A DNA stretch of 64,000 nt from Patescibacteria group bacterium (GTDB lineage Bacteria > Patescibacteriota > Patescibacteriia > Patescibacteriales > JAQTRU01). Location of the stretch: NCBI GenBank assembly GCA_028716725.1, contig JAQUPG010000005.1, positions 2,453 through 66,452 of the forward strand, in the 5' to 3' direction. The position numbers and the translations under genes were made by a program. Below the pieces are notes generated by a model. It saw nothing but the letters and a program-made list of their open reading frames with translations, was not told where the DNA came from and did no database searches. Shown piece by piece: positions 1-64,000 of this stretch; position 1 is the first letter of the stretch, and each line of letters starts with the position of its first letter.

Positions 1-8
1 TAAATTGT

Positions 9-1034
9 TTACCGTAAGGAATCATATTTTATTTGTTCGCGTATCTCATCTATTATATTTTTAAAGGTTTCTTTATCCAAACAATCTTTGTTGGTGTCGC
101 ACCTGAAAGAAAATCCTATCGGCAATTCCTCGCCCATTTCATAATATTTATTAAATCTATCCTCACTGAATATATTGAAGTGCTCGGGAATAATCACGAA
201 ATATTTATCTAATTCTATTGCGTGCCTGGCTTCTTCTTCGGTTAATAATATCTCATGTAATTTTTCTCCTGATCTTATCCCGATAATTTCTCTTTCTGCT
301 TCCGGGGCTATGACTGAAAATAAATCGACCAACTTCATGCTTGGCGCTTTAGAAATAAAAATCTCTCCCCCCTCCATATTGGCTAAAGCAAACAGCACTA
401 ATTGGCAAGACTGATCTAGAGTCATCCAAAAACGGGTCATTCTTTCGTCAGTTAAACATACCTTATTTACTTCAGATTTTTTTAAAAGAATATCTACAAT
501 ACTGCCCCGGCTGCCAATGACATTACCATACCTAACGCAACTAAACTTTGTCTTCCCGCCGGCATAAGAGTTTCCATTAATAAATAATTTCTCGGCGCAA
601 AGTTTTGTTGAACCGTACAAATTAATTGGCTGGACTGCTTTATCGGTAGAAATTAATATTACTTTCTCTACCCCCTGGTCAATAGCGGCGTCGACAACAT
701 TCTGACTGCCCAGGATATTAGTTTTAACTGCTTCAAAAGGATTATATTCTAAGGTAGGCACCTGTTTTAAGGCCGCGGCGTGAATAACAATATCAACGCC
801 GCTGAAAGCTCTTTCTAATCTTTGCAGATCCCGGACATCACCCAAAAAAAATCTTAACCTTTTGTCTTTATCTTTAATTTCTGACTGCATCCGGGATTGC
901 TTTAGCTCATCACGGCTAAAAACAATCACTTTTTTAACCTCAGAATTCTTTAATAGATGCTTAACGAAATTGCTGCCGAAAGAACCGGTCCCCCCTGTAA
1001 CTAATATTGTTTTGTCTTTAAGGATGTCAATCAT
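9..1034 (-). CDS. pseB: UDP-N-acetylglucosamine 4,6-dehydratase (inverting), PseB/FlaA1/CapD-type extended SDR
   Basis: 341-aa ORF with Rossmann motif TGGTGSFG and catalytic YGSTKLCAEK. Collinear with my memory of Helicobacter PseB (SRDELKQ, GDVRD, IHAAALKQVP, EYNP, RYGNVIGSRGS, MTRFW, GIRSGEKLHE). Confidence 0.88.
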   Translation of the reverse strand: MIDILKDKTILVTGGTGSFGSNFVKHLLKNSEVKKVIVFSRDELKQSRMQSEIKDKDKRLRFFLGDVRDLQRLERAFSGVDIVIHAAALKQVPTLEYNPFEAVKTNILGSQNVVDAAIDQGVEKVILISTDKAVQPINLYGSTKLCAEKLFINGNSYAGGKTKFSCVRYGNVIGSRGSIVDILLKKSEVNKVCLTDERMTRFWMTLDQSCQLVLFALANMEGGEIFISKAPSMKLVDLFSVIAPEAEREIIGIRSGEKLHEILLTEEEARHAIELDKYFVIIPEHFNIFSEDRFNKYYEMGEELPIGFSFRCDTNKDCLDKETFKNIIDEIREQIKYDSLR

Positions 1035-1068
1035 ATATTTTTAATAATTAAATAAATGTTATAAATAT

Positions 1069-2490
1069 TTATATTTTTCTTATCTCCTTAAGTATCGCTT
1101 GAGCAAAATTATTCATTCTTTCCTGTTTGTTAAGCTTGGAATTTACGGAAATACCAGTATCTACATAGCCGTGAATTGTTGCTTTATCAAAACTATATAA
1201 ATAATTAATAATTTGCTGCGGCTCTATTTTAAATCCCTCCTTAATTTTCTGCAGAACTTTCTGGCAGGATTCAACCCCATTAACTTTAAAAACTCCCGGG
1301 CAATCCCGATACCAGGGATAGCCGAAAATAATTGCCGGTTTTGACCGTAAAACTGCTTCCCAGCCAGCTGTCCCGGTAACCGTGGCGACGGCTAAAGACT
1401 TATTAATTAAAGTATAAGTATCGGTTTCAATGGGAATTAATTTAACCCTTTTTAATTCGGAAATTCTTTTATAATAACCCTGATAGCGAGAACTAGAGAA
1501 ATTTAAACCTCGAGCCGGTATTTGCGTGGGGTGCTCTTTGACATAAATTACCCAATCTTTAGGCAAAGAAGCCGCCAAAATCTCAATCATTAATATCTGA
1601 TCAACAAATATGCTTCCTTGCGGACTGCTCGTGCGTTCCGGCTGATAATTCAAAGGCAGATATATAAATTTTTCAGCAAAATCAACTTCTGCCTCAACGC
1701 TGGCATATTCTCTCTTGGGGTTTGATTTAATTTTTAAAAAATACGTCAACCCTTTCCTGAAAACAGAAAAGTCTTTTAGGCTGGCAATAATAATTCTCAT
1801 CTTTCGGAAAAATTTGTTAGTTATTGTGTGTTGTTGTCTCCATTTCTTCGTATAGGGGGGAGCCTTATCACTATCCTTATCCTTTTGCGCTTTATAGTAC
1901 TCTTGTAAATCGCTGTCTAAATCACCTAAGGAGAAGATCTTATCCTGATTTTCCCGTAATTCTTTGTGCAAAGCTTCACTACCCTGCCAAAAATCAGTAT
2001 AAAGCAAAGCTCTGTCAGAAACCCAGGTATCTTCAAACGTAATAACTTTAATGTTTAATAAACGAGCTAATTCATAAATAAGATAATTAAAAACTGTGTG
2101 AGGTATAATGGGAAAAATTATTAGTTCCGGTTTATATTTTTTTATTATACCATGCCAATATTGCAACATATTATAATATAAATGCCTGCGCTCGTCAACG
2201 CCCATTTTATCATATCGCTTATTCATCATGGTTAAAATAATAGATTCTGCCCGGTATAACTTTTCTATTAAATCTTCGCCCGGCGGAGAAAACTCGGCCA
2301 TATTAATATCTTCGGCAGGCAGTCCGGCTATTGCTTGCCAATGGTCATGAAAAATAGTTTCGGGCAATTTATCCTTTTCTCCTCCCGGCGAACCAACCCA
2401 ATAAACTATTTCCTGCCCATGCTTTTTTAATTCTAACATTAAATTTTTTATTTCCGGACCTTTACCGGCCCAAATTAAAAATACTTTCAT
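1069..2490 (-). CDS. Soluble surface-carbohydrate biosynthesis protein, capsule-synthesis-like transferase (family uncertain)
   Basis: 473-aa ORF tightly packed between pseB and the ABC exporter. The segment LPLNYQPERTSSPQG...VKEHPTQ resembles capsule polysaccharide biosynthesis (KpsS/LipB-like) proteins. No motif I can assign firmly. Confidence 0.35.
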   Translation of the reverse strand: MKVFLIWAGKGPEIKNLMLELKKHGQEIVYWVGSPGGEKDKLPETIFHDHWQAIAGLPAEDINMAEFSPPGEDLIEKLYRAESIILTMMNKRYDKMGVDERRHLYYNMLQYWHGIIKKYKPELIIFPIIPHTVFNYLIYELARLLNIKVITFEDTWVSDRALLYTDFWQGSEALHKELRENQDKIFSLGDLDSDLQEYYKAQKDKDSDKAPPYTKKWRQQHTITNKFFRKMRIIIASLKDFSVFRKGLTYFLKIKSNPKREYASVEAEVDFAEKFIYLPLNYQPERTSSPQGSIFVDQILMIEILAASLPKDWVIYVKEHPTQIPARGLNFSSSRYQGYYKRISELKRVKLIPIETDTYTLINKSLAVATVTGTAGWEAVLRSKPAIIFGYPWYRDCPGVFKVNGVESCQKVLQKIKEGFKIEPQQIINYLYSFDKATIHGYVDTGISVNSKLNKQERMNNFAQAILKEIRKI

Positions 2491-2494
2491 ATTT

Positions 2495-4282
2495 TTATTT
2501 TTTTCTAATATTATATACCTTGAAAAAATAAGAACTTTTATTTTCTAATAATTCCTGCGGCCTGCCCTGCTCAATAATTTTTCCTTTATCTAAAACGACT
2601 AATTTATCAGAATTAATAACGGTTGATAACCTATGGGCGATAACCAAAACCGTTATCTTCCCCTTTAAATTTTTAATCACTTCCTGAATTTTCGCTTCTG
2701 ACTCATTATCCAGGGCGCTGGTCGCCTCATCAAGCAGTAAAATCTTGGGTTTTCGGGCTAAAACTCTGGCTATAACAATCCTCTGCCTCTGTCCGGCAGA
2801 AAGCAGGACCCCCCTTTCGCCGATTATGGTAGAAAATTTTTCCGGATAACTCTGGATAAAATCGTAGATATTGGCTTTTTTTGCCGCCTCTATTATATCA
2901 TCATCGGTAATAGAATCGTCATAAAATTTAATATTATTGGCAATAGAGTCATTAATTAGAAATATATCCTGGGAAACATAACCGATACTTTTTCTCCAGT
3001 CTTCAAGATTGATTTCTTTTATATTTTTTCCATCAAGTAAAATTTCGCCGCTGGTAGGTATAAACAAGCGAAGAATTAAATCAGTGGTGGTTGTTTTCCC
3101 CACTCCTGAAGGGCCGATTAACCCGGTCAATTCTCCTTTTTTAATGTTAAAATTTAAATCAGTCAAAACTTTTTTATCGGGACTATAGGAAAAATTTACC
3201 TTCTTAAATTCTAAAAAATCATTAAACTTAAAATGATTTAAGCCAAGGTTCTTTTCTTTATTCCCCATAGCCCGATCTTCATAATCCAGCACATTCCTTA
3301 AATATGGAATTGAGCCGTTGATAATCAAAGCTTTTGTTTGCAACTGCTCAAAATAGGAAAATATTTGCTTAATTAAATAGACGACAGCTACCAAGGCGGC
3401 AAAATTAAAATTCGGAGATTTATAAGACAGGGCGAAGACGATGCAGACAAAGACTAAACTAACCGGTTGCATAAAAGCTCCGGTAATAGTGCTTAATAAG
3501 GTTTGTTTAACTTGCATATCTTTTAAGTGACGAAAAAACCCCCGGCCGACTCTGGCTACTTTATTGCCCACAAATATAGCTTTAACGGTTTTCATGCCGA
3601 CTATGTTTTCATTAACATAATGAGAAATTTCTTTATTCAATTGTTGCAATTTATAAGATAATGCTCTTACCCTATAAATAAGGGGTTTAAATATAAGAAA
3701 CAATAGCAACCCCAAAATTAAAGTTATTAAAGTGATATAAATAGAAATATTTATAGCTACTAAAATATAAATAATTAAGCTGGTAAACACCATAATGGTA
3801 TTGCTGATATGGCGCAATAAATTCGAACCCTGGCTTATATTTATCATTAGAATTGTCTCAAGGTGTCCAAGTTTCTGCTTTAATAAATAAGGCCAATCGG
3901 CTTTGAGAGTGGCCTCAAATAAATTATTTCTGGTCCGCTCTTCATAACTCGCAGTTATCTTAACAATTATATAAGAAAATAAAATTAAAACAAAAGCTTT
4001 AAAAATGAACAACGAGGAAATAAAAATAAGCAAAAATTTTACATTAAAATCAACATGCGCGTATAAAAATACTTTTTCAATTATCTGGGATATAAAGTCA
4101 TCTCCGCCCTGCTCCTTCCCGATAATAAAAGAAAAAAGAGGGATTAAAGCGTTAATGCCGATTCCCTCCAATAAGCCAATTAGAAAACCCAGGACAGTTA
4201 AAATAATAATCTGTTTCTTGTACTGGCCAAAAGCTCGTTTTGATAATTTTAGTATTGTTATGAGTCTGTTATCCTCAAGCAT
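2495..4282 (-). CDS. ABC exporter, fused permease and ATPase (MsbA/type-1 exporter-like; possible glycolipid flippase)
   Basis: 595 aa with an N-terminal six-helix hydrophobic half. Walker A GPSGVGKTT, ABC signature LSAGQRQR, Walker B ILLLDEATSALD, H-loop IAHRLST. Confidence 0.9.
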   Translation of the reverse strand: MLEDNRLITILKLSKRAFGQYKKQIIILTVLGFLIGLLEGIGINALIPLFSFIIGKEQGGDDFISQIIEKVFLYAHVDFNVKFLLIFISSLFIFKAFVLILFSYIIVKITASYEERTRNNLFEATLKADWPYLLKQKLGHLETILMINISQGSNLLRHISNTIMVFTSLIIYILVAINISIYITLITLILGLLLFLIFKPLIYRVRALSYKLQQLNKEISHYVNENIVGMKTVKAIFVGNKVARVGRGFFRHLKDMQVKQTLLSTITGAFMQPVSLVFVCIVFALSYKSPNFNFAALVAVVYLIKQIFSYFEQLQTKALIINGSIPYLRNVLDYEDRAMGNKEKNLGLNHFKFNDFLEFKKVNFSYSPDKKVLTDLNFNIKKGELTGLIGPSGVGKTTTTDLILRLFIPTSGEILLDGKNIKEINLEDWRKSIGYVSQDIFLINDSIANNIKFYDDSITDDDIIEAAKKANIYDFIQSYPEKFSTIIGERGVLLSAGQRQRIVIARVLARKPKILLLDEATSALDNESEAKIQEVIKNLKGKITVLVIAHRLSTVINSDKLVVLDKGKIIEQGRPQELLENKSSYFFKVYNIRKK

Positions 4283-4317
4283 GTGTTTATTTCTTTTAAA
4301 TATCTAACTCCTAAGAA

Positions 4318-4569
4318 TTACCATTTATTAATTTTATCCACAACTTTTTGTTTTAGCCCCAAATATGATTTTACAGCCTTCTTTTCCGCTTCCGGCGATA
4401 CTAAGCGCAATATTTCCTTACCTAAAATTCGATACTGGCCCCCAACTTTATTGGCTTTTATTAGCCCCTTCTTGAGCAGACGCTTAATAGTGCTATTGCT
4501 TATTTTTAACAGCTCTTGAGTCTCTATGGTGGTATAAACTGCGTTTGATTTTATTTCGTCATTGTTCAT
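4318..4569 (-). CDS. Excisionase/MerR-type helix-turn-helix DNA-binding protein
   Basis: YTTIETQELLKISNSTIKRLLKKGLIKANKVGGQYRI is a typical HTH_17/excisionase-family pattern. The track ORF begins at a TTG (4605) inside a repeat array; I prefer the ATG at 4569. Confidence 0.6.
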   Translation of the reverse strand: MNNDEIKSNAVYTTIETQELLKISNSTIKRLLKKGLIKANKVGGQYRILGKEILRLVSPEAEKKAVKSYLGLKQKVVDKINKW

Positions 4570-4575
4570 ATTGGT

Positions 4576-4616
4576 ATTATACCGTAAGGTGTCAACAGGT
4601 GTCAACAGGTGTCAAC
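4576..4616 (-). promoter_or_regulatory. Consensus sigma70-like promoter built from a triple 10-bp tandem repeat
   Basis: On the minus strand, GTTGACACCT occurs 3 times in tandem (4587-4616), each copy carrying TTGACA. TATAAT lies at 4581-4576. The middle copy (TTGACA 4605-4600) is 18 nt from the -10 box. The ATG at 4569 is about 7 nt downstream of the -10 box. Confidence 0.45.
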
Positions 4617-4636
4617 TTATTTGATGTTTATCTGAT

Positions 4637-4669
4637 TTAAATAAAACCTCTCTGATTTTATCAGAAAGG
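4637..4669 (-). terminator. Rho-independent terminator candidate after the 4720-6495 gene
   Basis: Minus strand reads CCTTTCTGAT-aaa-ATCAGAGAGG (9 of 10 bp paired) followed by TTTTATTT, about 50 nt after the stop at 4720. Confidence 0.5.
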
Positions 4670-4719
4670 TTATAAAATTTAATCAGCCCTCGCTTAATAA
4701 ATAAGCGAATAAAAGATGC

Positions 4720-6495
4720 CTATTTAACAGAGTTTACTTTGTAAATTCTATTATTACCAACTTCCCCCACTATTTCTATGAAATTAATATTATTGCCAAG
4801 TATATCCGCTATCTTTGCGCTATTAACATCCTTCATATCCAACAATATATAATCTATTGAATATAGACTGAATAATTCCTTCAAATCTAAATTTTTATAT
4901 TCATTATATTTATTTAGTACTCTAACAATATATTCACCCGCCACAAGCGTATTTTCATCATATTTTTTTCCGGCAAGAAATTCTTTGATTTTTCTCCTTA
5001 CTTCTTTGTTCTGGTAATTATCAATAAATTTGTTCCCCCAAATGCCTCGGTTATTCTTGAAAATATAATTGTAATCGATATTTTCATAAAAAATATTTTG
5101 TATTACCCATCTTTCTTCCAGCTCCGTGTCTGAAGTTAGATAATAACTGGCGTAGGCGTTCGTAAACAGGTTGCCCTGCGTATAAATCGGAATCAGCCAG
5201 CTATAGTCAGCTCCAAAAGTTAAGAAAGAAGAGTCTGGCAAAGTATTAGAATTAATCCAGCCAGCCACATAAGATAATTCCTGGTCTCTGGCTGTCTTTT
5301 CTATTTTCCCGTTACTTACATAAACCGAGGCGAGCACATCATTGCTTTGGCGGTAAAATAAAAAGGCTAAAACAAAAAAGAAAAATAACAGGATAATTTT
5401 AGACTTATAGTTTCCATAAGATCTAACGGCCGGCTCTAAAATAATTGCGAAAGCTAATAAAACGAATAAAATTGTAATTAAATAATAATGGCTGCTAAAC
5501 TGCAGATATTTGCCGGTTATTATGTTTTGCCAATTTACTATTATGCCACTAATAGGCAGGGAATAAGCTAAAAATAACAGTCTATAATCTCTTATCTTGT
5601 TTCTTGATAAATAAGCAGCTAATAAGGTAATAATGAGCAGTGATACGTTAATAAAACACCCGGGCCAATGAGTATTCAGCATCCCCAGTCTAGCGCTAAC
5701 CTCGGAAAAAAATGGATTTGAAGAGGCTCTGCTGATATTAATAAAATAAGTTAGGCTGGTAAAGAATGCGGCCGAGGCAAAGACGGCCCAGCCTGAAAAA
5801 TAATAAAAAAATTTCTTCTCTTTAATAATCAGAAAAAAGAGATAAACTGCATATAAAACAAAAACTGAAGTCCAGTAATAAGGATAAAGTCTTATCAAGA
5901 GGCCCAGGGCAATCCCGAGCAAAATATTATAAAAAATAAATTTTTTCTTTATCTCAAAACTTTCTATCACGGCCGCCAAGACCAATAAACCTAAGACAAA
6001 AAAAATAAAACTAAATTGCGGGTTAATGGGGCGACCGAACTCTCTTAAAAATATAATAAAATAAAAAACGGAAAAAAATACGGTTATCTGTTTATTTTTA
6101 GTAATTCTGAAAAATAGGAAATATGATAAAACAAATCCAATAGCCGGAAAAATAAAATCATTAATCGCGGCTAACTTTGGCGCCGAAACCTTAAAAATCC
6201 CGGAAACACCGGCTAAAATACGGGCCGCAAACGCCGGCCGGACGGCCGGCCTGTCTTTATGCTCCGCAATAAAAGTATTGCCTAATTCCGGATGCCCGTC
6301 TAATACTTCCTTAATTTGCGACAAATAATGCTCTTCATCATTATTAAACATCGGGTAAACTCCCTTAAAATTTTCCCTGCCTATTTTACCTACAGAACAC
6401 AAAGTGGGCCAGATAACTAGGGCGCCGATAATAAAAGCCAGCAAAAAAGCCAACCAATGATATTTTATTGTCCGGATTACTTTATCTTTTATCAT
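4720..6495 (-). CDS. Polytopic membrane protein with a C-terminal soluble domain (possible GT-C glycosyltransferase or glycan polymerase)
   Basis: 591 aa with more than 10 hydrophobic helices over residues 1-390, then a roughly 200-aa hydrophilic C-terminal domain. Lies in a glycan locus next to a GtrA-like ORF. Confidence 0.4.
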   Translation of the reverse strand: MIKDKVIRTIKYHWLAFLLAFIIGALVIWPTLCSVGKIGRENFKGVYPMFNNDEEHYLSQIKEVLDGHPELGNTFIAEHKDRPAVRPAFAARILAGVSGIFKVSAPKLAAINDFIFPAIGFVLSYFLFFRITKNKQITVFFSVFYFIIFLREFGRPINPQFSFIFFVLGLLVLAAVIESFEIKKKFIFYNILLGIALGLLIRLYPYYWTSVFVLYAVYLFFLIIKEKKFFYYFSGWAVFASAAFFTSLTYFINISRASSNPFFSEVSARLGMLNTHWPGCFINVSLLIITLLAAYLSRNKIRDYRLLFLAYSLPISGIIVNWQNIITGKYLQFSSHYYLITILFVLLAFAIILEPAVRSYGNYKSKIILLFFFFVLAFLFYRQSNDVLASVYVSNGKIEKTARDQELSYVAGWINSNTLPDSSFLTFGADYSWLIPIYTQGNLFTNAYASYYLTSDTELEERWVIQNIFYENIDYNYIFKNNRGIWGNKFIDNYQNKEVRRKIKEFLAGKKYDENTLVAGEYIVRVLNKYNEYKNLDLKELFSLYSIDYILLDMKDVNSAKIADILGNNINFIEIVGEVGNNRIYKVNSVK

Positions 6496-6538
6496 AAAAA
6501 ATGCTAAGATAGTTATTCTTTATTCTAAGCATGCTTCC

Positions 6539-6766
6539 CTACTCGGTAAAACCGGTTTTACGATAAATAACAAACTTTAAGAAAAACAGAAAAGCGACAA
6601 CGGCCGAGGTGCTAAGCAGGGTTGAAATATGAAACACGTCAATTAGCAACCAGACCAAAATAATGTTTAGCAAAGATATAAACCCTCCAACCAAGGAATA
6701 TATTATTAAATTCTTCCTGGTTTTAGACTTAAATATTATATTTTCCATTTTTTTTATAATTTCCAT
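6539..6766 (-). CDS. Small two-helix membrane protein, GtrA-like half-length
   Basis: 75 aa. LIIYSLVGGFISLLNIILVWLLIDVF resembles the first GtrA helix pair, but length is about half a normal GtrA. May be a remnant. Confidence 0.3.
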   Translation of the reverse strand: MEIIKKMENIIFKSKTRKNLIIYSLVGGFISLLNIILVWLLIDVFHISTLLSTSAVVAFLFFLKFVIYRKTGFTE

Positions 6767-6793
6767 TTATTTTTTCCGACATAATAATTAGGC

Positions 6794-8581
6794 TTAATTT
6801 AAGACTTCGTAGATTTCTATAAAAGGCCCGCTTTTTTCTAACTTTAAGAGCACTGGCCAGGAAAGCGGATTATTCAAATAATCCATAATACCCATCTCAA
6901 TCAATTTTGTATCGCTGGTTGGAAAAAAAGTTTTTACTAATTTAAGATTATGATATTTTTTAATATTTTCTAGAATATCGTAGGCTTTTTCTTTTTCGAA
7001 CCGACCCGGCTGGTTCTCAACAGTCTTTTTAGTGAACCAATAATAAATAATCACATATTTAGTGCCCTGGCCGCCCAACGTTTCATACCGATTATTCTTA
7101 AAATCGTATCTCAAATCTAGCCCTTTGCCCGCAAAGTCACTCTTATGATCTAAAATAAAATTTACTCTCACCGATTCTTCTACCTTATTGTTTTCTTTGT
7201 GCCATAAAGCCGCCTCATATGAGAGCGGACCGGCTAATAAATTGTCAAAAGAATAAATTATTTCACCCTGGTTTAAGTTTTTTTGCAGCCAATCCACGGT
7301 TTCAATCTCCGTGTTGTTTTTTACAATTATTAACCAATGAGCAGACAATATAATTGAAGGCAGGATTAATAAAATAATAAATACAGACATTAAAATCGCA
7401 CCTGTTTTTTTTCTTTTTATTTTCTCATTACAAGAATAAAAAAGCTCTATTAAATAACCCGCCGCTAACGGTACAGCTAAAGTAATAAATGTTAGATACA
7501 AACGCGATCTCATCGGGAGAGCGAAAACAGTTGCCATTAGCAGATAATTAAATAATATTCCCACTATTATATATCTCAAATATCGATTCCGAAAAAAATT
7601 TTTAAAATTAAAGACTAAGATTATAAAAAATAAAGATATAAATATTGGCTCAATATTGAAAGATCCTTGGACAAGATAATAAAGCCTTTTTATCCCAATC
7701 GCAGGTAAAATCTTATCATCCGCTCCCTCAGCTGCTAAATATGGGATAAAATCTTTAAGAATAAAAGAATAAAAAAAGCCAACAATACCTATAAAAAATA
7801 AGGAAGATTTTATTAAAATTTTATTATTAATTATATTACTTTGCGGTTTTTGCAAAGAATCATTTCGTTTCTTGAAGATATTAAACCGATTAAAAACAAA
7901 CCCTGACAAGGGGAAAATAATAGCTGACAAACCTATAATATGAACAGAAAATGAACAAGCGGCCGCTATTACCGACCAATAAAAATATTTAATCTTTCCT
8001 TCTTTTTCAAACCGGATAATAAAAAATAAGGACAAAACCAGAAAAAAAACTATAGCCGAATGAGTTTTCCCCCAATGGGATAAAAATACAGGAATCAGGC
8101 CAAAGGAATAAACCAGGGCAGGATAATAATAACTAAGTTTATGTTTAAAAATCAGTTTGTATATTCTATATATTAAATAGACTGTGGCCGTGCCGAAAAA
8201 TACCGAATACCATCTTATTATTATATGTATCTGGCCCATTCCGTTTTCAACCAAATACCCCTTTAATTCATCCAGATTATAAATACCTTCCCGCAAAGCC
8301 AGAAAAATAATTCTAAGAACCAAAACGGGGAAATATAAAAAGGCTAACAGCGCCGGATCGCCGGAAGACGTTGCGAATAAACTTTTTGCCTCTATGACAT
8401 TTAAAAGGTATTTAATCTGGTAAAACTCATCCCAAATAAGCTCGGGCCGATAGGGATAGTCAAAATATATGCCGTAAAAACGGACAAAAAAGGCAACCAG
8501 AATAATCGAGATTATTATACAATGATCTTTAATTGCCTGCCCAATTTTTTTTAGATATCTTCTAACAAAATTATTACTCAT
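6794..8581 (-). CDS. GT-C fold membrane glycosyltransferase (ArnT/PMT family-39-like)
   Basis: 595 aa, many TM helices, acidic motif IWDEFYQ in the first extracytoplasmic loop, C-terminal soluble domain. Directly downstream of a GtrA gene with an 8-nt overlap. Confidence 0.5.
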   Translation of the reverse strand: MSNNFVRRYLKKIGQAIKDHCIIISIILVAFFVRFYGIYFDYPYRPELIWDEFYQIKYLLNVIEAKSLFATSSGDPALLAFLYFPVLVLRIIFLALREGIYNLDELKGYLVENGMGQIHIIIRWYSVFFGTATVYLIYRIYKLIFKHKLSYYYPALVYSFGLIPVFLSHWGKTHSAIVFFLVLSLFFIIRFEKEGKIKYFYWSVIAAACSFSVHIIGLSAIIFPLSGFVFNRFNIFKKRNDSLQKPQSNIINNKILIKSSLFFIGIVGFFYSFILKDFIPYLAAEGADDKILPAIGIKRLYYLVQGSFNIEPIFISLFFIILVFNFKNFFRNRYLRYIIVGILFNYLLMATVFALPMRSRLYLTFITLAVPLAAGYLIELFYSCNEKIKRKKTGAILMSVFIILLILPSIILSAHWLIIVKNNTEIETVDWLQKNLNQGEIIYSFDNLLAGPLSYEAALWHKENNKVEESVRVNFILDHKSDFAGKGLDLRYDFKNNRYETLGGQGTKYVIIYYWFTKKTVENQPGRFEKEKAYDILENIKKYHNLKLVKTFFPTSDTKLIEMGIMDYLNNPLSWPVLLKLEKSGPFIEIYEVLN

Positions 8582-8945
8582 ATTTCTTAAAAATTAACTC
8601 TTTCTGCACGAAAAATTTTATCAGGCCGAACAGGGCAATGTTGATTAAAATTGAAATAAGATAATAAATATTTAAAATATCAGTCATGATAATAAAGAAC
8701 GAGTTATTCGCCGCCCAGGAAATTATTAGATAAACCGCGTATTTAACCAAATTTTTTTTGCTAAAGTCGGATTCAAAAACAAATCTTAAATTCAGAAAAT
8801 AAACAACTACATAATCAAAAGTAATTACCAGAAAATAAGACAAGCCCTCTGAAAACCTAAACACTTCAACCAATAAAAAAGTGCCGATAAATAAAATCGA
8901 ATACCCGAGAACGGCTACTAATCCGTACCTAATAAATTTTTTCAT
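8574..8945 (-). CDS. GtrA family membrane protein
   Basis: Four-helix small membrane protein beginning MKKFIRYGLVAVLGYSILFIG, a typical GtrA N-terminus. I place the start at the internal ATG (8945) so it does not overlap the radical SAM stop at 8950. Confidence 0.65.
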   Translation of the reverse strand: MKKFIRYGLVAVLGYSILFIGTFLLVEVFRFSEGLSYFLVITFDYVVVYFLNLRFVFESDFSKKNLVKYAVYLIISWAANNSFFIIMTDILNIYYLISILINIALFGLIKFFVQKELIFKKYE

Positions 8946-8949
8946 ATTA

Positions 8950-10020
8950 TTAATAAAATAAACCTTTCCAGATGTCTCCCGTATAACTGGCGCTAACAAC
9001 AATTTCACAACCTTGCCAGCAACCCGGGCATTTTTTTACCCAACTACGACTAGATTTAATTTTTTCGCCAAACCAGATATCCTTAAATTTTTCCTTTCTT
9101 AAATTGCCGACAACATCACCGTTAAAAAGGCAGACCGGTATATCCCCATTCGGCAATATCCTTAAATGCTTATTTAGGGCCATACATTTTGGATTAGGGA
9201 TATTTTTTTTCTCTATTAATCTGTTATAAAGACCTTTTATTTGATATCTTTCCACTATCCTTCCTTTGAAATCCTTAATCTCTTTCGCATGTTCTGACAA
9301 AATTTTTAAAAAGCGCTTTAGCCCGCTTGTCGAGAATTTTCCGAAAATTTTAAAAGCGACTTCATTTTTATTTTTGTCTAACGACCCATCACTATACAAA
9401 CTATTTTTTGTATCATAAGCAATCATGGGATGGAGCGCTATGTCCAATTCAGCTAATACTTTTTTTAATTCAAAAAATGAGTCTATCCCTTCTTCATTAA
9501 TAATCGCCTGATTTACGCCTATTTGAAAATAAGTCTCTCGGCGAAGTTTCACTAATTCTTTGATTGTCTCAATGGCCTTATTATAAGCACCAGGCACCCC
9601 CCTAGTCTCGTCATGCTTCTCTCCGACATTATCAATTGATATCTTAATATTAATTTTCCTTAATGGCTTAATCGCTTTCATTGTTTTAATAATCGGCTCG
9701 GTTAAAACTCCGTTAGTCGTAATATGAATCATTGCCGGGGAACACACTTCATCAATTGTATTTATCACGTCGGCAAAATCATTGCGTAAAAACGGTTCTC
9801 CTCCGGAAAGCCGTAAAACATCAATCTTTTTAAATTGGCTGAATATTTTTTTTATTTCAGCAATAGACAATTCTTCACTTACTGCCGGTTTCTTCTTCCA
9901 AACATCGCAAAAAACGCACCTGCCGTTGCATCTCCAGGTTACCAGGTAAGTAATAAAAGAAGGGTACTGGATAATCCCCAACTTATTTTTTATTATTGAC
10001 GTTAGAATATTTAGAATCAT
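8950..10020 (-). CDS. Radical SAM enzyme with C-terminal SPASM/twitch-type Cys cluster
   Basis: CNGRCVFC (CX3CX2C) near the N-terminus. C-terminal CMALNKHLRILPNGDIPVC (GX4C) followed by CPGCWQGC. The track start at 10044 is a TTG overlapping the upstream gene; the ATG at 10020 is preferred. Confidence 0.85.
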   Translation of the reverse strand: MILNILTSIIKNKLGIIQYPSFITYLVTWRCNGRCVFCDVWKKKPAVSEELSIAEIKKIFSQFKKIDVLRLSGGEPFLRNDFADVINTIDEVCSPAMIHITTNGVLTEPIIKTMKAIKPLRKINIKISIDNVGEKHDETRGVPGAYNKAIETIKELVKLRRETYFQIGVNQAIINEEGIDSFFELKKVLAELDIALHPMIAYDTKNSLYSDGSLDKNKNEVAFKIFGKFSTSGLKRFLKILSEHAKEIKDFKGRIVERYQIKGLYNRLIEKKNIPNPKCMALNKHLRILPNGDIPVCLFNGDVVGNLRKEKFKDIWFGEKIKSSRSWVKKCPGCWQGCEIVVSASYTGDIWKGLFY

Positions 10021-10024
10021 AATA

Positions 10025-10744
10025 TTATTTTTTCCTGCCCTCAATGTAAAAACTATGAGATAAAAACATAGAAACAGGGAATAGCAGGTTAAAAACTTTA
10101 AAAATTTTATATTTCAGGATAAAATCCGTTAAAAAATTTAAACTTCCCGGAAAAAAATAGATACCTTTAAGTTTTACTTCGAAAAAATTATTTTCTTTCA
10201 GCAAACGCCTGAAATTAAACGGGTTATACCTTTTTGGCGATATTCTTTTACTCTTTCTAAAAATGGGGAACAAAGAAAAACGATTTAGAGTATGAATTGT
10301 CAGTAAACCGTCTTTTTTCAATACTCTCCTCATTTCAGAGATGGCGGTTTCATGATCTTCAACGGTCTGCAACACTCCTAAACAAATTATCTTATCAAAA
10401 TAATTATCTGTAAACGGCAGATTATAGATACTGGCTACCTGATAATTTATATTCAAGTTTTCGGATTTTCTTTCCGCAACTTTTATAACTCCCGGGCTGA
10501 AGTCCACCCCGTAAATCTTAAACCCCTGGCGAGCCAATATTTTTGAAAATACCCCCGGACCACATCCGATATCTAATACTAACATCTGCGAATTATCGCC
10601 TTTTATACACGGTTTAAAATACTGTAAAAAATATTTAATATATGCTTCCAAGCCTTCTTTGCTCCAAATTGAAATTTCATAATCTTCATTCTTTGAATCA
10701 GCCATTTCCGAAAATTTATCTTTCCAATAGTTTTCGAGCTTCAT
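10025..10744 (-). CDS. Class I SAM-dependent methyltransferase
   Basis: Motif I VLDIGCGPGVFS, followed by the usual acidic and hydrophobic motifs (VDFSPGVI, DKIICLGVL). Confidence 0.85.
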   Translation of the reverse strand: MKLENYWKDKFSEMADSKNEDYEISIWSKEGLEAYIKYFLQYFKPCIKGDNSQMLVLDIGCGPGVFSKILARQGFKIYGVDFSPGVIKVAERKSENLNINYQVASIYNLPFTDNYFDKIICLGVLQTVEDHETAISEMRRVLKKDGLLTIHTLNRFSLFPIFRKSKRISPKRYNPFNFRRLLKENNFFEVKLKGIYFFPGSLNFLTDFILKYKIFKVFNLLFPVSMFLSHSFYIEGRKK

Positions 10745-10797
10745 GGCTTTGGCTGTTAAAATTTAAAATCAAAAATTTTATAAACAATATAAATTGC

Positions 10798-11880
10798 TTA
10801 TCTCCCTATATTTTTTCTGATAAACGGGCCAAAATTCTCTGTTACTCCCACCGGCAAATATGACCATATTTTGGAAAAACATTTCTCAAATAGTTTAGAA
10901 CCCAGCGGTGATTTGCCGGATCTAATTTCTTTTGTTTTATTTGCTTTTTGACTAAATAAATAATAGGAATAATTATCTAGCAATTTCGCCCCCCATTTAA
11001 CTTTATATTGGGCTTGATTTTCATATCTTACCGGGCCGAAATCAAACCGCTTAAAATTATTCTCGGTGGCCCATTTTATAAATTCCCAATGCACTAAATC
11101 GTTAGGCCGCTTATGCCAATATCTTAAATCCGAAGCTGTTTTCGTAATCTGGACCGTCTCCCCCAAAGCAAACCCCAACAGGGCGGCCACGGTTACACCT
11201 CCGTCTTTCACGAGAAACAACTTCATTTTATCATTAAAATATTTCAACTTATTTTGGAAATACAATAAGGAATGGGGCGGGGTGCCGAACCTTTTCATTG
11301 TTTTTAGATATAAGGGATAAAAGTGGTTGCCAATCGAATCCAGAGAAGTTTCAATTTCGCATTTAAGTCCCTCTCGATAAGCGGCGTTTACGCATTTTTT
11401 AACGCTTCTGTCAAAAACATCTTCCCATAATATTTTCGCCGGGCTCAAGGTTAAAACCGCCCTTTGGTCGTTTTTTTTCTTTACGAAATAATTTAACAAA
11501 TGATCCTGCTTATCTAAATCTATGTTAGCGTTTATTTTTAAAGAAGGAACATCCGATTTGTTAATAATCTCTTTCACAAAATTAATCAGAATATCCGCTT
11601 CCGGCTTATTTATATTTTTTGTTAGAACCCCACCATAATCGGCGAAAGGCATTGAGACCAAATTTTTCATTCCCAAAATATTTTTCCAATAAAAAATTGG
11701 CAGAACAGACAATATCTGATTATCCTTTTTTAAAACAATATATTTGGCGGTATATCCGTATGTTTCCTCCAAAACTTTTTTATAAGCTATTGTTTGGGAA
11801 AATCTTCCCTCCGGATGATTATTTACAAATTCATCCCAAATACCCTCATCTTGCCTTTGTAATAATTCAACTTTTATCAT
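10798..11880 (-). CDS. FemAB-like / GNAT-fold acyl(aminoacyl)transferase
   Basis: About 360 aa with a two-lobed FemAB-like pattern (FSQTIAYKKVLEETYGY ... KRFDFGPV). Immediately downstream of a DUF3473-type polysaccharide deacetylase, a pairing known from exopolysaccharide loci. Confidence 0.5.
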   Translation of the reverse strand: MIKVELLQRQDEGIWDEFVNNHPEGRFSQTIAYKKVLEETYGYTAKYIVLKKDNQILSVLPIFYWKNILGMKNLVSMPFADYGGVLTKNINKPEADILINFVKEIINKSDVPSLKINANIDLDKQDHLLNYFVKKKNDQRAVLTLSPAKILWEDVFDRSVKKCVNAAYREGLKCEIETSLDSIGNHFYPLYLKTMKRFGTPPHSLLYFQNKLKYFNDKMKLFLVKDGGVTVAALLGFALGETVQITKTASDLRYWHKRPNDLVHWEFIKWATENNFKRFDFGPVRYENQAQYKVKWGAKLLDNYSYYLFSQKANKTKEIRSGKSPLGSKLFEKCFSKIWSYLPVGVTENFGPFIRKNIGR

Positions 11881-12760
11881 GCAGATAGGCTTGAAAATTA
11901 ATGAACTCAAAATCGTTAATGAATTTTTCTAATTTTTTAAAAGAATTTTTAATGCCCCAATATTTTAATTTTAACTTCCAACGCGGCGCCTTAACGTCTG
12001 GTATAAAATTAAAAAATTCGTGAGGATGACCGTAAAAGACAAAATAATTTTCTTTTATTAGTTGGCGCCTTACGAGCCGTTTATAAATAAAATAAGGAAT
12101 AAAACGGAAATAAAAACCTCCAGATATTGGCATCCGGCAAAAGGTAGTTAGGGGAAATTCGATTATTTTCCCCCCTAAATCATCAAAAAAATTATCTCGA
12201 GACAACCTGAACGGCAGACGGCTGGCTTTATTTACGCCGTGAGGGCCAACCTTGGCCGGGACTAAGCTGCTATCATATTTAAATCCCAATTCCTCTAAAA
12301 TTTTAACTAAATATAATGTCTGTTTATTCAAAGAAAAGCAGGGCGCCCGAAATCCAAAAATCTTTTTGCCAATGATATTCTCTAAAATACCCTTATTTCT
12401 TTTTATATCTTCGAAATACTCTTCAAATTCTCTATCATACAAAACTTCATGGCTATAGCTATGAGCAGCTACCTCGTGATCCAAGGCAATCTTTTTAACG
12501 ATCTCCGGATATTTTTCCGCTACTTTTCCGGTTATAAAAAAAGTTGCGGAAATTCCTTTGGCTTTAAGTAAATCTAAAATAGGCGACAAAGATTCTTTAA
12601 TCAAATCTGGCTGATTGATTATAGTGGATTTGTCCAAATATTTCCTTAAGAAATATGAGTCATACCAATGCTCAAAGTCAAAACTTAAAATTATTTTACT
12701 TGTCCCGCCTGCCACATTATAATGGTGGCCAAGGCGGTGATTGTTTTTTTTCTGCTCCAT
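11867..12760 (-). CDS. Polysaccharide deacetylase (NodB-homology, DUF3473-type)
   Basis: ILSFDFEHWYDS (metal/acid motif) and AAHSYSHE (H-x3-H motif). Confidence 0.7.
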   Translation of the reverse strand: MEQKKNNHRLGHHYNVAGGTSKIILSFDFEHWYDSYFLRKYLDKSTIINQPDLIKESLSPILDLLKAKGISATFFITGKVAEKYPEIVKKIALDHEVAAHSYSHEVLYDREFEEYFEDIKRNKGILENIIGKKIFGFRAPCFSLNKQTLYLVKILEELGFKYDSSLVPAKVGPHGVNKASRLPFRLSRDNFFDDLGGKIIEFPLTTFCRMPISGGFYFRFIPYFIYKRLVRRQLIKENYFVFYGHPHEFFNFIPDVKAPRWKLKLKYWGIKNSFKKLEKFINDFEFINFQAYLHDKS

Positions 12761-12765
12761 GGCGT

Positions 12766-13641
12766 CTATTTATTTAACTCCCTTCTGATAGCGGCTATCT
12801 GATCCAAAATAACCCCAAAGGAAAAAATAAAAATAGTGGCGATAAAAAGAATAATTGAAGTATCGGAAATATTGGAAAGTCTTATATCATTAGTAACGGA
12901 AACAATGGTTATCAGGGCAAACAACAGACTTATAGGAATAAAAAACCTCATCGGTGAAAAAAGAGTGATTATCCTGGTAATCAAAACAAAAGTCTTTAAG
13001 GCATCACGGGGAGAAACTGTGCTTTTGCCAACCCTTTTATTAACCCTTATGGGGATATACCTGACATTATACCCCGCCTTTAAGAAAGCCATGGTTGTGG
13101 TCGTTGAAAGCGAAAAACCGTTCGGGTAGAGATGAACATATTTATTAAACTTTTCCCTGTTAGCAAGTCTTAACCCGGAATTCAAATCCGGTATTTTAAA
13201 ATCAACCAGATAACTGGCTAGCCATTTTAATATTTTTTTGCCCGGTTGTCTTGCCCATGGGCCCTGACAGCCCTGGCGTTCGCCAACTACCATATCATAT
13301 CCGTCCCTCGCCTCCATTAATCTTTTAACATCTTCGGGGTTATGCTGACCATCGCCATCATAAAATATCAAATATCTGCCGCTGGCCTTCTCCGCTCCCA
13401 ATTTTAAGGCTGAACCATAACCTTTGTTATAAGGATTGCGGAAAATTTTTAGCTCTTCTAATTTTAATCCGTTCAAAATATTATAAGTGTCGTCGGTAGA
13501 GCCGTCATCTATGGCTAATATTTCATAAGGAGAATCAATTGCACTATCCTTCAGATAAGCTGATAAATCAAGAACAACCTTTTCGATAGCCTTGGCTTCA
13601 TTAAAAATCGGGATGATTATACTGTATTGGATCTTATCCAT
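12766..13641 (-). CDS. Family 2 glycosyltransferase, polyprenol-phosphate sugar synthase type (DPM1/GtrB/ArnC-like)
   Basis: YSIIIPIFNEAKAIEKVV, DDGSTDDT, DGDGQHNP, plus C-terminal TM helices. Confidence 0.85.
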   Translation of the reverse strand: MDKIQYSIIIPIFNEAKAIEKVVLDLSAYLKDSAIDSPYEILAIDDGSTDDTYNILNGLKLEELKIFRNPYNKGYGSALKLGAEKASGRYLIFYDGDGQHNPEDVKRLMEARDGYDMVVGERQGCQGPWARQPGKKILKWLASYLVDFKIPDLNSGLRLANREKFNKYVHLYPNGFSLSTTTTMAFLKAGYNVRYIPIRVNKRVGKSTVSPRDALKTFVLITRIITLFSPMRFFIPISLLFALITIVSVTNDIRLSNISDTSIILFIATIFIFSFGVILDQIAAIRRELNK

Positions 13642-13646
13642 AATTT

Positions 13647-14822
13647 TTATTTAATAAATTTAATAATATTTATAGCCCTCTTCTCCCAAGTATAATCTTT
13701 AACGTCCTGGTAAGCTTTCTTTAAAATTTTATCAGCTAAAGCCCTATTTTGCAACACTCCCTTAATACCCTTGGCTAAACTCTCCGGATCATCGGGCTTA
13801 ACAAAAAAAGCGTTATCTTCGTTTAAAATCCCCCTGACTGCCGGCAAATCCGAAGTTATTATCGGGCGTCGACTGGCCATATACTCGAACATTTTTATGG
13901 GTGACATGTAAAAAGCGTAATGCTTTTTATACGGGAAAGGCATCAGTAGAATATCGCAAGCTTTTTGATAAACTGCCAGTTCTTTCATACCGACCCTGGG
14001 AATTAAAAAAATATTATTTTCAACTCCTAGATTTTTGGCCATCTCCCCGTAATAGCTAATATCGGCCTCATTCCCGCCAATGGCCAGAAAAAGAATGTCC
14101 TGTCTGCTATTTAAAATAATTTTTAAAGCTTCCAATATATCTGAAATTCCCTTATCCATACCCATGGTTTTAAAACTACCGGTGTAACCCAAAATTACTC
14201 CCCCCTTAGGCAAGTCTAATTTTCCCCTCGCCTGCTCCTTGGTCATACTGATATCGAATTCTTTTAAATCCACCCCGTCGGGCGCTATTAAAATTTTATC
14301 AGCTGAAATTCCACTCTCAATTAATCCGTTTTTTATAAAATCCGTCAGGACAATCAGTTTTTTCGCCTTTGCCCAAATTTTTTTATGGATTTCAGAAATA
14401 TTTTCCGGCAAAGAATGCAATTCTAAAATAAAATCCTTAAAAAATAATCCGGCCAACTGCTCTCTCGTATATAAAATATCATATCTTCTAAAAACTAAAT
14501 AAATTTTGGCCGCGGCCAAAAAACTTATAATCTGGATCCAGAAGCCTGCTCGGCCGAAATTGACTAAATCAAGAGAAAATATTTTTGTTATTCTAAATTT
14601 TTCCCTTACGCCATAAAACGAAAAGGGACTGGCTTTAATTTTAGAAAATCTCCAGGGAACAATAAGCCCTAATTCTACTTCCGCCTCCGCAAAAGCTTCG
14701 CCCATTTTCATTATTTGCCGGCCATGGGCTTTTTCGGTTGGAATTCTGGCGTTAGCCAGATAAATCATTTTCACCCCGTTAGAAGTTTTAATTAAATTAA
14801 AAATTTTCTCATTTTTTTTCAT
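13647..14822 (-). CDS. Family 4 (GT-B) glycosyltransferase
   Basis: 391 aa with two Rossmann halves. The C-terminal half has a GT4-like FEYMASRRPIITSD segment. The start may be the internal MIYLANARIP (14768). Confidence 0.75.
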   Translation of the reverse strand: MKKNEKIFNLIKTSNGVKMIYLANARIPTEKAHGRQIMKMGEAFAEAEVELGLIVPWRFSKIKASPFSFYGVREKFRITKIFSLDLVNFGRAGFWIQIISFLAAAKIYLVFRRYDILYTREQLAGLFFKDFILELHSLPENISEIHKKIWAKAKKLIVLTDFIKNGLIESGISADKILIAPDGVDLKEFDISMTKEQARGKLDLPKGGVILGYTGSFKTMGMDKGISDILEALKIILNSRQDILFLAIGGNEADISYYGEMAKNLGVENNIFLIPRVGMKELAVYQKACDILLMPFPYKKHYAFYMSPIKMFEYMASRRPIITSDLPAVRGILNEDNAFFVKPDDPESLAKGIKGVLQNRALADKILKKAYQDVKDYTWEKRAINIIKFIK

Positions 14823-14852
14823 AATTACACCTAATTATGCTTATCTTCCCCC

Positions 14853-15527
14853 TCAACAGAAGATATCTACCGGATTTCTAACGGGGTATTTTTTAACTTT
14901 AACGACAAACGATAAGGCAAATAAAGAGGGGCGCCACAAAGCTAAACGCCCAAATAATCTGCCTACAATTGGCTTAGTTTTCCAAAAAGTATTTATTCTT
15001 AATTCCGCTATGTCTAAATTATTTTTCTTTAAAAGGCTCTTCAAAACCGGATAACTAAACCAAAAAGCATGGCCTTTATTTTCTTTATTGTTTTCTGGCA
15101 CCCGCCCCCTTGCCATCTGGATTCGGGCCGGCAGGGAGCTGAAATTAGGCACGCTTATTATTATGTACTTCTTGGATATCCGTTTGGCCTCGGAAAGCAA
15201 CTTTTCCGGGCAAGGCAAATGTTCTAAAACATCAAGAATGGTCACATAATCAAAAGAGTTATCCGCTATCGGCAAATTCTCCTGGCTACCATCAATAAAG
15301 CAGGCTTCTAACCCTTTCATTTTACATTTCTCAATGGCGGTTTTAGAGAAATCAACCCCGCTTCCCTTTATTCCTTTCTTTCGAAGCAACTCCATAAATA
15401 AACCGTCGCCACAACCCAAATCCAAAACTTTCCCCCCGCCGATAAGATCTAAAGCGGCCCTGTGCCTATAAACCAAGGGCTGGTTCCGGTTTTGCCAATA
15501 TTTATTTGAAAAAGTTTTAAAATTCAT
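14853..15527 (-). CDS. Class I SAM-dependent methyltransferase
   Basis: Motif I VLDLGCGDGLF; DYVTILDVLEHL. Confidence 0.8.
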   Translation of the reverse strand: MNFKTFSNKYWQNRNQPLVYRHRAALDLIGGGKVLDLGCGDGLFMELLRKKGIKGSGVDFSKTAIEKCKMKGLEACFIDGSQENLPIADNSFDYVTILDVLEHLPCPEKLLSEAKRISKKYIIISVPNFSSLPARIQMARGRVPENNKENKGHAFWFSYPVLKSLLKKNNLDIAELRINTFWKTKPIVGRLFGRLALWRPSLFALSFVVKVKKYPVRNPVDIFC

Positions 15528-15575
15528 ACCTTAGACGGCCAGAAATAGTAAAAAAACTCTCCTGGACTGGTCAAG

Positions 15576-16379
15576 TTAATCTATTTTTCGGGCGGCGATA
15601 ATTATTGACCAGCTTAAATTTTTTACAAAAGGAATTTTAGCCAATAAATTATCTATTTCTACAAGGGGTTTTAAAAAAAAACAAGGAAAATATTTTACAA
15701 AAGAGAAAATATCAGGAAAACCAAAGGGGAAAGCCAAAAAGCCGAATCGATCAACTTTCATAATTTCAAATCCGTTATCATTAAGTAAACTCTTAAGCTC
15801 GCTAAAATAAAAAGATTTATGAGTGGCACTGAAATGGCTATTTAACCGATAGACGATTTTTCTTATTAGCTTATGTAAGACCGTGCTCACTGGTTCGGAA
15901 ATTATTAATAAACCGCCGGGCTTTAAAACTTTATGTATTTGTTCAATGCCCCGGGCTGGGCTGGGCAGATGATGAAAAGCGCCTCGGGCGATAACCACGT
16001 CAAAATCATTTTTTAAATCTAAATTTTCCGCATCCTGCTGATGTAAAATAAAATTTTTACTGTTCCCATAATTATGCTGACCGACTTTTATCATCTCCCG
16101 GGAAATATCAATGCCAGTATATTCTGTCTGGGAAAAACGGTTTTTTAGAACGGGATAGAGGCTGGCTGTACCGCAACAATAATCAAGGACTTTTTTCGGC
16201 TCCGATTTTAAATTATCTAGAATTTTATTTAACCAATAATCCTGATAATAACGGGAAAATTTATTCCGCTCCCTGATACTGTCATATTTTTTAGCGATTA
16301 CTTTATCATGCAACCTTAATTCTTCCAATTTTTCTCCCGATAAATTATTAAGATCAATGGACATAAAAAATATTATCAA
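15576..16379 (-). CDS. Class I SAM-dependent methyltransferase
   Basis: Motif I VLDYCCGTASL; DVVIARGAFHHL; KPGGLLIISE. Confidence 0.8.
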   Translation of the reverse strand: MIIFFMSIDLNNLSGEKLEELRLHDKVIAKKYDSIRERNKFSRYYQDYWLNKILDNLKSEPKKVLDYCCGTASLYPVLKNRFSQTEYTGIDISREMIKVGQHNYGNSKNFILHQQDAENLDLKNDFDVVIARGAFHHLPSPARGIEQIHKVLKPGGLLIISEPVSTVLHKLIRKIVYRLNSHFSATHKSFYFSELKSLLNDNGFEIMKVDRFGFLAFPFGFPDIFSFVKYFPCFFLKPLVEIDNLLAKIPFVKNLSWSIIIAARKID

Positions 16380-16382
16380 AAA

Positions 16383-17330
16383 TTATTTATTTTCTATTAT
16401 TTCCTTAATGTCATAAACTTTATCTTTAGTCGCGGCAAAATAATTTTTAGACAGCATATCGGCTAATAAGCCAAAAACGAAAAATTGGACACCAATTAAA
16501 AATCCAAACATAGATAATTCCGTTAAAGCTGTATCTGATAAATCCTGGGCATTGAAGATCTTGCCATAAACAGCCAAAAGACCGGCCACAATAGAAATTA
16601 AAATTAAAGCTAAACCGAAACTACCGAATAAATGGAGGGGACGGCTGGCATATTTTTTCCAGAACCAAATTGAAATCATATCCAGGTTGCCTTTAATGCC
16701 TCTTTTCCAGTTATACTTGGTTTTACCGGTCCGGCGGGGTCGGTGGTCAACCTCCAATTCGCCAATTTTATAACCTTTAATTTTAAGCAGGGCCGGAATA
16801 AAACGGTGCATTTCCCCTACCAAGTCCACATAATTAAAGCATTCTTTCTTATAAACCTTAAGAGTGCAGCCGCTATCATGAACCCCGTCATTGACAAGAA
16901 GCTTTCTTACTACCGCGGCGCATCTTGAAAAAAATTTCTTTAAAAAAGGATCCTGACGGTGCTTGCGCCAACCGGAGACTACATCCAAATCATTACGTTC
17001 CAGTTTTTCTAATAATTTTAAAATGTCATGGGGATTATTCTGCCCATCCCCGTCTAAAGCGGCGACATATCTGCCTTGCGCCGCCTTAATGCCCGCATCA
17101 AGAGCGGCTGTCTGGCCAAAATTTTTTCTAAAATTGATAATTTTAATCGGGGACAATTTCCTTAAATTCTCCAGAGTCTTATCGGTTGAACCGTCATTAA
17201 TAAAAATAATCTCAAAAGGCCTATCTAATCGCCGGCCGGTAGCCATGATCTCATGATACAAATCAATTACTGATTCCGCTTCGTTAAAAGCAGGCACGAT
17301 TATTGATAGATACATATCTTTTATTTCCAT
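16383..17330 (-). CDS. Family 2 glycosyltransferase, polyprenol-phosphate sugar synthase type (GtrB/ArnC-like)
   Basis: LSIIVPAFNEAESV, NDGSTDKT, DGDGQNNP, and two C-terminal TM helices (LHLFGSFGLALILISIVAGLL; FGFLIGVQFFVFGLLADML). Confidence 0.85.
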   Translation of the reverse strand: MEIKDMYLSIIVPAFNEAESVIDLYHEIMATGRRLDRPFEIIFINDGSTDKTLENLRKLSPIKIINFRKNFGQTAALDAGIKAAQGRYVAALDGDGQNNPHDILKLLEKLERNDLDVVSGWRKHRQDPFLKKFFSRCAAVVRKLLVNDGVHDSGCTLKVYKKECFNYVDLVGEMHRFIPALLKIKGYKIGELEVDHRPRRTGKTKYNWKRGIKGNLDMISIWFWKKYASRPLHLFGSFGLALILISIVAGLLAVYGKIFNAQDLSDTALTELSMFGFLIGVQFFVFGLLADMLSKNYFAATKDKVYDIKEIIENK

Positions 17331-17409
17331 ATTTTAAATGGATTTATTTACTAAAATATAATTAATATTTTAAAAAAGAGGCGGCCAAACATATTTTAAG
17401 GCCTAAATT

Positions 17410-18492
17410 CTACGGGATTGCTCTGATAATATTTTTTACTAAATTTTCAAGGCTATGATTTTTTACCACTATCTCCCTTAAACTTTTCCCTATTGTCTGA
17501 AATTGTTCAACCGGCAAATTATAAATATGTTCTATTTTTTCCGCTAAACCCTTAAAATCTTTTTTGGAATACATCAACTCTCGGCGATAATCTCTCAAAA
17601 CTTCAAGCATAGCCTCATTACAGGTTATAACCGGCAACTGGCAGGCCATAGCTTCCACCATGGCTTTATCTAAACTGCCGGTTTGCCCCATATTAACGAA
17701 AATGTCTGCCTCTTGCAAAAATGGCACTATATCTTTATTCGCTATGGGACCAATAAATTTTACTTCATTTTCTAAATTTTTATCTTTTACTGATTGGGAT
17801 AATTTATTAAAATAATTTTTATCAGATTCGGTGGCTGGCCCGCCAATAATTTTTACGTTTATTTTTATTCCTTTATTTTTTAAAATTTCAACAGCTTTAA
17901 TCAGGGTTGCGTAATCCTTAGACGGGGAGATTCTGCCTATAGAAATTATCTTAAATTTACTACCCGAAATCCGAAGTCCGAAATCCGAAGTCCGAAATTT
18001 GTTCACGTCTATTCCTTGACCGATTATTTTAATTTTACGACTCTTAAGCCGGCAACCGCTGGCTGTAGAAGTAAATATAATATTAACTAGCCTTTCAGCA
18101 ACCTTCAGATAAAAAGGAACGTAGCCATGAGCATACCATAAAGTAATTTTTTTTCCGGCTAGTTTCCAAAAAACTCCTCCTAAAACAACATATTCAGGAT
18201 TCATATGCACAAAAACCTTATCGTAATTTTTTCTTTCCCGGATTATATAATTGTAAAATCTAAGGATAGCTACTAATTTTCGTATGAAATTAAAATATTT
18301 ACCCAAACGCAAGAATTCGTCCTTGCCCAAAGACAGTACTCTTACATTCCCGGGAAACTCGTATCGGCCCCGCTGTAAACAAATTACCGTAACTTTTTCG
18401 CAATGTTTGGCAAATTCCTCTATCCAACTATGCATAAACCCTAAAACATCGTCATCAATATCTACCTTTTGGGTTAAAATAAGCAATTTCAT
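17410..18492 (-). CDS. Family 4 (GT-B) glycosyltransferase
   Basis: 360 aa; GRISPSKD...; E-x7-E-like region SLDKAMVEAMACQLPVITCNE. Confidence 0.8.
   Translation of the reverse strand: MKLLILTQKVDIDDDVLGFMHSWIEEFAKHCEKVTVICLQRGRYEFPGNVRVLSLGKDEFLRLGKYFNFIRKLVAILRFYNYIIRERKNYDKVFVHMNPEYVVLGGVFWKLAGKKITLWYAHGYVPFYLKVAERLVNIIFTSTASGCRLKSRKIKIIGQGIDVNKFRTSDFGLRISGSKFKIISIGRISPSKDYATLIKAVEILKNKGIKINVKIIGGPATESDKNYFNKLSQSVKDKNLENEVKFIGPIANKDIVPFLQEADIFVNMGQTGSLDKAMVEAMACQLPVITCNEAMLEVLRDYRRELMYSKKDFKGLAEKIEHIYNLPVEQFQTIGKSLREIVVKNHSLENLVKNIIRAIP
17964..17998. repeat. 2.5 copies of a 14-bp tandem unit CCGAAATCCGAAGT inside the GT4 coding sequence
   Basis: Read directly: ccgaaatccgaagt ccgaaatccgaagt ccgaaat. 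It encodes the inter-domain loop RTSDFGLRISGS. Confidence 0.8.
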
Positions 18493-18505
18493 AATTTTTA
18501 ATCAA

Positions 18506-19465
18506 TTAGGCCGCCTGGCTTACACTGGCAGGAGCTAAAGACTCCCGCGCCTCTTTCATATTATCAATAACCCGGCTAAAACTTGCTATTTTCGGCTTCA
18601 TAATCCCAGAAATATTTTGCTTAAGCAGCCCCTCTCTCTGCTCCGACAAAGACTTCATCAATTCATCAAATATCTCCGCTTCCTTAGAAGATAAAGGCGT
18701 GTCCGGATCGGCTTCAATATTTTCCGCTAATTCTTTAAACTCATTTCCGCTTAAAGAAAGGTAAAAAATTGGTACATTAGATAATTCTTTTCTGATTAAT
18801 TTCCCCGAATCTTTCCCCTGGCCAAAAGTCAGGCCGTATTTTATATGAGCTCCACCCTTGGCGTTCTTTTTTGATATTTTTTCCCATTTCTTGCTCTGGT
18901 TAACGGCGGTTTTCCCCTCTCTATGAAAAGTATCTAAAACTTCATCAAAAGCGCCAACCACTTCTCCGGTTTCCCGGTCAATAATTAAAGTATCAACGCT
19001 ATTCTCATAATCATCATGGCAAGAAGCGCGAGCGATTAAAAAACGCTTACCAAGAACCCGGTCAAGAAGAGCGGTAATTAGTTTCTCCGCCTGAATTGTC
19101 GGAGAATTTTCTCTTTGTTCGCGCCAATAAGCTAAAATTTCCTCTTCTCCCCTTACGCCTTTTTCTTTTTCATAATATGCCTGCGTTCGGGGATTATCGG
19201 CCGCACTCATTTGCCTTTCCTTTGCCAAAATTCCGTCTTCATCTGCCGGCACTTCGTCAAAATCGGGATTATCTTCAAGCGGACCGCCAAGGCTTTCTCT
19301 AAATACTTCCATATTTATCGTGCCGTCTCTGTTAAGCAGCTCCCCGCCGATTTGCCCACTAAATTCTTTATTAACTCTTTCCGCCAATCCGAGCATCAGC
19401 CGGTCCAGTTTTTCTCCGGTATTTTCCCTTCTTTCAATTTCCTGCCTTGGCATTTTTTCAACCAT
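18506..19465 (-). CDS. Hypothetical protein, 319 aa, no recognisable family
   Basis: Long ORF 19 nt downstream of the AbrB-like gene. Charged and hydrophilic with no TM segment. Visibly higher G+C than the adjacent glycan genes. Confidence 0.55.
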   Translation of the reverse strand: MVEKMPRQEIERRENTGEKLDRLMLGLAERVNKEFSGQIGGELLNRDGTINMEVFRESLGGPLEDNPDFDEVPADEDGILAKERQMSAADNPRTQAYYEKEKGVRGEEEILAYWREQRENSPTIQAEKLITALLDRVLGKRFLIARASCHDDYENSVDTLIIDRETGEVVGAFDEVLDTFHREGKTAVNQSKKWEKISKKNAKGGAHIKYGLTFGQGKDSGKLIRKELSNVPIFYLSLSGNEFKELAENIEADPDTPLSSKEAEIFDELMKSLSEQREGLLKQNISGIMKPKIASFSRVIDNMKEARESLAPASVSQAA

Positions 19466-19484
19466 AATATTAAAGCTTATTTTA

Positions 19485-19691
19485 TCAACTCTTCCTGCCC
19501 GCCGATGAGGCGGGCCAGTCTTTTATTATAAACCTTTGCCTCTTTTTGTCCACTTCAACAACTACCTTCTGGCCTTCTTTCCAGCCAAAGCCCCTGACTG
19601 CCTCAATCGGCAAAGTAAGGCTATAAGTTCTTTTTCCGCCAACTTTAGCCAATTTTCTTATATTTCTTTCTTCTAATTTCTTCCTCGCCAT
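19485..19691 (-). CDS. AbrB/MazE/SpoVT-type DNA-binding protein (antitoxin-like)
   Basis: 68 aa. YSLTLPIEAVRGFGWKEGQKVVVEVDKKRQRFIIKDW matches the swapped-hairpin SpoVT/AbrB pattern. Confidence 0.65.
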   Translation of the reverse strand: MARKKLEERNIRKLAKVGGKRTYSLTLPIEAVRGFGWKEGQKVVVEVDKKRQRFIIKDWPASSAGRKS

Positions 19692-19704
19692 AAGGCTAAA
19701 ACAA

Positions 19705-19738
19705 TTAATTACAGAGTTAACTCTGTAATTAAATTATA
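19705..19738 (-). promoter_or_regulatory. 28-bp perfect palindrome (candidate operator) abutting a TATAAT box
   Basis: TTAATTACAGAGTT|AACTCTGTAATTAA at 19705-19732, 13 nt upstream of the ATG at 19691. Minus-strand TATAAT at 19738-19733 lies immediately upstream. Confidence 0.5.
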
Positions 19739-20157
19739 ACATAAAAACAAGAGTAGGTTTAAACAGGAAATATAGATTTCCGCAAGTTAGAATCTTTAAT
19801 AACCGCGCTTAAATCAATTATACGGCGATGCTCAAAATTTACAATCTGAAATAAAAAACCGGGGCGCAGGCTAAAAGGGCGGCAATGATCTGGAACGCCA
19901 GAATAATTAGCGCCTGTTTGGGTGCCCGCGGCAGCCATTTGATAACGAAAAATCCGATCATGAACGGTTCAAGTATCAGCCACAGCTGAAAAAGATGCGC
20001 GGCCGTTCCTTCATCCTCCTCTCGGACAATGCCGAAGATAGAAATGTAAATAATTATGTAGGCAAAAAAATAAGAGGAATTGCGATCGGGATCTAGGCGC
20101 CGGGTTTTTTAATCAATGAATTCATGTTTTTCTTTGGCAACAAATCCTTTTTATCAA

Positions 20158-20625
20158 TTAAGTATTTATAGCTTTCTTGATTATGGCTTCTAGTTCGTTA
20201 GGGGTATCTGTCCCTATGCGATAAATTTTTCCGTTTCTCATAATTATTTCAACTGCGTCAAAACCGGAAACATTATAAATCCACATATATGGCCAGAACC
20301 AGACTTTCACTCCCCATCCGTAGTACCAGTGATTCTTTACTGATTGCGCTGAAGCTATCTGACTAAGCGCAAACTTCTTGGCGAAAATTCCGTAGCGAAA
20401 TTTGATCTGAAGATAGTTTTCATCAATCGATGTTGTCAGCGTTGTAAACGATGCCAGAATAAACAGAATTAATACCATTATGGCAGAGACGGCAAAATTT
20501 GTGCTAGAATTAACTGATGGTGGTTCAACTCTGGCTGTAATCTGAATCCATGCGAAAAGAACCAGCACGGCCAGCGTAACAACCAGCATCAGATATCCGA
20601 TTTGAGTATGTTTGTATATGATCAT
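20158..20625 (-). CDS. Membrane protein with two N-terminal helices and a PH-like C-terminal domain (tentative)
   Basis: 155 aa with helices IGYLMLVVTLAVLVLFAWI and FAVSAIMVLILFILASF, then a roughly 90-aa soluble domain. Architecture resembles bacterial PH (YdbS/YdbT-like) proteins. Confidence 0.4.
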   Translation of the reverse strand: MIIYKHTQIGYLMLVVTLAVLVLFAWIQITARVEPPSVNSSTNFAVSAIMVLILFILASFTTLTTSIDENYLQIKFRYGIFAKKFALSQIASAQSVKNHWYYGWGVKVWFWPYMWIYNVSGFDAVEIIMRNGKIYRIGTDTPNELEAIIKKAINT

Positions 20626-20793
20626 AAATCCTATTTTACCAAATCCTGCACTGGCACGTCCGAAATTTTTATTTTAACTTTCATAGGCACTCGGGTCACA
20701 GCCTTGTCGCCATCACTCTGGTCTGCACGATAAAAAGTTGTCCTGGCGGAGCAACAACCATTTAGATTCTTATTTCTTCTTGTGGATTTTAGG

Positions 20794-21351
20794 TTACTTA
20801 CCTGTATCTGATCCAGGCACTGCAGCTGTGCCAATGTTTTCTTGTGCTACAGCGTTATCGGTTTGGTCTATCCCGCTTTGGGGTTGAAGAAAAGCAGGAC
20901 CAACATTTACCAAAACATTCCTTGACGGGCTATAGATAATTGCTTTTTTGGCCTTATTATAAACCAAAACTTTGTCGCCCTTTATTGATCCCTGATAAAA
21001 CGCCTGACCTGCGGCCAGCTTGTCAGGATCTGTGATTGTAGCGACTATCGGAGTTTCACCTTTAGGGAGAATAATAAACTGTCCAACTTTATTAAGCAAA
21101 TCCTGCGTTTCTTTCTGGGCCACAGCCTGCTGACCCTCTACGGTGGATAACTGTTTTAATTGAGCGTTAGTGTTTTGATATTGCACAAAAGACCATGCGC
21201 CAAATGCAATTACGGCAATAAAAATAATTCCAAAAATAATTTTAATTGGTGACATGGATGGCAGGTTTAGCATTTTGAAAAACGATCGTTTCCTTCTACC
21301 GATTTCTAAATTTTGCCCTGTATCTTTCGTTGTATTTTTTATTAAAGCCAT
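20794..21351 (-). CDS. Hypothetical single-pass membrane-anchored protein
   Basis: 185 aa with an N-terminal basic stretch, TM helix IKIIFGIIFIAVIAFGAWSF, then a soluble domain. Directly downstream of the fibre gene. Confidence 0.5.
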   Translation of the reverse strand: MALIKNTTKDTGQNLEIGRRKRSFFKMLNLPSMSPIKIIFGIIFIAVIAFGAWSFVQYQNTNAQLKQLSTVEGQQAVAQKETQDLLNKVGQFIILPKGETPIVATITDPDKLAAGQAFYQGSIKGDKVLVYNKAKKAIIYSPSRNVLVNVGPAFLQPQSGIDQTDNAVAQENIGTAAVPGSDTGK

Positions 21352-21417
21352 ATTTTTATTATTTATATTTAATTATATCATTCCAAGTTATCAATAAAAA
21401 GATATTAAATTATTAGT

Positions 21418-24400
21418 TTATGTTTCCGGAGAAGACACAGGCGGCGATTCTTCTAATTGCGATGTCGCATCAACAGACGGCTCTGGCGCCGGAGGTTCAG
21501 GCTCAGCAGCCGGATTTGTGTTGCTTCCTTCATCGGGCGCTGGCAAATCAACTGAATCTGTATTGCTTTCCGATGTTTGCGCAGGCTCATCTGGCGCGCT
21601 TACATCAGAATCTTCAGATTCTGTATCTGAATCAATTGAAGTGTTTGACTGATCATCTGGCGTTGCCATGGTATCTGCCTCAGAAGCTCCTGTATTTGGT
21701 GAAAACTCTGAACCAGATGGGAATGAATCAGACGAGTGGCTGTCGGAAGTACCAAAAACGTGCCAGTTAAAATTAATATCAACATTATTATACGCTGGCG
21801 ATATTTTAATAGTAAATCCGTTTGCATCTGTTTTAGAAACAAAATAACGATCCAGATTAACGTCACTCGCCAAGGTAAGAGTCACTACCGGCTGGTTCTC
21901 ATACGGCTCGGCAAACTCTACCGTCACTTCATCAGAATCTGCTGGCACCGTGGCAGTACCAACTGTGTCGCCGCTAAAAGCTATGTGCTTTTTAAATGCA
22001 ACATTTTCCGTAAAAGCGAGCGATTCATCGTATGCATCTATAAACCGGCCGATGGTGCCATTAAAAATCAAAGCCGAAGACGTGCCACCCGAATTCGTTT
22101 TTAATTCTTCTTCGGTCGGAATTTGAAGCGCAAGCTGCAACTTTTTAATTTCTTCCTGCTGCGCTTTTACCGCCCCCACAATGTATGGCACAAGCCCGCC
22201 CGTAGCCAAAAATTTGCGCTGGGTCCCATCACCCCACGTACTCGTCGTAACCAAATCCGGGAAGAGCAACTCCACCTCCTGAGCGATAAACCCAAATCTC
22301 AATGGCGCATTGTCATCATCCGTATTCCATTGATATGATACCGGCCGCAAATCAGCTACTCTTGCCAACAAATCGTTGATGTCCAAAGAACTAATATCTT
22401 TTTTCAACGTTATATCAGAACCGCACGATGGCGACCCCGAATCAGCCGTAAAATCGCAGGTGCTATTTTCATCCTGAAGCCTGACCAAACTCGTTCCATC
22501 CGTTTCCGATGCGCTTCCGACATGCAATTTAACAGCCGGGTTTGTTTGGCTAATTCCGACATTGCCGTCTCTATTTATCACCAGTATTCCCTGATTGGTC
22601 GTCGTGGCTATTTGGAAGAGATCGGTCGTCGCGTTCGTCGCGTTGACTGATAACCGATATGCCGGCGTGCTCGTGCCGACACCAACATTGCCGCTAAGAT
22701 TAGTAATTCCGGTACTGTTCCCTATAGTGATCAAGCCAGCATGAGAGCTCGCTTTTATAATATTAAATGTTGGTCCTCCTGTTGTAATTTGAAATGCACT
22801 ATTGGCGTTAACATTATTTGCAATGTCTGAATAATAAAAGTTTGATGGCGTATGTTCGCTGTACAAACGAATACCCGTAGAGCTTTCGTTTTTATAAAGT
22901 GTCAGCATTTGGCTCGGAGTGCTGGTCCCTATCCCCACGTTGCCGTCGGCATCAATCACAAAAGGGGTTGTGTCACTTGCTTCATCATTGACCGCTAACG
23001 AATTACCAGTGCCAGTATTAGTAATTGATAAGACGTTACTACCGGTAACAGCAATGTCGGTGGAAGCATCCAGAGTCAGTGAGTCCGCCAATTCCGAGAA
23101 ATCCAATGTGTTGGCTGTGACATAGCTTGAATCAATAGTAGCGGTTGTCCCTAAAATTCCAGCAGCAGTATTCGTCACCAAGCCAGCCGTTGATAAACCG
23201 GAAAACGTGATGTCACCAGAAGAGGTGATCCCGGTAGCGCCAGCGATAGTGCCGGCATTGGTAATACCGCCGGAATTGACATTCAGCGCCCCAGAGGTAA
23301 AGGTTATCCCGGTTACTCCGGTCAAAGCACCGGAGTTAATTATCAGTCCGTTAACGGTATTTGTACTGGTCGGGGCGGAAATAGCACCGGAGGTGGTAAT
23401 ACCGGTAGAGGCCGTAATGGCGCCGGTGGTATTAACTTGGAAAGCATCTCCTGCGCCCACGGTCAAAAGAGCTTGCGGTGTAACATCGCCAATGCCAACT
23501 CTTCCTTCTCCTCCAAAGTCCTTGGTAATTGTCATCCAGGTTTGGGATAACCCCTCCGTATCCTGATTAGCCATGCCAAAAAAGATTCCGTTAGGATAGG
23601 TGAGTGGATCCACACCGTTGGTAATATATCCTGAGCCAATATATACAGAGCCTATTCCCCACATCGAATCAGTTAAAGAGGGGGTTCCTTCTGCTTGGAG
23701 ATAAATACTTCTTCCGTCCTGATTATCAGACGACTGCCCGATGACTGAAAAAAATCCATTAGTGGGGCTTTTGCCAATACCAACACTTCCGTAATTGAGC
23801 AATGTACTTGGCTCAACAAACAAAGTGCTGCCAACGCTTAAATTTTCCGATCCTATGCTTACACTGCCGTCTGCGTCAATCGTAAACGGAGTTGCGTCAT
23901 CGGCTTCATCATTTATAACAAATGTGTTGGTGTCACCGGTGTTGGTGACAGAAACAGGTCCTGTCGTGGTAATGCCAGTGGTGGCAACAATGGCTCCTGT
24001 TGAGTCAACCTGGAAAACGCTGCCGGCGCCAACTGATAAAAGTGAAGTGGGATCGGTTGTTCCAATTCCGACATTGCCGTTGCCTCGAGCCAGAATAGTT
24101 TCGCCGGTGCTGCTTAAGGTTCCGGCAACATCAAAGTCATATTCGGGGGAATCCGTATTGATACCATAGCGATTGGACCGGGCGTCGTAATGGAAAGAAT
24201 TGCTGCCTATCTGCACCCCGCCGGGAGCTGTAATGGTCAGCTGCCCTGTATTGTTTAAAGAAAAGGTGGCGTTGGCTATGTCCGGACCTAATTTGTAGAT
24301 GTCCGCGCCGCTGCCATCACCGGCGTATAAGTCTCCGTTGAAATCATATATTGCGTATAATTTGTCACCGGAATACGCCGATTGTGTCCAGGTTGTTCCA

Positions 24401-25980
24401 TCTGACGATTCATACATTTTTTGCGATGCATTGGTTCCGGCGTATAGTTTACCGTTAAAAGCCCTCAGGGTAGTTATACTCGTGCTCATACCGCTGATAT
24501 TTAAATCGCCATCTCCGTTATAGGCCACTCTTGTCCAGGTATCTCCATCAGAGGATTCATATATCTCAGCGCCGCCCAGGCCTCCGCCTCCGGCGTAAAT
24601 TTTTCCGTTAAAAGTGGCCAGAGTTTCCAGACGATCCAGGTCGGCTGACATTTCAACGCCATCAGAATCAGCCACTTGTGTCCAGTCCGAGCCATTGGCC
24701 GATGAGTAGATTTCCGCGGAGTTATTACTTCCGGCAACAGCGGCAAAAATTTTTCCATTGAAACCTTTTAGGGCATAAGTTCTAAATAAACCAGCCGTTA
24801 TTTCCACTCCATCGGAATCAGCTACTTTCGTCCAGGTGGTGCCATCGGATGATTTGTATATCTCGGCTGAACCAGTATCATAACCGGTCCCTGCATAAAT
24901 ATTCCCATTGAAAGCTTCCAGGCTAAGCACTTGGTCTAAACCGGCCAAATCACCCACCTTCGTCCAAGTGGTGCCGTCTGGGGATGAATAAATTTGGGCT
25001 TTGCCGCCGCCGCTACCGGTACCGGCATAAATTTTTCCATTGAAGGTAGTTAAAGCGCGTACATCATTTAATCCCGCGTCCATATCCCCGTCATCAGGAT
25101 CAGCGACTTTTGTCCAAGTGGTGCCGTCGGATGATTTATGTATCTCGGCCTCGCCGCTGCTATAACCGCCGGTTCCGGCATATATTTCATTGTTAAACGA
25201 GGTAAAGGCATACACAAAATCCAAGCCGCTGGTTAACTCTAAACCGGCGCTGGCTACTGTTATCCAGGCGCCGTTGCCGGAACTTGCGGTTGACATGCTG
25301 ATCACGGATTGGGTTGAGCCGTAAACATCAAGGGCATAATTCGGATCGGTCGTACCTATCCCCACCTTGCCTCCGTCTTTCACGAAGATTCCGTTATCTC
25401 CGTCATCAGTCAACAGTAACCCGGCGCCATCATAGGCTTTCAGTTGATCAATGTTCAACACATCACCGTCGCGGCCTGCCAATAATGCATATGATGATGT
25501 GGCGGTACCATCGAAAAGTTCGGTGTTAAACGCGTAAGGCGCGGTACCGAGTTGCGCCCGGGGAGTCGCTTCGCTATCGCTTCCTACCTTTACCCCCACA
25601 TAGAGCTCACCGGTTGAAAAATCAAGGTAGCTTGGAAAAGCAGTACATGCCCCAAGCTCCACGGTAAAATAGCCTTCGGAATCAGGATCAATCTGCACGC
25701 ACGAGCCGCTGGCCTGATCGTATGTTTCCGTCCACAAAAGAGGCCCAGCTTCATTGGGCGTATCGCTGGGGGAGCCGCTGGAAGCGTTATTATAAATAGA
25801 AAATTGGATAGTAATAGAACTAGTCACTGGATCGCTACTTGCATCTCGCAATCGCCCTTGATAATTAATAAAAGAGGGCACGGCGGCATTTATTTTATAG
25901 GTTGGCAAAAACATCAAAATGGTAAGAGCCAAAATTGATACAACGTAAATTCTAAATTTTTTTCCTCCTGTCTTGAGCAT
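21418..25980 (-). CDS. Secreted fibre protein: Asp-box (BNR) repeat propeller, tail-fibre-like GIGT repeats, internal Peptidase_S74 intramolecular-chaperone domain, acidic disordered tail
   Basis: 1520 aa with a signal peptide (ILALTILMFLPTYKINAA). About seven 48-aa repeats containing S-S-D-G-T-T-W-T (roughly nt 24300-25220). Recurring N/GVGIGT(T/S)xP...L.V motifs. S74-type segment DITLKKDISSLD...LRPVSYQWN...RFGFIAQEVELLFPDLV...AVKAQQEEIKKLQ (roughly nt 22125-22425). Confidence 0.8.
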   Translation of the reverse strand: MLKTGGKKFRIYVVSILALTILMFLPTYKINAAVPSFINYQGRLRDASSDPVTSSITIQFSIYNNASSGSPSDTPNEAGPLLWTETYDQASGSCVQIDPDSEGYFTVELGACTAFPSYLDFSTGELYVGVKVGSDSEATPRAQLGTAPYAFNTELFDGTATSSYALLAGRDGDVLNIDQLKAYDGAGLLLTDDGDNGIFVKDGGKVGIGTTDPNYALDVYGSTQSVISMSTASSGNGAWITVASAGLELTSGLDFVYAFTSFNNEIYAGTGGYSSGEAEIHKSSDGTTWTKVADPDDGDMDAGLNDVRALTTFNGKIYAGTGSGGGKAQIYSSPDGTTWTKVGDLAGLDQVLSLEAFNGNIYAGTGYDTGSAEIYKSSDGTTWTKVADSDGVEITAGLFRTYALKGFNGKIFAAVAGSNNSAEIYSSANGSDWTQVADSDGVEMSADLDRLETLATFNGKIYAGGGGLGGAEIYESSDGDTWTRVAYNGDGDLNISGMSTSITTLRAFNGKLYAGTNASQKMYESSDGTTWTQSAYSGDKLYAIYDFNGDLYAGDGSGADIYKLGPDIANATFSLNNTGQLTITAPGGVQIGSNSFHYDARSNRYGINTDSPEYDFDVAGTLSSTGETILARGNGNVGIGTTDPTSLLSVGAGSVFQVDSTGAIVATTGITTTGPVSVTNTGDTNTFVINDEADDATPFTIDADGSVSIGSENLSVGSTLFVEPSTLLNYGSVGIGKSPTNGFFSVIGQSSDNQDGRSIYLQAEGTPSLTDSMWGIGSVYIGSGYITNGVDPLTYPNGIFFGMANQDTEGLSQTWMTITKDFGGEGRVGIGDVTPQALLTVGAGDAFQVNTTGAITASTGITTSGAISAPTSTNTVNGLIINSGALTGVTGITFTSGALNVNSGGITNAGTIAGATGITSSGDITFSGLSTAGLVTNTAAGILGTTATIDSSYVTANTLDFSELADSLTLDASTDIAVTGSNVLSITNTGTGNSLAVNDEASDTTPFVIDADGNVGIGTSTPSQMLTLYKNESSTGIRLYSEHTPSNFYYSDIANNVNANSAFQITTGGPTFNIIKASSHAGLITIGNSTGITNLSGNVGVGTSTPAYRLSVNATNATTDLFQIATTTNQGILVINRDGNVGISQTNPAVKLHVGSASETDGTSLVRLQDENSTCDFTADSGSPSCGSDITLKKDISSLDINDLLARVADLRPVSYQWNTDDDNAPLRFGFIAQEVELLFPDLVTTSTWGDGTQRKFLATGGLVPYIVGAVKAQQEEIKKLQLALQIPTEEELKTNSGGTSSALIFNGTIGRFIDAYDESLAFTENVAFKKHIAFSGDTVGTATVPADSDEVTVEFAEPYENQPVVTLTLASDVNLDRYFVSKTDANGFTIKISPAYNNVDINFNWHVFGTSDSHSSDSFPSGSEFSPNTGASEADTMATPDDQSNTSIDSDTESEDSDVSAPDEPAQTSESNTDSVDLPAPDEGSNTNPAAEPEPPAPEPSVDATSQLEESPPVSSPET

Positions 25981-26000
25981 ATTGAACTTAGCAGAATTTT

Positions 26001-27143
26001 TTATTCATTACTTTTTGAAAACTTATTATCTTTTGATACGCCTTCTAATTTTTTGTCTATCTGCTTAAGTTGTTTTTCTATTTTTAGTTTAGCTATTATC
26101 AATTCTTTCCGAGTCTTTTGCAGAGCTATTTCTTCTTTTTTGAGCATTTTTAACTGCTCCCGTTTGCGGTAATCGGAAGGCTGGCGGCGGGCCAGCAAAA
26201 CAATAATTACAACTAACAACAAAATAATTACAAATCCCAGTAAAGCGGTTGTGCCAACCCAGAACCAGATATTCAGGTAAAACGGCATGGGCATTTCTTC
26301 GGTCGGGGTAAATTCCGGAACCTGTGTAACGGCTTCCTCTGCCGGTTTCTCTTCTTTAGCCGGCGGCGCGAAACAAACTTCGTTAAGTTTATCCATGGTC
26401 GTTTTTTGCACTAATCCGGTACCTTTCGTAAATCCCCAAGGAGCGAGAATGTCTTCACGGTAAAATTCCTGGAAATCCATTACTGACTGTTTAGTCTCCA
26501 CGTCAAAATTTCCGGTAATATTACCTTCAAAAAAACCTTGATTTTTCAAACAAATCTGTAAATATGCGACTTCATCATTCCGATCGCCGGAACGCATGTT
26601 TTTCGTGAATAAAAATCCTTCCGGTGTGGACGTGGGTACGGCTCCCGGCACTTCAACTGTTGTCGGAGTAGTTATAACAAAACTAGCTGTTTCCAAATTA
26701 GTAGGAAGAGCCGTTCCCAATCCGTCGTTCGCCAATACTTTGCCCGAAGTTACGGAAAGAGTTGCCTGCCCTTGGGACTTGGCGCGCAAAACAATGGTCG
26801 CCAGTTTGCCTGCCGAACCGGTATAGCCGTGCCCAAGCATTACCCCTTCAAACTGCGCTCCATTTCCGTTTATTTGCGGTTCTTGAGCCCAAAAATCTAT
26901 AATTGAGCCTGATTGCGATATTGAGACCAATTCAAGATTATTATTTGAGGATTTAATGGTCGCTTCTACGGCATTCATTTCCTTTTCGCCGCTAGAAACG
27001 AATATGCTTACCGTAAATTGCTTTCCCGCCTCATATACGCCCGTTGACGGCGCGAAATAAATAGAGGCCGCTTTTGCCAATCCCGGCAACAAAAAAAATA
27101 ATAATCCAAAAAATAAAACTAGTTCCCCCTTTTTAAAAGACAT
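26001..27143 (-). CDS. Type-I membrane protein: cohesin-like domain, PG_binding_1 domain, TM helix, cytoplasmic coiled coil
   Basis: Signal peptide ending LAKAAS. Cohesin-like pattern FAPSTGVYEAGKQFTVSIFVSS...MNAVEATIKSS...LELVSIS...GKLATIVLRAKSQGQATLSV...VLANDGLGT. Peptidoglycan-binding pattern GDRNDEVAYLQICLKNQGFFEG..TGNFDVETKQSVMDFQ. TM helix WFWVGTTALLGFVIILLLVVIIVLL, then a K/E-rich heptad tail. Confidence 0.7.
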   Translation of the reverse strand: MSFKKGELVLFFGLLFFLLPGLAKAASIYFAPSTGVYEAGKQFTVSIFVSSGEKEMNAVEATIKSSNNNLELVSISQSGSIIDFWAQEPQINGNGAQFEGVMLGHGYTGSAGKLATIVLRAKSQGQATLSVTSGKVLANDGLGTALPTNLETASFVITTPTTVEVPGAVPTSTPEGFLFTKNMRSGDRNDEVAYLQICLKNQGFFEGNITGNFDVETKQSVMDFQEFYREDILAPWGFTKGTGLVQKTTMDKLNEVCFAPPAKEEKPAEEAVTQVPEFTPTEEMPMPFYLNIWFWVGTTALLGFVIILLLVVIIVLLARRQPSDYRKREQLKMLKKEEIALQKTRKELIIAKLKIEKQLKQIDKKLEGVSKDNKFSKSNE

Positions 27144-27358
27144 AATACTAGATATTAAATTTTATCAAATAATCACTATTTTTAACAAAATGATAAATAA
27201 AAATTAGATGCTAAAACTAAAAATTATAACATACCCCCGCTATGAAGGTGGAAGTAAAATTGAATTTTAAAATTTACCGTTTATTAATTTTATTATAACA
27301 CAAATCAAATATCAGACACAAATTTAATATCACGCTTATGGTAATAACTATACAAAAA

Positions 27359-28264
27359 TTAACCCTTGCGTTTCCGAAGCAGCCAAAATATTATCAATAC
27401 TGAAACAAATGCTATAACGAGGACAGCAGTGACCAATAATGCCGGTGCCTTTGATGGCGGAATCGCCCCTTGTTTTTCCGGAACACGTACACTTACACGC
27501 ACATTTCCCTGAACATCTACCGCTCTTACATAAATATAACTATAGAGCGATTGATCATGCAGACAATAGGGGCTTTCAGTTCGTTCCCATTCGCCGGCAG
27601 TCTCATCGCTCAATTTTGTTTTGGTTTCCAGGATTTCATAATGATCAATGCCGGATCCTTTATCCTGGGCGATAAATACGGCAAAAGCGTCTCCGTCAAA
27701 AAGCGCCGGATTTTTCGCGACTTCTATGGTAAAAGGCTCCGGCGGCTCATAATCGCTAACCTCTTCTTTAAATTCGGTCAAAGGCGTGTTCAAATCGACA
27801 TTTAAAGCTAACTCTCCGGAAGAAACCGGCGCAGGAGTTCCTTTGCCGTCATTAAGCAATACAGCGCTATCGAAAAAATCAATGCTGCCGCTGCCAGCTG
27901 TGGCTGCTTCAGCCACGAAGGAAAAAAGCAGGCCGTTTGACCCATGCCAGCCACCCGGTACTATTCCCGAAAATACAATATCATTTCCGTCAAGATGCGG
28001 CCGTTCGGCCCACAGAGAAACAAGTGAATTACCGTCACGCAAAGAAGACACCCTTATGACAGGAGGAAACTTGATCGTTCCCTCAAAGGCATTCACGGTT
28101 TCGCCCTCTGAATTTACCCTCACCGTTACTTCAAACCGTTGGCCCGGAGCCATGGTCGTCTGCCGTGTTTCCGCAAAAAGACGGGCGGCATCCGTCTGAA
28201 AAGGGAAAAAAAACGACCCAATTATAATCGTAAACCAGAATAAAAATGAAAATCGCCTACTCAT
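27359..28264 (-). CDS. Type-I membrane protein with cohesin-like domain and C-terminal TM anchor
   Basis: Signal peptide MSRRFSFLFWFTIIIGSFFFPFQTDAA. Same cohesin-like pattern as the 26001 gene (APGQRFEVTVRVNSEGETVNAFEGTIKF...VSSL...GLLFSFVAEAATAGSGSIDF...VLLNDGKGT). C-terminal helix ALLVTAVLVIAFVSVLIIFWLL followed by RKRKG. Start moved to the ATG at 28264. Confidence 0.65.
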   Translation of the reverse strand: MSRRFSFLFWFTIIIGSFFFPFQTDAARLFAETRQTTMAPGQRFEVTVRVNSEGETVNAFEGTIKFPPVIRVSSLRDGNSLVSLWAERPHLDGNDIVFSGIVPGGWHGSNGLLFSFVAEAATAGSGSIDFFDSAVLLNDGKGTPAPVSSGELALNVDLNTPLTEFKEEVSDYEPPEPFTIEVAKNPALFDGDAFAVFIAQDKGSGIDHYEILETKTKLSDETAGEWERTESPYCLHDQSLYSYIYVRAVDVQGNVRVSVRVPEKQGAIPPSKAPALLVTAVLVIAFVSVLIIFWLLRKRKG

Positions 28265-28305
28265 AATATTCGGCTCATGGGACAGTGATTTCTGATAAAA
28301 TAAGA

Positions 28306-29400
28306 TCATCCTGTCCAATAAAAAGCCATAATGCTTAAGTCAATGATATTTATGATTCCGTCGCCGTTCAAATACGTGGCTTCATACGCCCGCATCGTAT
28401 CATTCAAAGTCTTTTTGTACCAATAGCCGGCGATGGAAAAATCAATGATGTTCACGCGGTCGTCTCCATTCAAGTCGCCCTGTTTGAGGGATTCGGTCTG
28501 ATCATAAGGAATATTTTTTTCTCCCACCACGAATCCGATAGTGCGGCTGAAATCGCTGATACTATTGTCTTTGGCCGATTTTGCTCTCGTTTCGTGATCG
28601 CCCTTAACTAAAAGGGCCGTGTCTAAATTATAAAGAAAAACACCGTCATTGTCGGCATTAACGGTATGAAAAGTTTCATTATCCGAAGCTACCCCGATAG
28701 TCACCTCGCTTTCAGGAACGGTTTGGCCGAATATTGCCAAGTTATCGCCCTTGTGCACCTCTTTTTTATCAACCGCCAAAGTCGGGGACAGAAAAATTCC
28801 CCCAACCTGCGTTGTAAACCCAGAAGTAACCTCAATAGTGAATGGCTGGAATTGCGACATTCGGTCGTCTTTATCCAGGCCGACAATAACGAAAACATGG
28901 CTGCCGACATTGATGCCGCTTAGTGTAATAGAAAAAAGGGCGTCCGGTCCGGCTATGGTTGTGCCGACAACCTGTCCGTCCTTAAGTAGTCTGACCGTGC
29001 TTAAAGGATAAGCCCGGCCATTAAAGGAAACTCCTGCTTCGGCCGGCGATGTCAAACTGCCACCACCCCCTCCGCCACCGCCATTATTATTATTTTCAGT
29101 GGATATTTCTTCACTGGAAGACTCTTGGGTCAGAGCCCAAACGCGCCCTTGTTTTATCTCATAATTAGCGCTAGTAGAATTTGTCGCCGCAGGCAGTCCA
29201 ATTGCGGCTTTCACATCATAATTATCAGAATCTGTTTGTAACTCAACAAACCCCATAGATCCCTGGTCTATCAGGTAATGTTCACTAGTGGCTGAAGTGG
29301 CGGCGATGGCAAAGAATGGAATAATAATTATGTACGCGAAAAAAATTAAAGGAATTACAATTGGAACCCAGGCACTGGGTTTTTTCAGTAATGATTTCAT
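28306..29400 (-). CDS. Secreted protein with Ig-like repeats and a C-terminal type-I dockerin
   Basis: N-terminal hydrophobic signal/anchor, an N4-G8 linker, and two duplicated EF-hand-like segments: GDLNGDDRVNIIDFSIAGYW and YLNGDGIINIIDLSIMAFYW. Confidence 0.7.
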   Translation of the reverse strand: MKSLLKKPSAWVPIVIPLIFFAYIIIIPFFAIAATSATSEHYLIDQGSMGFVELQTDSDNYDVKAAIGLPAATNSTSANYEIKQGRVWALTQESSSEEISTENNNNGGGGGGGGSLTSPAEAGVSFNGRAYPLSTVRLLKDGQVVGTTIAGPDALFSITLSGINVGSHVFVIVGLDKDDRMSQFQPFTIEVTSGFTTQVGGIFLSPTLAVDKKEVHKGDNLAIFGQTVPESEVTIGVASDNETFHTVNADNDGVFLYNLDTALLVKGDHETRAKSAKDNSISDFSRTIGFVVGEKNIPYDQTESLKQGDLNGDDRVNIIDFSIAGYWYKKTLNDTMRAYEATYLNGDGIINIIDLSIMAFYWTG

Positions 29401-30140
29401 AATCTGTTTTTATCGGCAAATTCTTTTCTTAATTCATATTCACCGATAATTTTCCTTGACTTGGGATAGCAGACGGCATTACAGGTAATTAAATTAACTT
29501 TTTCAACTTTGAATTCCCCGATTTTTAAATTTCTTATTTTTTTAGCCGCATCAATAAATTGAGGGCTCGGATTTTCAGTAAAACGGCAGACTGTTATATT
29601 CCCCCAAAATACAGAATCAGAAAAGTATTTTTTATTGTCCGGTACCCCAATCTCCCGCAAACCTTTATCCAGGGCTAAAACTAATTTCTGAAGCGTATCG
29701 TTTGAATAGGCCATCACGGATAAACTGGTGGGAAAAATTAAAACATCCTCAACCTTAAATTCAAAAGCCGGAAATTTCGGAATTATCTCCTTAAATAATT
29801 GATCCACCTTTAAGATATCTTTTTCGGTAAATAACGGCGGCTGATGTATTCCCCTAATATTCTTAATTGTTAAATGCATTGATTCATCTGGATAAAAATA
29901 ATGGTGAGATTCAATTTCTTTTAAATTATTAATGACTTTTAAAATTATCCTATCGGAAACATCATTAGGAATAAAAACTACTGACGTTAAGCATATTTTA
30001 TTATTATTTGCATAATCGGTTTGAATGCTTACAACACTTACTTTATTATTATTTGCCTTAATATTGTTTTGAACAAATGAATTTTCAAGTTTTTTTACTA
30101 AAGCTTTTTGTTGCAATAAATAATTGTTTCTCATATTCAT
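29397..30140 (-). CDS. 2H-phosphoesterase (LigT-like) superfamily protein with a degenerate second motif (tentative)
   Basis: 247 aa. First H-x-T motif is MHLTIKN. The position of the second motif reads GNITVCRF (His replaced by Asn). Its stop overlaps the dockerin gene start in an ATGA. Confidence 0.35.
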   Translation of the reverse strand: MNMRNNYLLQQKALVKKLENSFVQNNIKANNNKVSVVSIQTDYANNNKICLTSVVFIPNDVSDRIILKVINNLKEIESHHYFYPDESMHLTIKNIRGIHQPPLFTEKDILKVDQLFKEIIPKFPAFEFKVEDVLIFPTSLSVMAYSNDTLQKLVLALDKGLREIGVPDNKKYFSDSVFWGNITVCRFTENPSPQFIDAAKKIRNLKIGEFKVEKVNLITCNAVCYPKSRKIIGEYELRKEFADKNRL

Positions 30141-30152
30141 TTATGAAACCCT

Positions 30153-30242
30153 TGGCGGAAGGACAGGGATTTGAACCCTGGAGACCCGTTAAGGTCTACT
30201 TGCTCTCCAAGCAAGCGCACTAGACCACTATGCGATCCTTCC
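30153..30242 (-). tRNA. tRNA-Ser (anticodon GGA), CCA encoded
   Basis: Hand-folded. Acceptor GGAAGGA/TCCTTCC, 3-bp D stem, anticodon stem CTTGC/GCAAG with loop TTGGAGA, long variable arm AGACC-TTAACG-GGTCT, T arm CAGGG-TTCAAAT-CCCTG, discriminator G plus CCA. Confidence 0.85.
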
Positions 30243-30265
30243 CTAAATACAATTATAAATTATAA

Positions 30266-30811
30266 TTACATAAACAAATTTGCGGCATGATTTCTGTTCA
30301 ATTCCCATTTTAAAGGATTATTTATGATGTATTGCCTGATATTATTTAATTCCTTTTCATTTCTTATTATTCTGTCATAAAACCTGGCTTGCCAGGCAAA
30401 AACAATATTATTACTTGTACAGAATTTTTTAACCCCGATTTTAAATCCGCGAATTATGGATGATAAATTTTTTGATTGCGGTCCTAATTTATTCTGATAT
30501 CCTTCCTGTAGGAACACAAAATTTTGTGTTCCTACGTTTTGTGTTCCTACATTTTCAATTTTAATTATCCCGTGAATATGATTCGGCATTATAATAAATT
30601 CATCTAACCCTACAAATGGAAAATGCCGTGGTATTTCTAACCAAAACCTTTCTGCCGCCCTACCGATTTTTGACAATTGCATTTTTTCATTCACAATATC
30701 GCCAAAATATAATTCACGATCTTTTGTGCAAATTGTTACAAAATACAATCCATCTTTAGAATAATCATAACCCTTATATCGATATTGTTTTTTATCTTTG
30801 TATTTTTCCAT
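30266..30811 (-). CDS. IS200/IS605-family Y1 HUH transposase, REP-associated tyrosine transposase (RAYT)-like
   Basis: HUH motif MPNHIHGII and a Tyr-helix region WQARFYDRIIRNEKE. ATG at 30811 is preceded by AGAGGAGGGGT. The longer track ORF would overlap the gatA 3' end. Confidence 0.75.
   Translation of the reverse strand: MEKYKDKKQYRYKGYDYSKDGLYFVTICTKDRELYFGDIVNEKMQLSKIGRAAERFWLEIPRHFPFVGLDEFIIMPNHIHGIIKIENVGTQNVGTQNFVFLQEGYQNKLGPQSKNLSSIIRGFKIGVKKFCTSNNIVFAWQARFYDRIIRNEKELNNIRQYIINNPLKWELNRNHAANLFM
30508..30550. repeat. Three copies of the 14-mer GTAGGAACACAAAA (one forward, two inverted) forming a 28-bp perfect palindrome inside the transposase ORF
   Basis: gtaggaacacaaaa|ttttgtgttcctac at 30508-35, then g ttttgtgttcctac at 30537-50. 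In frame, encoding NVGTQNVGTQNFVFLQ. Confidence 0.85.
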
Positions 30812-30822
30812 ACCCCTCCTCT

Positions 30823-30846
30823 GGGAACACAAAATTTTGTGTTCCC
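30823..30846. repeat. 24-bp perfect palindrome GGGAACACAAAATTTTGTGTTCCC (REP-like hairpin)
   Basis: Shares an identical 22-bp core with the palindrome at 30508-30535. Lies between the gatA stop (30873) and the transposase start (30811). Confidence 0.85.
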
Positions 30847-30872
30847 TACTTTTTGTATAATCAATTAAATCT

Positions 30873-32327
30873 TTAAGTCTCCGGTTTCTTCCCGTCCCAC
30901 TCCGTCGCTTTCTCATACGCGTTCCCGATTCTGAAAAGCATTCCCTCATCAAATCTTTTCCCGATTAATTGCATGCCAACGGGCAAGCCGGAAGAAAAAC
31001 CGCAAGGGATGGATACCGCCGGCAAACCGGCTAAAGAAGCGCCGGTGACAAAAATATCTTCCAAATACATTTTTAACGGGTCATCTGATTGCTCGCCTAT
31101 TCTAAAAGCCGGACTAGGCTGGGTCGGAGTAATAATCGCGTCTAATTTTTCCAGTTCAAAATCCAACTCTTCTTTTATTTTCGTCCTTACTTTTTGCGCC
31201 TGCAAATAATAAGCGTCGTAATATCCGGCAGATAAAACATAAGTGCCAAGCATTATCCGGCGCTTGGCTTCCGGCCCAAATCCTTTGCCCCGGCTCTTTG
31301 TATAAATTTCTTTCAAATCCTTGGCTTCTTTACTGGATAAGCCATATTTAACGCCGTCAAAACGGGCTAAATTAGAACTGATTTCCGAGGGCGTAATTAT
31401 ATAATAAACCGGGATGCCGTATTTAGCATAAGGAAGTTTTATTGGTATAATTTTTGCCCCCAATTCTTCCAATTTAACTATGGCTTTTTCTACCGCCTCC
31501 TTTACTCCTTTTTCCAGGCCCTGGCCGAAATATTCCTCCGGCCGACCGATTTTTAAACCCTTCAAATTTTTTTCCAAAAATTTCCCATAAACCGGGACTT
31601 CCATGTCCGGAGTGGTAGCATCGTTTTTGTCATGCCCGGCAATCGCTTCTAAAACTATGGCGGCATCTTCTATGGTCTTGGTTATGGGCCCGGGAACGTC
31701 AGTTGAGGAAGTCATGGCTATTAGGCCAAAGCGGGAAGCACGGCCATAAGTCGGCTTTAGGCCGACTACTCCGCAAAAACTGGCCGGGCACCTGATTGAC
31801 CCGCCCGTGTCAGTCCCTAAAGCAAAAAGGCACATATCCGCGGCTACGGCCGCGGCTGACCCGCCCGAAGACCCGCCCGGCACGCGTGTTAGGTCCCAGG
31901 GATTATGAGTTGGGCCAAAAGCGGAATTTTCCGTCGAAGCCCCATGGGCGAATTCATCTAAATTAGACTTAGCTAAAAGGATGGCTCCGGCTTCTTTCAA
32001 CTTTTTTATGATCGTAGCGTCAAAAGGCGCAATGTAATTTTCTAAGATTTTTGAAGCCGCTGTCGTTTTTACGCCTTTCGTTAAAATATTGTCTTTGGCT
32101 ATATAAGGAATGCCTAACAAATCTCCTTTTTCACCCCTGCTGCGCCGTTTGTCCGCCTCTTTAGCTTCTTTTGAAGCTTCTTTTTCACAAACCGTTAAGC
32201 AGGCTTTAATTTTTTTATCAATTTCCTTAATCCGCGCCAAACAGGCCTTAGTCAGTTCCGCTGAGGTTATTTCGCCTTTAGCCATTTTTTGACTAGCCTC
32301 TTTTATAGTAAGCTCATTCAACTTCAT
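30873..32327 (-). CDS. gatA: Glutamyl/aspartyl-tRNA amidotransferase subunit A
   Basis: 484 aa with amidase signature GGSSGGSAAAVA and a conserved GatA pattern throughout. Downstream of gatC. Confidence 0.95.
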   Translation of the reverse strand: MKLNELTIKEASQKMAKGEITSAELTKACLARIKEIDKKIKACLTVCEKEASKEAKEADKRRSRGEKGDLLGIPYIAKDNILTKGVKTTAASKILENYIAPFDATIIKKLKEAGAILLAKSNLDEFAHGASTENSAFGPTHNPWDLTRVPGGSSGGSAAAVAADMCLFALGTDTGGSIRCPASFCGVVGLKPTYGRASRFGLIAMTSSTDVPGPITKTIEDAAIVLEAIAGHDKNDATTPDMEVPVYGKFLEKNLKGLKIGRPEEYFGQGLEKGVKEAVEKAIVKLEELGAKIIPIKLPYAKYGIPVYYIITPSEISSNLARFDGVKYGLSSKEAKDLKEIYTKSRGKGFGPEAKRRIMLGTYVLSAGYYDAYYLQAQKVRTKIKEELDFELEKLDAIITPTQPSPAFRIGEQSDDPLKMYLEDIFVTGASLAGLPAVSIPCGFSSGLPVGMQLIGKRFDEGMLFRIGNAYEKATEWDGKKPET

Positions 32328-32366
32328 TATATTTGTTAATTGTTAAAAGTTAATTGTTAATTGTTA

Positions 32367-34711
<2,345 letters not shown>

Positions 34712-34723
34712 TTATAGAACACT

Positions 34724-35864
34724 TTATTTACAGCTTTCCGTATAACCAGCTACTTCTAATTGAGCACTTTTATACGGGCCATTACCTGTTGAATTCACCC
34801 ATATTGAATCTTCTCCGCAATATCCGCTGGCAGCCCAGGGACCTCTATTAGCGCGACAAACATTATAGCCCTTATACTGCCCCCAATCGAAACTTATCTG
34901 CGCGCATGAAACATTAATATTAGCAGAAGGACAAGTAGGGCATAAACTGCTCGAACCGCTAACAGAACAAGTAGTACAATTATATACGCTCTCATACCAT
35001 GCCGTATCATCATTTAACTTTGTTATTTGCCCATCACAATTCCAGTCCCAGCCCCTTGTTGAATGCTGTGTGGTATGAAAACCTGCGGCCGGATTTACTT
35101 GCGCATCTGTGTCCAAACAATCCGCATTGCTGGTTGATTTTCCTGTTCCGCAAGATGTAGCGCAAACGCTTGAACCCGTCCCGGCACCATAACTATCGCC
35201 GTCTCCGTCGTTATAACAGGTTAAAAGCTGATAAAAAGAGGCGTTACTATCATTACAGTCAGTGCCAATCAAAGAATTAGCCTGGCATTTTTTAGTGCCC
35301 GAGACAACGGCGTAACGATCTCCGTCAGTATCAACATAGCAATTTCCGGAAATACATTCTCCATCAGAAGAACAAATTTCTCCATTCGCCTTTGAACCAA
35401 CTTCTCCTGTATAAGTGCCGGCAACGCCGAAAATTGTTACTCCGCTTTTAATATTACTGGCGGCCAAGTCATTGTCCAAAGCGCTTTTTGAAGCCTGGTT
35501 AATAAAACATTTCCCGCTATTATTATCAGTACAGTCAACCAAAGTATTATTTAATAAATCAGCCAAACTATTCCAATTGCTTTCGGTTAATACATTATCA
35601 GCAGTAGTGGCAGCCGGTGGCAGCCGCATCGCAACTAGTTCCGCATTTAGTGTGGATTTCATTAACCAGAGTGTTCCAGTTAGTTTGAGAAAGCAAGCCT
35701 GAGCCTCCGGTCTTGGCGTCGTTCCAGGCAGCATAGACGCAAGTAATAGAGATAGCCAGAAAAATGCCAATAGTTAAATAAACAAAACGGTAATTGGTAA
35801 GTTTAAAAAATTTGGAAATAATATTTTTCACCTCGTTAGAAATTTTTTGGTTTTGTCGCTTCAT
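34724..35864 (-). pseudogene. Frameshifted gene for a membrane-anchored Cys-rich surface protein (NWN-motif family); two ORFs (88 aa and 348 aa) split by a 10-bp tandem duplication
   Basis: ORF 35598-35864 supplies the leader, TM helix and the AAWNDAKTGGSG..NWN module and stops at TGA. ORF 34724-35770 in another frame continues with AATTADNVLTESNWN and a Cys-rich ectodomain but has no signal peptide of its own. Deleting one copy of GGCTGCCAC(C/T) (35606-35625) joins the frames exactly. Confidence 0.6.
35606..35625. repeat. 10-bp tandem duplication (minus strand GGCTGCCACC GGCTGCCACT)
   Basis: Read directly on the plus strand as agtggcagcc ggtggcagcc. Confidence 0.9.
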
Positions 35865-35944
35865 ATTTTTTTGACCCCAAAAAAATTCAAACTCGAATTT
35901 CTAATGGGATTCATATGGTTATTTTAAATTAAAAAATACTAAGG

Positions 35945-36328
35945 TTATTCTTCCTCATTAACAATTTCAAAATTAACCGCTACACTTCTCCTGGTTTGTT
36001 GGTAACTGCCGGTAGAAGTAAAGGTTACCTGCGGAGGGGAAAGGGCGGAATCAACCTGGTAAGTGCTGCTGTTGCCCAAGCTGCTGGAAAAAATATTATC
36101 AGTATCAACATCAGGGACGGCATAGTTATTTTTTCTTACTTCCCATAAAGCTCTTTCCGCTCCGGCTTCAGCGGCAAAAAAAGCTTTGATTGACTGCTCC
36201 TGCGTCCGGCTCATTTTTATGCCGGGGACGATTAAACTGGCCGCCCCCAAAGCCACCACTAAAATTCCGGATAAAATCAGTAAAGTTAAAAGAAGCGCCG
36301 TGCCGTCGTTATTTTTTATTTTATTCAT
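35945..36328 (-). CDS. Minor pilin-like protein (PilX-type, no Glu5)
   Basis: 127 aa with N-terminal hydrophobic helix GTALLLTLLILSGILVVALGAASL. Last gene of the pseudopilin operon, with an 8-nt overlap with the upstream gene. Confidence 0.5.
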   Translation of the reverse strand: MNKIKNNDGTALLLTLLILSGILVVALGAASLIVPGIKMSRTQEQSIKAFFAAEAGAERALWEVRKNNYAVPDVDTDNIFSSSLGNSSTYQVDSALSPPQVTFTSTGSYQQTRRSVAVNFEIVNEEE

Positions 36329-36896
36329 AATATCTTGATGATATAGTCGTCTGTATTTTTATGGTTTGTTTATGCATCTCTTTGCCGACAGCTTCAATAT
36401 CCATCTTCATAGTCACTAACGGCTGCCGGCTGTGAAAAGCGCCGATTAGGTCGTCTGTAACTTTAAAGTTTAAACTAGTTACTTTAATCCGGCCGGGAGT
36501 GGTGGAAGCTATATTTTCTCCCCGGACAACATTTATGGCTTCGTCTTTTAAATAATAAGCCACACAGACACCGTCTTTATTTTTGAAATATAAGATATCG
36601 CCCTCGCTGTTGGTGGTGGTATTATAAACCTTATTTATGGCTACGGCCGGCGGGCTGAATAAAGATTCGCAGTCATGGTTGCTTAAAGTCGCCGTCCTGA
36701 TTTCTTTCGCCATGGTTTCAAAAGCGTATCTCATGCTCTCCTGGGTATTTTGGGAAGCAATGGCATTGCGCTGGCTTTCGATCACCAGCCTGAAAATTTC
36801 TGTCGCCGAAAGCATAACCACGGAAAATATGGCCACGGCCACCGTCATCTCCAGCAAAGTCACGCCCTTGTTGTTTTTTATTATATTCCTAAACAT
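36321..36896 (-). CDS. Prepilin-type N-terminal cleavage/methylation domain protein (minor pseudopilin)
   Basis: MFRNIIKNNKG|VTLLEMTVAVAIFSVVML is a class III signal. The track start at 36941 is a TTG; the ATG at 36896 is preferred. Confidence 0.7.
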   Translation of the reverse strand: MFRNIIKNNKGVTLLEMTVAVAIFSVVMLSATEIFRLVIESQRNAIASQNTQESMRYAFETMAKEIRTATLSNHDCESLFSPPAVAINKVYNTTTNSEGDILYFKNKDGVCVAYYLKDEAINVVRGENIASTTPGRIKVTSLNFKVTDDLIGAFHSRQPLVTMKMDIEAVGKEMHKQTIKIQTTISSRYYE

Positions 36897-36985
36897 ATTT
36901 ATTTTTATACGCTTGCTTCTTTCATAATCTTTAGTTCCCAACTATCCCGAAAATCCTAAGAATCTTAATAATCACATCACCCTTC

Positions 36986-37489
36986 CTACCGCCAATCATA
37001 TAAAATAGTATCGGCCACGTACTGATACGTCTGCCCCCTGTCTTCCCACTGGACGAGGCAGGAAACATTTAATGATTCGGAAGAAGTCTGGGTGATGGTA
37101 ATTAAACGGCTGAACAAAGAATCCAGATCTCCTGCTTGGTGCCAATAATAATCTTCCTCGCCCGCATCATTACTTTGCTGCAATTTTGCCTCTTCAATTC
37201 CCTCCACGCTGGTAATGTTGCCGGCGTAATCCACAATATAATTGCCCGGAGTAATGCCATTATCCCAATCATTGCCCGAAAGCCAATTGTTATCCCTGAT
37301 ATTTCTTGTAAGCTCCAGCCCTTCCTGGGCCAATTGCGAGGCAACTAAATTATTCTTATTTACATATTCCACCTGAACATTCTGGGTAGTTAAGGACAAG
37401 ACCCCGACCAATCCGATGGTAATAATGGAAAAGGCCACTACTATCTCAAGGATCGAAAAGCCTGATTGTTTTTTGAAAAATGTTTTCAT
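36986..37489 (-). CDS. Prepilin-type N-terminal cleavage/methylation domain protein (minor pseudopilin)
   Basis: MKTFFKKQSG|FSILEIVVAFSIITIGLVG is a class III signal with Glu5. Confidence 0.75.
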   Translation of the reverse strand: MKTFFKKQSGFSILEIVVAFSIITIGLVGVLSLTTQNVQVEYVNKNNLVASQLAQEGLELTRNIRDNNWLSGNDWDNGITPGNYIVDYAGNITSVEGIEEAKLQQSNDAGEEDYYWHQAGDLDSLFSRLITITQTSSESLNVSCLVQWEDRGQTYQYVADTILYDWR

Positions 37490-37518
37490 AATTTTTGGGC
37501 AAACCTTGTTAAAACAGC

Positions 37519-38130
37519 CTAATTGGTAACCTCTACCAGCCCGAAGAAATTAACGGCCACAATTTTCGTTAGATCTTCGGTTTCTCCCCCCAACTTTATT
37601 TGTACAATATTATAACTATTTTCTCCATCCCAAATATTAGTGGTTGGATCCGGGGGCAGGAAAGTAATATCAACCAAATTTATTAAAGCGCCCGTGTTTA
37701 TCTCGGTCAGCCCGATACCAGCCGGAAAATTAACCGTTTGCCCGCCCTTATCTTTATCGTCTTCTCCGATATCGTACGCTTTGTTGCCGTTGCTGTCAGC
37801 AAAAATTTTATAACTTCCCGGAAAAGAGGCTTTGTCAAAATGCACCCCCCAGCCGCCGCTGGGAACGCTGCCTCCATACTCTTTCGACCCCAAACTATAG
37901 CTTTGCGCCAACCTTATGTCGCTTATCAATTTCTGCGCCGTCATCGTCAGTTCAGATTGTTTGTTGCCCGAATGGTAATTAGCTAAAAAAGTTCCGGAAA
38001 TCAAAGCAATAATAGAAATGCTCACTATCATCTCTATTAAAGTAAACCCTCTTCTTTTAGAAAGAAGGCCGATCTTATCTTTTACATTTTTTTTCACCCC
38101 GTTAGAAATTTTGTTACTTTTTTTTCCCAT
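37519..38130 (-). CDS. Prepilin-type N-terminal cleavage/methylation domain protein (first and largest pilin of the operon)
   Basis: KRRG|FTLIEMIVSISIIALISG is a canonical class III signal, preceded by an unusually long 28-aa basic leader. Confidence 0.8.
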   Translation of the reverse strand: MGKKSNKISNGVKKNVKDKIGLLSKRRGFTLIEMIVSISIIALISGTFLANYHSGNKQSELTMTAQKLISDIRLAQSYSLGSKEYGGSVPSGGWGVHFDKASFPGSYKIFADSNGNKAYDIGEDDKDKGGQTVNFPAGIGLTEINTGALINLVDITFLPPDPTTNIWDGENSYNIVQIKLGGETEDLTKIVAVNFFGLVEVTN

Positions 38131-38262
38131 AGTAACATTAATAACATTTAATCTATTTTTAAAATGTCTTTTCCCGCAATAACAAACATATCAACCATTT
38201 CTAATAAAATTTTACCCCCGTCATATATATTATCTTTTTTTCTAGTTGAATTTCTAACAGGG
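38097..38262 (-). promoter_or_regulatory. 14-bp long-range inverted repeat bracketing the pilin start codon
   Basis: In the minus-strand RNA, CCCUGUUAGAAAUU (38262-38249) can pair with AAUUUCUAACGGGG (38110-38097): 13 Watson-Crick pairs plus one G-U. The loop contains the ATG at 38130. Confidence 0.4.
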
Positions 38263-38554
38263 TTCATAAATATAGACAAAATACCCTTATTCCAAATTAG
38301 CGTGGCAAGAAACCACGCTAATTTTTATACCGAAAGCCGTTCCGCTTTAGTGGGACGGACCGGTATATCCCGGCGCTTCGGCGAATGAATTCTTTTTAAA
38401 ACCATTAGAAAGGAGGCGAAGCCGCTATTTTTTTAAAAATTTTGGAAACTAAGAAAGGTTTTTGGAAGCGGCGGGATATGAAATTTAGCGGGCAGGTTAG
38501 CCCGCAAAATTTCATAATCTGATTTCTTATTTATCTTATTAAAACAGCGAATAT

Positions 38555-39859
38555 TTATTGGGGCTTCACTTCTTTCCAGCCGGGCAAAGTCACGTTTACA
38601 TTTACGGTTTCAGTCAGGCTGCAATAATAACCATCGCTGTCAGTTACTTTTAAAGTCACTTCCTGATTTCCGGAAGAGTTAAAAATAAGAACTGGCGTGG
38701 AAGTGGCCGGATCATCAATTGAGGCATTAGGCGCTGTCCATAATAAATCGGTTATAGTGGTTCCGCCGTAGCTGGTTGAACTCTGGGTGAATTTTGCCCC
38801 TTCGTCCTTGCTGGGATTCTCCGGAGACCAGGCAAAAGCAACACCGGGCAATTCATGTTTATAAGTAGTAAAAGACGGACCGGCCGTTAATTCCGAAGAG
38901 AAATTTAAATTATCCCAAACCCTTATCCACCAATAATAAGTCGTATCATAATCTAAATCGTCCGGACCAAGCAGATATTGGCTTGCACTTTCTTCTGTTT
39001 TGCCCGTATCGACAATGGGGCTATCCGGATTGTTGTCGTCATCAACAATCACTTGATAAGCGCTCTGGGAAGATCCCGCATCGGGGTCACTGAATTCCCA
39101 GCGCAAGAAGGCCTGTTTGGCGTAAAGGGAACAAGCCTGCTCTGCGGTCCAATTCGGAGCTGTCGGGTTAGCCGCTTCAGGGGAAATGTTCAATGAAGAA
39201 GAAACTTTATAATCATGCCCGCTGCAGCCGCAGGCGCCGCAGTCTGCGCAATTAAAGCTAATCCAGCCGATACCGGCGCCGTCCTCGCCCCCGTTCCAGG
39301 CCCAACCGCTAAATTCGCTTGTGCTGGAAGCTATGGAAACGCCGAAACTGATTCCTTCAAAATCTATAGGCAAATCTACCGGGAAATCTAAAGGCAACCC
39401 GCCGCCGCTGGGAACGTTAAAATTTATCCAGCCATCATCTTCTAAAGCTAAAATTTTCGCCCAGCCCGTTATCTGGCCAGTGGTATAGTTATAATTAGCT
39501 ATAATAGTTTCCCCGGCTCCGCTATATGGATCAGCTGTCGGAGCTCCCGTATCCGCCCTATTGAAACTAATCCAGCCAATATTCGGGCTCCAAGCGTAGC
39601 CTGAAATATCTCCGGTTTCCGGATCAATACTAACCCCATAATCAATCGTACTACGAGAATCATCGTTTGAACAATTAAAGCTAATCCAGCCGACATTTTC
39701 ACTCCAAGCATAACCAATAACATTATTGCCGCCTACGGCTTGAGCAGTTTCTTCTTGGTCTTTAAATTCAAAATAAGTAATTAAAATCGCGGAACCAATG
39801 CCGATTATTAACATAACCACCAATATTAACCAGGTTTTCAATTTAAAATAGTCTTTCAT
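38555..39859 (-). CDS. Membrane-anchored secreted protein: four G(Y/W)AW...GWI(S/N)FN repeats, an FN3-like domain and a PKD domain
   Basis: TM helix WLILVVMLIIGIGSAILITYF. Repeats GYAWSENVGWISFNC, GYAWSPNIGWISFN, GWAKILALEDDGWINFN and GWAWNGGEDGAGIGWISFNC. C-terminal VTLKVTDSDGYYCSLTETVNV is PKD-like. Start moved to the ATG at 39859. Confidence 0.6.
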   Translation of the reverse strand: MKDYFKLKTWLILVVMLIIGIGSAILITYFEFKDQEETAQAVGGNNVIGYAWSENVGWISFNCSNDDSRSTIDYGVSIDPETGDISGYAWSPNIGWISFNRADTGAPTADPYSGAGETIIANYNYTTGQITGWAKILALEDDGWINFNVPSGGGLPLDFPVDLPIDFEGISFGVSIASSTSEFSGWAWNGGEDGAGIGWISFNCADCGACGCSGHDYKVSSSLNISPEAANPTAPNWTAEQACSLYAKQAFLRWEFSDPDAGSSQSAYQVIVDDDNNPDSPIVDTGKTEESASQYLLGPDDLDYDTTYYWWIRVWDNLNFSSELTAGPSFTTYKHELPGVAFAWSPENPSKDEGAKFTQSSTSYGGTTITDLLWTAPNASIDDPATSTPVLIFNSSGNQEVTLKVTDSDGYYCSLTETVNVNVTLPGWKEVKPQ

Positions 39860-39870
39860 ATTTTTATAAA

Positions 39871-40290
39871 TTATTTGCAACAATAACGAACGCATTGGTA
39901 AATCTCTTTTACATAGCTATTGCTCGCAAAGGCCTCACTTAACCAAAATTTTGGAGATTCTCCAACAGACGTATAACCGCTCGGGCAAGCCGGGGGAGTG
40001 CAAGTACACGGGCAATTATTCGAAGGATAAGTGTCGCAATAACAGCCGCCGAAAGTATTAAAGCACTGTCCTTTGGCGTCAATTTTAGTATTAAGAGCGG
40101 AAAATTCAGACTGAAGCATAGTGGCCAGCTCATTCCAATTGCTTTCCGAAAGCTGCCCGGTCCCCCCGGTTTTAGCACTATCCCAAGTAGCATAAACATA
40201 AGTAGCACCCACCGCTAAAAATATGCCAATAATTAGATAAAACAAACGAGAAGAGATAAATTTTAAGGATTTTTTAAAAATGTTTTTCAT
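39871..40290 (-). CDS. Small membrane-anchored Cys-rich protein, NWN-motif family (paralog of the 35864 gene N-terminus)
   Basis: 139 aa. LFYLIIGIFLAVGATYVYATWDSAKTGGTGQLSESNWNEL aligns with FVYLTIGIFLAISITCVYAAWNDAKTGGSGLLSQTNWNTL. Confidence 0.5.
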   Translation of the reverse strand: MKNIFKKSLKFISSRLFYLIIGIFLAVGATYVYATWDSAKTGGTGQLSESNWNELATMLQSEFSALNTKIDAKGQCFNTFGGCYCDTYPSNNCPCTCTPPACPSGYTSVGESPKFWLSEAFASNSYVKEIYQCVRYCCK

Positions 40291-40360
40291 ATGGAGAAAA
40301 TTAATATCGTTTGATTATTATTTATTATTTATTGTTTGGCTATTGGAATTTGATTATTGT

Positions 40361-40720
40361 TTATTGTGCAAGATAAGGCAAAAAAATAATTAACCCGACT
40401 ATTACCGCCATTGCCGAAGCCAGCATAACCGCCGCCGCCATAATATCTTTTATCTCTTTTACATAACTGTCCAGCCTTGGTTTTAAAACATCGGTCACTC
40501 TTTCAACGGCGCTGTTTATTAGCTCCATTAAAATTACCAAACCGATAACCAAAATTAAAATCAGCCATTCCCAATTTTTAATTTTAAAATACCAGCCTAA
40601 AATTATAACCACCAGACCGGCCAGGCTCTGAATTTGCAAGTTCTGCTCTTCCCGAAGAGTTTTGCCTAATCCCCGGAAAGCATAAGTGAAACTTTTTAAT
40701 AATCGCTTTACTTTAATCAT
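40361..40720 (-). CDS. dgkA: Diacylglycerol/undecaprenol kinase family membrane protein
   Basis: 119 aa with three helices and the motif ELINSAVERVTD; typical position next to ybeY. Confidence 0.75.
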   Translation of the reverse strand: MIKVKRLLKSFTYAFRGLGKTLREEQNLQIQSLAGLVVIILGWYFKIKNWEWLILILVIGLVILMELINSAVERVTDVLKPRLDSYVKEIKDIMAAAVMLASAMAVIVGLIIFLPYLAQ

Positions 40721-40767
40721 AATACTGAATTAAGGGTTATAAAGTTACAAAGCATCTTTCCGACTTT

Positions 40768-41172
40768 TTATTTTATAGACTTTATAAACTCATTTCCTAA
40801 TCTCTCCATTTTCTTTCGCCCGGCTTCTGTTTTGTCGTCATATCCCAATAAATGTAATAGCCCGTGCACTAGGATAAATATTAGTTCATCTTTCGATTTA
40901 TTGCCAAACTTATCCGCTTGCCTTTTAATCTGATGATAATCTAATATTATCTCACCCAAGAATTTCTCTTCGCCGGCAAAAGAAAGAATATCCGTTACCC
41001 GGTCAACCCTCCGATATTTTTTATTTAACTTTCTAATTTCTTTATCCCCCACAAAAGCGATGGAAATACTATAATCAGTCTTTTTATATGCCCTTAAAAA
41101 TTTTTCGGCTACCTTCTTTACAAACGATGGATTAACTTTGTTTTTAGCCTTATTATTTATTTCAACGGCCAT
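40768..41172 (-). CDS. ybeY: rRNA maturation endoribonuclease YbeY
   Basis: 134 aa with metal-binding motif HGLLHLLGYDD. Confidence 0.9.
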   Translation of the reverse strand: MAVEINNKAKNKVNPSFVKKVAEKFLRAYKKTDYSISIAFVGDKEIRKLNKKYRRVDRVTDILSFAGEEKFLGEIILDYHQIKRQADKFGNKSKDELIFILVHGLLHLLGYDDKTEAGRKKMERLGNEFIKSIK

Positions 41173-41175
41173 ATT

Positions 41176-42198
41176 TTAATCCCCGATTACTAAACTTTTA
41201 ATCATGGCGGCAAAAATATTTATATAATCCAGAGTTTCGCTCGAACCGGCATTATACGACAAAACAAAAAGGTAGTTGCGGTTACTGTCTGTTAAATAAA
41301 CAATCAAGCCGTCTGTGCTCTTTATGCCCGACCAGCCGTTTCCGCTGACTTCCGGTCCTAATTCCGTAGTTTCAACTGCAAATTGCTGCACGTACCAGTC
41401 TTCAATAGATTGTTTGTCCGTATTCGGCTGAACAATCAGTTGGATAAACTGATTATCTTCTGATTTAAACATAATTGAATCATCACCGCCGACAGAAGTT
41501 CTTGGCCAATTGGCGGGATAAAGCACTTTATAACCGAAAGTTCCGTTTATATACTCGCCGATATTGGGATTATCGGCTAGTTTGCCGCTACCGACCGGAT
41601 TATATAAATTCATTATTTCTTCATAGTCAGAATAGCCGTCGGCGTCACTGTCAACATTCCCGTCATCAGTACCCAGTAAAGTTTCTTCTTTATTAGTTAA
41701 ACCGTCGCCATCCCTGTCTCCTAAAAAAATCTCTTCAGCCGGCGTAGAAGTGGCCAGAACTTCTGTCTCTTCCGGAGTCGTAGAGGCGCCGCTTTCTTCT
41801 GGGCCGCCTAGATATTCTTCCTGAGTGACAATGGGCAGAACTTCTTCCGAGGGGGTGCTGGTTTCAACTTCTTCGTTGCTTAAGGGCTCGGGAGTGTAGG
41901 TTTCGTTTTGTTGAGGAATTGGCGCAACTTGTTTTTCGGCCGGAGCTTTAAAAATAAAAAGATAGAGTAAAAAGCCGATAACTACTATAAATATAAACCC
42001 TCCAACCATAACAAAAATTCCGGTTTGCTTGGCCTTGTCTGTTTTTAGGCTGTCCTGCCTGAATTTTTCCGGCATCGTGTGAATAACAATTTCTTCACCC
42101 ATCCTTTTATCCATCATTTCTTTCTCTTCGTCTTTGCCGGAAATTTTATCTTTTTCTTCTGAAATTTCTTTTTTTTGTTTTTTTAGAAAACTAAACAT
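41176..42198 (-). CDS. Single-pass membrane protein with E/P/T-rich linker, thrombospondin type-3-like Ca-binding repeats and an extra C-terminal domain
   Basis: TM helix GIFVMVGGFIFIVVIGFLLYLFIF. DRDGDGLTNKEE..DSDADGYSDYEEIMNLYNPVGSGKL (nt about 41578-41718), followed by a roughly 130-aa domain. Confidence 0.55.
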   Translation of the reverse strand: MFSFLKKQKKEISEEKDKISGKDEEKEMMDKRMGEEIVIHTMPEKFRQDSLKTDKAKQTGIFVMVGGFIFIVVIGFLLYLFIFKAPAEKQVAPIPQQNETYTPEPLSNEEVETSTPSEEVLPIVTQEEYLGGPEESGASTTPEETEVLATSTPAEEIFLGDRDGDGLTNKEETLLGTDDGNVDSDADGYSDYEEIMNLYNPVGSGKLADNPNIGEYINGTFGYKVLYPANWPRTSVGGDDSIMFKSEDNQFIQLIVQPNTDKQSIEDWYVQQFAVETTELGPEVSGNGWSGIKSTDGLIVYLTDSNRNYLFVLSYNAGSSETLDYINIFAAMIKSLVIGD

Positions 42199-42222
42199 AT
42201 TTATTTATAAATTTATAATCCC

Positions 42223-42882
42223 CTATTGTATCTCATACAATTTACCTGCCCCGGCCGGGTTATAGCCATTCTTTACCTCATCCCCGTCCGAATAGCCGTC
42301 GCCGTCCGTATCAGTAACTAAAGGATTAGTTTTATAAACCTTTACCTCTTCCCGGTCAAATAAGCCGTCACTGTCGGTGTCAATATTGTTGATATCAGTC
42401 CCTAAGCTCCTCTCCTCTTCGTCAGATAAGCCGTCTTGGTCGCTATCAGCCGGCCCGACTACGCTCGGAGGGAAAAACACGCTTTCGGCCGGAAAAGGCG
42501 ATTCTTCCGCCACCGGCGCTTCTTCCGGCGCTGGCTCTGGAGTTTGATTTTCTTCGGGAAAATTAGGAACTCCCCCTCCCGTTAAATTTTCTTCCTGCGT
42601 CTGGTCTCCCGTTCCCTGGCTTAAAGTCGTATCAATCTTTTTTAAAACCCAAAAAATACCAAATATAATTAAAACTACTACTACAATCAGTATAGCAAAA
42701 ATAAGGAGTTTTTTCATCTTTTCTTTTCTCTCTCCCCCCTCTTCCCCAACTCCGGCCATAGGGACTGGCGGCGGAACCGGAGTCGGCCCGACTGGCTTTA
42801 AAATATCTGGCTTTCCGCCCTTTTCCGTGTCGGAAAAAATATCTTCCACTTTGTTAGTTTTTTTGTTTAAATCGTCGAACAT
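42223..42882 (-). CDS. Single-pass membrane protein ending in thrombospondin type-3-like repeats
   Basis: TM helix LLIFAILIVVVVLIIFGIFWVL. DSDQDGLSDEEE, DTDSDGLFDREE, DTDGDGYSDGDEVKNGYNPAGAGKLYEIQ-stop. Confidence 0.55.
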   Translation of the reverse strand: MFDDLNKKTNKVEDIFSDTEKGGKPDILKPVGPTPVPPPVPMAGVGEEGGERKEKMKKLLIFAILIVVVVLIIFGIFWVLKKIDTTLSQGTGDQTQEENLTGGGVPNFPEENQTPEPAPEEAPVAEESPFPAESVFFPPSVVGPADSDQDGLSDEEERSLGTDINNIDTDSDGLFDREEVKVYKTNPLVTDTDGDGYSDGDEVKNGYNPAGAGKLYEIQ

Positions 42883-42965
42883 ATTTTTAAAGTCTTTAAA
42901 AATAAAATAATATAAAAATTAACTTCCTTCTTTTTTTATTTTATTTTGTTATTTTATTATTTTAA

Positions 42966-43790
42966 TTATTTTAATCTTCCCTCCCCTAAAGGGTTATACC
43001 CGTTTTTTACCTCATCTCCGTCCGAATAGCCGTCCCCGTCCGTATCCGCTTTTTTCGGGTCAGTGCCATAAACAGCTTCGTCTTTATCAGTTAAACCGTC
43101 ATTATCACTATCAATATCACTATTACTGTCGCTGTCAGTTTTTTTATTAACTAAGTCTCCGTTACAATAATTTTTTAAATATTCCTCTTTTATATTATCG
43201 CACAATTTTTTGTCTCCTTGCCAGATAGACATTCGATAATAAACATTGTCTTCACACATTTTCTTTGTTTCTTCCACTTTAAGGCCTGAACAATCTTCGG
43301 GCTTCTCGTATGCTCCAAAAATACCGGAAAAACAATCTATTTTAAGGTCAACAATCTTCACGGAAAGACATTCGTCAATTTCAGCCTCCGCCGTTTTATT
43401 TAAAATTTCATTTACGCATTCAATTTTTTTCTGCTCATCTCCGATTTCTTCAAAACCATGACTGCAGAAATCGTGCCTCTCTGTCAGAAAGGCTACGGCT
43501 GAAACACAATTTTCTTTGTCAGCTCTGTCTTCGCATGGTTCCAAATTTTCTTTCGCCGCTGTCTCGGTATAAAATTTTATTTGTTCGGAAGTAAATTCAG
43601 GATATTTTTCTTCCATTTCCGTTAAAAGGGATTTTGGGATTTCTTTTTCCGTTAACGTGTTTTCATTATTTTTTACGACGATATTATTTTCTATCTTTTT
43701 ATCTTGAATCTTTAATATAAAGATCAAAATAACCAACAAAAATAATATAATGATTCCCAAAATAATAATTTTCGTTTTCTTATTAAACAT
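42966..43790 (-). CDS. Single-pass membrane protein with a Cys-containing ectodomain ending in thrombospondin type-3-like repeats
   Basis: TM helix IIILGIIILFLLVILIFIL. DSDNDGLTDKDE, DTDGDGYSDGDEVKNGYNPLGEGRLK-stop. Confidence 0.55.
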   Translation of the reverse strand: MFNKKTKIIILGIIILFLLVILIFILKIQDKKIENNIVVKNNENTLTEKEIPKSLLTEMEEKYPEFTSEQIKFYTETAAKENLEPCEDRADKENCVSAVAFLTERHDFCSHGFEEIGDEQKKIECVNEILNKTAEAEIDECLSVKIVDLKIDCFSGIFGAYEKPEDCSGLKVEETKKMCEDNVYYRMSIWQGDKKLCDNIKEEYLKNYCNGDLVNKKTDSDSNSDIDSDNDGLTDKDEAVYGTDPKKADTDGDGYSDGDEVKNGYNPLGEGRLK

Positions 43791-43799
43791 AATTTTAAT

Positions 43800-46370
43800 T
43801 TATTTCCAACATCTAAAATTAGCTGTTGTATGATTTGTGGTTATAATCCAATTTCTTAAATCAGATGTGCTTTGACTTAATTTACAACTGTAATCAGAAT
43901 CACTTGTTGTGCAGCCTGATGTTTTTGTTGTCCGAGTTGCGCATGGATCCAGCCATTGAACAAGATTATAACCAGACGGAGTTTCAGCTCCACATTTTCT
44001 TCCACAACAATCACATCCATCTTTCCCGCAACTTGTCAGTTCACAACAAGCATAATCATTCATTGTTGGATTGGTAGTGTTGCACGCCGTGGAAGAATTA
44101 CCTACCACATCTGGGGCTGGGATAACACAACTACTCCATCCTCCACAATTACTATTGCAAGTTTGCGTTCCTGAAATCTCCATACCAGTACAATGTGCGG
44201 GGAAACCTTCGGCGTACGTGCTTGTGCAAGCTTGAGCAGGAACATTTTTATCGCAAACCTCCGGCCCATTCTTTATACTATCTCCGCAATAACCGCCGGT
44301 CATAGTGCAAGTAGCCGTACATCCATATTGCTTCGTTGATGAACTGTCGGAAGGTGAAGAAGCAATTCCGGCGGTCTTATCGCATACTTCTCCCTTGCTA
44401 TCTTGTATTTTTTCATCTCCGCAATAACCGCCGGTAAATTGGCAGCTGCTGTCGCAGGCATATTGCTTATTAATGGAACTGCCGGCGGGATTAGCGGCAA
44501 TATTATCAATCGTGTCGCATTTTTCCGCCAAACCTTCCCCGTTTGTGGCTTGCCAGACACCGTCTCCGCAATAAGTATTAACTTTTAAAGTAAGATTTTT
44601 AGGACTGCTGATTGCGCCGTATTGGTCAGCGGCCGTAATTGCTATGGTATAATTGCCGGCCGTATCCGGCTTGCCGGAAATTTCACCGGTAGAAGTATTG
44701 CCAGCCATACCGTTTGGCAACCCAGAGGAAGAGAAAGAGCCAATACTATAAGAGAAAGAGAAAGAGCTAATGCTATGCCCGTCAGGATCTGAAGCCGTAA
44801 TAAGACAAGGGGTATAATCATTATTTATTCTTACTTTGGTACTACAACTAGCAGGAATGCTGACAACCGGCTTATGGTTAATAACTTTTAAATTGAAAAG
44901 TTGGGACAAAGAGGAAACCCCCTGGGAATTAGTTGCACTTGCGGAAATAGAATAATTTTCATACATATTATCCCCGCCGTCTTTAGTAAGGGAAAAAGTA
45001 TTGCCAATTACGCTTTGGACACGGCAGTCGTGCCCATTAATAATAGTGCAGCTTATCAGGGCCGGGTTGAAATTAAAGGATGAAAAGGAATTTCCGGTCG
45101 GGTCAGTAGCATAAATCGTAAAATCCAAAGTCCTGCCAATAATAATCTCTTTGTCGGCGATGGGAGTAACAACCGGCAAAGCAGAGCCAATAATACTAAT
45201 AGAGCAGGTTTTTGTAACGCGTCCGTCCTCTTTGTTGTCATCAACCGTTACGGTGAAACTATAAGTTCCCTGGGCTCCGGCGGCTGTAGCGGAAATTTCC
45301 TTCTGATTAGTTGCGCCCCCCAAGGTGCTGTTAAGCCAAGCCGCGCCAGCCGTATCTATGCTCCAGGTAAGCGGGTCCCCGTCAAGGTCGCTCGCGCTGA
45401 TATATCCCTTAAACGGTTTGTTCGGATTGCCGACCAAATTATTGCAAATGATAGTCGGGGGATTATTTTCCGTCGTTCCGCCATGCTTTACGGCCTCGCT
45501 GCCGGCGCAAGCTCCGGCGTCTAAAGTCGTTATTAATCCGGATTCCATGACCGCGCAGACATTGTAGCTGGAACCGTCAGCGGCGGCCGTATAAACAAAA
45601 GCGTTGCTGCCGGTTGGCAAATTAAATTCGCTGTCAACTGGCGTTGGGTCGGCAAATGATTTGTCCGCTTCCTTCCAGCAGGTGGAAGAATCATATCCGG
45701 GGCAAGCGCCTAATTTGTTTATCGGATCAGTCGGCAAGCCTGTCCCTAATTCCTTAGCCAGAGTCTGCTGCCAGCTTGGCCAGGTGGAAATGGTTTTCCC
45801 GGGCAAATAAGTGCCAGCGGATAATTTTGGATAATAACCCATTTCTTCTTTATAATTCTCTACTGCCATCTTTATTTCCGCCAAACTGGCTAATCTTTTG
45901 GCATCGCGGGCAATTAGAACTTTTTGTTCGGAATCCTCGATATTAGTGTTAAATTTCCAATGGGCAATAATCTGGTCCAGAATATTCTTGGTAGCGGCTT
46001 CCGCTTCCTGATTATAAGAAATAAGGTAAATATTGGTATATAACCCGTTGCCAACAACATTGGCGGCATTAACATAAACCGTCCGCCCGTCGCGCAGAGC
46101 TTCGTAGCCGTCGACGGTTAATCCCTGAGGCGACCCCTTAAATCCCTGCTCGCTGTACCAGCGGGAAATGCTAAGATGGTCAGGGTTGGGAATAACCCGG
46201 ATCGCGATCGCGTCCGGGCTGTTTGTTTTCCCCGTCTGCGCCAGAACATAAGAATATTTTGTATCTTTTAAAAATCCAAGGGCAAAAAAACTAAAAACAA
46301 CAATACCCAGGAGGATGGTTAAAACTCCGCTTATTTTTAATTTATTTTTTAAAAAATTAAAAAATCGCAT
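43800..46370 (-). CDS. Large secreted protein: pilin-head-like segment, cadherin/Ig-like domains, Myxococcus-type cysteine-rich repeats, Cys-rich C-terminus
   Basis: 856 aa with an N-terminal TM/signal. ARDAKRLASLAEIKMAVENYKEEMGYYP resembles CPR pilin globular heads. SASDLDGDPLTWSI, ASDPDGHSISSF and LPNGM..NTSTGEISGKPDTAGNYTIAITAADQYG are Cadg/He_PIG-like. Three copies of YCGD(G/E/S)...CD...C...C follow. Confidence 0.6.
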   Translation of the reverse strand: MRFFNFLKNKLKISGVLTILLGIVVFSFFALGFLKDTKYSYVLAQTGKTNSPDAIAIRVIPNPDHLSISRWYSEQGFKGSPQGLTVDGYEALRDGRTVYVNAANVVGNGLYTNIYLISYNQEAEAATKNILDQIIAHWKFNTNIEDSEQKVLIARDAKRLASLAEIKMAVENYKEEMGYYPKLSAGTYLPGKTISTWPSWQQTLAKELGTGLPTDPINKLGACPGYDSSTCWKEADKSFADPTPVDSEFNLPTGSNAFVYTAAADGSSYNVCAVMESGLITTLDAGACAGSEAVKHGGTTENNPPTIICNNLVGNPNKPFKGYISASDLDGDPLTWSIDTAGAAWLNSTLGGATNQKEISATAAGAQGTYSFTVTVDDNKEDGRVTKTCSISIIGSALPVVTPIADKEIIIGRTLDFTIYATDPTGNSFSSFNFNPALISCTIINGHDCRVQSVIGNTFSLTKDGGDNMYENYSISASATNSQGVSSLSQLFNLKVINHKPVVSIPASCSTKVRINNDYTPCLITASDPDGHSISSFSFSYSIGSFSSSGLPNGMAGNTSTGEISGKPDTAGNYTIAITAADQYGAISSPKNLTLKVNTYCGDGVWQATNGEGLAEKCDTIDNIAANPAGSSINKQYACDSSCQFTGGYCGDEKIQDSKGEVCDKTAGIASSPSDSSSTKQYGCTATCTMTGGYCGDSIKNGPEVCDKNVPAQACTSTYAEGFPAHCTGMEISGTQTCNSNCGGWSSCVIPAPDVVGNSSTACNTTNPTMNDYACCELTSCGKDGCDCCGRKCGAETPSGYNLVQWLDPCATRTTKTSGCTTSDSDYSCKLSQSTSDLRNWIITTNHTTANFRCWK

Positions 46371-46382
46371 AATTATTTTAAA

Positions 46383-49300
46383 TTATGGGGTCGCCACTGG
46401 TCTTGCTGATACTTCATTTGAGTATGCACTCCCCTGACCGTTAATATTAATGGATTTAACCGCAAAATAATAAGTTGTGCCGTTGACTAAACCGGTAACA
46501 TGGCCATTTGTTATATTACTCTCGGGATAGGACTCATTATAACTGCCAGAATCAGTTCCCTGATAAATTTTATAACTTACGGCTCCGTCTGCTTTTTTCC
46601 AAGTTAATATAACCAAGCCATTACCAGCCGTGGCGGAAAGATCAGCCGGGGCGGCAAAGGGAGTCGCTTCTTCCTCCTGAGAATATGTGCCCTCCAGACC
46701 ATCGGCGTTAACAGATTTAATAACAAAATAATAAGTTGTACCATTGGTTAAACCGTTAGTCGTATATTTTGCATCTGTTAAGCCTTCGGCAATAGAGACG
46801 TCGTAAGTACCCGCAGCTTCCCTTTTATAGACTTTATAGCTAACCGCCCCAACTGCCGCATGCCAAATTAAGTCAACCTGCATATCACCAGCCGTGGCGT
46901 AAATATTAGTGGGAGTAGCCACGGGGATAGCCGATTTAGCAGCTTTTTCGCTTTCATTATTCTCTGCATCATAAGCCGCTACGCCAAAACAATATTTTGT
47001 GCCATTAGTTAAGCCAGAAATAGTCACCGGACTTTTATTGGCCGCCTGCGAATCGCCAAAATTTACAGAATCGTTGCATGTGTCAGTCGCCTTATAATAA
47101 ACCCTAAAACTTGTTGCTTCCGGATCACTGGTCCAGCTTATTGTTACTTTTCTATCTCCCGGGGTTAGAGTCATTGTCGGAATTGCCGGGCCCTCTTTAT
47201 CTTCTATTTTAATTTCGATTACGTTAGAAAGCGCGCTTTCTACATTATCTGCCCCCTCGCCGTAATAAGCCGTTATGGCAAAATAATAATTATTCCCGTT
47301 ATTTAAATCATCGGAAATATTATAGGCGGTGCCCTGCCCAAGCTCTACTGAAGTCTTATCGCCAACGTCTAAGGGAGAATATTTGCCGTTTAAATTATTT
47401 ATATTTGGACCATAATAAACTTTATAACCGCTGACACCCGTATCTTTTATACAAGTGCTCTCATCAGAACAGGGCAAACCAACTCCGCAACTTTCGCCAT
47501 TATCACATTGGCCGAGAGGGTGCCAAACTAAGCTGACCGCTTTCCCCTGGGGCAGGGCCTCTCCTGACAATAAGGCGTCAGAAGCCATACTCGGCGTTCC
47601 TTCCCGGAAAAAATAAGCTTCCTTTAGAATATCCTGAATCTTTGATTCTCCCCTGACAATCGTATCCTCGGATAAAATTGCCGGCAAATCATCAGCAGAA
47701 CCGGCCGCTCCCCGGTCGCGGCAATAGTATAATTCATAATTAGTATTATAACAGCAAGAATCGCTTCCGGCACCGCAATTATGATCATCAATGGTGCAAT
47801 TTGTACTTTTATCCCGCCACGGCTCCCAGGTGCTGTCGGCTTTAATCGGCGGCCAGGGATTAGCGCATAAAAATACATACACTTCCGCCCGGCCGGTTTT
47901 GGTCTGCCCAACGGTGCTGGCCCCCGAAACTGTATCTTCGGTTATAGTGGCCGTCGCTTTTATAAGCGTTTTTCCGTCTTTAACGTTTTGGGCCGTTACT
48001 GTCTGAACAGAACTAACGGGGCTGCCAGAATTAGTAACTTCGGCGATTTGGCTATTGTCAGAACCCCAATTCCATCCCCAATTATACCCGGTAACGGGAC
48101 TTATAGTCTGTCCGCTGGCAGAAAGCGGCTTTGCCTCAAAAGATTGAGCGGAAACGGCGCCGGCAGTTTTAAAAAGATAGCGGGGAGGGTAAATACTGAC
48201 GCTGGATAATTGGCAAATATCATTGCCGGTGGTAAATGACCAAATTTTTGCCTTAGTAAAAGTTTTGCCGCCAAAGGTTTCCGTATCATTTTCATTCAGG
48301 CCGATTTCTAAACTGGAAAGCACTCCTTTGCTGCTGTCAAGATTTTCATCGCCTTTTATAACCACATAATATTTCCGTTTTTTTTCTAAGGGTTTATTAA
48401 GGCTAAAGGTTAAATCAGTCGTCCCGTCCGCCTTATTAACTCCGTTTACCATACCGGTAAGAGCGCAATAATTATGGCTCGGGTCGGTTGTGCCGGCTAA
48501 AACTTTTCCGCCGAATAAGGGGCGTGCGACTTTAGCCAGAACTGATAAAACTTTCCTATAAAAACTAACCGCTAAATTTTTTCTTACAACCGGGCCGTTA
48601 TTTAAAGCCAAATATTGGGTGCCGGCAGGGCAGACACTGTTCTCATAATCTCCCACAACAACAACATTGCCGGAGAAACTGGCAATATCCATTTTTTCAT
48701 TGAAATTCGCGGAAATCAAAGTATTAAGGCAGACACCAGCCGCATCCCCGGCCGGGTAAACGCTGGAAACCCTGGGTTTTGCGCGACAGCAAGTATCGGA
48801 AGAGCAGCCCACCGACTCCTTTGAACCGCAGTCCTGGTCTTCTTCGCAGCCGCAATAAAGTCCGCGGGTAGCGCCGGTGCAAGGCGATTTGTTCGGGGCG
48901 CAAATCAAACCATTGGCATTAACTTCCGGCGTACCCGGGTTACAACAGCAGGTACCGCATTCATCATCAGCCGCTGTGCGGCAACTATAATCCGTACCGC
49001 AACTAAAACTGGCGTTACAAACTAATTCCGGCATAGTTGAAGCTACGCATCTCTTGCCCGGCCGGCTTACCTGCGAACATTTTTCTCCGCAATCTTTACT
49101 GGTTTCATAAACGCTTCTAGTTGAGCTGGCTACCGGATTATTATCTGAATCGCAAGCATCGCCGCCAGCCTTGCATTGATAATATTGGCAATAAGCTAAA
49201 TCATCTTTTGAATCATCATACTTAACCATATTTTTATCGCCTGTTCCGCCTCGGCAGATATATTTGTTCATAGCATCAACGCAACAAGTAGTATGTTTTG

Positions 49301-52073
49301 AGCATTCTTCTTTTGAGGGCAGTTGCTCGCAATCCCGGCAAATACCGCCTGCGACGCTGGTGTCGCAAATTTTTCCGCTAGTCCCCCCGCAATTGCAAGC
49401 CGCATCATGAGCGGATTGAGTTGTGCCAACATCAGCGCAACCCGAACAACGGCCAAAGCCGGAACCGTCATCTGACGTATCATTGCCGCAGGTGCCTTTA
49501 CAAACCAGAGGCGCGCAACAATCTCTGGCATCCTGCCCGATTTCACAGCAACATTCACAGCTTGCCTTATCCTTTAATATACATTTATCAGTTTCACAAA
49601 CGGAACCCCTTGGACAGATTTCTTGATTAATAGCGCATAAACCCTTAAGGTCATTATCGTTATCATCCAGGCAAACAAAGCCTGATCCGCACAAACTGCA
49701 ACTTAAAGTTGTATTAACGCATTTATCGCCAGGGATTTTTGTCCAGCCAGAAGGACAGCTTAATTCAGTATCAATCTGCCAATGGCCGCTGCCATTATAT
49801 TCGGCGCAATAAGCTGTTATCTCTTTATTTAAAGCATCCTTAGTCAAGGAGGGATTATTTAAATCGCAGTCTCCGGCGGTAACACATTTATTTAAAGTGC
49901 TATTATAAGTGCATTCGCCAGTGCATACCCGGTTATTGCAATAGTCATCACCGCAGCCTTCTCCGACTATTTGCCCGCCCCCCCCTCCGTAAGGCGAACA
50001 CTTGCCCGGTGAATTAGGGCAGGTCCCGCCAGAATCGCATTTGCCGGTAGCTTTACTTTTACCCAGGCAACTGAAATAAGAAGAAGGAGGAACGGTTTCT
50101 CCGGCGCCAGTGCTAAAATCCCATTCATAAACCGAACTGGCAACCGTAATATAGCAACCATCAATATTTGCTTTGCATTTGCCCTCTTCACTGCTGCCGG
50201 CCGGGCAACAAAATTTATCATCTACATTCTCCGCGCAATCATTATTGTTAGCACAGCTGCCAACGGTAAAATTCAAACCATTGCCAACCAGCGTATCCTG
50301 GACAACTTGAACCGGGCCGGTTATGGCTTCCTGATGAACTGTGGTCTCTATTTTTTGGGCGCCATCTTCATCTCCCCAGAAAGTTATCGCTGCCCCGCTT
50401 TGTTCTTTATTGGAATTAAACCTTACTTTGCTTTTAACATCATCTTTATCGCCAAAATTTTCTCCCCATAAGCTTATCGGCGTATTACTCGGCCCCCGGC
50501 TCGGCTTGATTTTACATAAACTCGGGGACAAAGCCAAACTATTTTTAACTTCAAATTTTGTACTGGAAACCGCTGTTTGAGCGCCTATTTCTACATTTAA
50601 ATCATAATTCCCATCAGCCAGTCCAACCGGCACTTTCACTATAACCTGATTATCTCTCCAAAGGCTGTCAGCGCATACCGGCGGGAAATTAAAATCAGCA
50701 TCTTTTCTTGTTGTTTCAAAAAAATAAACTCCGTTTGACCCCCTTATAGTACCAAAGCCGCTGCCGTGGATTGTTACGTATTGCCCGGGCGCACCCTGGG
50801 TCGGCTCGAAAAAAGTAATTTTCGGGCCGGCATAGGGTTCCCTATTTTTTGTAAACTTTAAATAATTACTGGTAAGGCCGTTGTTTAAAACAAAACTGGT
50901 GGTTTGGCCAACTTTAATGTCCGGCACCCCGGCTGTGCCCTGATTATCAGCACTGAAAACAGAATTCTGGGCGGCAACTCTATCCGCCTCACTGCCATAA
51001 AAAGCTGACCCCCCGGACAAGCCAAGGCCATAATAAGTAATCCTGTTATCCTTTGTCCCGGCCGCCGGGTCTATTTTACAAAGACCGGGCCGAACAGTAG
51101 TGTTTATAACAAAATCATCAAGGTTGGGGCCGCGATCATTATCAGTGGTATCCTCGCGCGCATCCGAAGTCACAACTTTTATCGGGCCGGAAACCGCTCC
51201 GGCCGGCACGATAACGATTATCTGGTTATTTTGCCAATTCTCATCGCAGGGAGCACCGGGAAATTCCGCTTCAATTGTATAACCGCCCCCATCCCAAAAA
51301 TAAACCCTGCCAGCCGTATCGCCGAAATACCGACCGCCAATAGTAGTTAAATTACCAATTGCTCCGTCAACCGGACTAACCCAGTCAATTACCGGTGCGC
51401 CCAGACAGATGCAGGTTCCAGTATCGCAAATTAAATAAGCCGAACATAAATTATTATCCGCTTCACAAGTCGCTGTCCCTCCGTCGCTGTCGCAGGATTC
51501 GCCAAATCCTCCGCCAGCCTGGCAAGTGCAGCTGCCTGTCTCGCAATAATAATTTTCTGGGCACAAAGTCGCGTCTGCTTCACAGATATCCGGACCAGCC
51601 AGGCTATCGCAAGAAATTGCTCCGCCGTCATTACCGGTTCCAGTTCCGGCACCCGGCCCGGCTCCAGGCGTAACTCCAGTTCCGGCACCCGGCCCGGCTC
51701 CAGGCGTAGTCGCCGTAAGCAACTTATTTAAAATAAAACTGGCAATGGCAAAAGCCGACAAAACAATAACCAGACCGATAATGGCGCCGGTTAAAATCTT
51801 TTTGGCCTTTTCAATTTTTTCCTCCTCGCCAGCCGCAGTCATATAAAGCCAGCCGGCATAGATAATCAGGCCAACCGCAATAATTCCCAAAAAACCCAAA
51901 GCGATTCTGATAACGTTAGCCGCCATTACTCTCGGGTCGTCTCCGCCCAATCCTATTTGCTCCCCGTATTGCATCCCGACATCAAGGCCTTGCGCCAAAG
52001 CAAAATTAGCCACTGTAAAAATAGCGGCAGCTAAAATCATTAAACATATTAAAATTTTCGTCTTTTTAAACAT
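46383..52073 (-). CDS. Giant (1896 aa) surface protein with a VirB2/T4SS-pilin-like N-terminal membrane domain, IPT/TIG domains, a long Cys-rich region, Ig-like domains and four C-terminal FN3 domains
   Basis: N-terminus has a signal peptide ...FALAQ, then two helices flanking YAGWLYMTAAGEEEKIEKAKKILTGAIIGLVIVLSAFAI. IPT-like PVIDWVSPVDGAIGNLTTIGGRYFG and PKITFFEPTQGAPGQYVTIHGSGFG. FN3-like VSYKVYKRE...GTTYYFVIKSVN and VSYKIYQGT...GTTYYFAVKSIN. Confidence 0.7.
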   Translation of the reverse strand: MFKKTKILICLMILAAAIFTVANFALAQGLDVGMQYGEQIGLGGDDPRVMAANVIRIALGFLGIIAVGLIIYAGWLYMTAAGEEEKIEKAKKILTGAIIGLVIVLSAFAIASFILNKLLTATTPGAGPGAGTGVTPGAGPGAGTGTGNDGGAISCDSLAGPDICEADATLCPENYYCETGSCTCQAGGGFGESCDSDGGTATCEADNNLCSAYLICDTGTCICLGAPVIDWVSPVDGAIGNLTTIGGRYFGDTAGRVYFWDGGGYTIEAEFPGAPCDENWQNNQIIVIVPAGAVSGPIKVVTSDAREDTTDNDRGPNLDDFVINTTVRPGLCKIDPAAGTKDNRITYYGLGLSGGSAFYGSEADRVAAQNSVFSADNQGTAGVPDIKVGQTTSFVLNNGLTSNYLKFTKNREPYAGPKITFFEPTQGAPGQYVTIHGSGFGTIRGSNGVYFFETTRKDADFNFPPVCADSLWRDNQVIVKVPVGLADGNYDLNVEIGAQTAVSSTKFEVKNSLALSPSLCKIKPSRGPSNTPISLWGENFGDKDDVKSKVRFNSNKEQSGAAITFWGDEDGAQKIETTVHQEAITGPVQVVQDTLVGNGLNFTVGSCANNNDCAENVDDKFCCPAGSSEEGKCKANIDGCYITVASSVYEWDFSTGAGETVPPSSYFSCLGKSKATGKCDSGGTCPNSPGKCSPYGGGGGQIVGEGCGDDYCNNRVCTGECTYNSTLNKCVTAGDCDLNNPSLTKDALNKEITAYCAEYNGSGHWQIDTELSCPSGWTKIPGDKCVNTTLSCSLCGSGFVCLDDNDNDLKGLCAINQEICPRGSVCETDKCILKDKASCECCCEIGQDARDCCAPLVCKGTCGNDTSDDGSGFGRCSGCADVGTTQSAHDAACNCGGTSGKICDTSVAGGICRDCEQLPSKEECSKHTTCCVDAMNKYICRGGTGDKNMVKYDDSKDDLAYCQYYQCKAGGDACDSDNNPVASSTRSVYETSKDCGEKCSQVSRPGKRCVASTMPELVCNASFSCGTDYSCRTAADDECGTCCCNPGTPEVNANGLICAPNKSPCTGATRGLYCGCEEDQDCGSKESVGCSSDTCCRAKPRVSSVYPAGDAAGVCLNTLISANFNEKMDIASFSGNVVVVGDYENSVCPAGTQYLALNNGPVVRKNLAVSFYRKVLSVLAKVARPLFGGKVLAGTTDPSHNYCALTGMVNGVNKADGTTDLTFSLNKPLEKKRKYYVVIKGDENLDSSKGVLSSLEIGLNENDTETFGGKTFTKAKIWSFTTGNDICQLSSVSIYPPRYLFKTAGAVSAQSFEAKPLSASGQTISPVTGYNWGWNWGSDNSQIAEVTNSGSPVSSVQTVTAQNVKDGKTLIKATATITEDTVSGASTVGQTKTGRAEVYVFLCANPWPPIKADSTWEPWRDKSTNCTIDDHNCGAGSDSCCYNTNYELYYCRDRGAAGSADDLPAILSEDTIVRGESKIQDILKEAYFFREGTPSMASDALLSGEALPQGKAVSLVWHPLGQCDNGESCGVGLPCSDESTCIKDTGVSGYKVYYGPNINNLNGKYSPLDVGDKTSVELGQGTAYNISDDLNNGNNYYFAITAYYGEGADNVESALSNVIEIKIEDKEGPAIPTMTLTPGDRKVTISWTSDPEATSFRVYYKATDTCNDSVNFGDSQAANKSPVTISGLTNGTKYCFGVAAYDAENNESEKAAKSAIPVATPTNIYATAGDMQVDLIWHAAVGAVSYKVYKREAAGTYDVSIAEGLTDAKYTTNGLTNGTTYYFVIKSVNADGLEGTYSQEEEATPFAAPADLSATAGNGLVILTWKKADGAVSYKIYQGTDSGSYNESYPESNITNGHVTGLVNGTTYYFAVKSININGQGSAYSNEVSARPVATP
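51639..51710. repeat. 2 x 36-bp tandem repeat encoding the Gly/Pro linker (TPGAGPGAGTGV x2)
   Basis: tccagttccggcacccggcccggctccaggcgta occurs twice with a 36-bp period, right after the pilin-like domain. Confidence 0.85.
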
Positions 52074-52089
52074 TACCTAAAAATTTTAA

Positions 52090-54141
52090 TTAAGGGCAAT
52101 TCTCCCCCGAAGGCACATTGGCCGGATTGATATTTTCCCCGGACGGGCAGCAAGACGGATTGGCATTATTGCCGGTGCACTCCGGCCCGATACTTGGTTT
52201 AAAACAATTTTGATTTATATCTTTTACCCCGGAACCTACTTGAGCCCGATATTTAATTAAATCGCCGAAAATGGAATGATTTATTTCCGCCACCGTCTTA
52301 TCCGCCTCTCCGCTACTGTCACTATCAATATCATTTTTCGTTATCCAATATCCGGGCAATACTGGCTCTGGTTGGGTAGGGTCGGGAGTTACTAGGGTTG
52401 CCGAAATCAAATTAATTCTTTTATGGACAACATCCCCGCCTTCCTTTCCATTATTTACAATTATACTGCCCGTACTTAGGCTGGAAGACATCATTGGCTT
52501 GTCAAAAGTAACTAAAATCGGATTAGCCAGATGGATGCCGGCAGTTCCCTGATTAAGGGGCTGTTCGGTATTAGAAGCATCTTCCTGGGAAATATTGGTA
52601 ATTTTCGGCGGGCTTAAATCAATAACATCGCTGGTCGAAAAAGACCACTTATAATTATCACCTTCGGCCGTATTCGGGCTCTCCTTTTCTTCGTAAAAAG
52701 TAGCCGGTCCCTGGGCTCCATTGACCCGGTTGCCGTCCAAAGAATTAAGGGCCACATCCATCACTCCGTCTAGCAAAGCGGCATCTGAAGCCGGATAATT
52801 TTCCCCGTCCGCATCCTGGCAATGCGTATTACAAACATTATAGGGACTGCGGCTGGCGCAATTATCAGCTCCACAATCGGCCAAAGTCGCCGCTTTTAAT
52901 TCCACCCTTATCTGGCTGCCGCCGGGCAAACAATAAATTTTTTCTCCGCAGCCATTAACCCCGCATTGATTGTCGCTTACAAATTCAATAGTTTTATATT
53001 GGTTGGAAACGACAAATTTACCTTGTAAATAATCATTTGTCCCTTCACATATCCCCAAATTGCATTTGAAAGAAAGGCAATCAGCATCTTTAGTGCAGGT
53101 CCCGCCGGAAGCGACTGGGGACGAGGCCGCATTCACTATTTTTATATAATCTTTTACTTCATCGGCGCTCCCGGAAACCGTTATTGGATTAATAGCTTCA
53201 TTAAAATTAATCTGAATAACAGAATTTCTCGGTTTGGTGCTGGCCGGCTTGGGTGAAACCCCCCCCTTGTCCAGCGCCCATATTTGCGGCGGCTCTAAGT
53301 CAATTTTATTGCTGACCTGAAATTGCCATTCTAAATAACCCCGGCCGCAAGTGTCAAAAACTTTCTCGCCATCTGCCTTTGTTATGTCATTACTTAGATA
53401 AATCGTGTACCAAATGCTTTCTGACGGAGAACCCAAATAGACAGTGGGCGTAAAAACGAAAGTCTTATTGTCTTTTGTTGAAACCTTAATCTCTTTAATA
53501 AACTTATCCGCCCTGGTTTCTTCATCAACGCTCTTATAAATCATAATTCTCCCGTCTTTTAAAATATCGCCGGCGTCGTCCATGACGGTCGAAGCGTCTA
53601 TTTCCTCCCTGAAACTAACTATAATGGAAGTGTTTCTCGGCACTTCTTTCCGGTCCGGTTCGGGATAAACGCTTTCAACAGTGCAAGAGCCAAGCACGCC
53701 GACACCGCCGCCGGGATTGCCGCCTGCCCCTCCATTTTCGCCGCCTCTGCCGCCCGTCGCTCCCGTCAGTTTATTTAAAATAAAGCTGGCGATAGCGAAA
53801 GAAGACAAAATAATTATTAAACCAATAATAGCGTTCTTTAAGATATTTTTAGCTTTCTCGATTTTTTCTTCGTTGCCCTCGGAAGTCATCCACATCCAGC
53901 CAGCATACATAATCAAGCCAACGGCGATAATCCCCAAAAATCCCAAAGCTACCTGAATAACCCTGGCAATCATAATGCGGGGGTCGGCATCGCCTAAGCC
54001 TATTTGCGCTCCGTATTCCATACCTAAATCCGCCTGGGCAAAAACAAGATTAGGAAGCAAAAAAACAGCCACAAAAAAAACCGAGACCAGAATAATGGCT
54101 GTTTTGTTTATTCTTAATTTGTTTTTTAGGGATTTAAGCAT
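52090..54141 (-). CDS. 683-aa surface protein with a paralogous VirB2/T4SS-pilin-like N-terminal membrane domain, Gly-rich linker, Ig-like (SbsA-type) domains and Cys-rich segments
   Basis: From FAQADLGMEYGAQIGLG to ASFILNKL it aligns without gaps to the 1896-aa protein (about three quarters identical by eye). Continues with GGRGGENGGAGGNPGGG and CTVESVYPEPDRKEVPRNTSIIVSFREEIDASTV. Confidence 0.7.
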   Translation of the reverse strand: MLKSLKNKLRINKTAIILVSVFFVAVFLLPNLVFAQADLGMEYGAQIGLGDADPRIMIARVIQVALGFLGIIAVGLIMYAGWMWMTSEGNEEKIEKAKNILKNAIIGLIIILSSFAIASFILNKLTGATGGRGGENGGAGGNPGGGVGVLGSCTVESVYPEPDRKEVPRNTSIIVSFREEIDASTVMDDAGDILKDGRIMIYKSVDEETRADKFIKEIKVSTKDNKTFVFTPTVYLGSPSESIWYTIYLSNDITKADGEKVFDTCGRGYLEWQFQVSNKIDLEPPQIWALDKGGVSPKPASTKPRNSVIQINFNEAINPITVSGSADEVKDYIKIVNAASSPVASGGTCTKDADCLSFKCNLGICEGTNDYLQGKFVVSNQYKTIEFVSDNQCGVNGCGEKIYCLPGGSQIRVELKAATLADCGADNCASRSPYNVCNTHCQDADGENYPASDAALLDGVMDVALNSLDGNRVNGAQGPATFYEEKESPNTAEGDNYKWSFSTSDVIDLSPPKITNISQEDASNTEQPLNQGTAGIHLANPILVTFDKPMMSSSLSTGSIIVNNGKEGGDVVHKRINLISATLVTPDPTQPEPVLPGYWITKNDIDSDSSGEADKTVAEINHSIFGDLIKYRAQVGSGVKDINQNCFKPSIGPECTGNNANPSCCPSGENINPANVPSGENCP

Positions 54142-54306
54142 GGAAATTTACAAATAAAATAACAAAATAATAAAATAAAAACTGATTATTTTGTTTATAA
54201 TTTCAATATTATTTTATTATTTTATTATTTCAGTTACGTTGACTATTCCACAGTTTTGTTATTTAATATTATTATAACATAAATAAAAGCCAGATGGCAA
54301 ACAAAA

Positions 54307-55764
54307 ATGACAATTGAGCAAATAATAAAAAAGGTGAGGGAAAACAACCCGAAAGCGGACACGGATATGTTAAAGTTGGCTTATGATTTTGCCGTAAAAG
54401 CCCATGGTGACCAAAAGAGAAGAACGGGGGAGCTTTATATCCAACATAGCCTGCATACGGCTTTTGTTTTAGCGCAAATTAAAGTGGATCTAAATACGGT
54501 CATTGCCGGCATCCTCCATGATATTCCGGAAGATACTGAATACACTCTGGATGACATTAAAAAAAATTTCGGGGAAGAAATCGCTTACCTGGTCGAAGGC
54601 ATAACTAAGTTAAGCAAAATTAAATATCGCGGCATCGAAAGGTACCGGGAAAGCTTAAGAAAAATGTTTTTGGCTATGGCCAGCGACCTAAGGATTATTA
54701 TAATTAAATTCGCCGACCGGCTACACAACTTAAGAACCCTGGAAGTTCTGCCTCCGGAAAAACGACTGCGGATCGCTAAAGAAACTTTAGAAATTTATGC
54801 CCCAATCGCCGGACTCCTGGGAATCTGGAGCCTAAAATGGCAGATGGAGGATATTTGCTTTAAATATCTTTATCCGGAAGAATATAAAAAACTGGAATAC
54901 AAATACGAAGTGGAAAAAAAGGTAGAGCGCCACCAATATACCCAAAAAATAAAAAATATTTTGAAGAAAAAACTAGATGAAGCCGGCATTGAATACGAAA
55001 TAGAAAGCCGGTTTAAGCATCTCTACAGCATTTACCAAAAAATGCAAAACAAAGACCGGCAATTCAATGAAATTTATGACGTTTTCGCTCTCCGGGTTAT
55101 TGTCCCGACCGTTAATGACTGTTATAAAGTTTTGGGAATTATCCATACCCTCTGGAAACCGAAAGCTAACCGTTTTAAAGACTATATCGCCTCTCCCAAG
55201 CCAAATGGCTATAAAAGCTTGCATACTACTGTTTTCGGGCCCGAGGGCAAAGCGACCGAATTCCAGATTAGAACCAAGGAAATGAATGACGAAGCCCTCT
55301 ACGGTATTGCTGCCCATTGGCATTATAAGCAAAGGAAGGGCGGAAAAGACGAGGGACAGCCCTACTGGATAAAAGAAATTCTGGACATCCAGCGGGAGGC
55401 CGAGGATACAAACGATTTTATAAAGAAAATAAAATTTGATGTTTTCAGCAACCGAATTTTTGTTTTTTCCCCCAAGGGCGATGTTTTTGAACTCCCGGAA
55501 AAATCCACGCCGATTGATTATGCCTATGCCGTTCATTCAGAAGTCGGCAATAAAGCGGTCGGAGCCATCGTTAATGATAAAATTGCCGGGTTAGACCAGG
55601 AATTAAAAAGCGGCGATTTAGTGGAAATTATTATAGAAAAAAACCGCAAAGGGCCGAACCGGGGCTGGCTTAAATTTGTTAAAACCGCCAACGCCCGCAA
55701 CAAAATAAAACATTATTCCAGTAACCCCCTAGAAAACTTTAAAAACTTTTTCCCGAGATTTTAA
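54307..55764 (+). CDS. rel: Short bifunctional (p)ppGpp synthetase/hydrolase (RSH: HD, synthetase and TGS domains; no C-terminal ACT region)
   Basis: HD hydrolase motif GILHDIPEDT, synthetase YKSLHTTV, TGS VFSPKGDVFELPEKSTPIDYAY. Only 485 aa. Confidence 0.9.
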   Translation: MTIEQIIKKVRENNPKADTDMLKLAYDFAVKAHGDQKRRTGELYIQHSLHTAFVLAQIKVDLNTVIAGILHDIPEDTEYTLDDIKKNFGEEIAYLVEGITKLSKIKYRGIERYRESLRKMFLAMASDLRIIIIKFADRLHNLRTLEVLPPEKRLRIAKETLEIYAPIAGLLGIWSLKWQMEDICFKYLYPEEYKKLEYKYEVEKKVERHQYTQKIKNILKKKLDEAGIEYEIESRFKHLYSIYQKMQNKDRQFNEIYDVFALRVIVPTVNDCYKVLGIIHTLWKPKANRFKDYIASPKPNGYKSLHTTVFGPEGKATEFQIRTKEMNDEALYGIAAHWHYKQRKGGKDEGQPYWIKEILDIQREAEDTNDFIKKIKFDVFSNRIFVFSPKGDVFELPEKSTPIDYAYAVHSEVGNKAVGAIVNDKIAGLDQELKSGDLVEIIIEKNRKGPNRGWLKFVKTANARNKIKHYSSNPLENFKNFFPRF

Positions 55765-55777
55765 AAAGTATAAAAAT

Positions 55778-55812
55778 AAAAAACGAAGGCAAGAATCGCC
55801 TTCGTTTTTTAT
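55778..55812. terminator. Bidirectional rho-independent terminator between convergent rel and the YqeY-like gene
   Basis: AAAAAACGAAGGC-aagaatc-GCCTTCGTTTTTT: a 7-bp GC core stem extended by A/T pairs, with U-runs on both strands. Confidence 0.7.
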
Positions 55813-55832
55813 TATCTGAATAATTCTTTATC

Positions 55833-56291
55833 TTATCCTAAAACTTTTTTCACTATCTCACTTACCTTATTCCCGTCGGCCTGGCCTTTGGTTTTGCCCA
55901 TTACCTGGCCCATAATCCTGCCAAAATCTTTCTGGCTTACTTCGCCCAAAGAAGCTACGGTTTCTCTAATAATCTTTTCAAGTTCTTCGTCGCCCATTTG
56001 CGGCGGCAGATACGACGCCAAAATTCCTTCTTCCTTTTTCTCCTTCTCGGCCAAATCCGACCGTCCGCCCGCGCTATAGGCTTCAACCGAATCTTTGCGT
56101 TTCTTAATTTCGGATTTTATAACTTCAATAATTTGCTCATCAACCAGTTCTATCTTCTCGCCTTTGCGTAAAGATATTTCTTTATTCCGAACTGCGCTAA
56201 TAAGCATACGCAAAACGGAAACGGCTAATTCATCCTTCCCTTGCATAGCTTTTTTCAGGTCTCCATTAATTTTTTCCAACATGCTGGGCAT
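55833..56291 (-). CDS. GatB/YqeY domain protein
   Basis: 152 aa. INGDLKKAMQGKDELAVSVLRMLISAVRNKEI... and C-terminal GQADGNKVSEIVKKVL are typical of the YqeY family. Confidence 0.8.
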   Translation of the reverse strand: MPSMLEKINGDLKKAMQGKDELAVSVLRMLISAVRNKEISLRKGEKIELVDEQIIEVIKSEIKKRKDSVEAYSAGGRSDLAEKEKKEEGILASYLPPQMGDEELEKIIRETVASLGEVSQKDFGRIMGQVMGKTKGQADGNKVSEIVKKVLG

Positions 56292-56320
56292 AAACTTAGA
56301 TAATTTTTTTAAATAAGCCG

Positions 56321-56557
56321 TTATCTTCTCCTGAAATTATCCTCAACAAGTTTTCCGGTTTTCCTCAAAAATTCTTTTTCTTTCCTTAAACGCAGACTCG
56401 TCAAGGCGTATTCTTTCTGCTGCCTTTTATTTTTTTTCGGCTCTAAATGCTGCTTCTGGCGGGCCACGTATAACCTTCCGCTTTGTTTCAAGCCCTTATT
56501 AAATCTTCTTAGAAAACTTTCAAAGCTTTCTCCCTTTTTTCTTTTAAACTCAGCCAC
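56321..56557 (-). CDS. rpsU: 30S ribosomal protein S21 (probable)
   Basis: 78 aa and very basic; ESFESFLRRFNKGLKQSGRL...KKNKRQQKE fits the S21 pattern. GTG start preceded by GGAGGTG. Confidence 0.6.
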   Translation of the reverse strand: MAEFKRKKGESFESFLRRFNKGLKQSGRLYVARQKQHLEPKKNKRQQKEYALTSLRLRKEKEFLRKTGKLVEDNFRRR

Positions 56558-56600
56558 CTCACACCTCCGTTCTAGTCCCGAGTGCTCGGGATAAATATTA

Positions 56601-57962
56601 TCATTTCCCCTTATTTAAATTTAATTTTTTTTCTATATCCTCTTTTATTCTCTTTTGGTTGACGATCTCCTGAATCCCGGAGTCCATATCCCGGAATAAA
56701 ATAGTCCCGTCCATAACTTCTTTCTGCCCTAAGATAAGGCTGAATTTCGCCCCGATGCGGTTAGCTTCTTCCAGCTGAACTTTTAAACTGTCCTTAGTAA
56801 AGGCCTGTCTGACTTTAAACCCGGCCCGGCGCAACTCTTCAAATATGGCAAAAGCTTTCCGCCTGGCTTGTTCTCCCAGCTGGGCCAGAAATATCAAATC
56901 GCCCTCTTCGCTTTTTAAAGGAATATTTTTCTCTCTTATCTTTGTGATTGTTCTCTCAATCCCTACGGCAAATCCGCAAGCCGGTGTCGGCCGGCCGCCC
57001 ATATATTTTACTAAACCGTCATAACGGCCGCCGCCGCCCAAAGCCAGCTTGCCCTGCGCCCCTCCTTCTTCTTCAATCGCCCAAATTTCAAATACTGTCC
57101 GGTTGTAATAATCCAAGCCTCTCACCAAGTATGGATTTAAATTATAATTAATATCCAGCTCATCTAAATATTCCAGGACTTTAATAAAATGCTCTCGGCA
57201 GCTATCGCATAAATAATCCACTATTTGCGGAGCCTCTTCTCTGGCTTCCAAACATTTTTCCTCCTTACAATCCAGGAGGCGCAGAGGATTTTTTACTATT
57301 CTTTTTTTGCAATCGCCGCATAACTTGGAACGCCGGCCCCTTTCTTTATAAAATTCAAGCAATTTTACCAAATATTCTTTCCGGCATTCTTCGCAACCGA
57401 TGCTGTTAATTTGAATCTGGACATTAACCTGCAGCTCGCAAAAAAAATTATAAGCAAGTAAAATCAATAAAACGTCGGCTACCGGCGCTTCTTCGCCGAA
57501 TATTTCCAAATCAAACTGGGTGGCCTGACGATACCGGCCGGCCTGCGGCTTATCATGCCTAAAAATCGGGCCCAGCCAAAACATCTTAACCGGCTGGGGC
57601 AGGTTAAACATCCCGTGCTCGATATAAGCCCTCACTAAAGAAGGCGTGGCTTCCGGCCGCAGAGATATTTTCTCTCCATTCTTATCAATAAAAGTGTACA
57701 TCTCCTTCGTCACAATATCGCTCCCTTTTCCGGTTGATCTTTCGTATAATTTTGTATTTTCCAGAACCGGAGTTTCAATTCTCCGAAAACCATAAGCCCG
57801 CGCCAGTTCCGTCGCCTTCTTTATCACCAAATCCCAGTATTTATATTCGTCAAAAAGAATATCTTTCATTCCTTTTAAGCGGGAAAATAAAATACTGGCA
57901 TTTTTTTCCTTTACCTCTTTAATTTTTGGCTTTTGCATTTTTATATTTTTTCTTCTCGGCAT
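56601..57962 (-). CDS. hisS: Histidine--tRNA ligase
   Basis: 453 aa with class II motifs, LVRGLDYYNRTVFE and GGGRYDGL. Confidence 0.95.
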   Translation of the reverse strand: MPRRKNIKMQKPKIKEVKEKNASILFSRLKGMKDILFDEYKYWDLVIKKATELARAYGFRRIETPVLENTKLYERSTGKGSDIVTKEMYTFIDKNGEKISLRPEATPSLVRAYIEHGMFNLPQPVKMFWLGPIFRHDKPQAGRYRQATQFDLEIFGEEAPVADVLLILLAYNFFCELQVNVQIQINSIGCEECRKEYLVKLLEFYKERGRRSKLCGDCKKRIVKNPLRLLDCKEEKCLEAREEAPQIVDYLCDSCREHFIKVLEYLDELDINYNLNPYLVRGLDYYNRTVFEIWAIEEEGGAQGKLALGGGGRYDGLVKYMGGRPTPACGFAVGIERTITKIREKNIPLKSEEGDLIFLAQLGEQARRKAFAIFEELRRAGFKVRQAFTKDSLKVQLEEANRIGAKFSLILGQKEVMDGTILFRDMDSGIQEIVNQKRIKEDIEKKLNLNKGK

Positions 57963-57968
57963 ATTAAT

Positions 57969-58532
57969 TTAATATTGATATTGAGGCAGTTTAAACAAAG
58001 TAATCCGGCTGAAAGGCCAGCCGCGGAGCACTACCTTGCCTGTTACAAAACTCCGGTTAACCGGACCGAAACTGCGGGAATCTTTTGAAGAATTGCGGTT
58101 ATCTCCCAGAACGAAATATTCTTCTTCGCCCAAACTGACGACATCTTCCGTCAGACTGTAGGTTTTAGTGCCGCTGGCCAGATAAGGCTCCTTTAAAATG
58201 AAACTGTCCGGATTGCCATTATTTAAAATGCGGACCTGGCCGTCTTTTATCTGAATTTTTTCACCCGGCAGGCCGATAATCCTTTTTATAAAAAACTCCT
58301 GCGGATTTTTAGGATAACGGAAAACAATAATATCGCCCCTCTCCGGCTTGCTGAACCTATAACTTATTTCGTCAATAATCAAATACTCCTGGTCGTAAAA
58401 ATTCGGTTCCATGGAAGCGCCTTTCACGTAAAAGGGCTGGACTAAAAAATACCTTATTGGGATTATGATCACCAAGGAGATGACGATAATTTTAATTAAT
58501 TCGAAAATGAAACTAAAAAATCCTTTTAGCAT
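57969..58532 (-). CDS. lepB: Signal peptidase I
   Basis: N-terminal TM helix, catalytic Ser box GASMEPNF, Lys box FIKRIIGLPGE, GDNRNSSKDSR. Confidence 0.9.
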   Translation of the reverse strand: MLKGFFSFIFELIKIIVISLVIIIPIRYFLVQPFYVKGASMEPNFYDQEYLIIDEISYRFSKPERGDIIVFRYPKNPQEFFIKRIIGLPGEKIQIKDGQVRILNNGNPDSFILKEPYLASGTKTYSLTEDVVSLGEEEYFVLGDNRNSSKDSRSFGPVNRSFVTGKVVLRGWPFSRITLFKLPQYQY

Positions 58533-58704
58533 GGGAATTTTAAAAATATAAAAATATAAATAACAAAATAAATTAAAAACCCTTTAAAAAGATTTTTTCT
58601 TTTATTTTTTATATTATTTTACTTTTATATTATTTTATTATTTTACTTTTATAACTATAACATTTAAAGTAAAAAAAATCAAATCTTCCAAGCAACCCCG
58701 TTTC

Positions 58705-59772
58705 TTAATAAATAAGCATCGCATCGCCATAGCTATAAAACCGATATTTCTTTTTTATGGCCTGCCCGTAGGCCTTATCAATATTTTTCTTCCCGGCAAA
58801 AGCCGAAACGAGCATCAGAAGGGTAGACTTAGGCAAATGAAAATTAGTAATCAGAGCATCAACGGCTTTAAATTTATAGCCGGGATAAATAAAAATGTCC
58901 GTCCAGCCAGAGTAATTTCGGATTTCGCCTGCCCGCCGGCAAGACAGGGATTTCGGATTTCGGATTTTTGAAAAAATCGTTTCCAGCGTCCTTGCACTCG
59001 TTGTCCCGACCGCTATTATCTTTCTGCCTTCCGATTTAGCCAGACAAATATCAGTGATAGTTTTTTTGTCCGCTTCCACCCACTCGGCATGCATCTTATG
59101 TTTCTTTATATTATCTACTTTAACCGGGGCAAAAGTGCCTAAACCGACATGCAAAGTCACATATTTTAATAATACGCCCTTCTTCCTTAATTTCTTTAGC
59201 AGGGCTGGCGTAAAGTGAAACCCGGCCGTTGGCGCCGCCACTGAACCGATTTTTTTATCATCGGCATAAACCGTTTGGTAATCCTCATTGTCAGCCCGCC
59301 GTCCGATATTCCTTTTTATATAAGGCGGCAGAGGCGTTAATCCGATTTTTCCCACCACCTTCATAAATTCTTTGCCGCTTTTATTAAATTTAATCTCCCA
59401 AGTCCCGTCTTTGTTGTCTTTCACGATCCGGCACCTTAACTCCCGGCCGAATTTTATTTCTAAACCCGGCCTTCTTCTTTTGCCGCCCAAAAGGCATTGC
59501 CATAAATTGTTCTTAATTTTGTTCAGTAAGAAAACTTCGATTTTCCCGCCGGTTTCTTTTTTCCCAATCAGCCGGGCCGGCATTACCTTAGAATTATTTA
59601 AAACCAAAACGTCTCCCGCCTTTAAATAATCTAAAATATCGTAAAAATGCTTATGCCCGACTTTGCCGGTTTTTTTAGAAATTAATAAAAGCCGCGAATG
59701 ATCTCGCGGTTTGATGGGTTTCTGGGCAATTAAATTTTTCGGTAAATTGTAATCAAAGTCACTAAGTCGCAT
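58705..59772 (-). CDS. queA: S-adenosylmethionine:tRNA ribosyltransferase-isomerase
   Basis: LSDFDYNLP, VGTTSARTLE, ITNFHLPKSTLLMLVSAFAG, YRFYSYGDAM. Confidence 0.95.
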   Translation of the reverse strand: MRLSDFDYNLPKNLIAQKPIKPRDHSRLLLISKKTGKVGHKHFYDILDYLKAGDVLVLNNSKVMPARLIGKKETGGKIEVFLLNKIKNNLWQCLLGGKRRRPGLEIKFGRELRCRIVKDNKDGTWEIKFNKSGKEFMKVVGKIGLTPLPPYIKRNIGRRADNEDYQTVYADDKKIGSVAAPTAGFHFTPALLKKLRKKGVLLKYVTLHVGLGTFAPVKVDNIKKHKMHAEWVEADKKTITDICLAKSEGRKIIAVGTTSARTLETIFSKIRNPKSLSCRRAGEIRNYSGWTDIFIYPGYKFKAVDALITNFHLPKSTLLMLVSAFAGKKNIDKAYGQAIKKKYRFYSYGDAMLIY

Positions 59773-59817
59773 AACGGCCTTCCTTTTTATTTATAATCTT
59801 AATTATAATTTAGAAAA

Positions 59818-60855
59818 TTACATCATTTTTTCCTGCCCCGGTTTCTGTTTCCCCAAATGCTTGTAGCCGATGTCGGTCACAATCCGGCCGCGGGGAGAAC
59901 GGTCAATAAAGCCGAGCTGCATTAAATACGGCTCATAAATTTCTTCAATCGTCGCCATTTCTTCTCCCGTAGATGCGGCAATGGCGTTTAAGCCGGCCGG
60001 GCCGCCGTTAAATTTTTCAATAATGGTTTCTAAAATTTTCCGGTCAATCCAGTCCAGACCCAACTCATCAACATCCAGTATTTTAAAAGCTTCCTGGCAA
60101 GTGGCATTTTCCACTTCGCCATTTCCCTTGACCTGGCAATAATCCCTGACTCTTTTTAATAACCGATTGGCGATTCTGGGAGTGCGGCGGGAGCGCCCGG
60201 CAATAATAGCCGCGGCTTCAGGATTTACTTTAACTCCCAAAATATTGGCGCTCCGGCTGACAATTTTGTTAATGTCTTCCAAGCCGTAAAAATCAAGCCG
60301 GTAAGTAAGGCCGAAACGGTCGCGCAAAGGAGAAGACAATAAACTTACTTTGGTGGTTGCGCCGATTATGGTAAAATGCGGCAAATCAATGCGCAAAGTC
60401 CGGGCAGACGGGCCTTTGCCAATAATAATATCAAGGGCATAATCTTCCATAGCCGGATATAAAATTTCTTCAATAGTTTTATTTAAGCGGTGGATCTCGT
60501 CAATAAATAAAATATCGCCTTCGCCCAAATTAGTTAAGATAGCCGCCAAGTCTCCGCTTTTTTCAATCGCCGGCCCGGAAGTCACTCTGATATTCGTACC
60601 TAGTTCGTTGGAAATCACATGGGCCAAAGTGGTTTTTCCCAAACCAGCCGGGCCATGAAGAAGCACATGCTCAATCGGCTCGCCCCTCCCCTTAGCCGCG
60701 TCCATAGTAATCTTTAAGCTTTCCTTAATTTTATCCTGACCCACGTATTCTTCCAATCTTTTCGGACGCAAAGTCAAATCCAAGGCTTTATCATTGCCCA
60801 GTTCTTCCGGATTTATTATTCTCTCTTTTAAATTTTGAGGTTGTTTGCTTGCCAT
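59818..60855 (-). CDS. ruvB: Holliday junction branch-migration ATPase RuvB
   Basis: Walker [12 protein letters not shown], Walker [10 protein letters not shown], sensor and winged-helix regions. Confidence 0.95.
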
Positions 60856-60903
60856 ATTTATATTTCAATCTTATCACCTTCCCTCCTTTTCGCAAACCCA
60901 TAA

Positions 60904-61371
60904 TTAGAAATAGAAAACTAAATACATAAACAGCAAAAGAGCGTAATTAAAAAGCATAAACCATTTATTGGACCAATTTATGCCGGAAAAATGAAAACGG
61001 GAAAACGGCCAAAGAATCGGCGTCGGGAAAAATTCGGTTGTATGGGTAAAAATATCCAAAAGGATATGCAGCCCCCAGGCATAATAAACAACCAGCCACC
61101 AGGAAAGGCCGAAAATTTTTAAAACCAAAAATATGGCCAGCCAAATGACCAAGCTGTGGGTAACGTCATAAAGTTTAAAAACATACTTAGGTATCGTCGC
61201 CATGGGCGGGGCTTCAAAATGAAGGGTCTTTTTGACAAAATTGCTAAGGGTTAAGGAGGAAAAACTGACAAAATCCGGCAATAACCCGAATAAAACCGCC
61301 AGGCCTTTCTGCTCGGCCGGCAGCCCCTTAAAAATTAGATTTGTCCACAAAGCGTGGGAAATTATATCCAT
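60904..61371 (-). CDS. Membrane-bound metal-dependent hydrolase-like protein (YdjM/DUF457-like)
   Basis: 155 aa starting MDIISHALW, with multiple helices and His-containing loops (LHILLDIFTH). Confidence 0.45.
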   Translation of the reverse strand: MDIISHALWTNLIFKGLPAEQKGLAVLFGLLPDFVSFSSLTLSNFVKKTLHFEAPPMATIPKYVFKLYDVTHSLVIWLAIFLVLKIFGLSWWLVVYYAWGLHILLDIFTHTTEFFPTPILWPFSRFHFSGINWSNKWFMLFNYALLLFMYLVFYF

Positions 61372-61417
61372 AAGTTCAAGACGTTAATTTATTTTTAAAC
61401 ATTTTGGTGAACCATTG

Positions 61418-61558
61418 ATACGAATATCTTAGTTATTTTTAAGTATTAATATAATAATACGAATGATACGAATGAATACGAATATTTATTTAATAATTTT
61501 TTCCAATAATTAATTTTTATCATTAGTATTTATTCGTATCATTCGCATATATTCGTAT
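61418..61558. repeat. Array of ATACGAAT octamers: one isolated, three direct (61457, 61466, 61476) and three inverted (61532, 61541 with one mismatch, 61551)
   Basis: Read directly. Both triplets have 9-10 bp spacing and mirror each other across a 48-bp AT-rich spacer. Located between the helicase stop (61566) and the 61371 start. Confidence 0.7.
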
Positions 61559-61565
61559 ATTAGTA

Positions 61566-64000
61566 TCATACTTTCCTAAATTCGCAAATATTATAAAAAT
61601 CGCAAAATTTGCAAAGCGCCGAAGGCTTAGGCGGAAATTCGCCTTTTTTTATTTCGGCAATGGTAGACACAATCTTTTCCTTTGTTTTCTCCAGCTCATC
61701 CTGGCTGCCCAAAAATTTAACTTCGGTGTTATTGTCTAAATAATAAAAAGCTAAAGAGTCAATTTCCTGGCGGAAAAGTTCTTCGGCCGCTAATTGATAA
61801 ATCAAAAGCTGATATTTTTCTTCAAAAATTAATTTCTCCTTGGGGCCGCCGGTTTTGTAATCAATAATTTTTATTTTCCCGTTTGCCTCATCAATCCTGT
61901 CCATTACTCCGCGCACCGTATACAATTCGTCGCCAACCTTAACTTTAGTATTAAAGCCCTTTTCCAGAAAAATTGCGTTCGGCCAATTGTCTTTATATTT
62001 TTCATAAAAATCTTTAATAATTTCCTTGCCTTTCTTTTTGTACGTTTCCTTTTCCGCCTTATTTTCATACCAATCATCAACCCAGCTCTGCTCATATAAT
62101 TTTAAAATTTCTTCCAGGTTAATTTTAACATCTTTTTTAGATTTACCGAAATTTTGCTTTTGGCCGAATAAGTCCGTCTGTTCCTGCTTCTTCTTTTCTT
62201 CAATTAAATTAAACAATTTCTGTAGAGTGGCATGCATAGTTTTACCAAAAGAAAAAACGTGCTTGCCTCGGATAGGAATTCTTAGAATATGGGCAAAACG
62301 ATATTGATAAGGGCAATTCGAGAAAGCCGCTAATTGCGTATAAGAAAAATAGGAAGGGATTGCCGGCTTGGCAATTTCCCTTTCCGCCGCCACAACAGTT
62401 TTGGTTTCTAAAACATTTGTTTTGGAGATTTTAATTTTTTTGGTTTTATTTTTTTCTATAAGGCCGCATTCTTCTAAGAATCGCGAAGGCTTTTTCTCCC
62501 TGGCTCCGCCATAGTCGCGAGCCCAGGAAAAATAAAGCCCGGCCTTGGCCCGCGTCATGGCCACGTAAAACAATCTTCTCTCTTCTTCTAAATGAATATC
62601 CCCTTCCGGAAGAATTTCCTTAACTAAAGCATCCGGAATGGCAATCTGCTCGCTTCTTTCAATCGTGGGAAAGCGCTTATCAACCAAACCGGCAATAAAA
62701 ACGTATTTAAATTCTAAGCCCTTGGCGCCATGAGCCGTCATCACTTTTATCGTTTCCGGCCCGGCTTCTGGGTCAACCGGCATTGTTCCTTCTTCCCCGG
62801 CGTCAATCTCCATTTGTAATTCAACTAAAAACGCCTTAACGCTTTTATCATCACTGCCTTTGGCAAATTCTTCCACTCTTTTTATAAACTGGTTAAGGTA
62901 GCCGGCTGTCTCCCGGCTTTTTTGCTCATCTTGCCCCAATAAATATTTTAAATAACCGCTGTCATTTAAAAAAGCCAAAATAACTTCGCTGGCATTCTTG
63001 TCCCTGGTTAAAGCCGTATGTTTGTCAATTAAAGATAAAACCGCCTCAGCTTTTTTTTGCACTTCCATTCCTAAATTTAAAGCGGAAACATTGCGCAGAA
63101 CTTCATAAAGCGACCAGGCTTTTTTATTAGCCCAATAATTAAAATTAACTAATTCATTGTAAGTAAATTTAAAAACCGGCAAATTTAAAACGCGGTAAGC
63201 CGCTATGCTTTCATGGTAATCGTCTAGCAGTTTTAAATAGGAAATTATATCCATTATCACCGGCTTGGTATAGAGGCCGCGGGACGATAAAAATTGGTAG
63301 GGCAGCTCGGCCGCAGCTAAAAAAGAGCAAATTTCCTTAGCGCTTTCGTTCGCCCGGACTAAAATCGCGAAGTCATCCCAGATAGCGCTTTTATCCTTAA
63401 TTTTTAAATCCACGATTTTCTCGATTATTAATTTTATCTCCTCATTTAAATTTTGTCCTTCCATAACCTCAATCACTCCTTCCCCTTTGTTATCAGCAAA
63501 CAATTTTTTACTCAAATTTGTTTTTTTGCTTTCTTGTTTTTTTGCTTTCTTGTTTAGCTGGTATTCCAGCCTATTCGGGTCGTTCTGCTTTATGAATTTA
63601 TAAGACAAATCCAGAATGTTCTGCTTGTTGCGGTAATTATTAATTAAAAAAATCTGCTCGGCTTGCGGGTAGTCTTTTTTATATTGTAAAATATTGGATA
63701 CGGACGCCCCGCGGAATTTATAAATTGACTGGTCGTCGTCTCCCACCACCACTAAATTATTTTTCGGGCTGGCGAGCATTTTTATTAATTCATATTGGGC
63801 CCAATTAGTATCCTGAAATTCATCCAGCAAAATATATTTAAATTGCTTCCGGTATTTTTCTAAAATCGCCGGCCGGGAACGGAATAATTTTAAGCAATAA
63901 TTTATTAAATCCCCGAAATCCAAAGAATTATTATCTAAAAGCAATTGCTGATAAACATGATAAGCGTTCGCCACTTCATTTATTCTCGCCACTTCCTGCG
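61566..64000 (-). CDS. UvrD/PcrA/AddA-type superfamily 1 helicase with C-terminal PD-(D/E)XK (Cas4/AddB-like, Cys-cluster) nuclease; N-terminus lies outside the window
   Basis: Motif II LLDEFQDTN, motif III VGDDDQSIYKFRGA, motif V/VI MTAHGAKGLEF and RRLFYVAMTRAK. Nuclease MDRIDE...IIDYKTG, with Cys residues CPYQY ... CKFCDFYNIC. The ORF is open to the window edge. Confidence 0.85.
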   Translation of the reverse strand, partial: QEVARINEVANAYHVYQQLLLDNNSLDFGDLINYCLKLFRSRPAILEKYRKQFKYILLDEFQDTNWAQYELIKMLASPKNNLVVVGDDDQSIYKFRGASVSNILQYKKDYPQAEQIFLINNYRNKQNILDLSYKFIKQNDPNRLEYQLNKKAKKQESKKTNLSKKLFADNKGEGVIEVMEGQNLNEEIKLIIEKIVDLKIKDKSAIWDDFAILVRANESAKEICSFLAAAELPYQFLSSRGLYTKPVIMDIISYLKLLDDYHESIAAYRVLNLPVFKFTYNELVNFNYWANKKAWSLYEVLRNVSALNLGMEVQKKAEAVLSLIDKHTALTRDKNASEVILAFLNDSGYLKYLLGQDEQKSRETAGYLNQFIKRVEEFAKGSDDKSVKAFLVELQMEIDAGEEGTMPVDPEAGPETIKVMTAHGAKGLEFKYVFIAGLVDKRFPTIERSEQIAIPDALVKEILPEGDIHLEEERRLFYVAMTRAKAGLYFSWARDYGGAREKKPSRFLEECGLIEKNKTKKIKISKTNVLETKTVVAAEREIAKPAIPSYFSYTQLAAFSNCPYQYRFAHILRIPIRGKHVFSFGKTMHATLQKLFNLIEEKKKQEQTDLFGQKQNFGKSKKDVKINLEEILKLYEQSWVDDWYENKAEKETYKKKGKEIIKDFYEKYKDNWPNAIFLEKGFNTKVKVGDELYTVRGVMDRIDEANGKIKIIDYKTGGPKEKLIFEEKYQLLIYQLAAEELFRQEIDSLAFYYLDNNTEVKFLGSQDELEKTKEKIVSTIAEIKKGEFPPKPSALCKFCDFYNICEFRKV

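Follow-up and report, generated by a model that had tools for sequence, protein, structure and literature searches.

A patescibacterial fibre-like protein with a lectin-like knob and an acidic tail downstream of its Peptidase_S74 chaperone

The window analyzed here, a 64,000-nucleotide stretch of DNA, is bacterial chromosome and not phage; its host is an ultrasmall bacterium (Patescibacteria/CPR), in which the gene under study is chromosomal. This gene, whose exact coordinates were re-derived as 21418..25980 (minus strand), encodes a fibre-like protein of 1520 aa laid out as a signal peptide, an N-terminal domain, seven propeller repeats, a GIGT stalk and a Peptidase_S74 chaperone, and then 234 residues past the chaperone helix. 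In the deposited NCBI annotation, where it is named 'tail fiber domain-containing protein', the start is placed at codon 174 and the signal peptide is thereby left out. The features of the gene and its neighbours are as follows.

28306..29400, minus strand: Big_6 and dockerin protein, S-x-N-Y motif at its N-terminus (Pfam); first gene of a putative operon
26001..27143, minus strand: upstream neighbour with signal peptide, cohesin-like domain, PG_binding_1 and C-terminal TM segment (Pfam); candidate anchor partner of the fibre
25885..25980, minus strand: signal peptide, aa 1-32 (sequence inspection and hydropathy)
25456..25884, minus strand: conserved N-terminal domain, aa ~33-175 (INYQGRL motif, Cys94/Cys112)
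24271..25230, minus strand: Asp-box beta-propeller insert, aa ~251-570 (repeat motifs, Pfam DUF6242)
22420..24270, minus strand: fibre shaft, aa 571-1187 (GNVGIGT-type repeats, PHROG tail-fibre matches)
22123..22419, minus strand: Peptidase_S74 intramolecular chaperone and C-terminal helix, aa 1188-1286 (Pfam, profile, Foldseek)
nt 22417-22419, minus strand: catalytic Ser1188 (SDxxxK motif)
nt 22402-22404, minus strand: catalytic Lys1193 (SDxxxK motif)
21979..22122, minus strand: linker or neck, aa 1287-1334 (pLDDT 44-57 as a monomer)
21748..21978, minus strand: H-type-lectin-like six-strand beta-sandwich ('module X', here the knob), aa ~1335-1411 (AlphaFold, Foldseek, Pfam)
21421..21747, minus strand: acidic low-complexity tail, aa 1412-1520, 109 aa (composition)
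20794..21351, minus strand: downstream 185-aa single-TM protein (homology to a gene of locus L006)

The gene is flanked by ligA, gatA, tRNA-Ser and glycosyltransferases and lies among housekeeping genes, no phage genes were found among the flanking genes of the window, and the locus is syntenic with a Falkowbacteria locus. The higher GC content that an earlier note on this DNA had remarked on was confirmed, at 0.477 for the gene against 0.32-0.39 for the glycan island. The excess sits in codon position 2, and 47% of the residues are G, A, S, T or P, whereas in GC3 (0.447) the gene does not differ from housekeeping genes; the high GC is an effect of amino-acid composition and does not point to a foreign origin. 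The earlier note had placed the gene, in unclear wording, relative to cohesin/dockerin genes; it lies on the same strand, 20 nt downstream of the cohesin-like/peptidoglycan-binding gene, which is a paralogue of 27359-28318. The dockerin gene is homologous to the ~260-aa first gene upstream of fibres sharing the N-terminal domain in two related loci (L005 and L006), and the product of the downstream gene is homologous to that of the gene directly downstream of the L006 fibre (E 1e-17). Across relatives, fibres with this N-terminal domain have the same conserved set of genes upstream.

The signal peptide predicted in the earlier note was recovered, by eye and hydropathy only, as MLKTGGKKFR-IYVVSILALTILMFL-PTYKINA/A. 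Its n-region is rich in K and R, the hydrophobic core spans 15 aa (Kyte-Doolittle mean up to 2.7), and the site is I-N-A/A. The domain behind it, presumed to be the cell-proximal end, is common to 20 of 150 cassette-bearing proteins (E down to 1e-46), in which it always follows directly upon the signal peptide; two close homologues are 64-69% identical. NCBIfam Bdello_MAT_N matched this domain weakly (E 0.041, 13.7 bits against a cut-off of 60).

The propeller, previously described as about seven Asp-box repeats of 48 aa, indeed consists of seven FNGxIYAG units (aa 256 to 570), but these vary from 39 to 51 aa, and the motif S-x-[DN]-G-x-x-W, which includes S-x-D-G-x-T-W, occurs in only six of them (aa 283, 333, 377, 427, 476 and 525), the seventh being truncated. 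The proposed sialidase type was not borne out: BNR and sialidase models gave no match to the protein at E <= 1. The propeller is DUF6242/BamI-like, with matches to Pfam DUF6242 (E 1.4e-12, 48.4 bits, above the cut-off of 29) and to a BamI-like propeller model (E 6e-16, below its cut-off). No other member of the 150 relatives compared contains the propeller. The G-I-G-T stalk repeats noted earlier were found as G-[IV]-G-[TDK] motifs at six sites (aa 207, 638, 734, 829, 1016 and 1100), and PHROG tail-fibre families cover aa 843-1286. The shaft terminates in a variable tip that contains a loop, Cys1175-x10-Cys1186. Among homologues, the 47 residues ahead of the cleavage site are the most variable region (mean pairwise identity 19%), which fits the behavior expected of a specificity determinant.

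The S74 segment had been assigned to about nt 22125-22425, in close agreement with the domain and helix listed above. Pfam S74 matched aa 1188-1244 (E 1.4e-15, 57.7 bits against a cut-off of 22), and in profile matches the SDxxxK motif was in register with the solved S74 chains 8jov, 6f45, 7dc3, 8hqz and 3gud. The region was modelled at pLDDT 85-95 (all AlphaFold models were of monomers), and Foldseek returned the MyRF ICA domain as the best match (E 2.3e-5), together with K1F 3gw6. The catalytic pair, Ser1188 with Lys1193, is conserved without exception in the 69 cassette homologues aligned, which implies that catalysis is under selection. Given that S74 is non-terminal and its dyad present, cleavage, if it occurs, would free a separate C-terminal polypeptide, as the earlier note had proposed. 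Neither outcome that the note named as refuting, loss of the catalytic Ser/Lys or an extension that is an artefact, was seen.

The residues past the chaperone, estimated previously at about 240, number 234 and comprise the linker, the beta module and the D/S/E/P-rich tail. The neck is poorly conserved among homologues (mean identity 20%, 44% gaps); in a subset of these, a weak x-V-x-F-x-x-x periodicity leads from it into the knob. The knob (~77 aa) was modelled as a monomer with a pLDDT of 92.6 and a pTM of 0.81, and on this model it is H-type-lectin-like. Pfam H_lectin matched 38 of 46 homologous modules, and the present copy scored 16.8 bits, under the cut-off of 24. Foldseek matches included the Pam1 tailspike C-domain (30% identity, rmsd 1.9 A over 74 columns), Helix agglutinins, SLL-2, discoidin II and the R2 pyocin fibre, along with phage fibre knobs and annotated viral H-type lectin proteins. 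Within the cassette, conservation is highest in the knob (41% identity, 2% gaps, in a set chosen by similarity to the knob itself), with D, G, F and P at invariant positions and Y, W and H at near-invariant ones. The disordered tail contains 14 D and 13 E, lacks K and R, and carries a net charge of -27. In nearly all homologues the tail is alike in length and composition (E 14%, S 13%, T 11%, P 10%, K+R under 2%). No TM segment or sorting motif was found in the present tail, and TM segments, LPXTG and other sorting signals were absent from all 69 homologue tails checked.

A search with the knob yielded 646 representative proteins at E <= 1e-3. The order S74, lectin-like module, acidic tail was present in 86 clusters among the best 150 of these 646, with S74 located ~25-30 aa upstream of the module and a tail of ~100 aa. 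The cassette recurs in many giant proteins, and its named members are all Patescibacteria, on chromosomal contigs of up to 1 Mb. The same knob and tail also end proteins with other modules in place of S74, such as long coiled coils. Against the S74-plus-module query, no phage record covered more than 48% or extended beyond the S74 part, and an IMG/VR search gave no match.

These data bear on the reading of the gene as a phage or prophage tail-fibre gene, or as a fusion or assembly artefact with spurious read-through past S74. The PHROG matches and the deposited name favor it. Against it stand the signal peptide, the cellular flanking genes, the normal GC3 and the limited coverage by phage records. 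Moreover, two other independent assemblies carry the identical 1520-aa protein with the same neighbours, and this, together with the recurring cassette order, argues that the post-S74 extension is real. The gene belongs to the chromosome of a Patescibacterium, and the phage or artefact reading, effectively refuted by assemblies, context, GC3 and recurrence, retains a barely appreciable probability.

Among known systems, the mosaic adhesive trimers (MAT) of the S74 subgroup in Bdellovibrio bacteriovorus, Bd3182 for example, are likewise cellular and non-phage. In MAT proteins a signal peptide and a conserved N-domain precede the fibre, which terminates in either a self-cleaving S74 or a beta-sandwich/lectin tip; S74 cleavage was demonstrated for Bd3182 (PMC10769870). 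The present protein resembles them in its signal peptide and beta-rich N-domain, its long and presumably trimeric fibre, its SDxxxK chaperone-protease, and the mosaic exchange of middle and tip parts. It differs in that S74 and the lectin-like knob stand in tandem, with an acidic tail added, in that its N-domain scores under the MAT_N cut-off, in the propeller inserted in its shaft, and in its monoderm-like host. Phage chaperones (K1F endosialidase 3GW6, T5 pb1 8HQZ/4UW8, GA-1 3GUD, 8JOV and 6F45) share Pfam S74, the dyad, the fold and a GIGT-type stalk immediately upstream; however, the matched solved chains stop within ~10 residues of the helix, where the present protein runs on, and they are assembled in virions, whereas this protein would be secreted by a cell. 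A self-cleaving chaperone is normally terminal in such fibres; here, the chain continues into the conserved, lectin-like module and the acidic tail.

We consider the chances about even that the gene encodes a trimeric, MAT-like fibre anchored to the cell, and that its C-terminal cassette first nucleates folding of the trimer and is afterwards removed by a cut at Ser1188. The fibre would leave the cell via Sec and be held at the surface by its N-domain, probably via the membrane proteins of the genes just upstream (cohesin-like, dockerin and peptidoglycan-binding). This orientation is supported at the sequence level, by the constant position of the N-domain after the signal peptide and its co-occurrence with the upstream genes. 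The shaft would be a triple beta-helix of GIGT repeats displaying three Asp-box propellers laterally. After export, the cassette (S74, helix, neck, knob and tail) would trimerize first and template shaft folding from C-terminus to N-terminus; the Ser1188/Lys1193 dyad would then cut the chain, and a strongly acidic C-terminal fragment of 333 aa would detach as a trimer, so that the mature fibre would end distally in the variable, disulfide-looped tip. Knob and tail would serve as an enlarged pro-domain, acting as an extra trimerization clamp and also as a solubilizing or transiently tethering element. Counter to this explanation, the ~100-aa acidic tail, so consistently kept, stays unaccounted for. 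Moreover, where knob and tail follow non-S74 modules they cannot be a cleaved pro-domain, which argues for a function of their own. The high conservation of the knob, in a set selected through it, and the low MAT_N score of the N-domain also weigh against this explanation.

In a second reading, the knob is the working distal receptor-binding tip and S74 is a trimerization module only, either uncleaved or cleaved with knob and tail still non-covalently bound. The knob has the fold of the C-terminal receptor-binding or capping domains found in phage tailspikes and pyocin fibres, and also in annotated viral H-type lectin proteins. The nearest structural neighbours of the knob (Pam1 7EEA, LKA1 gp49 4RU4, K1 lyase 7W1D, Sf6 2VBM and R2 pyocin 6CL6) form the trimeric C-terminal ends of fibrous receptor-binding proteins, but these remain in the mature uncleaved protein directly after a beta-helix, whereas here a protease-chaperone lies in between. 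HPA and discoidin are trimeric. The H-type lectin domain at the tip of the ETEC minor pilin CofB is also trimeric (PMC6048534), and trimeric lectins of this type fit the position of the knob after a trimeric helix. H-type lectins (Helix pomatia agglutinin 2CCV/2CE6, SLL-2 and discoidin II) and CofB share the six-strand beta-sandwich with the knob; the family-level Pfam signal runs across knob homologues, although the present copy scores under the cut-off. Placement downstream of a self-cleaving protease, as here, is not described for them. The high conservation of the knob and its use at the end of fibres with coiled coils or other modules replacing S74 also speak for a retained tip. On the other side, the dyad is invariant, and cleavage of Bd3182 and MYRF parts the chaperone-bearing fragment from the mature protein. 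A host-specific receptor-binding domain should vary, yet the knob varies least and the pre-cleavage tip most (with a possible ascertainment bias). In K1F endosialidase and T5 pb1, cleavage likewise parts the chaperone fragment from the mature protein. We regard a retained tip as unlikely, though worth keeping in view.

In a third reading, knob and tail are a cell-wall-associated end from which trimerization-dependent S74 cleavage frees the N-terminal fibre. A cell-wall-associated C-terminal end is a feature of many monoderm surface proteins, and the wall-spanning segments of Gram-positive surface proteins have a composition like that of the acidic tail. A lectin binding a constant self glycan could also fit the high conservation of the knob. 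The precedent is MYRF/MrfA (ICA 7DC3), which gave the best structural match for S74 and in which S74 is also non-terminal; trimerization-dependent self-cleavage there yields two functional polypeptides, and S74 can thereby act as a switch that frees a protein from its C-terminal anchor (PMC3742440, PMC3828593, PMC8326128). However, MYRF is eukaryotic, its N-terminal part is a transcription factor, and its S74 is followed by a transmembrane anchor and a lumenal domain instead of a lectin-like knob and acidic tail. The homologue tails, with neither TM segment nor sorting signal, count against such a release, which we judge distinctly improbable. Moreover, the set of membrane- and wall-anchored neighbours co-varies with the N-domain and not with the C-terminus, and fibres of phages and of the MAT type have their N-terminus proximal.

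The fibre gene encodes a protein of 1520 aa that begins at an ATG codon. The four parts recognized in it by the earlier note, namely a signal peptide, Asp-box repeats, a stalk of GIGT motifs and a Peptidase_S74 segment, were all recovered where they had been placed. Upon inspection, the predicted signal peptide was found to comprise a K/R-rich stretch, a hydrophobic core of 15 residues and an I-N-A/A site, and it is directly followed by a conserved N-terminal domain (N-domain, aa ~33-175). The deposited record for this protein, MDD5290948.1, is 1347 aa long; its start is placed at codon 174, where V is read as M, and both the signal peptide and the N-domain are thus missing. The longer reading frame is supported by the existence of homologues of its N-terminal 147 aa, and a word-index homologue search with the N-domain as the query returned two proteins. 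The whole protein contains four cysteines, arranged as two close pairs.

Features of the fibre gene (coordinates of the window)
21418 to 25980, minus strand: fibre ORF, 1520 aa, ATG start
25462 to 25980, within the ORF: codons 1-173, missing from MDD5290948.1
25645 to 25701, within the ORF: cysteine pair Cys94 and Cys112
22423 to 22458, within the ORF: cysteine pair Cys1175 and Cys1186, a C-x10-C loop ending two residues before Ser1188

The S74 domain was readily identified by Pfam HMM analysis. PF13884 matched aa 1188-1244 (E 1.4e-15; 57.7 bits against a cut-off of 22) over positions 1-57 of the 58 in the model, and the match began exactly at the S-D-x-x-x-K motif (S1188-D-I-T-L-K1193). Loss of the catalytic dyad had been named as grounds for abandoning the assignment; Ser1188 and Lys1193 were invariant in 69 of 69 alignable homologues, as were G1230 and A1233 of the GxIAQE motif. 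When a profile of the S74 region was used, the solved chains 8jov, 6f45, 7dc3 (MYRF), 8hqz (T5 pb1) and 3gud (GA-1) were matched, with SDxxxK in register with SDERLK and SDRRIK of solved chains; phmmer comparison of the whole fibre protein with PDB sequences gave no match, and profiles were needed. In an AlphaFold model of aa 1141-1419, the chaperone and a helix of 26 residues (segment positions 120-145) were predicted at pLDDT 85-95, that is, the beta part and long C-terminal helix of the chaperone fold. Foldseek ranked the MyRF ICA domain (7dc3) best (E 2.3e-5, TMt about 0.6), with the K1F chaperone 3gw6 also among the best matches. By sequence, motif and fold, the segment is a member of Peptidase_S74.

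As the earlier note had proposed, this domain lies inside the chain. The chaperone helix runs to ~aa 1286 and is followed by 234 residues, whereas solved S74 phage chains end within ~10 residues of the helix. These residues form a linker (aa 1287-1334), which was poorly modelled by AlphaFold as a monomer, a beta-rich knob (aa ~1335-1411) and an acidic tail; together with S74 and its helix they are referred to here as the cassette. For the knob, AlphaFold modelling of the core alone with 46 homologues predicted a six-strand beta-sandwich (pLDDT 92.6, pTM 0.81), in keeping with the beta-rich character first described. A sequence profile of the module returned only noise from the PDB (E >= 0.3), and a fold search was needed. 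Foldseek then gave a probability of 1.00 to 4q56, 2ce6, 2ccv, 3wmp and 2vm9, with modest E-values (0.005-0.2) and TM about 0.5-0.6. The closest fold in the PDB was found in the tailspike of cyanophage Pam1, in its C-terminal domain (30% identity, rmsd 1.9 Å), and further neighbours were the Helix pomatia and H. aspersa agglutinins, SLL-2 and discoidin II. The modelled knob also resembled the C-terminal knobs of the LKA1, phi297, K1-lyase and Sf6 tailspikes and of the R2 pyocin fibre, and it could be superposed, as modelled, on the HPA/discoidin-type six-strand sandwich. At the family level, Pfam H_lectin (PF09458) matched 38 of 46 homologous modules at E <= 1 (best E 6.7e-6); the fibre's own knob, searched as an isolated module, scored 16.8 bits (E 0.0076), below the cut-off of 24. 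Judged from its predicted fold and this family-level signal, the knob is H-type-lectin-like, while falling short of certified membership by the Pfam cut-off. A neck periodicity of x-V-x-F-x-x-x before the knob was given little weight, as it occurs in a subset of homologues only.

The tail had been described as long and disordered; the last 109 residues of the protein contain 27 acidic and no basic residues. In many homologues (e.g. P0063, P0075, P0082, P0087 and P0163), a conserved strand, 'AKLTVSDGT..I.LV', opens the tail right after the knob; in the fibre and its nearest relatives this strand is missing, and the acidic tail directly adjoins the knob.

With aa 1276-1412 as the sole query, an exhaustive HMMER search (E <= 1e-3) retrieved 646 representative proteins. 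The conserved core in these corresponded to aa about 1320-1411; the proteins were mostly 1000-4000 aa long and carried it close to their C-terminal end, with ~100 residues after it. (A word-index search with the module profile returned one protein.) Among the best 150 of these 646 module-bearing representatives, an S74 segment was located ~25-30 residues upstream of the module in 86, and the tails after the module were mostly ~70-200 residues long. Homologous tails were uniformly acidic and of low complexity (E 14%, S 13%, T 11%, P 10%, D 7%, K+R under 2%). Concern that the extension might be an artefact was met by finding the same 1520-aa product in two independent assemblies, where its neighbours are also the same, and by the recurrence of this order of parts in homologues.

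An origin as a phage gene was weighed together with artefact. PHROG tail-fibre families matched aa 843-1286, along which and through the rest of the chain the stalk repeats described earlier were present as six G-[IV]-G-[TDK] motifs. The knob was also matched by many viral models, both of phage tail-fibre proteins and of proteins named for an 'H-type lectin domain'. The window itself is bacterial chromosome, not phage: it carries ligA, gatA, hisS, relA/spoT, an AddA-type helicase-nuclease, tRNA-Ser and glycosyltransferases, with nearly all genes on one strand. At NCBI, the cluster mates of the fibre bear the name 'tail fiber domain-containing protein [Patescibacteria group bacterium]'. Moreover, when S74 plus the module was compared by tblastn with 50,697 phage records, only the S74 part was matched (coverage <= 48%). 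Both phage gene and artefact are effectively excluded.

All named members of the family, as judged from the cluster names on which the taxonomy of the cassette rests, are Patescibacteria (Magasanikbacteria, Falkowbacteria, Paceibacterota or 'Patescibacteria group'), on contigs of up to 1 Mb. A narrow-alignment locus scan found only two genome loci and, as a pattern scan of IMG/VR, no viral contig, so that locus scans say little about distribution. The nearest match to the knob in the genome collection (56% identity) was the 5-kb locus L003 (CAZRUM010000044.1), binned as 'uncultured Gammaproteobacteria', and the N-domain homologue P0198 is labelled 'Proteobacteria bacterium'. Either these are mis-binned Patescibacteria contigs, or the family extends beyond strict confinement to the phylum. 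The knob query also matched, weakly (about 30% identity) and in multiple copies, tandem repeats of P0053, P0068, P0073 and P0156, which are giant Bacteroidota proteins of gliding-motility/PKD type, such as that of Lishizhenia; these probably represent a distant Ig-like repeat, a different module.

The closest relatives of the S74 domain (P0001, P0002, P0003 and P0005) also carry it in a non-terminal position, followed by another small module with two cysteines (..EELC-x6-8-C.T..qL..lL) and a low-complexity tail; at least two types of post-S74 extension therefore exist in these organisms. In P0004, from Dojkabacteria, the chain ends right after the helix. Conversely, in giant proteins without detectable S74, the knob and acidic tail were also found to follow other C-terminal modules, of at least four kinds.

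Homologues with the knob but without detectable S74, by the module preceding the knob
Coiled coil: P0042, P0046, P0099, P0148
'GRVPVKV..GDYL..AMKA' domain: P0057, P0078, P0093, P0166, P0174
Others, as three groups: P0139, P0143, P0144; P0038, P0054; P0051, P0097

A Pfam scan of the modules preceding the knob in these S74-less proteins returned a single sub-threshold match to Peptidase_G2, an auto-cleaving chaperone (E 0.026), and no other match. With this one weak match, the notion that the knob is always preceded by an auto-cleaving chaperone is unsupported. In the S74-less fibres, the knob and tail must belong to the mature protein; that they also terminate fibres in which coiled coils or other modules take the place of S74 weighs against a pure pro-domain role.

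The closest characterised system to the window fibre is the mosaic adhesive trimer (MAT) fibre family of Bdellovibrio. In MAT proteins, the signal peptide is followed by a conserved N-domain, presumed to lie at the surface of the cell, and by a trimeric fibre, which terminates in either a self-cleaving S74 domain or a beta-sandwich/lectin tip; self-cleavage of Bd3182 was shown experimentally and is abolished by S782A (PMC10769870). Whereas a MAT carries S74 or a lectin tip, the window fibre carries both in tandem, an arrangement undescribed for MATs. The NCBIfam model Bdello_MAT_N (NF053851) describes a beta-rich N-domain of about 130 aa that directly follows the signal peptide; the window fibre has a conserved N-domain in that place, but with a score of 13.7 bits (E 0.041) it falls far below the cut-off of 60.

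In the mechanism that we infer and prefer, both for autocleavage at Ser1188 and for the function of the part beyond S74, the fibre would be MAT-like and anchored, with its cassette cut off. The cassette would trimerise after export and template folding of the shaft, and the chain would then be cut at Ser1188. A fragment of 333 aa with a net charge of -42 would be released, leaving a variable tip with the C1175-x10-C1186 loop as the mature distal end. This reading is favoured by the invariance of the catalytic dyad and by the distribution of variability: the 47 residues before the predicted cut were the most variable part (19% identity) and the knob the least variable (41% identity, 2% gaps), the latter in a set selected by knob similarity and hence biased. 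The cysteine pair before the predicted cleavage site suggests a disulfide-stapled mature tip. A comparable pair ahead of the cleavage site was seen in several homologues.

Two other fates of the C-terminal part are kept alive by the knob and tail serving as the mature end of S74-less fibres. The first, that the knob is retained as a lectin tip, agrees with that placement; set against the invariant dyad and the variable pre-cut region, it is unlikely. The second follows MYRF/MrfA, in which a non-terminal S74 is established, with a membrane anchor after it (PMC3742440, PMC3828593, PMC8326128): the C-terminal part would remain wall-associated and cleavage would release the fibre. MYRF has a transmembrane anchor downstream of S74, whereas the window fibre has none, and no transmembrane or hydrophobic segment was found in its tail or in any of 69 homologous tails; we regard this second fate as decidedly improbable. 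Under the cleaved-cassette reading, the cassette might be a mere enlarged pro-domain, in which case it would be a modest architectural variant. It might instead be a Patescibacteria-specific device with two products, in which self-cleavage at the surface yields an anchored fibre bearing a new variable tip and, as the second product, a free acidic lectin trimer that would play a part of its own between episymbiont and host. The free lectin could prime or mark host glycans, or cap the tip until contact. We hold this two-product version to be quite doubtful; if it is true, the attachment of CPR bacteria to their hosts would have in the cassette a general component that has so far gone undescribed.

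Patescibacteria account for a large share of bacterial diversity, and those in culture live attached to other microbes. Little is known beyond type IV pili of how they recognize and hold their hosts (PMC12206443). The fibre is one of a large family of giant surface proteins resembling phage fibres, annotated publicly as just 'tail fiber domain-containing protein' or 'hypothetical', and the literature searched, in coverage that was incomplete and is no proof of novelty, yielded no paper linking Patescibacteria with S74 fibres. The architecture is solid and the family large, and what we rate as new is a cassette, widespread but hitherto undescribed, at the C-terminus of phage-like fibres that are cellular and come from a little-studied phylum. 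This cassette adds to the uses of the S74 chaperone already known from phage fibres, MAT fibres and MYRF. The conserved cassette, and an N-domain that travels with surface-anchor genes, offer concrete experimental handles.

The N-domain was common to 20 of the 150 best relatives, always directly after the signal peptide, and the remaining N-termini differed. Three loci encoding fibres with this N-domain (L005, L006 and L007) shared an upstream trio of genes for proteins of ~260, 850 and 335 aa.

Upstream gene sets of fibres with the same N-domain (coordinates of each locus)
L005: 1534 to 5903
L006: 1642 to 5907
L007: 1402 to 5882

The ~260-aa gene is homologous to the Big_6 plus dockerin gene of the window (28306-29400), with an S-x-N-Y motif at the N-terminus and a dockerin-like C-terminus, and the 185-aa gene downstream of the window fibre matched the gene downstream of the L006 fibre. 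From the dockerin gene to the fibre (window 26001-29400), two paralogous cohesin-like membrane proteins are encoded, one of them with PG_binding_1; the nearer cohesin-like gene ends 20 nt before the fibre start codon. These upstream genes may constitute an anchoring system of cohesin-dockerin type for the fibre. On a Falkowbacteria scaffold (L008, 1-17844), a cassette fibre with a different N-terminus was flanked, as in the window, by ligA, gatC and gatA upstream and a group-1 glycosyltransferase downstream. Taken together, the distribution of the N-domain, the conserved neighbours and the Falkowbacteria locus suggest a vertically inherited surface-structure locus in which the N-domain is the end that docks to anchor proteins.

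The propeller was found in the window fibre alone when compared with the 150 best relatives. The seven repeats proposed earlier were present as units based on FNGxIYAG (aa 256-570, 39-51 aa each), but the Asp-box, S-x-[DN]-G-x-x-W, was found in only six of them (aa 283, 333, 377, 427, 476 and 525), the seventh unit being truncated. This repetition of the motif is what a 6-7-bladed propeller would be expected to have. The region belongs to the Pfam propeller family DUF6242 above the cut-off, and an NCBIfam BamI-type propeller match was sub-threshold. Beyond the Asp-box, no likeness to sialidases was seen at the family level, as no BNR or sialidase family was matched at E <= 1 in Pfam or NCBIfam; a sialidase function has no model match in its support. 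Pfam matches to F5_F8_type_C, Phage_base_V, Big_8 and FlgE D1 were all below cut-off and were disregarded.

The fibre gene is GC-rich (0.477), as had been remarked. Its GC3 of 0.447 is the same as in gatA and hisS; G, A, S, T and P together make up 47% of the residues, which puts the excess in codon position 2. With a normal GC3, the high GC was rejected as a sign of foreign origin. It is the glycan island, the GC-poor, glycosyltransferase-rich part of the window (1-18500), that stands out in composition, with a GC3 of 0.31-0.39 vs 0.41-0.48 in housekeeping genes; this island, and not the fibre, may be a horizontally acquired or fast-evolving segment. The window also encodes several giant surface proteins headed by T4SS-pilin-like domains. 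In two giant secreted proteins, encoded at 46383-52073 (1896 aa) and 52090-54141 (683 aa), Ig-like, fn3 or TIG domains come after a T4SS_pilin-like domain at the N-terminus; their genes, like that of the fibre, are GC-rich at codon position 2.

Follow-up and report, generated by a model that had tools for sequence, protein, structure and literature searches.

A RAYT-type gene with an in-frame REP hairpin between gatA and tRNA-Ser in a Patescibacteria genome

Why does the gene for a predicted hairpin-recognizing enzyme carry, in its own reading frame, a copy of the hairpin that the enzyme presumably recognizes? This question is raised by a gene in a 64-kb stretch of DNA (the window) from a Patescibacteria (CPR) MAG. 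A first-pass annotation had described the gene as a RAYT-like HUH/Y1 transposase, had noted one palindrome upstream of its start codon and another within it, had called the in-frame hairpin odd, and had listed self-targeted insertion first among its possible origins. We find that the locus is very probably a REPtron of TnpA_Y1 subclass 2.4 (Quentin, Siguier, Chandler, Fichant 2018, BMC Genomics 19:475, PMC6006769), the counterpart of RAYT Group 4 in the grouping by Bertels, Gallie and Rainey 2017. Such a locus would consist of a single-copy, vertically inherited gene for an HUH/Y1 single-stranded DNA (ssDNA) endonuclease together with its cognate GTAG-tagged REPs, and the assignment was made on the basis of motifs and REP type. 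The in-gene REP was published in 2018 as a hallmark of this subclass and is therefore not odd, and the locus is an ordinary further member; the idea of self-targeted insertion agrees with the description of subclass 2.4 given by Quentin et al.

The smaller additions made here are the presence of the family in Patescibacteria at a conserved gatA–RAYT–tRNA-Ser locus, the variation in REP arm number between close relatives, and an apparent preservation of the hairpin as a nucleotide sequence. The value of the check lies in correct filing and in comparative details, namely codon phase, arm number, compensatory changes and Patescibacteria synteny. The locus provides a compact test case for the function of RAYTs: the genome is small and streamlined, and the window shows no copies of the hairpin beyond the two that belong to the gene of the enzyme. 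If the enzyme acts on its cognate hairpin, it would therefore be acting on itself.

Anatomy of the locus

The positions of the gene, its motifs, its hairpins and its neighbours are given in Table 1. A longer, TTG-initiated open reading frame that extends to 30952 was rejected as the gene, with homologues beginning at MxKYKDKKQYRYKGYDYS. The protein matched the NCBIfam equivalog model NF047646 (REP_Tyr_transpos) with a score of 59.6 bits (E = 3.1e-16, model positions 6–138 of 146), which falls short of the curated cut-off of 80 bits, and a Pfam-A scan of the protein yielded no match at E ≤ 0.01, Y1_Tnp included. The protein is therefore related to, but divergent from, the sequences on which NF047646 is based. 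A profile built from 44 homologues had E. coli TnpA_REP (4ER8) as its sole match in the PDB (E = 2.5e-5). An AlphaFold model of the protein (pLDDT of 79.6) also had 4ER8_A as its best Foldseek match (E = 1.3e-6, TM scores of 0.55 and 0.60, 21% identity in the structural alignment), ahead of the transposases of IS608, ISDra2 and IS200. The NCBIfam match, the PDB profile and the fold match thus support the gene as encoding a RAYT-type HUH/Y1 enzyme, as the first-pass annotation had proposed; an identical database protein is annotated as 'transposase' of a Patescibacteria group bacterium. In the alignment of the 44 homologues (alignment A1), H78 is nearly invariant and H80, W140, Q141, Y161 and N165 are invariant. 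R150 aligns with R104 of E. coli TnpA_REP in the HMM alignment to 4ER8.

Table 1 Features of the RAYT locus (positions in the window)
Feature	Position	Strand	Description
RAYT / TnpA_REP gene	30266-30811	-	181 aa, ATG at 30811, stop included
HuH motif NHIH	30572-30583	-	Residues 77-80; matches subclass 2.4 NH[IFV]H
WQ motif W140-Q141	30389-30394	-	Aligns with W94-Q95 of E. coli TnpA_REP (HMM alignment to 4ER8)
Y motif YIINNP	30314-30331	-	Residues 161-166, predicted catalytic Tyr161; matches subclass 2.4 YIxNNP
Intragenic double-foot REP	30508-30535	.	28-nt perfect palindrome GTAGGAACACAAAATTTTGTGTTCCTAC, GTAG...CTAC
Extra 15-nt REP arm	30537-30551	.	Tandem duplicate of 30522-30536 (direct repeat)
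Upstream REP	30823-30849	-	5' leader; GTAG foot + 24-nt palindrome GGGAACACAAAATTTTGTGTTCCC
Shine-Dalgarno-like GAGGAGGGG	30813-30821	-	Between upstream REP and ATG; conserved in L085 and L089
tRNA-Ser(GGA)	30153-30242	-	ARAGORN; Rfam tRNA 55.4 bits; outside the element, part of conserved synteny
gatA	30873-32327	-	Upstream neighbour of RAYT; gatC further upstream

The 22-mer GGAACACAAAATTTTGTGTTCC occurs exactly twice in the window, inside the open reading frame at 30511–30532 and in the 5' leader at 30824–30845, so that the reported pair of palindromic cores is exact. No further match with up to 3 mismatches was found in the 64 kb, and none was found in 100 shuffled windows, which gives a chance expectation of zero. 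The 11-nt half TTTTGTGTTCC is present five times, in each case within these two sites, including the extra arm (30537–30547).

The internal REP, for which the earlier coordinates were correct, has the structure GTAG-GAACACAAAATTTTGTGTTC-CTAC and is of the double-foot type (5' GT[AG]G ... C[TC]AC 3'). Its 28 nucleotides are in frame and correspond to V93–L101 plus the first base of the Q102 codon; together with the extra arm it encodes V88–L101, and the reading frame is intact. The translation of the hairpin region as NVGTQNVGTQNFVFLQ (residues 87–102) had also been read correctly, and the third half-copy described earlier is accounted for by the 15-nt direct repeat. The order of elements on the coding (minus) strand is left arm, left arm, right arm. 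The extra arm is the second left arm, encodes VGTQN, and is able to pair with 30507–30521, giving two alternative hairpins. The predicted ssDNA fold of the internal REP has a free energy of –13.9 kcal/mol (z = –6.6), and the minimum free energy structure makes use of the outer (extra) arm. In the protein model, a strand (residues 78–85) is followed by a region without secondary structure (86–110) and then by a helix (111–133), with pLDDT values of <50 for residues 90–110. The segment encoded by the hairpin thus falls in a variable, low-confidence surface loop that follows the HuH strand and precedes the next helix, and it is modelled as disordered.

The upstream REP has a single GTAG foot, which lies on the coding-strand 5' side of the palindrome (plus-strand CTAC, 30846–30849), and a predicted fold of –10.4 kcal/mol (z = –4.6). 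Its palindrome (30823–30846) lies 26 nt past the gatA stop codon and is followed on the coding strand by AGAGGAGGGGT and the ATG; the location given in the first-pass annotation was right, with the spacing to the ATG being 11 nt (30812–30822) rather than 12. Similarity between the two hairpin copies, beyond what the first-pass annotation had described, reaches 36 nt (30497–30532 versus 30810–30845, 89% identity). We rejected this extension (hairpin + AGGAGG/AGGAAGG + TAT) as evidence that a longer unit had been duplicated or that the gene contains a ribosome-binding site, and we regard it as probably coincidental, given that the internal tail encodes a conserved E-(G/E)-Y-Q-N-K, that the likeness is weaker in the relative L085, and that no start codon follows. 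Within 1000 nt on either side of the gene, the upstream copy was the only flanking REP. An Rfam scan of 29.5–31.5 kb returned the tRNA alone above threshold, and weak plastid and miRNA matches on the hairpin were dismissed as noise.

Both neighbours named in the first-pass annotation, gatA and tRNA-Ser(GGA), were confirmed. A tRNA was present within approximately 150 nt of the gene in only 2 of 60 other loci (L003 and L049); tRNA adjacency was therefore discarded as an integration signal, and the RAYT-tRNA adjacency is probably incidental. The gatA-RAYT-tRNA order is common to L085 and L089, whose proteins share 84% and 72% amino acid identity, respectively, with that of the window, and this shared order implies vertical inheritance at a fixed locus. 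No second RAYT was found in the 64 kb, and this single copy together with the conserved synteny supports the earlier view of a single-copy, domesticated RAYT.

Dispersed extragenic REP copies were likewise absent from the 64 kb at up to 3 mismatches, and there is no sign within the window of current REP spreading by the enzyme. REPtrons are known from species without REP families (PMC3733652), and few repeat copies have been reported for RAYT Group 4 (Bertels, Gallie and Rainey 2017 grouping). A scan of metagenome contigs for the 22-mer identified only two, one with the copy located within another, more distant RAYT (L082) and one with a solo, extragenic copy whose GTAG provides the stop codon of an RluD-like gene (L081), so that this sequence variant is rare or low-copy. 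The locus is identical in two independent NCBI assemblies, which makes an assembly artefact unlikely as the source of the intragenic palindrome.

Palindromes in homologues

The database contains more than 6,400 relatives of the protein. We fetched 80 loci from many phyla and scored the 56 parsable homologues for palindromes, with perfect pairing and arms of at least 9 nt as the criterion. In the protein alignment, the stretch after HGII ranges from nothing to more than 100 columns, and in most of the aligned homologues it contains a peptide such as VGTQNFAFL or VETQNFASL. A perfect palindrome, its arms 9–25 nt long, was found in the same loop in 38 of the 56 homologues, compared with a chance expectation of <1, estimated by scaling the shuffled-window rate to the 13.9 kb searched; 24 of these 38 loop palindromes are of the double-foot type. 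The first-pass annotation had raised the prospect that homologues carry an equivalent but nonpalindromic segment. The equivalents proved to be palindromic, each with its own inner stem.

The palindromes share the consensus GTAGRGAC-(variable inner stem)-GTCYCTAC, with a conserved outer stem and an inner stem that covaries. Among 14 aligned hairpins, pairing was 100%, with 6 of the 12 pairs changed on both sides. Given that all cells pair, the residue replacements seen in the peptide (G/F to E/S, and T(ACA)/V to T(ACG)/A) are base-pair compensations. Codon phase was also restricted: the GT[AG]G foot was in phase 0 in 19 and in phase 1 in 8 of 27 hairpins, and none had it in phase 2, where TAG would be read as a stop codon. 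Read in the two codon phases, the same palindrome gives rise to unrelated peptides such as VETLHATSL and RDVACNVST.

A locus-specific hairpin was also present up to 400 nt upstream in 12 loci, up to 400 nt downstream in 11, and further off in 9, with the upstream copies lying at variable distances from the ATG (–18 to –302). About a third of the homologues lack a palindrome altogether, and in one group, from the Bacteroidota, the loop is short. An alignment with homologues had been proposed as a way to determine whether the 16-residue segment is an insertion; in palindrome-free homologues (for example, L009, L020, L024 and L035) the loop is approximately 12 residues shorter, and the segment therefore behaves as one.

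The closest relative, L085, contains the identical 28-nt internal palindrome but with three left arms, versus two in the window. Its upstream REP, GGGACACAAAATTTTGTGTCCC, carries changes in both arms relative to that of the window yet retains perfect pairing. The REP segments of the two loci are identical at 44 of 45 nucleotides, versus 88.6% identity for the rest of the coding sequence and 78% at third codon positions. This difference is suggestive of nucleotide-level constraint on the hairpin, with the comparison being one sequence pair and the p value (about 0.03) an estimate. In the more distant L089, a shift of one base puts the ATG out of frame, and the internal and upstream REPs are both degenerate.

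Explanations for the in-frame REP

Enzymes of Groups 2 and 3 depend on the GTAG motif and the hairpin to bind and cleave a REP, and they cut at CT (or CA) next to the REP, on either its 5' or its 3' side (Corneloup et al. 2021, PMC8266576); the literature searched yielded no biochemical assay of any subclass 2.4 enzyme. By analogy with the enzymes of E. coli, S. maltophilia and Marinomonas, for which such activity has been shown, we infer that the enzyme of the window would bind the folded single-stranded hairpin through its GTAG foot and would cleave and rejoin DNA beside the hairpin. A REP may have entered the gene of its own enzyme through such cleavage and rejoining events or through slippage at the hairpin, and the same processes may have changed the number of REP arms. 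The survivors would be only those versions that are in frame and free of stop codons, in a loop tolerant of extra residues.

Two observations speak against a purely passive insertion: perfect palindromes persist over deep lineages, and in the comparison with L085 the REP is more similar (44/45) than is the rest of the coding sequence (88.6%).

The main alternative, which we regard as rather unlikely, is that the intragenic hairpin is a maintained cis element that lets the enzyme monitor or regulate the gene encoding it. The enzyme might bind or nick the hairpin while replication or transcription leaves the gene single-stranded, or an mRNA hairpin might limit translation, and changes in the number of 15-nt arms would then tune or switch the enzyme. 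Perfect palindromes in 38 of 56 deep-branching homologues, with stem changes on both sides, fit such an element, but it would have to be dispensable, given the third of homologues without a palindrome and the Bacteroidota group with a short loop. The arm number of two versus three in close relatives likewise fits a tunable element, whereas the hairpin varies in loop position, copy number and sequence, and the upstream copies range from –18 to –302 relative to the ATG. Perfect pairing of the L085 upstream REP despite alteration of both arms is as expected under maintenance, but perfect pairing would arise equally from recent re-insertion or from gene conversion with flanking copies. The conservation of the REP region between the window and L085 also argues for a cis element, to the extent that one sequence pair with an estimated p of about 0.03 can do so, and in L089 the start-codon frameshift coincides with degenerate REPs. 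A more specific version of this explanation is unlikely. In it, the in-frame REP would be actively maintained for self-recognition; binding or nicking of this hairpin by the RAYT, or folding of the mRNA there, would give autoregulation, and gain or loss of a 15-nt arm would act as a reversible in-frame switch. If true, it would explain the persistence of perfect palindromes in one loop across phyla, their better conservation than the rest of the gene, and their seeming decay in the broken gene of L089.

It is less probable still that the palindromes serve the host by forming a 3' hairpin at which the gatCA transcript is terminated or stabilised and antisense transcription is blocked, with the match between the copies being incidental to the transposase. 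The upstream copy lies close behind gatA (26 nt past the stop codon), and REPs have been reported 3' of coding regions as RNA elements (PMC3733652). Both hairpins are terminator-like with following T-runs on the plus strand, but on the strand of gatA (minus) the hairpin is followed by AGAGGAGG, with no T-run. This explanation also leaves the in-frame copy, the GTAG feet and the family-wide pairing of RAYT and hairpin in unrelated contexts unexplained. A terminator role for the upstream copy could nevertheless exist in addition to the REPtron explanation.

An active insertion sequence of the IS200/IS605 type, with the two hairpins as its left and right subterminal ends, is highly improbable. 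The fold is common to the TnpA proteins of IS608 and ISDra2, and two hairpin copies do occur in one small region; given that the second hairpin is inside the open reading frame, however, the pair brackets only the N-terminal half of the gene. We found no hairpin between the RAYT stop codon and tRNA-Ser, which starts 23 nt downstream, in agreement with the earlier remark that no second IS200 end is evident, and the 64 kb contain a single copy and no tnpB. The position between gatA and tRNA-Ser is kept in relatives at 84% and 72% amino acid identity, and the Y motif is of the class 2 form (Y---NP) and not of the IS200 form (Y---Q) (PMC6006769).

Finally, selection on the peptide VGTQNF[AV]FL, or chance, instead of on nucleic acid is effectively refuted as the source of the repeat: VGTQNFAFL or VETQNFASL does recur in the protein alignment, but one DNA palindrome gives unrelated peptides in two codon phases, the residue changes are compensatory at the level of base pairs, the segment is modelled as disordered, and the expectation for the 22-mer by chance is zero.

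Comparison with known systems

Subclass 2.4, with 124 published members, is defined by the motifs NH[IFV]H, WQ and YIxNNP, a median length of 194 amino acids, and a variable insertion between beta3 and alphaC (PMC6006769, Table 1). Its REPs are long or of the 'double foot' type and are inserted in frame between HuH and Y, in a peripheral extension of the modelled structure (PMC6006769). The gene of the window has all three motifs (NHIH, WQ and YIINNP) and, at 181 amino acids, a length near the median. It also has a variable insertion after the HuH strand with short DNA repeats in the variable region, a double-foot REP in frame between HuH and Y, a low gene copy number, and few dispersed repeats. 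Every testable sequence feature in the definition is thus present, the exception being that the flanking REP is on one side only (upstream), and the 64 kb are without dispersed copies. The hosts named for the subclass are Cyanobacteria, Bacteroidetes and 'various phyla' (PMC6006769), whereas the host here is a Patescibacteria MAG. The gatA/tRNA-Ser synteny, the differences in arm number among closely related loci and the limitation to two codon phases go beyond the Quentin et al. 2018 text consulted.

E. coli TnpA_REP (REPtron Ec, PDB 4ER8; Ton-Hoang 2012, Messing 2012, Corneloup 2021), a member of subclass 2.2 or Group 2, resembles the enzyme of the window in its HUH/Y1 fold, the GTAG at the 5' side of its REP, and its single-copy gene, and the equivalents of its W94, Q95 and R104 are kept as W140, Q141 and R150. 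Its motifs are different, however, with DHLH as HuH and YIHYNP as Y, and the E. coli REPs are bulged, imperfect hairpins with hundreds of extragenic copies and none inside the gene. The TnpA proteins of IS200/IS605 elements (IS608 and ISDra2; subclass 1.1) share with the window gene the catalytic fold and the principle of ssDNA-hairpin recognition with a 5' guide tetranucleotide. Unlike the window gene, these elements are multicopy and mobile: a hairpin lies at each end, outside the gene, the motif is Y---Q, and tnpB is often present.

Rickettsia palindromic elements (RPEs) and other in-frame REPs (cited in Di Nocera et al. 2013, PMC3733652) are similar to the REP of the window in that the repeat is translated in a tolerant region of a protein that is probably functional. 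Such insertions are found in unrelated genes, and those of CGTC-type repeats have no dedicated enzyme. The REP of the window, in contrast, sits in the gene of its presumed recognizing enzyme, and the site recurs across the whole family.

Tail of the repeat and strand signals at the REP hairpins

In a comparison of the internal and upstream copies of the repeat, we observed that the match between them runs 14 nt beyond the palindrome (ACAGGAAGGATAT versus AGAGGAGGGGTAT). The internal REP copy is therefore followed by a purine run that resembles a Shine-Dalgarno sequence. This run is not followed by a start codon and is probably a by-product of Glu and Gly codons. On the plus strand, T-runs follow both REP hairpins, and both hairpins scored as intrinsic terminator–like for transcripts antisense to RAYT.

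Table. Coordinates of the repeats, hairpins and genes described here.
Feature	Location	Strand	Position or detail
Internal and upstream repeats compared	window 30497-30532; 30810-30845		
REP hairpins with following T-runs	window 30507-30546; 30823-30856	plus	
Unrelated perfect palindrome	window 19705-19732		intergenic
Long hairpins	window 55775-55813; 38294-38324		arms of 16 and 12 bp
364-aa ORF	window 28306-29400	minus	two genes downstream of tRNA
RAYT homologues P0005, P0012	L087 2507-3082; L088 10001-10594		type I restriction-modification operons
Second REP-like near-palindrome	L088 10115-10145		beta2-beta3 loop
Solo REP	L081 2845-2872		
Shifted start codon and degenerate REPs	L089 3440-3620; 3860-3900		

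REP copies in related loci

A second REP-like near-palindrome, CGTAGGAACGCAAGATTTTGCGTTCATAC, was detected in L088, the locus of a RAYT homologue, as an in-frame insertion in the beta2-beta3 loop, near residue 40, that is translated as VGTQDFAFIQ. Protein alignment revealed an insertion in the same loop of the homologous protein P0021. The RAYT gene therefore contains more than one REP-tolerant site. The metagenome contig L081 carries a single copy of the 28-nt REP palindrome of the window, with no RAYT gene within 3.7 kb, and the TAG of the GTAG foot of this copy serves as the stop codon of a gene for an RluD-like pseudouridine synthase.

In L089, a syntenic relative with 72% amino acid identity, the start codon is one base out of frame (ATGAAAAA versus ATGGAAAAA), and the RAYT gene call begins at an internal TTG. 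The REPs of this locus are degenerate at both positions, upstream and internal. The locus may be a REPtron in decay, or sequencing error may lie behind these features.

Other window features and genomic contexts

The window also contains an unrelated perfect palindrome, TTAATTACAGAGTTAACTCTGTAATTAA, in a gap between minus-strand ORFs; it matches the REP in length (28 nt) but lacks the GTAG foot and occurs only once. Two long hairpins, which have A- and T-runs on their flanks, resemble bidirectional intrinsic terminators. The 364-aa ORF encodes a protein with an NH2-terminal membrane segment, a NNNNGGGGGGGG run and dockerin-like DxNxDG repeats at the COOH-terminus, and the same protein follows RAYT at two homologous loci, L083 and L084.

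Two close RAYT homologues, P0005 and P0012 (66–69% amino acid identity), reside in type I restriction-modification operons. One is preceded by a gene for a WYL-domain protein, with an hsdS (Methylase_S) gene upstream, and the other is flanked by an hsdS-like gene and hsdR. This operon setting is quite different from the gatA–tRNA-Ser setting of the window.

What the first reader, a model, noticed from the sequence alone, without database searches (positions are those of the whole stretch)
34724..35864. A 10-bp tandem duplication exactly accounts for the frameshift splitting a surface-protein gene (possible on/off switch)
On the coding strand the sequence reads GCG GCT GCC ACC GGC TGC CAC TAC TGC TGA. 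GGCTGCCACC is immediately followed by GGCTGCCACT (35625-35606). The upstream 88-aa ORF carries the leader, TM helix and NWN module, and terminates 6 nt after the duplication. The downstream 348-aa ORF carries a second NWN module plus a Cys-rich ectodomain with DxDxDG-like and CxDxD..VNP motifs. It is open in the other frame and has no credible signal peptide of its own.

Removing one 10-bp copy yields ...CDAAATTADNVLTESNWN..., a continuous 376-aa protein. This could be a fixed pseudogene, population heterogeneity collapsed in assembly, or a slipped-strand, duplication-based phase switch of an exposed protein.
Basis: seen in the sequence. Interest (0 to 1): 0.6.

Follow-up and report, generated by a model that had tools for sequence, protein, structure and literature searches.

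The report
Frameshifted surface-protein gene beside pilin operon
A gene for a membrane-anchored, cysteine-rich surface protein next to the pilus genes of an uncultured Patescibacteria bacterium is broken by a frameshift at a perfect 10-base tandem repeat, but relatives show the gene is only one base too long, and nothing indicates an on/off switch.

Summary
CGGCTGCCAC occurs twice in tandem at 35626-35607 (minus strand), exactly where an 88-aa ORF and a downstream 296-codon frame meet. Deleting one copy gives a 376-aa ORF.

It is one broken gene, not two. The syntenic orthologue (P0003, directly upstream of ligA in a related Patescibacteria genome) and 16 other family members are single ORFs across this point.

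The interpretation needs correcting. All 17 relatives have exactly 21 residues from the Cys to the second NWN. Removing 10 bp gives 18 residues. Removing one nucleotide (T35612, or a G or C at 35614-35617) gives 21 and restores the family consensus A-T-[G/A]-A-T. A family HMM prefers the 1-nt repairs by about 10.5 bits. The orthologue already carries the same 10/9-nt quasi-repeat. The net lesion is therefore +1 nt in a GC-rich, slippage-prone quasi-repeat.

The one-copy allele is not the ancestral gene. The mutational path stays ambiguous.

The identical frameshifted allele is in all five available assemblies, and no intact allele exists in the public protein collection. A phase switch is unsupported but cannot be tested without reads. 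The most likely reading is a recently inactivated, fast-evolving candidate pilus-associated adhesin gene. This is ordinary.

The parts
35607..35626 (-). Perfect tandem repeat CGGCTGCCAC x2 (80% G+C in a 40% G+C window). This is where the reading frame changes.
35612..35612 (-). Best candidate for the single extra nucleotide: the T between GGC and GCC. Removing it gives ...CDAAATGATTADNV..., colinear with the orthologue's GAT GCG GCC GCT ATT GGC GCT ACG. Removing one G (35614/35615) or one C (35616/35617) is equivalent in frame and gives ATAAT.
35598..35864 (-). Upstream 88-aa ORF: the N-terminal fragment, with basic leader, TM anchor, first NWN motif and KCGTSCD, ending in the out-of-frame tail GCHYC*. 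Most homologues start at the position of GTG 35828 (MKNI...).
34724..35629 (-). Downstream 301-aa ORF as annotated by NCBI (P0001, starts MRLPPAAT at an ATG created inside the repeat region). Its real content begins at ...ATTADNVLTESNWN: second NWN motif, the CTDNNxGKCFINQ..NIKSG..IFGVAG repeat unit, then a Cys-rich head with DxDxDG motifs. The frame is open back to 35770.
35945..36328 (-). 127-aa gene, 79% identical to the first 126 aa of the orthologous locus's 307-aa protein. It has a PilX-like hydrophobic N-terminus. The window copy lacks the Cys-rich C-terminal domain.
36324..36896 (-). Minor pilin, PilW/GspJ/PpdB-like (N_methyl motif). It carries a CAG->TAG nonsense at codon 52 in sister MAG GCA_028713775.1.
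36986..37489 (-). Minor pilin, PilV-like (N_methyl).
37519..38130 (-). Minor pilin, GspH/FimU-like (N_methyl).
39871..40290 (-). Intact second member of the same family: 139 aa, same N-terminal anchor plus first NWN motif, and a short Cys-rich tail ending CCK. It sits in the conserved slot after the DAGK gene.
32654..34708 (-). NAD-dependent DNA ligase LigA, the conserved downstream neighbour that defines synteny with the orthologous locus.

Best explanation
This is one gene inactivated by a frameshift. As far as public data show, the allele is fixed in the population.

The intact gene belongs to an uncharacterised Patescibacteria family. The family has a signal-anchor TM helix, a conserved module of about 140 aa with two NWN motifs joined by a 21-residue Ala/Thr-rich linker, and one 'CTDNNGGKCFINQ...IFGVAG' unit. 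These are followed by a highly variable Cys-rich head. Here the head carries DxDxDG Ca-binding-like motifs.

The gene is the last one of a type IV minor-pilin operon (FimU/GspH-like, PilV-like, PilW-like, PilX-like, then this gene, then ligA). That is the operon position PilY1-type tip adhesins hold in model bacteria. I infer it is a pilus-associated or cell-surface adhesin whose head is swapped between lineages.

The codons of the conserved linker (GCG GCN GCN AYN GGC GCN ACN) form a GC-rich quasi-repeat of 10 + 9 nt in relatives. In this lineage the second unit has gained one nucleotide, which makes a perfect 10 + 10 tandem and shifts the frame by +1. Translation from the normal start ends after 88 residues. 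The 296 downstream codons lose their membrane-targeting N-terminus.

Shown: the split, the synteny, the +1 net length difference, and the same allele in five assemblies. Inferred: the mutational path (a single-base insertion, or successive slippage events at the quasi-repeat), loss of function, and the adhesin role. The intact downstream ORF suggests the event is recent.
For: One gene, not two:
- The positional orthologue P0003 (322 aa, immediately upstream of ligA-gatC-gatA and after the same pilin genes at 86-90% aa identity) is a single ORF.
- Seventeen family members are contiguous across the site.

Net +1 nt:
- 11 distinct homologue DNAs all have 63 nt from the Cys codon to NWN, and the window has 64.
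- The linker is 21 aa in 17/17 members.
- The 1-nt-repaired protein aligns without gaps to 11 homologues, with invariant A82, A85 and T86 in place.
- A family HMM built without the window scores 237.2 to 237.5 bits for the 1-nt repairs against 226.9 for the 10-bp deletion.
- The orthologue has GAT GCG GCC GCT ATT GGC-GCT ACG, against GAT GCG GCT GCC ACC GGC T GCC ACT in the window.

Not an artefact, and no visible heterogeneity:
- The identical 20-nt repeat is in the window contig, GCA_028712785.1, GCA_028713775.1, and Logan assemblies of SRR22315508 and SRR22315509.
- No fused allele exists among 15 billion proteins.

Decay and turnover context:
- The sister MAG differs by 3 SNPs in 3.4 kb, and none is synonymous. 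One is a nonsense in the adjacent PilW-like gene.
- Another family member (P0035) is split by a 10-nt deletion in three assemblies.
- The slot between the pilX-like gene and ligA differs in gene content between the two related genomes.

Pilin operon.

Slippage at GC-rich direct and quasi-repeats is a documented route of gene inactivation in host-associated bacteria (PMC4948707).
Against: A random single-base insertion into this linker produces a perfect 10-nt tandem in only 0.02 to 0.2% of simulations. The perfection of the repeat is therefore not explained by a simple untemplated insertion. It suggests repeat-mediated events, for example +10 then -9, or -9 then +10, and the path is unresolved.

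The downstream 296 codons are still fully open. That fits a very recent lesion, but it equally fits an allele kept for reversion.

No read-level data were available, so minority alleles cannot be excluded. The five assemblies probably come from one study and nearly one strain (100% and 99.9% identity).

The function of the family is inferred only from topology and gene position. There was no Pfam, NCBIfam, PHROG or PDB hit, and the AlphaFold model was unusable.
Confidence: 0.68

Rival explanations
1. The lineage's intact gene had a single copy (18-residue linker, 376 aa), and a de novo 10-bp tandem duplication inactivated it. It is a plain pseudogene whose cause is the duplication.
For: The two copies are identical at 10/10 positions. 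That is expected for a fresh duplication and happens by chance after a random 1-nt insertion in only 0.02 to 0.2% of simulations. Removing one copy restores a clean ORF.
Against: It needs two events at the same spot: an earlier 9-nt in-frame deletion never seen in 17 relatives, then the duplication. The one-copy protein scores 10.5 bits worse against the family HMM. There is no flanking microhomology: the bases on either side of the 20-mer do not extend the repeat. The frame-0 reading T-G after the first copy matches the orthologue's I-G and the homologues' T-G codon for codon, which would be a coincidence under this model.
Confidence: 0.2
2. Reversible, duplication-based phase variation. The 10-bp unit is gained and lost by slipped-strand mispairing, switching the surface protein between OFF (two copies) and ON (one copy). 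This would resemble the spontaneous tandem duplications that switch pneumococcal capsule genes.
For: A perfect tandem repeat lies inside the ORF of an exposed, fast-evolving protein. The downstream ORF is undamaged over 296 codons. Precedent: Waite et al. 2001 and 2003, cap3A/cap8E/tts duplications, as cited in PMC4022640.
Against: All five assemblies carry two copies, and no one-copy or fused protein appears anywhere in the public collection. The Logan contigs do not break at the repeat. The putative ON allele would be three residues shorter than every relative at a length-invariant linker. No relative has the perfect repeat, so it is not a conserved device. The other broken family member is broken at a different site by a deletion. 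A nonsense mutation in the adjacent pilin gene of a sister strain argues for relaxed selection on the locus.
Confidence: 0.1
3. The frameshift is bypassed or tolerated. Either a programmed +1 ribosomal frameshift (or stop-codon recoding) yields a full-length protein, or the two ORFs work as separate proteins.
For: The overlap is short, and both halves are intact.
Against: There is no slippery codon at ACC GGC TGC CAC (GGC to GCU re-pairing fails; my reading). The frame-0 stop TGA is followed at once by TAA, so UGA reassignment would not help. The +1 nucleotide is absent from all relatives, so there is no conserved recoding site. Orthologues are single genes. Without the N-terminal anchor, a product with about 30 Cys would stay in the cytoplasm. 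The annotated ATG 35629 lacks the AT-rich leader seen upstream of other genes here.
Confidence: 0.03
4. Sequencing or assembly artefact: the real genome has an intact gene.
For: Single MAG consensus sequences can carry indel errors.
Against: The identical sequence is found in three MAG assemblies and two independent Logan assemblies of separate runs. The site is not a homopolymer.
Confidence: 0.02

Closest known systems
Frameshift pseudogenes generated by replication slippage at direct or quasi-repeats in host-associated bacteria (e.g. Candidatus Sodalis pierantonius; PMC4948707)
   Same: An indel at a short G+C-rich (80% versus a 40% background) direct/quasi-repeat inside a coding region inactivates a gene in a reduced-genome, host-dependent bacterium. 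The repeat is a by-product of coding sequence, not a dedicated device.
   Different: The events described there are overwhelmingly deletions. Here the net change is a 1-nt gain that makes the repeat perfect. The organism is a Patescibacteria MAG, and the slippage history is inferred, not reconstructed.
Tandem-duplication phase variation of pneumococcal capsule genes (cap3A, cap8E, tts; Waite et al. 2001, 2003, cited in PMC4022640)
   Same: A short perfect tandem duplication inside an ORF for a surface structure puts the gene out of frame. Precise loss of one copy would restore a reading frame.
   Different: In pneumococcus the one-copy allele is the wild type, and both states are recovered from one culture at high frequency. 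Here the one-copy allele is not the family's normal configuration, and only the two-copy state has been observed.
Type IV pilus minor-pilin operons with a terminal non-pilin adhesin (fimU-pilVWXY1E of Pseudomonas; PilC/PilY1). Comparison from my own knowledge.
   Same: Gene order: GspH/FimU-like, PilV-like, PilW-like and PilX-like genes, followed by a larger non-pilin exposed protein with Ca-binding-type DxDxDG motifs.
   Different: There is no sequence similarity to PilY1/PilC and no Pfam hit. The protein has an uncleaved-looking TM anchor instead of a signal peptide. The head is a small Cys-rich domain rather than a beta-propeller.

Membership tests
Frameshift-disrupted gene (pseudogene) | Orthologues and paralogues encode one continuous protein across the break | tested here: met
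   Syntenic orthologue P0003, and 17/17 family members, are contiguous.
Frameshift-disrupted gene (pseudogene) | The lesion is real and reproducible, not an assembly error | tested here: met
   The same 20-nt repeat is in 5 assemblies.
Frameshift-disrupted gene (pseudogene) | The downstream part cannot be made in functional form | tested here: inconclusive
   There is no slippery site and no own anchor, and TGA is followed by TAA. Expression was not testable.
Tandem-duplication phase variation (pneumococcal cap3A type) | Perfect tandem duplication within the ORF that shifts the frame | tested here: met
   CGGCTGCCAC x2 at 35607-35626.
Tandem-duplication phase variation (pneumococcal cap3A type) | The single-copy allele is the normal functional gene | tested here: not met
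   The single-copy form has an 18-residue linker against 21 in 17/17 relatives, and scores 10.5 bits lower on the family HMM than the 1-nt repairs.
Tandem-duplication phase variation (pneumococcal cap3A type) | Both states coexist or interconvert in a population | tested here: inconclusive
   Only the two-copy state appears in 5 assemblies, and no fused protein is in the collection. Read-level frequencies are not available with these tools.
Simple-sequence-repeat contingency locus | A tract of many copies of a 1-7 nt unit (or a long homopolymer) in the ORF or promoter, with copy number varying between strains | tested here: not met
   There are two copies of a 10-nt unit. Copy number is identical in all strains and assemblies. 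Relatives lack the perfect repeat.
Programmed +1 ribosomal frameshift (prfB type) | Slippery P-site codon next to a stop or hungry codon, conserved among orthologues | tested here: not met
   No re-pairing codon exists at the junction. The extra nucleotide is absent from all 11 homologue DNAs.
Type IV pilin / pseudopilin | N-terminal prepilin cleavage/methylation motif (G|FxxxE) | tested here: not met
   There is no N_methyl hit for the repaired protein, while three neighbours have it.
PilY1/PilC tip adhesin | PilY1/PilC C-terminal domain homology | tested here: not met
   There are no Pfam or NCBIfam hits. Only the operon position is analogous.
MopE-like 'putative metal-binding motif' proteins (PF11617) | Pfam PF11617 match | tested here: not met
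   There is no hit at E<=1 for the window protein. Only a distant hit, P0026, carries PF11617. The DxDxDG/DCxDxD strings are seen by eye.

The most novel reading that the evidence does not exclude
The perfect 10-bp tandem is a young, reversible switch. Slippage removes or adds a unit, turning a pilus-operon adhesin of an episymbiotic Patescibacteria bacterium on as a 3-residue-shorter but functional protein, or off. Frequent frameshifts in this gene family (a second member is also split) would then reflect contingency behaviour in host attachment rather than decay.
Probability: 0.08. Interest if true: 0.55.

Novelty: new member of a known kind. Interest (0 to 1): 0.25.

Why it matters
As it stands, this is an annotation-level result. 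Two 'hypothetical proteins' in three public MAGs (PHZ04_04220/04225 and their equivalents) are halves of one frameshifted gene. The obvious repair, dropping one repeat copy, does not recreate the ancestral protein.

The wider context has some value. The gene belongs to an uncharacterised Patescibacteria family with a conserved membrane-anchored stalk and interchangeable Cys-rich heads. The family occupies two fixed slots in a type IV minor-pilin locus, and its members are repeatedly broken or replaced. If type IV pili mediate host attachment in these episymbionts, as shown for Saccharibacteria (PMC11623550, title and abstract only), this family is a reasonable candidate for host-specificity determinants. 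Its rapid turnover would be worth a dedicated comparative study.

Tried and rejected
- **Family searches.** Pfam, NCBIfam, PHROGs and a PDB sequence search on the repaired protein, its orthologue and the N-terminal-module profile gave nothing usable. The best results were chance-level Toxin_29 and papain-like hits.
- **Structure prediction.** AlphaFold2 with a 17-sequence alignment gave mean pLDDT 42 and pTM 0.28. Only residues 60-100 reached about 70-80, as two helices spanning the junction. No fold search was run because matches would be meaningless.
- **Closer relatives and intact alleles.** I used one protein search, cluster look-ups, one scan each of the genome and metagenome collections, and one profile search of 1.8 billion representatives. 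The closest N-module relatives are about 70-75% identical, and no intact allele of this gene exists.
- **Second split gene.** The 139-aa and 446-aa ORFs at 38555-40290 overlap and looked like a second split gene. I rejected this: the 139-aa protein is a complete short family member, and the 446-aa protein has its own TM start and a full-length orthologue.
- **Recoding.** I considered UGA recoding and +1 programmed frameshifting and rejected both (see rivals).
- **Shine-Dalgarno test.** I tried to judge the downstream start by Shine-Dalgarno signals. This genome shows essentially none upstream of any gene, so the test is uninformative. The promoter/terminator scan was at background level.
- **Source study.** A literature search for the run and assembly accessions found nothing.
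- **Rfam.** A scan of 34600-36400 found nothing credible.

Full report
**1. The observation**

On the minus strand the sequence reads TGC GAT GCG GCT GCC ACC GGC TGC CAC TAC TGC TGA TAA. The exact repeat is CGGCTGCCAC twice, at 35626-35617 and 35616-35607 (Tandem Repeats Finder gives period 10, 2.0 copies and 100% match).

- The 88-aa ORF (35864-35598) stops 6 nt after the repeat.
- The +1 frame is open from 35770 to 34724.
- Deleting one unit gives a 376-aa ORF reading ...CDAAATTADNVLTESNWN....

About 0.1 perfect 10-nt tandems are expected per 64 kb at this composition (my estimate). The only other period-10 perfect array in the window is at 4587-4616.

**2. One gene or two?**

This is P0001, 301 aa, 'MAG: hypothetical protein PHZ04_04220, Patescibacteria group bacterium'. 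It also returned a family of single-ORF homologues whose first ~150 residues run straight through the break point.

One of them, P0003 (322 aa), is the positional orthologue. In a 301-kb contig of Patescibacteria isolate SO_2017_SWC_4 the gene order is YbeY, DAGK, a family member, an Ig_Rha78A_N protein, three N_methyl pilin-like genes, two variable genes, P0003, LigA, GatC, GatA. The window has the same order. The pilin-like proteins are 86-90% identical between the two genomes. The window's two ORFs are therefore halves of one gene.

**3. Is the frameshift an artefact, and is the population mixed?**

The exact 88-aa product and the 301-aa product occur in three NCBI MAGs (protein accessions MDD5291286/7, MDD5295062/3, MDD5554467/8). 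They also occur in Logan assemblies of two separate runs.

I fetched four of these contigs. The 20-nt repeat and its flanks are identical in all of them. Overall identity to the window is 100% or 99.9%.

No fused or one-copy allele is present in the 15-billion-protein collection. The Logan contigs do not break at the repeat.

An assembly error is therefore very unlikely, and visible heterogeneity is absent. Minority alleles cannot be assessed without reads.

**4. What the mutation really is**

From the second Cys of KCGxxC to the second NWN, all 17 family members in hand have exactly 21 residues. Examples are CDAKATAATASSDILTENNWN, CDAAAIGATASGNALSENNWN (the orthologue) and even the divergent CDVGHTNAQAIGGQFTKPNWN.

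At the DNA level, 11 distinct homologues have 63 nt over this span, and the window has 64.

| Repair | Linker residues | Junction peptide | Family HMM score |
|---|---|---|---|
| Remove 10 bp (one copy) | 18 | CDAAATTADNV... | 226.9 bits |
| Remove T35612 | 21 | CDAAATGATTADNV... | 237.2 bits |
| Remove one G or C at 35614-35617 | 21 | CDAAATAATTADNV... | 237.5 bits |

Both ATGAT and ATAAT occur in relatives. The 1-nt-repaired protein aligns to 11 homologues without a gap. The HMM was built from 16 homologues without the window.

The orthologue reads GAT GCG GCC GCT ATT GGC GCT ACG. The window reads GAT GCG GCT GCC ACC GGC T GCC ACT. The conserved A-A-[T/I]-G-A-T codons therefore already form a 10 + 9-nt quasi-repeat (CGGCnGCnAy / nGGC-GCnAC) in relatives. 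In the window the second unit is one base longer, which makes the tandem perfect.

**5. The mutational path is not settled**

A random single-base insertion into this linker creates a perfect 10-nt tandem in only 0.02 to 0.2% of simulations with the window's codon usage. A purely untemplated insertion therefore requires luck.

- It needs an earlier 9-nt deletion that no relative shows, at the very same place.
- It leaves no flanking microhomology.

Successive slippage events at the quasi-repeat (+10 then -9, or -9 then +10) would also end in the observed state.

Slippage at G+C-rich direct and quasi-repeats is a documented route to gene inactivation in host-associated bacteria (PMC4948707). 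This repeat is 80% G+C in a 40% G+C window.

Two points are robust:
- Relative to every relative, the gene is one nucleotide too long.
- The one-copy allele is not the ancestral gene.

**6. Is there a switch?**

There is no positive evidence for one.
- Two copies of a 10-mer is not a classical contingency tract.
- No relative carries the perfect repeat.
- All assemblies are in the same state.

The surroundings look like turnover and decay.
- The sister MAG GCA_028713775.1 differs by three SNPs in 3.4 kb, and none is synonymous. One is CAG->TAG at codon 52 of the adjacent PilW-like gene.
- Another family member (P0035) is split by a 10-nt deletion just after the second NWN, in three independent metagenome assemblies.
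- The segment between the PilX-like gene and ligA differs in content between the two related genomes. The PilX-like gene is 307 aa with a Cys-rich tail in the relative and 127 aa here. A 224-aa gene in the relative is absent here.

Its defining features are not met, or not testable, here: the one-copy allele should be the wild type, and both states should coexist.

Programmed +1 frameshifting is unlikely. There is no slippery codon, the site is not conserved, and TGA is followed directly by TAA.

**7. What the gene is**

No curated family matches, and no solved structure matches by sequence. The AlphaFold model was too poor to use, with pLDDT 42.

From the sequences the family has:
- a basic leader and a signal-anchor helix;
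- the motif VYA[AT]W[ND]xAKTGGSG;
- two NWN motifs separated by the Ala/Thr linker;
- one copy of a unit (CTDNNGGKCFINQ..NIKSG..IFGVAG) that a profile search finds in up to 30 matched stretches in 1,509 proteins;
- an unrelated, lineage-specific Cys-rich head.

The window's head resembles that of P0002, which has a different N-terminus. Other members carry Lcl_C/DUF1566 or other heads.

The upstream neighbours are a GspH/FimU-like, a PilV-like and a PilW/GspJ/PpdB-like minor pilin, and a PilX-like protein. The gene therefore sits where PilY1-type adhesins sit in model operons. That comparison comes from my own knowledge.

I infer an exposed adhesin or host-recognition protein. This is an inference from topology and position only.

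**8. Verdict**

- The gene-split interpretation is right.
- The claim that the 10-bp duplication exactly accounts for the frameshift is only arithmetically right.
- The on/off switch is unsupported.

The finding is an ordinary, probably recent, frameshift inactivation of a fast-evolving surface-protein gene in an uncultured Patescibacteria bacterium. Read mapping at 35590-35640 is the decisive missing test.

Noticed in passing
L027:773-1225, L028:732-1207, L029:238-671: Another member of the same family (P0035, 93 aa) is also split by a frameshift. A 10-nt deletion right after ...TENNWNNL puts the rest (TSNTLTDCTTDNNGKCFINQ...) in another frame. The lesion is identical in three independent metagenome assemblies. 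Broken members seem common in this family.
   Followed up: partly
L003:1122 (equivalent to about window 36743, minus strand): Sister MAG GCA_028713775.1 has CAG->TAG at codon 52 of the PilW/PpdB-like minor pilin next to the split gene. Its three differences from the window in 3.4 kb comprise this nonsense, a GTC->GAC (Val->Asp) change in the same pilin-like gene, and a K->N change in the split gene.
   Followed up: partly
window 35874-35910 (minus strand), also L006, L010, L011, L012: A conserved hairpin, (A/C)CCC(A/G)TTAGAAATTC-GAGTCT-GAATTTCTTGGGG, lies just upstream of the start codon of several family members. Some homologues carry a second, similar hairpin inside what gene callers translate as an N-terminal extension (MNPIRNSSLNFLGSEKN.../NPVRNEFLSGAN). 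In the window it is flanked by T7, G4 and A7 runs. The extension is out of frame with the ATG at 35864. There was no Rfam match and no covariation (5 sequences).
   Followed up: partly
window 35945-36328 vs L021:8349-9970: The slot between the PilW-like gene and ligA is hypervariable between two genomes whose pilins are 86-90% identical. The PilX-like protein has a 180-aa Cys-rich C-terminal domain in the relative but ends at 127 aa here. A 224-aa TM-anchored Cys-rich gene in the relative is missing here.
   Followed up: partly
window 39871-40290 (minus strand): This is an intact 139-aa paralogue of the split gene, with the same anchor and first NWN motif and a short Cys-rich tail. It sits in a second conserved slot after the DAGK gene. 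The related genome has a 270-aa and a 177-aa member there.
   Followed up: partly
window 4587-4616: A perfect 10-bp x 3 tandem array (AGGTGTCAAC) overlaps the 5' end of a small HTH/excisionase-like ORF (4318-4605, minus strand). It could be operator-like repeats.
   Followed up: no
window 51639-51708 and 17964-17998: There is a perfect 36-bp x 1.9 repeat inside the 1896-aa surface protein gene (T4SS_pilin, TIG, Big_5 and fn3 domains). There is also a perfect 14-bp x 2.5 repeat inside a 360-aa ORF (17410-18492, minus strand).
   Followed up: no
window 41176-52073 (minus strand): Upstream of the pilin locus lies a run of large predicted surface proteins: three with bacterial TSP3 Ca-binding repeats, an 856-aa Ig-domain protein, and a 1896-aa protein with an N-terminal T4SS_pilin domain. 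The whole stretch from 34.7 to 52 kb is devoted to exposed proteins.
   Followed up: no
window-wide, starts of 15 genes: Essentially no Shine-Dalgarno-like sequence precedes any gene start examined. The leaders are AT-rich instead.
   Followed up: no
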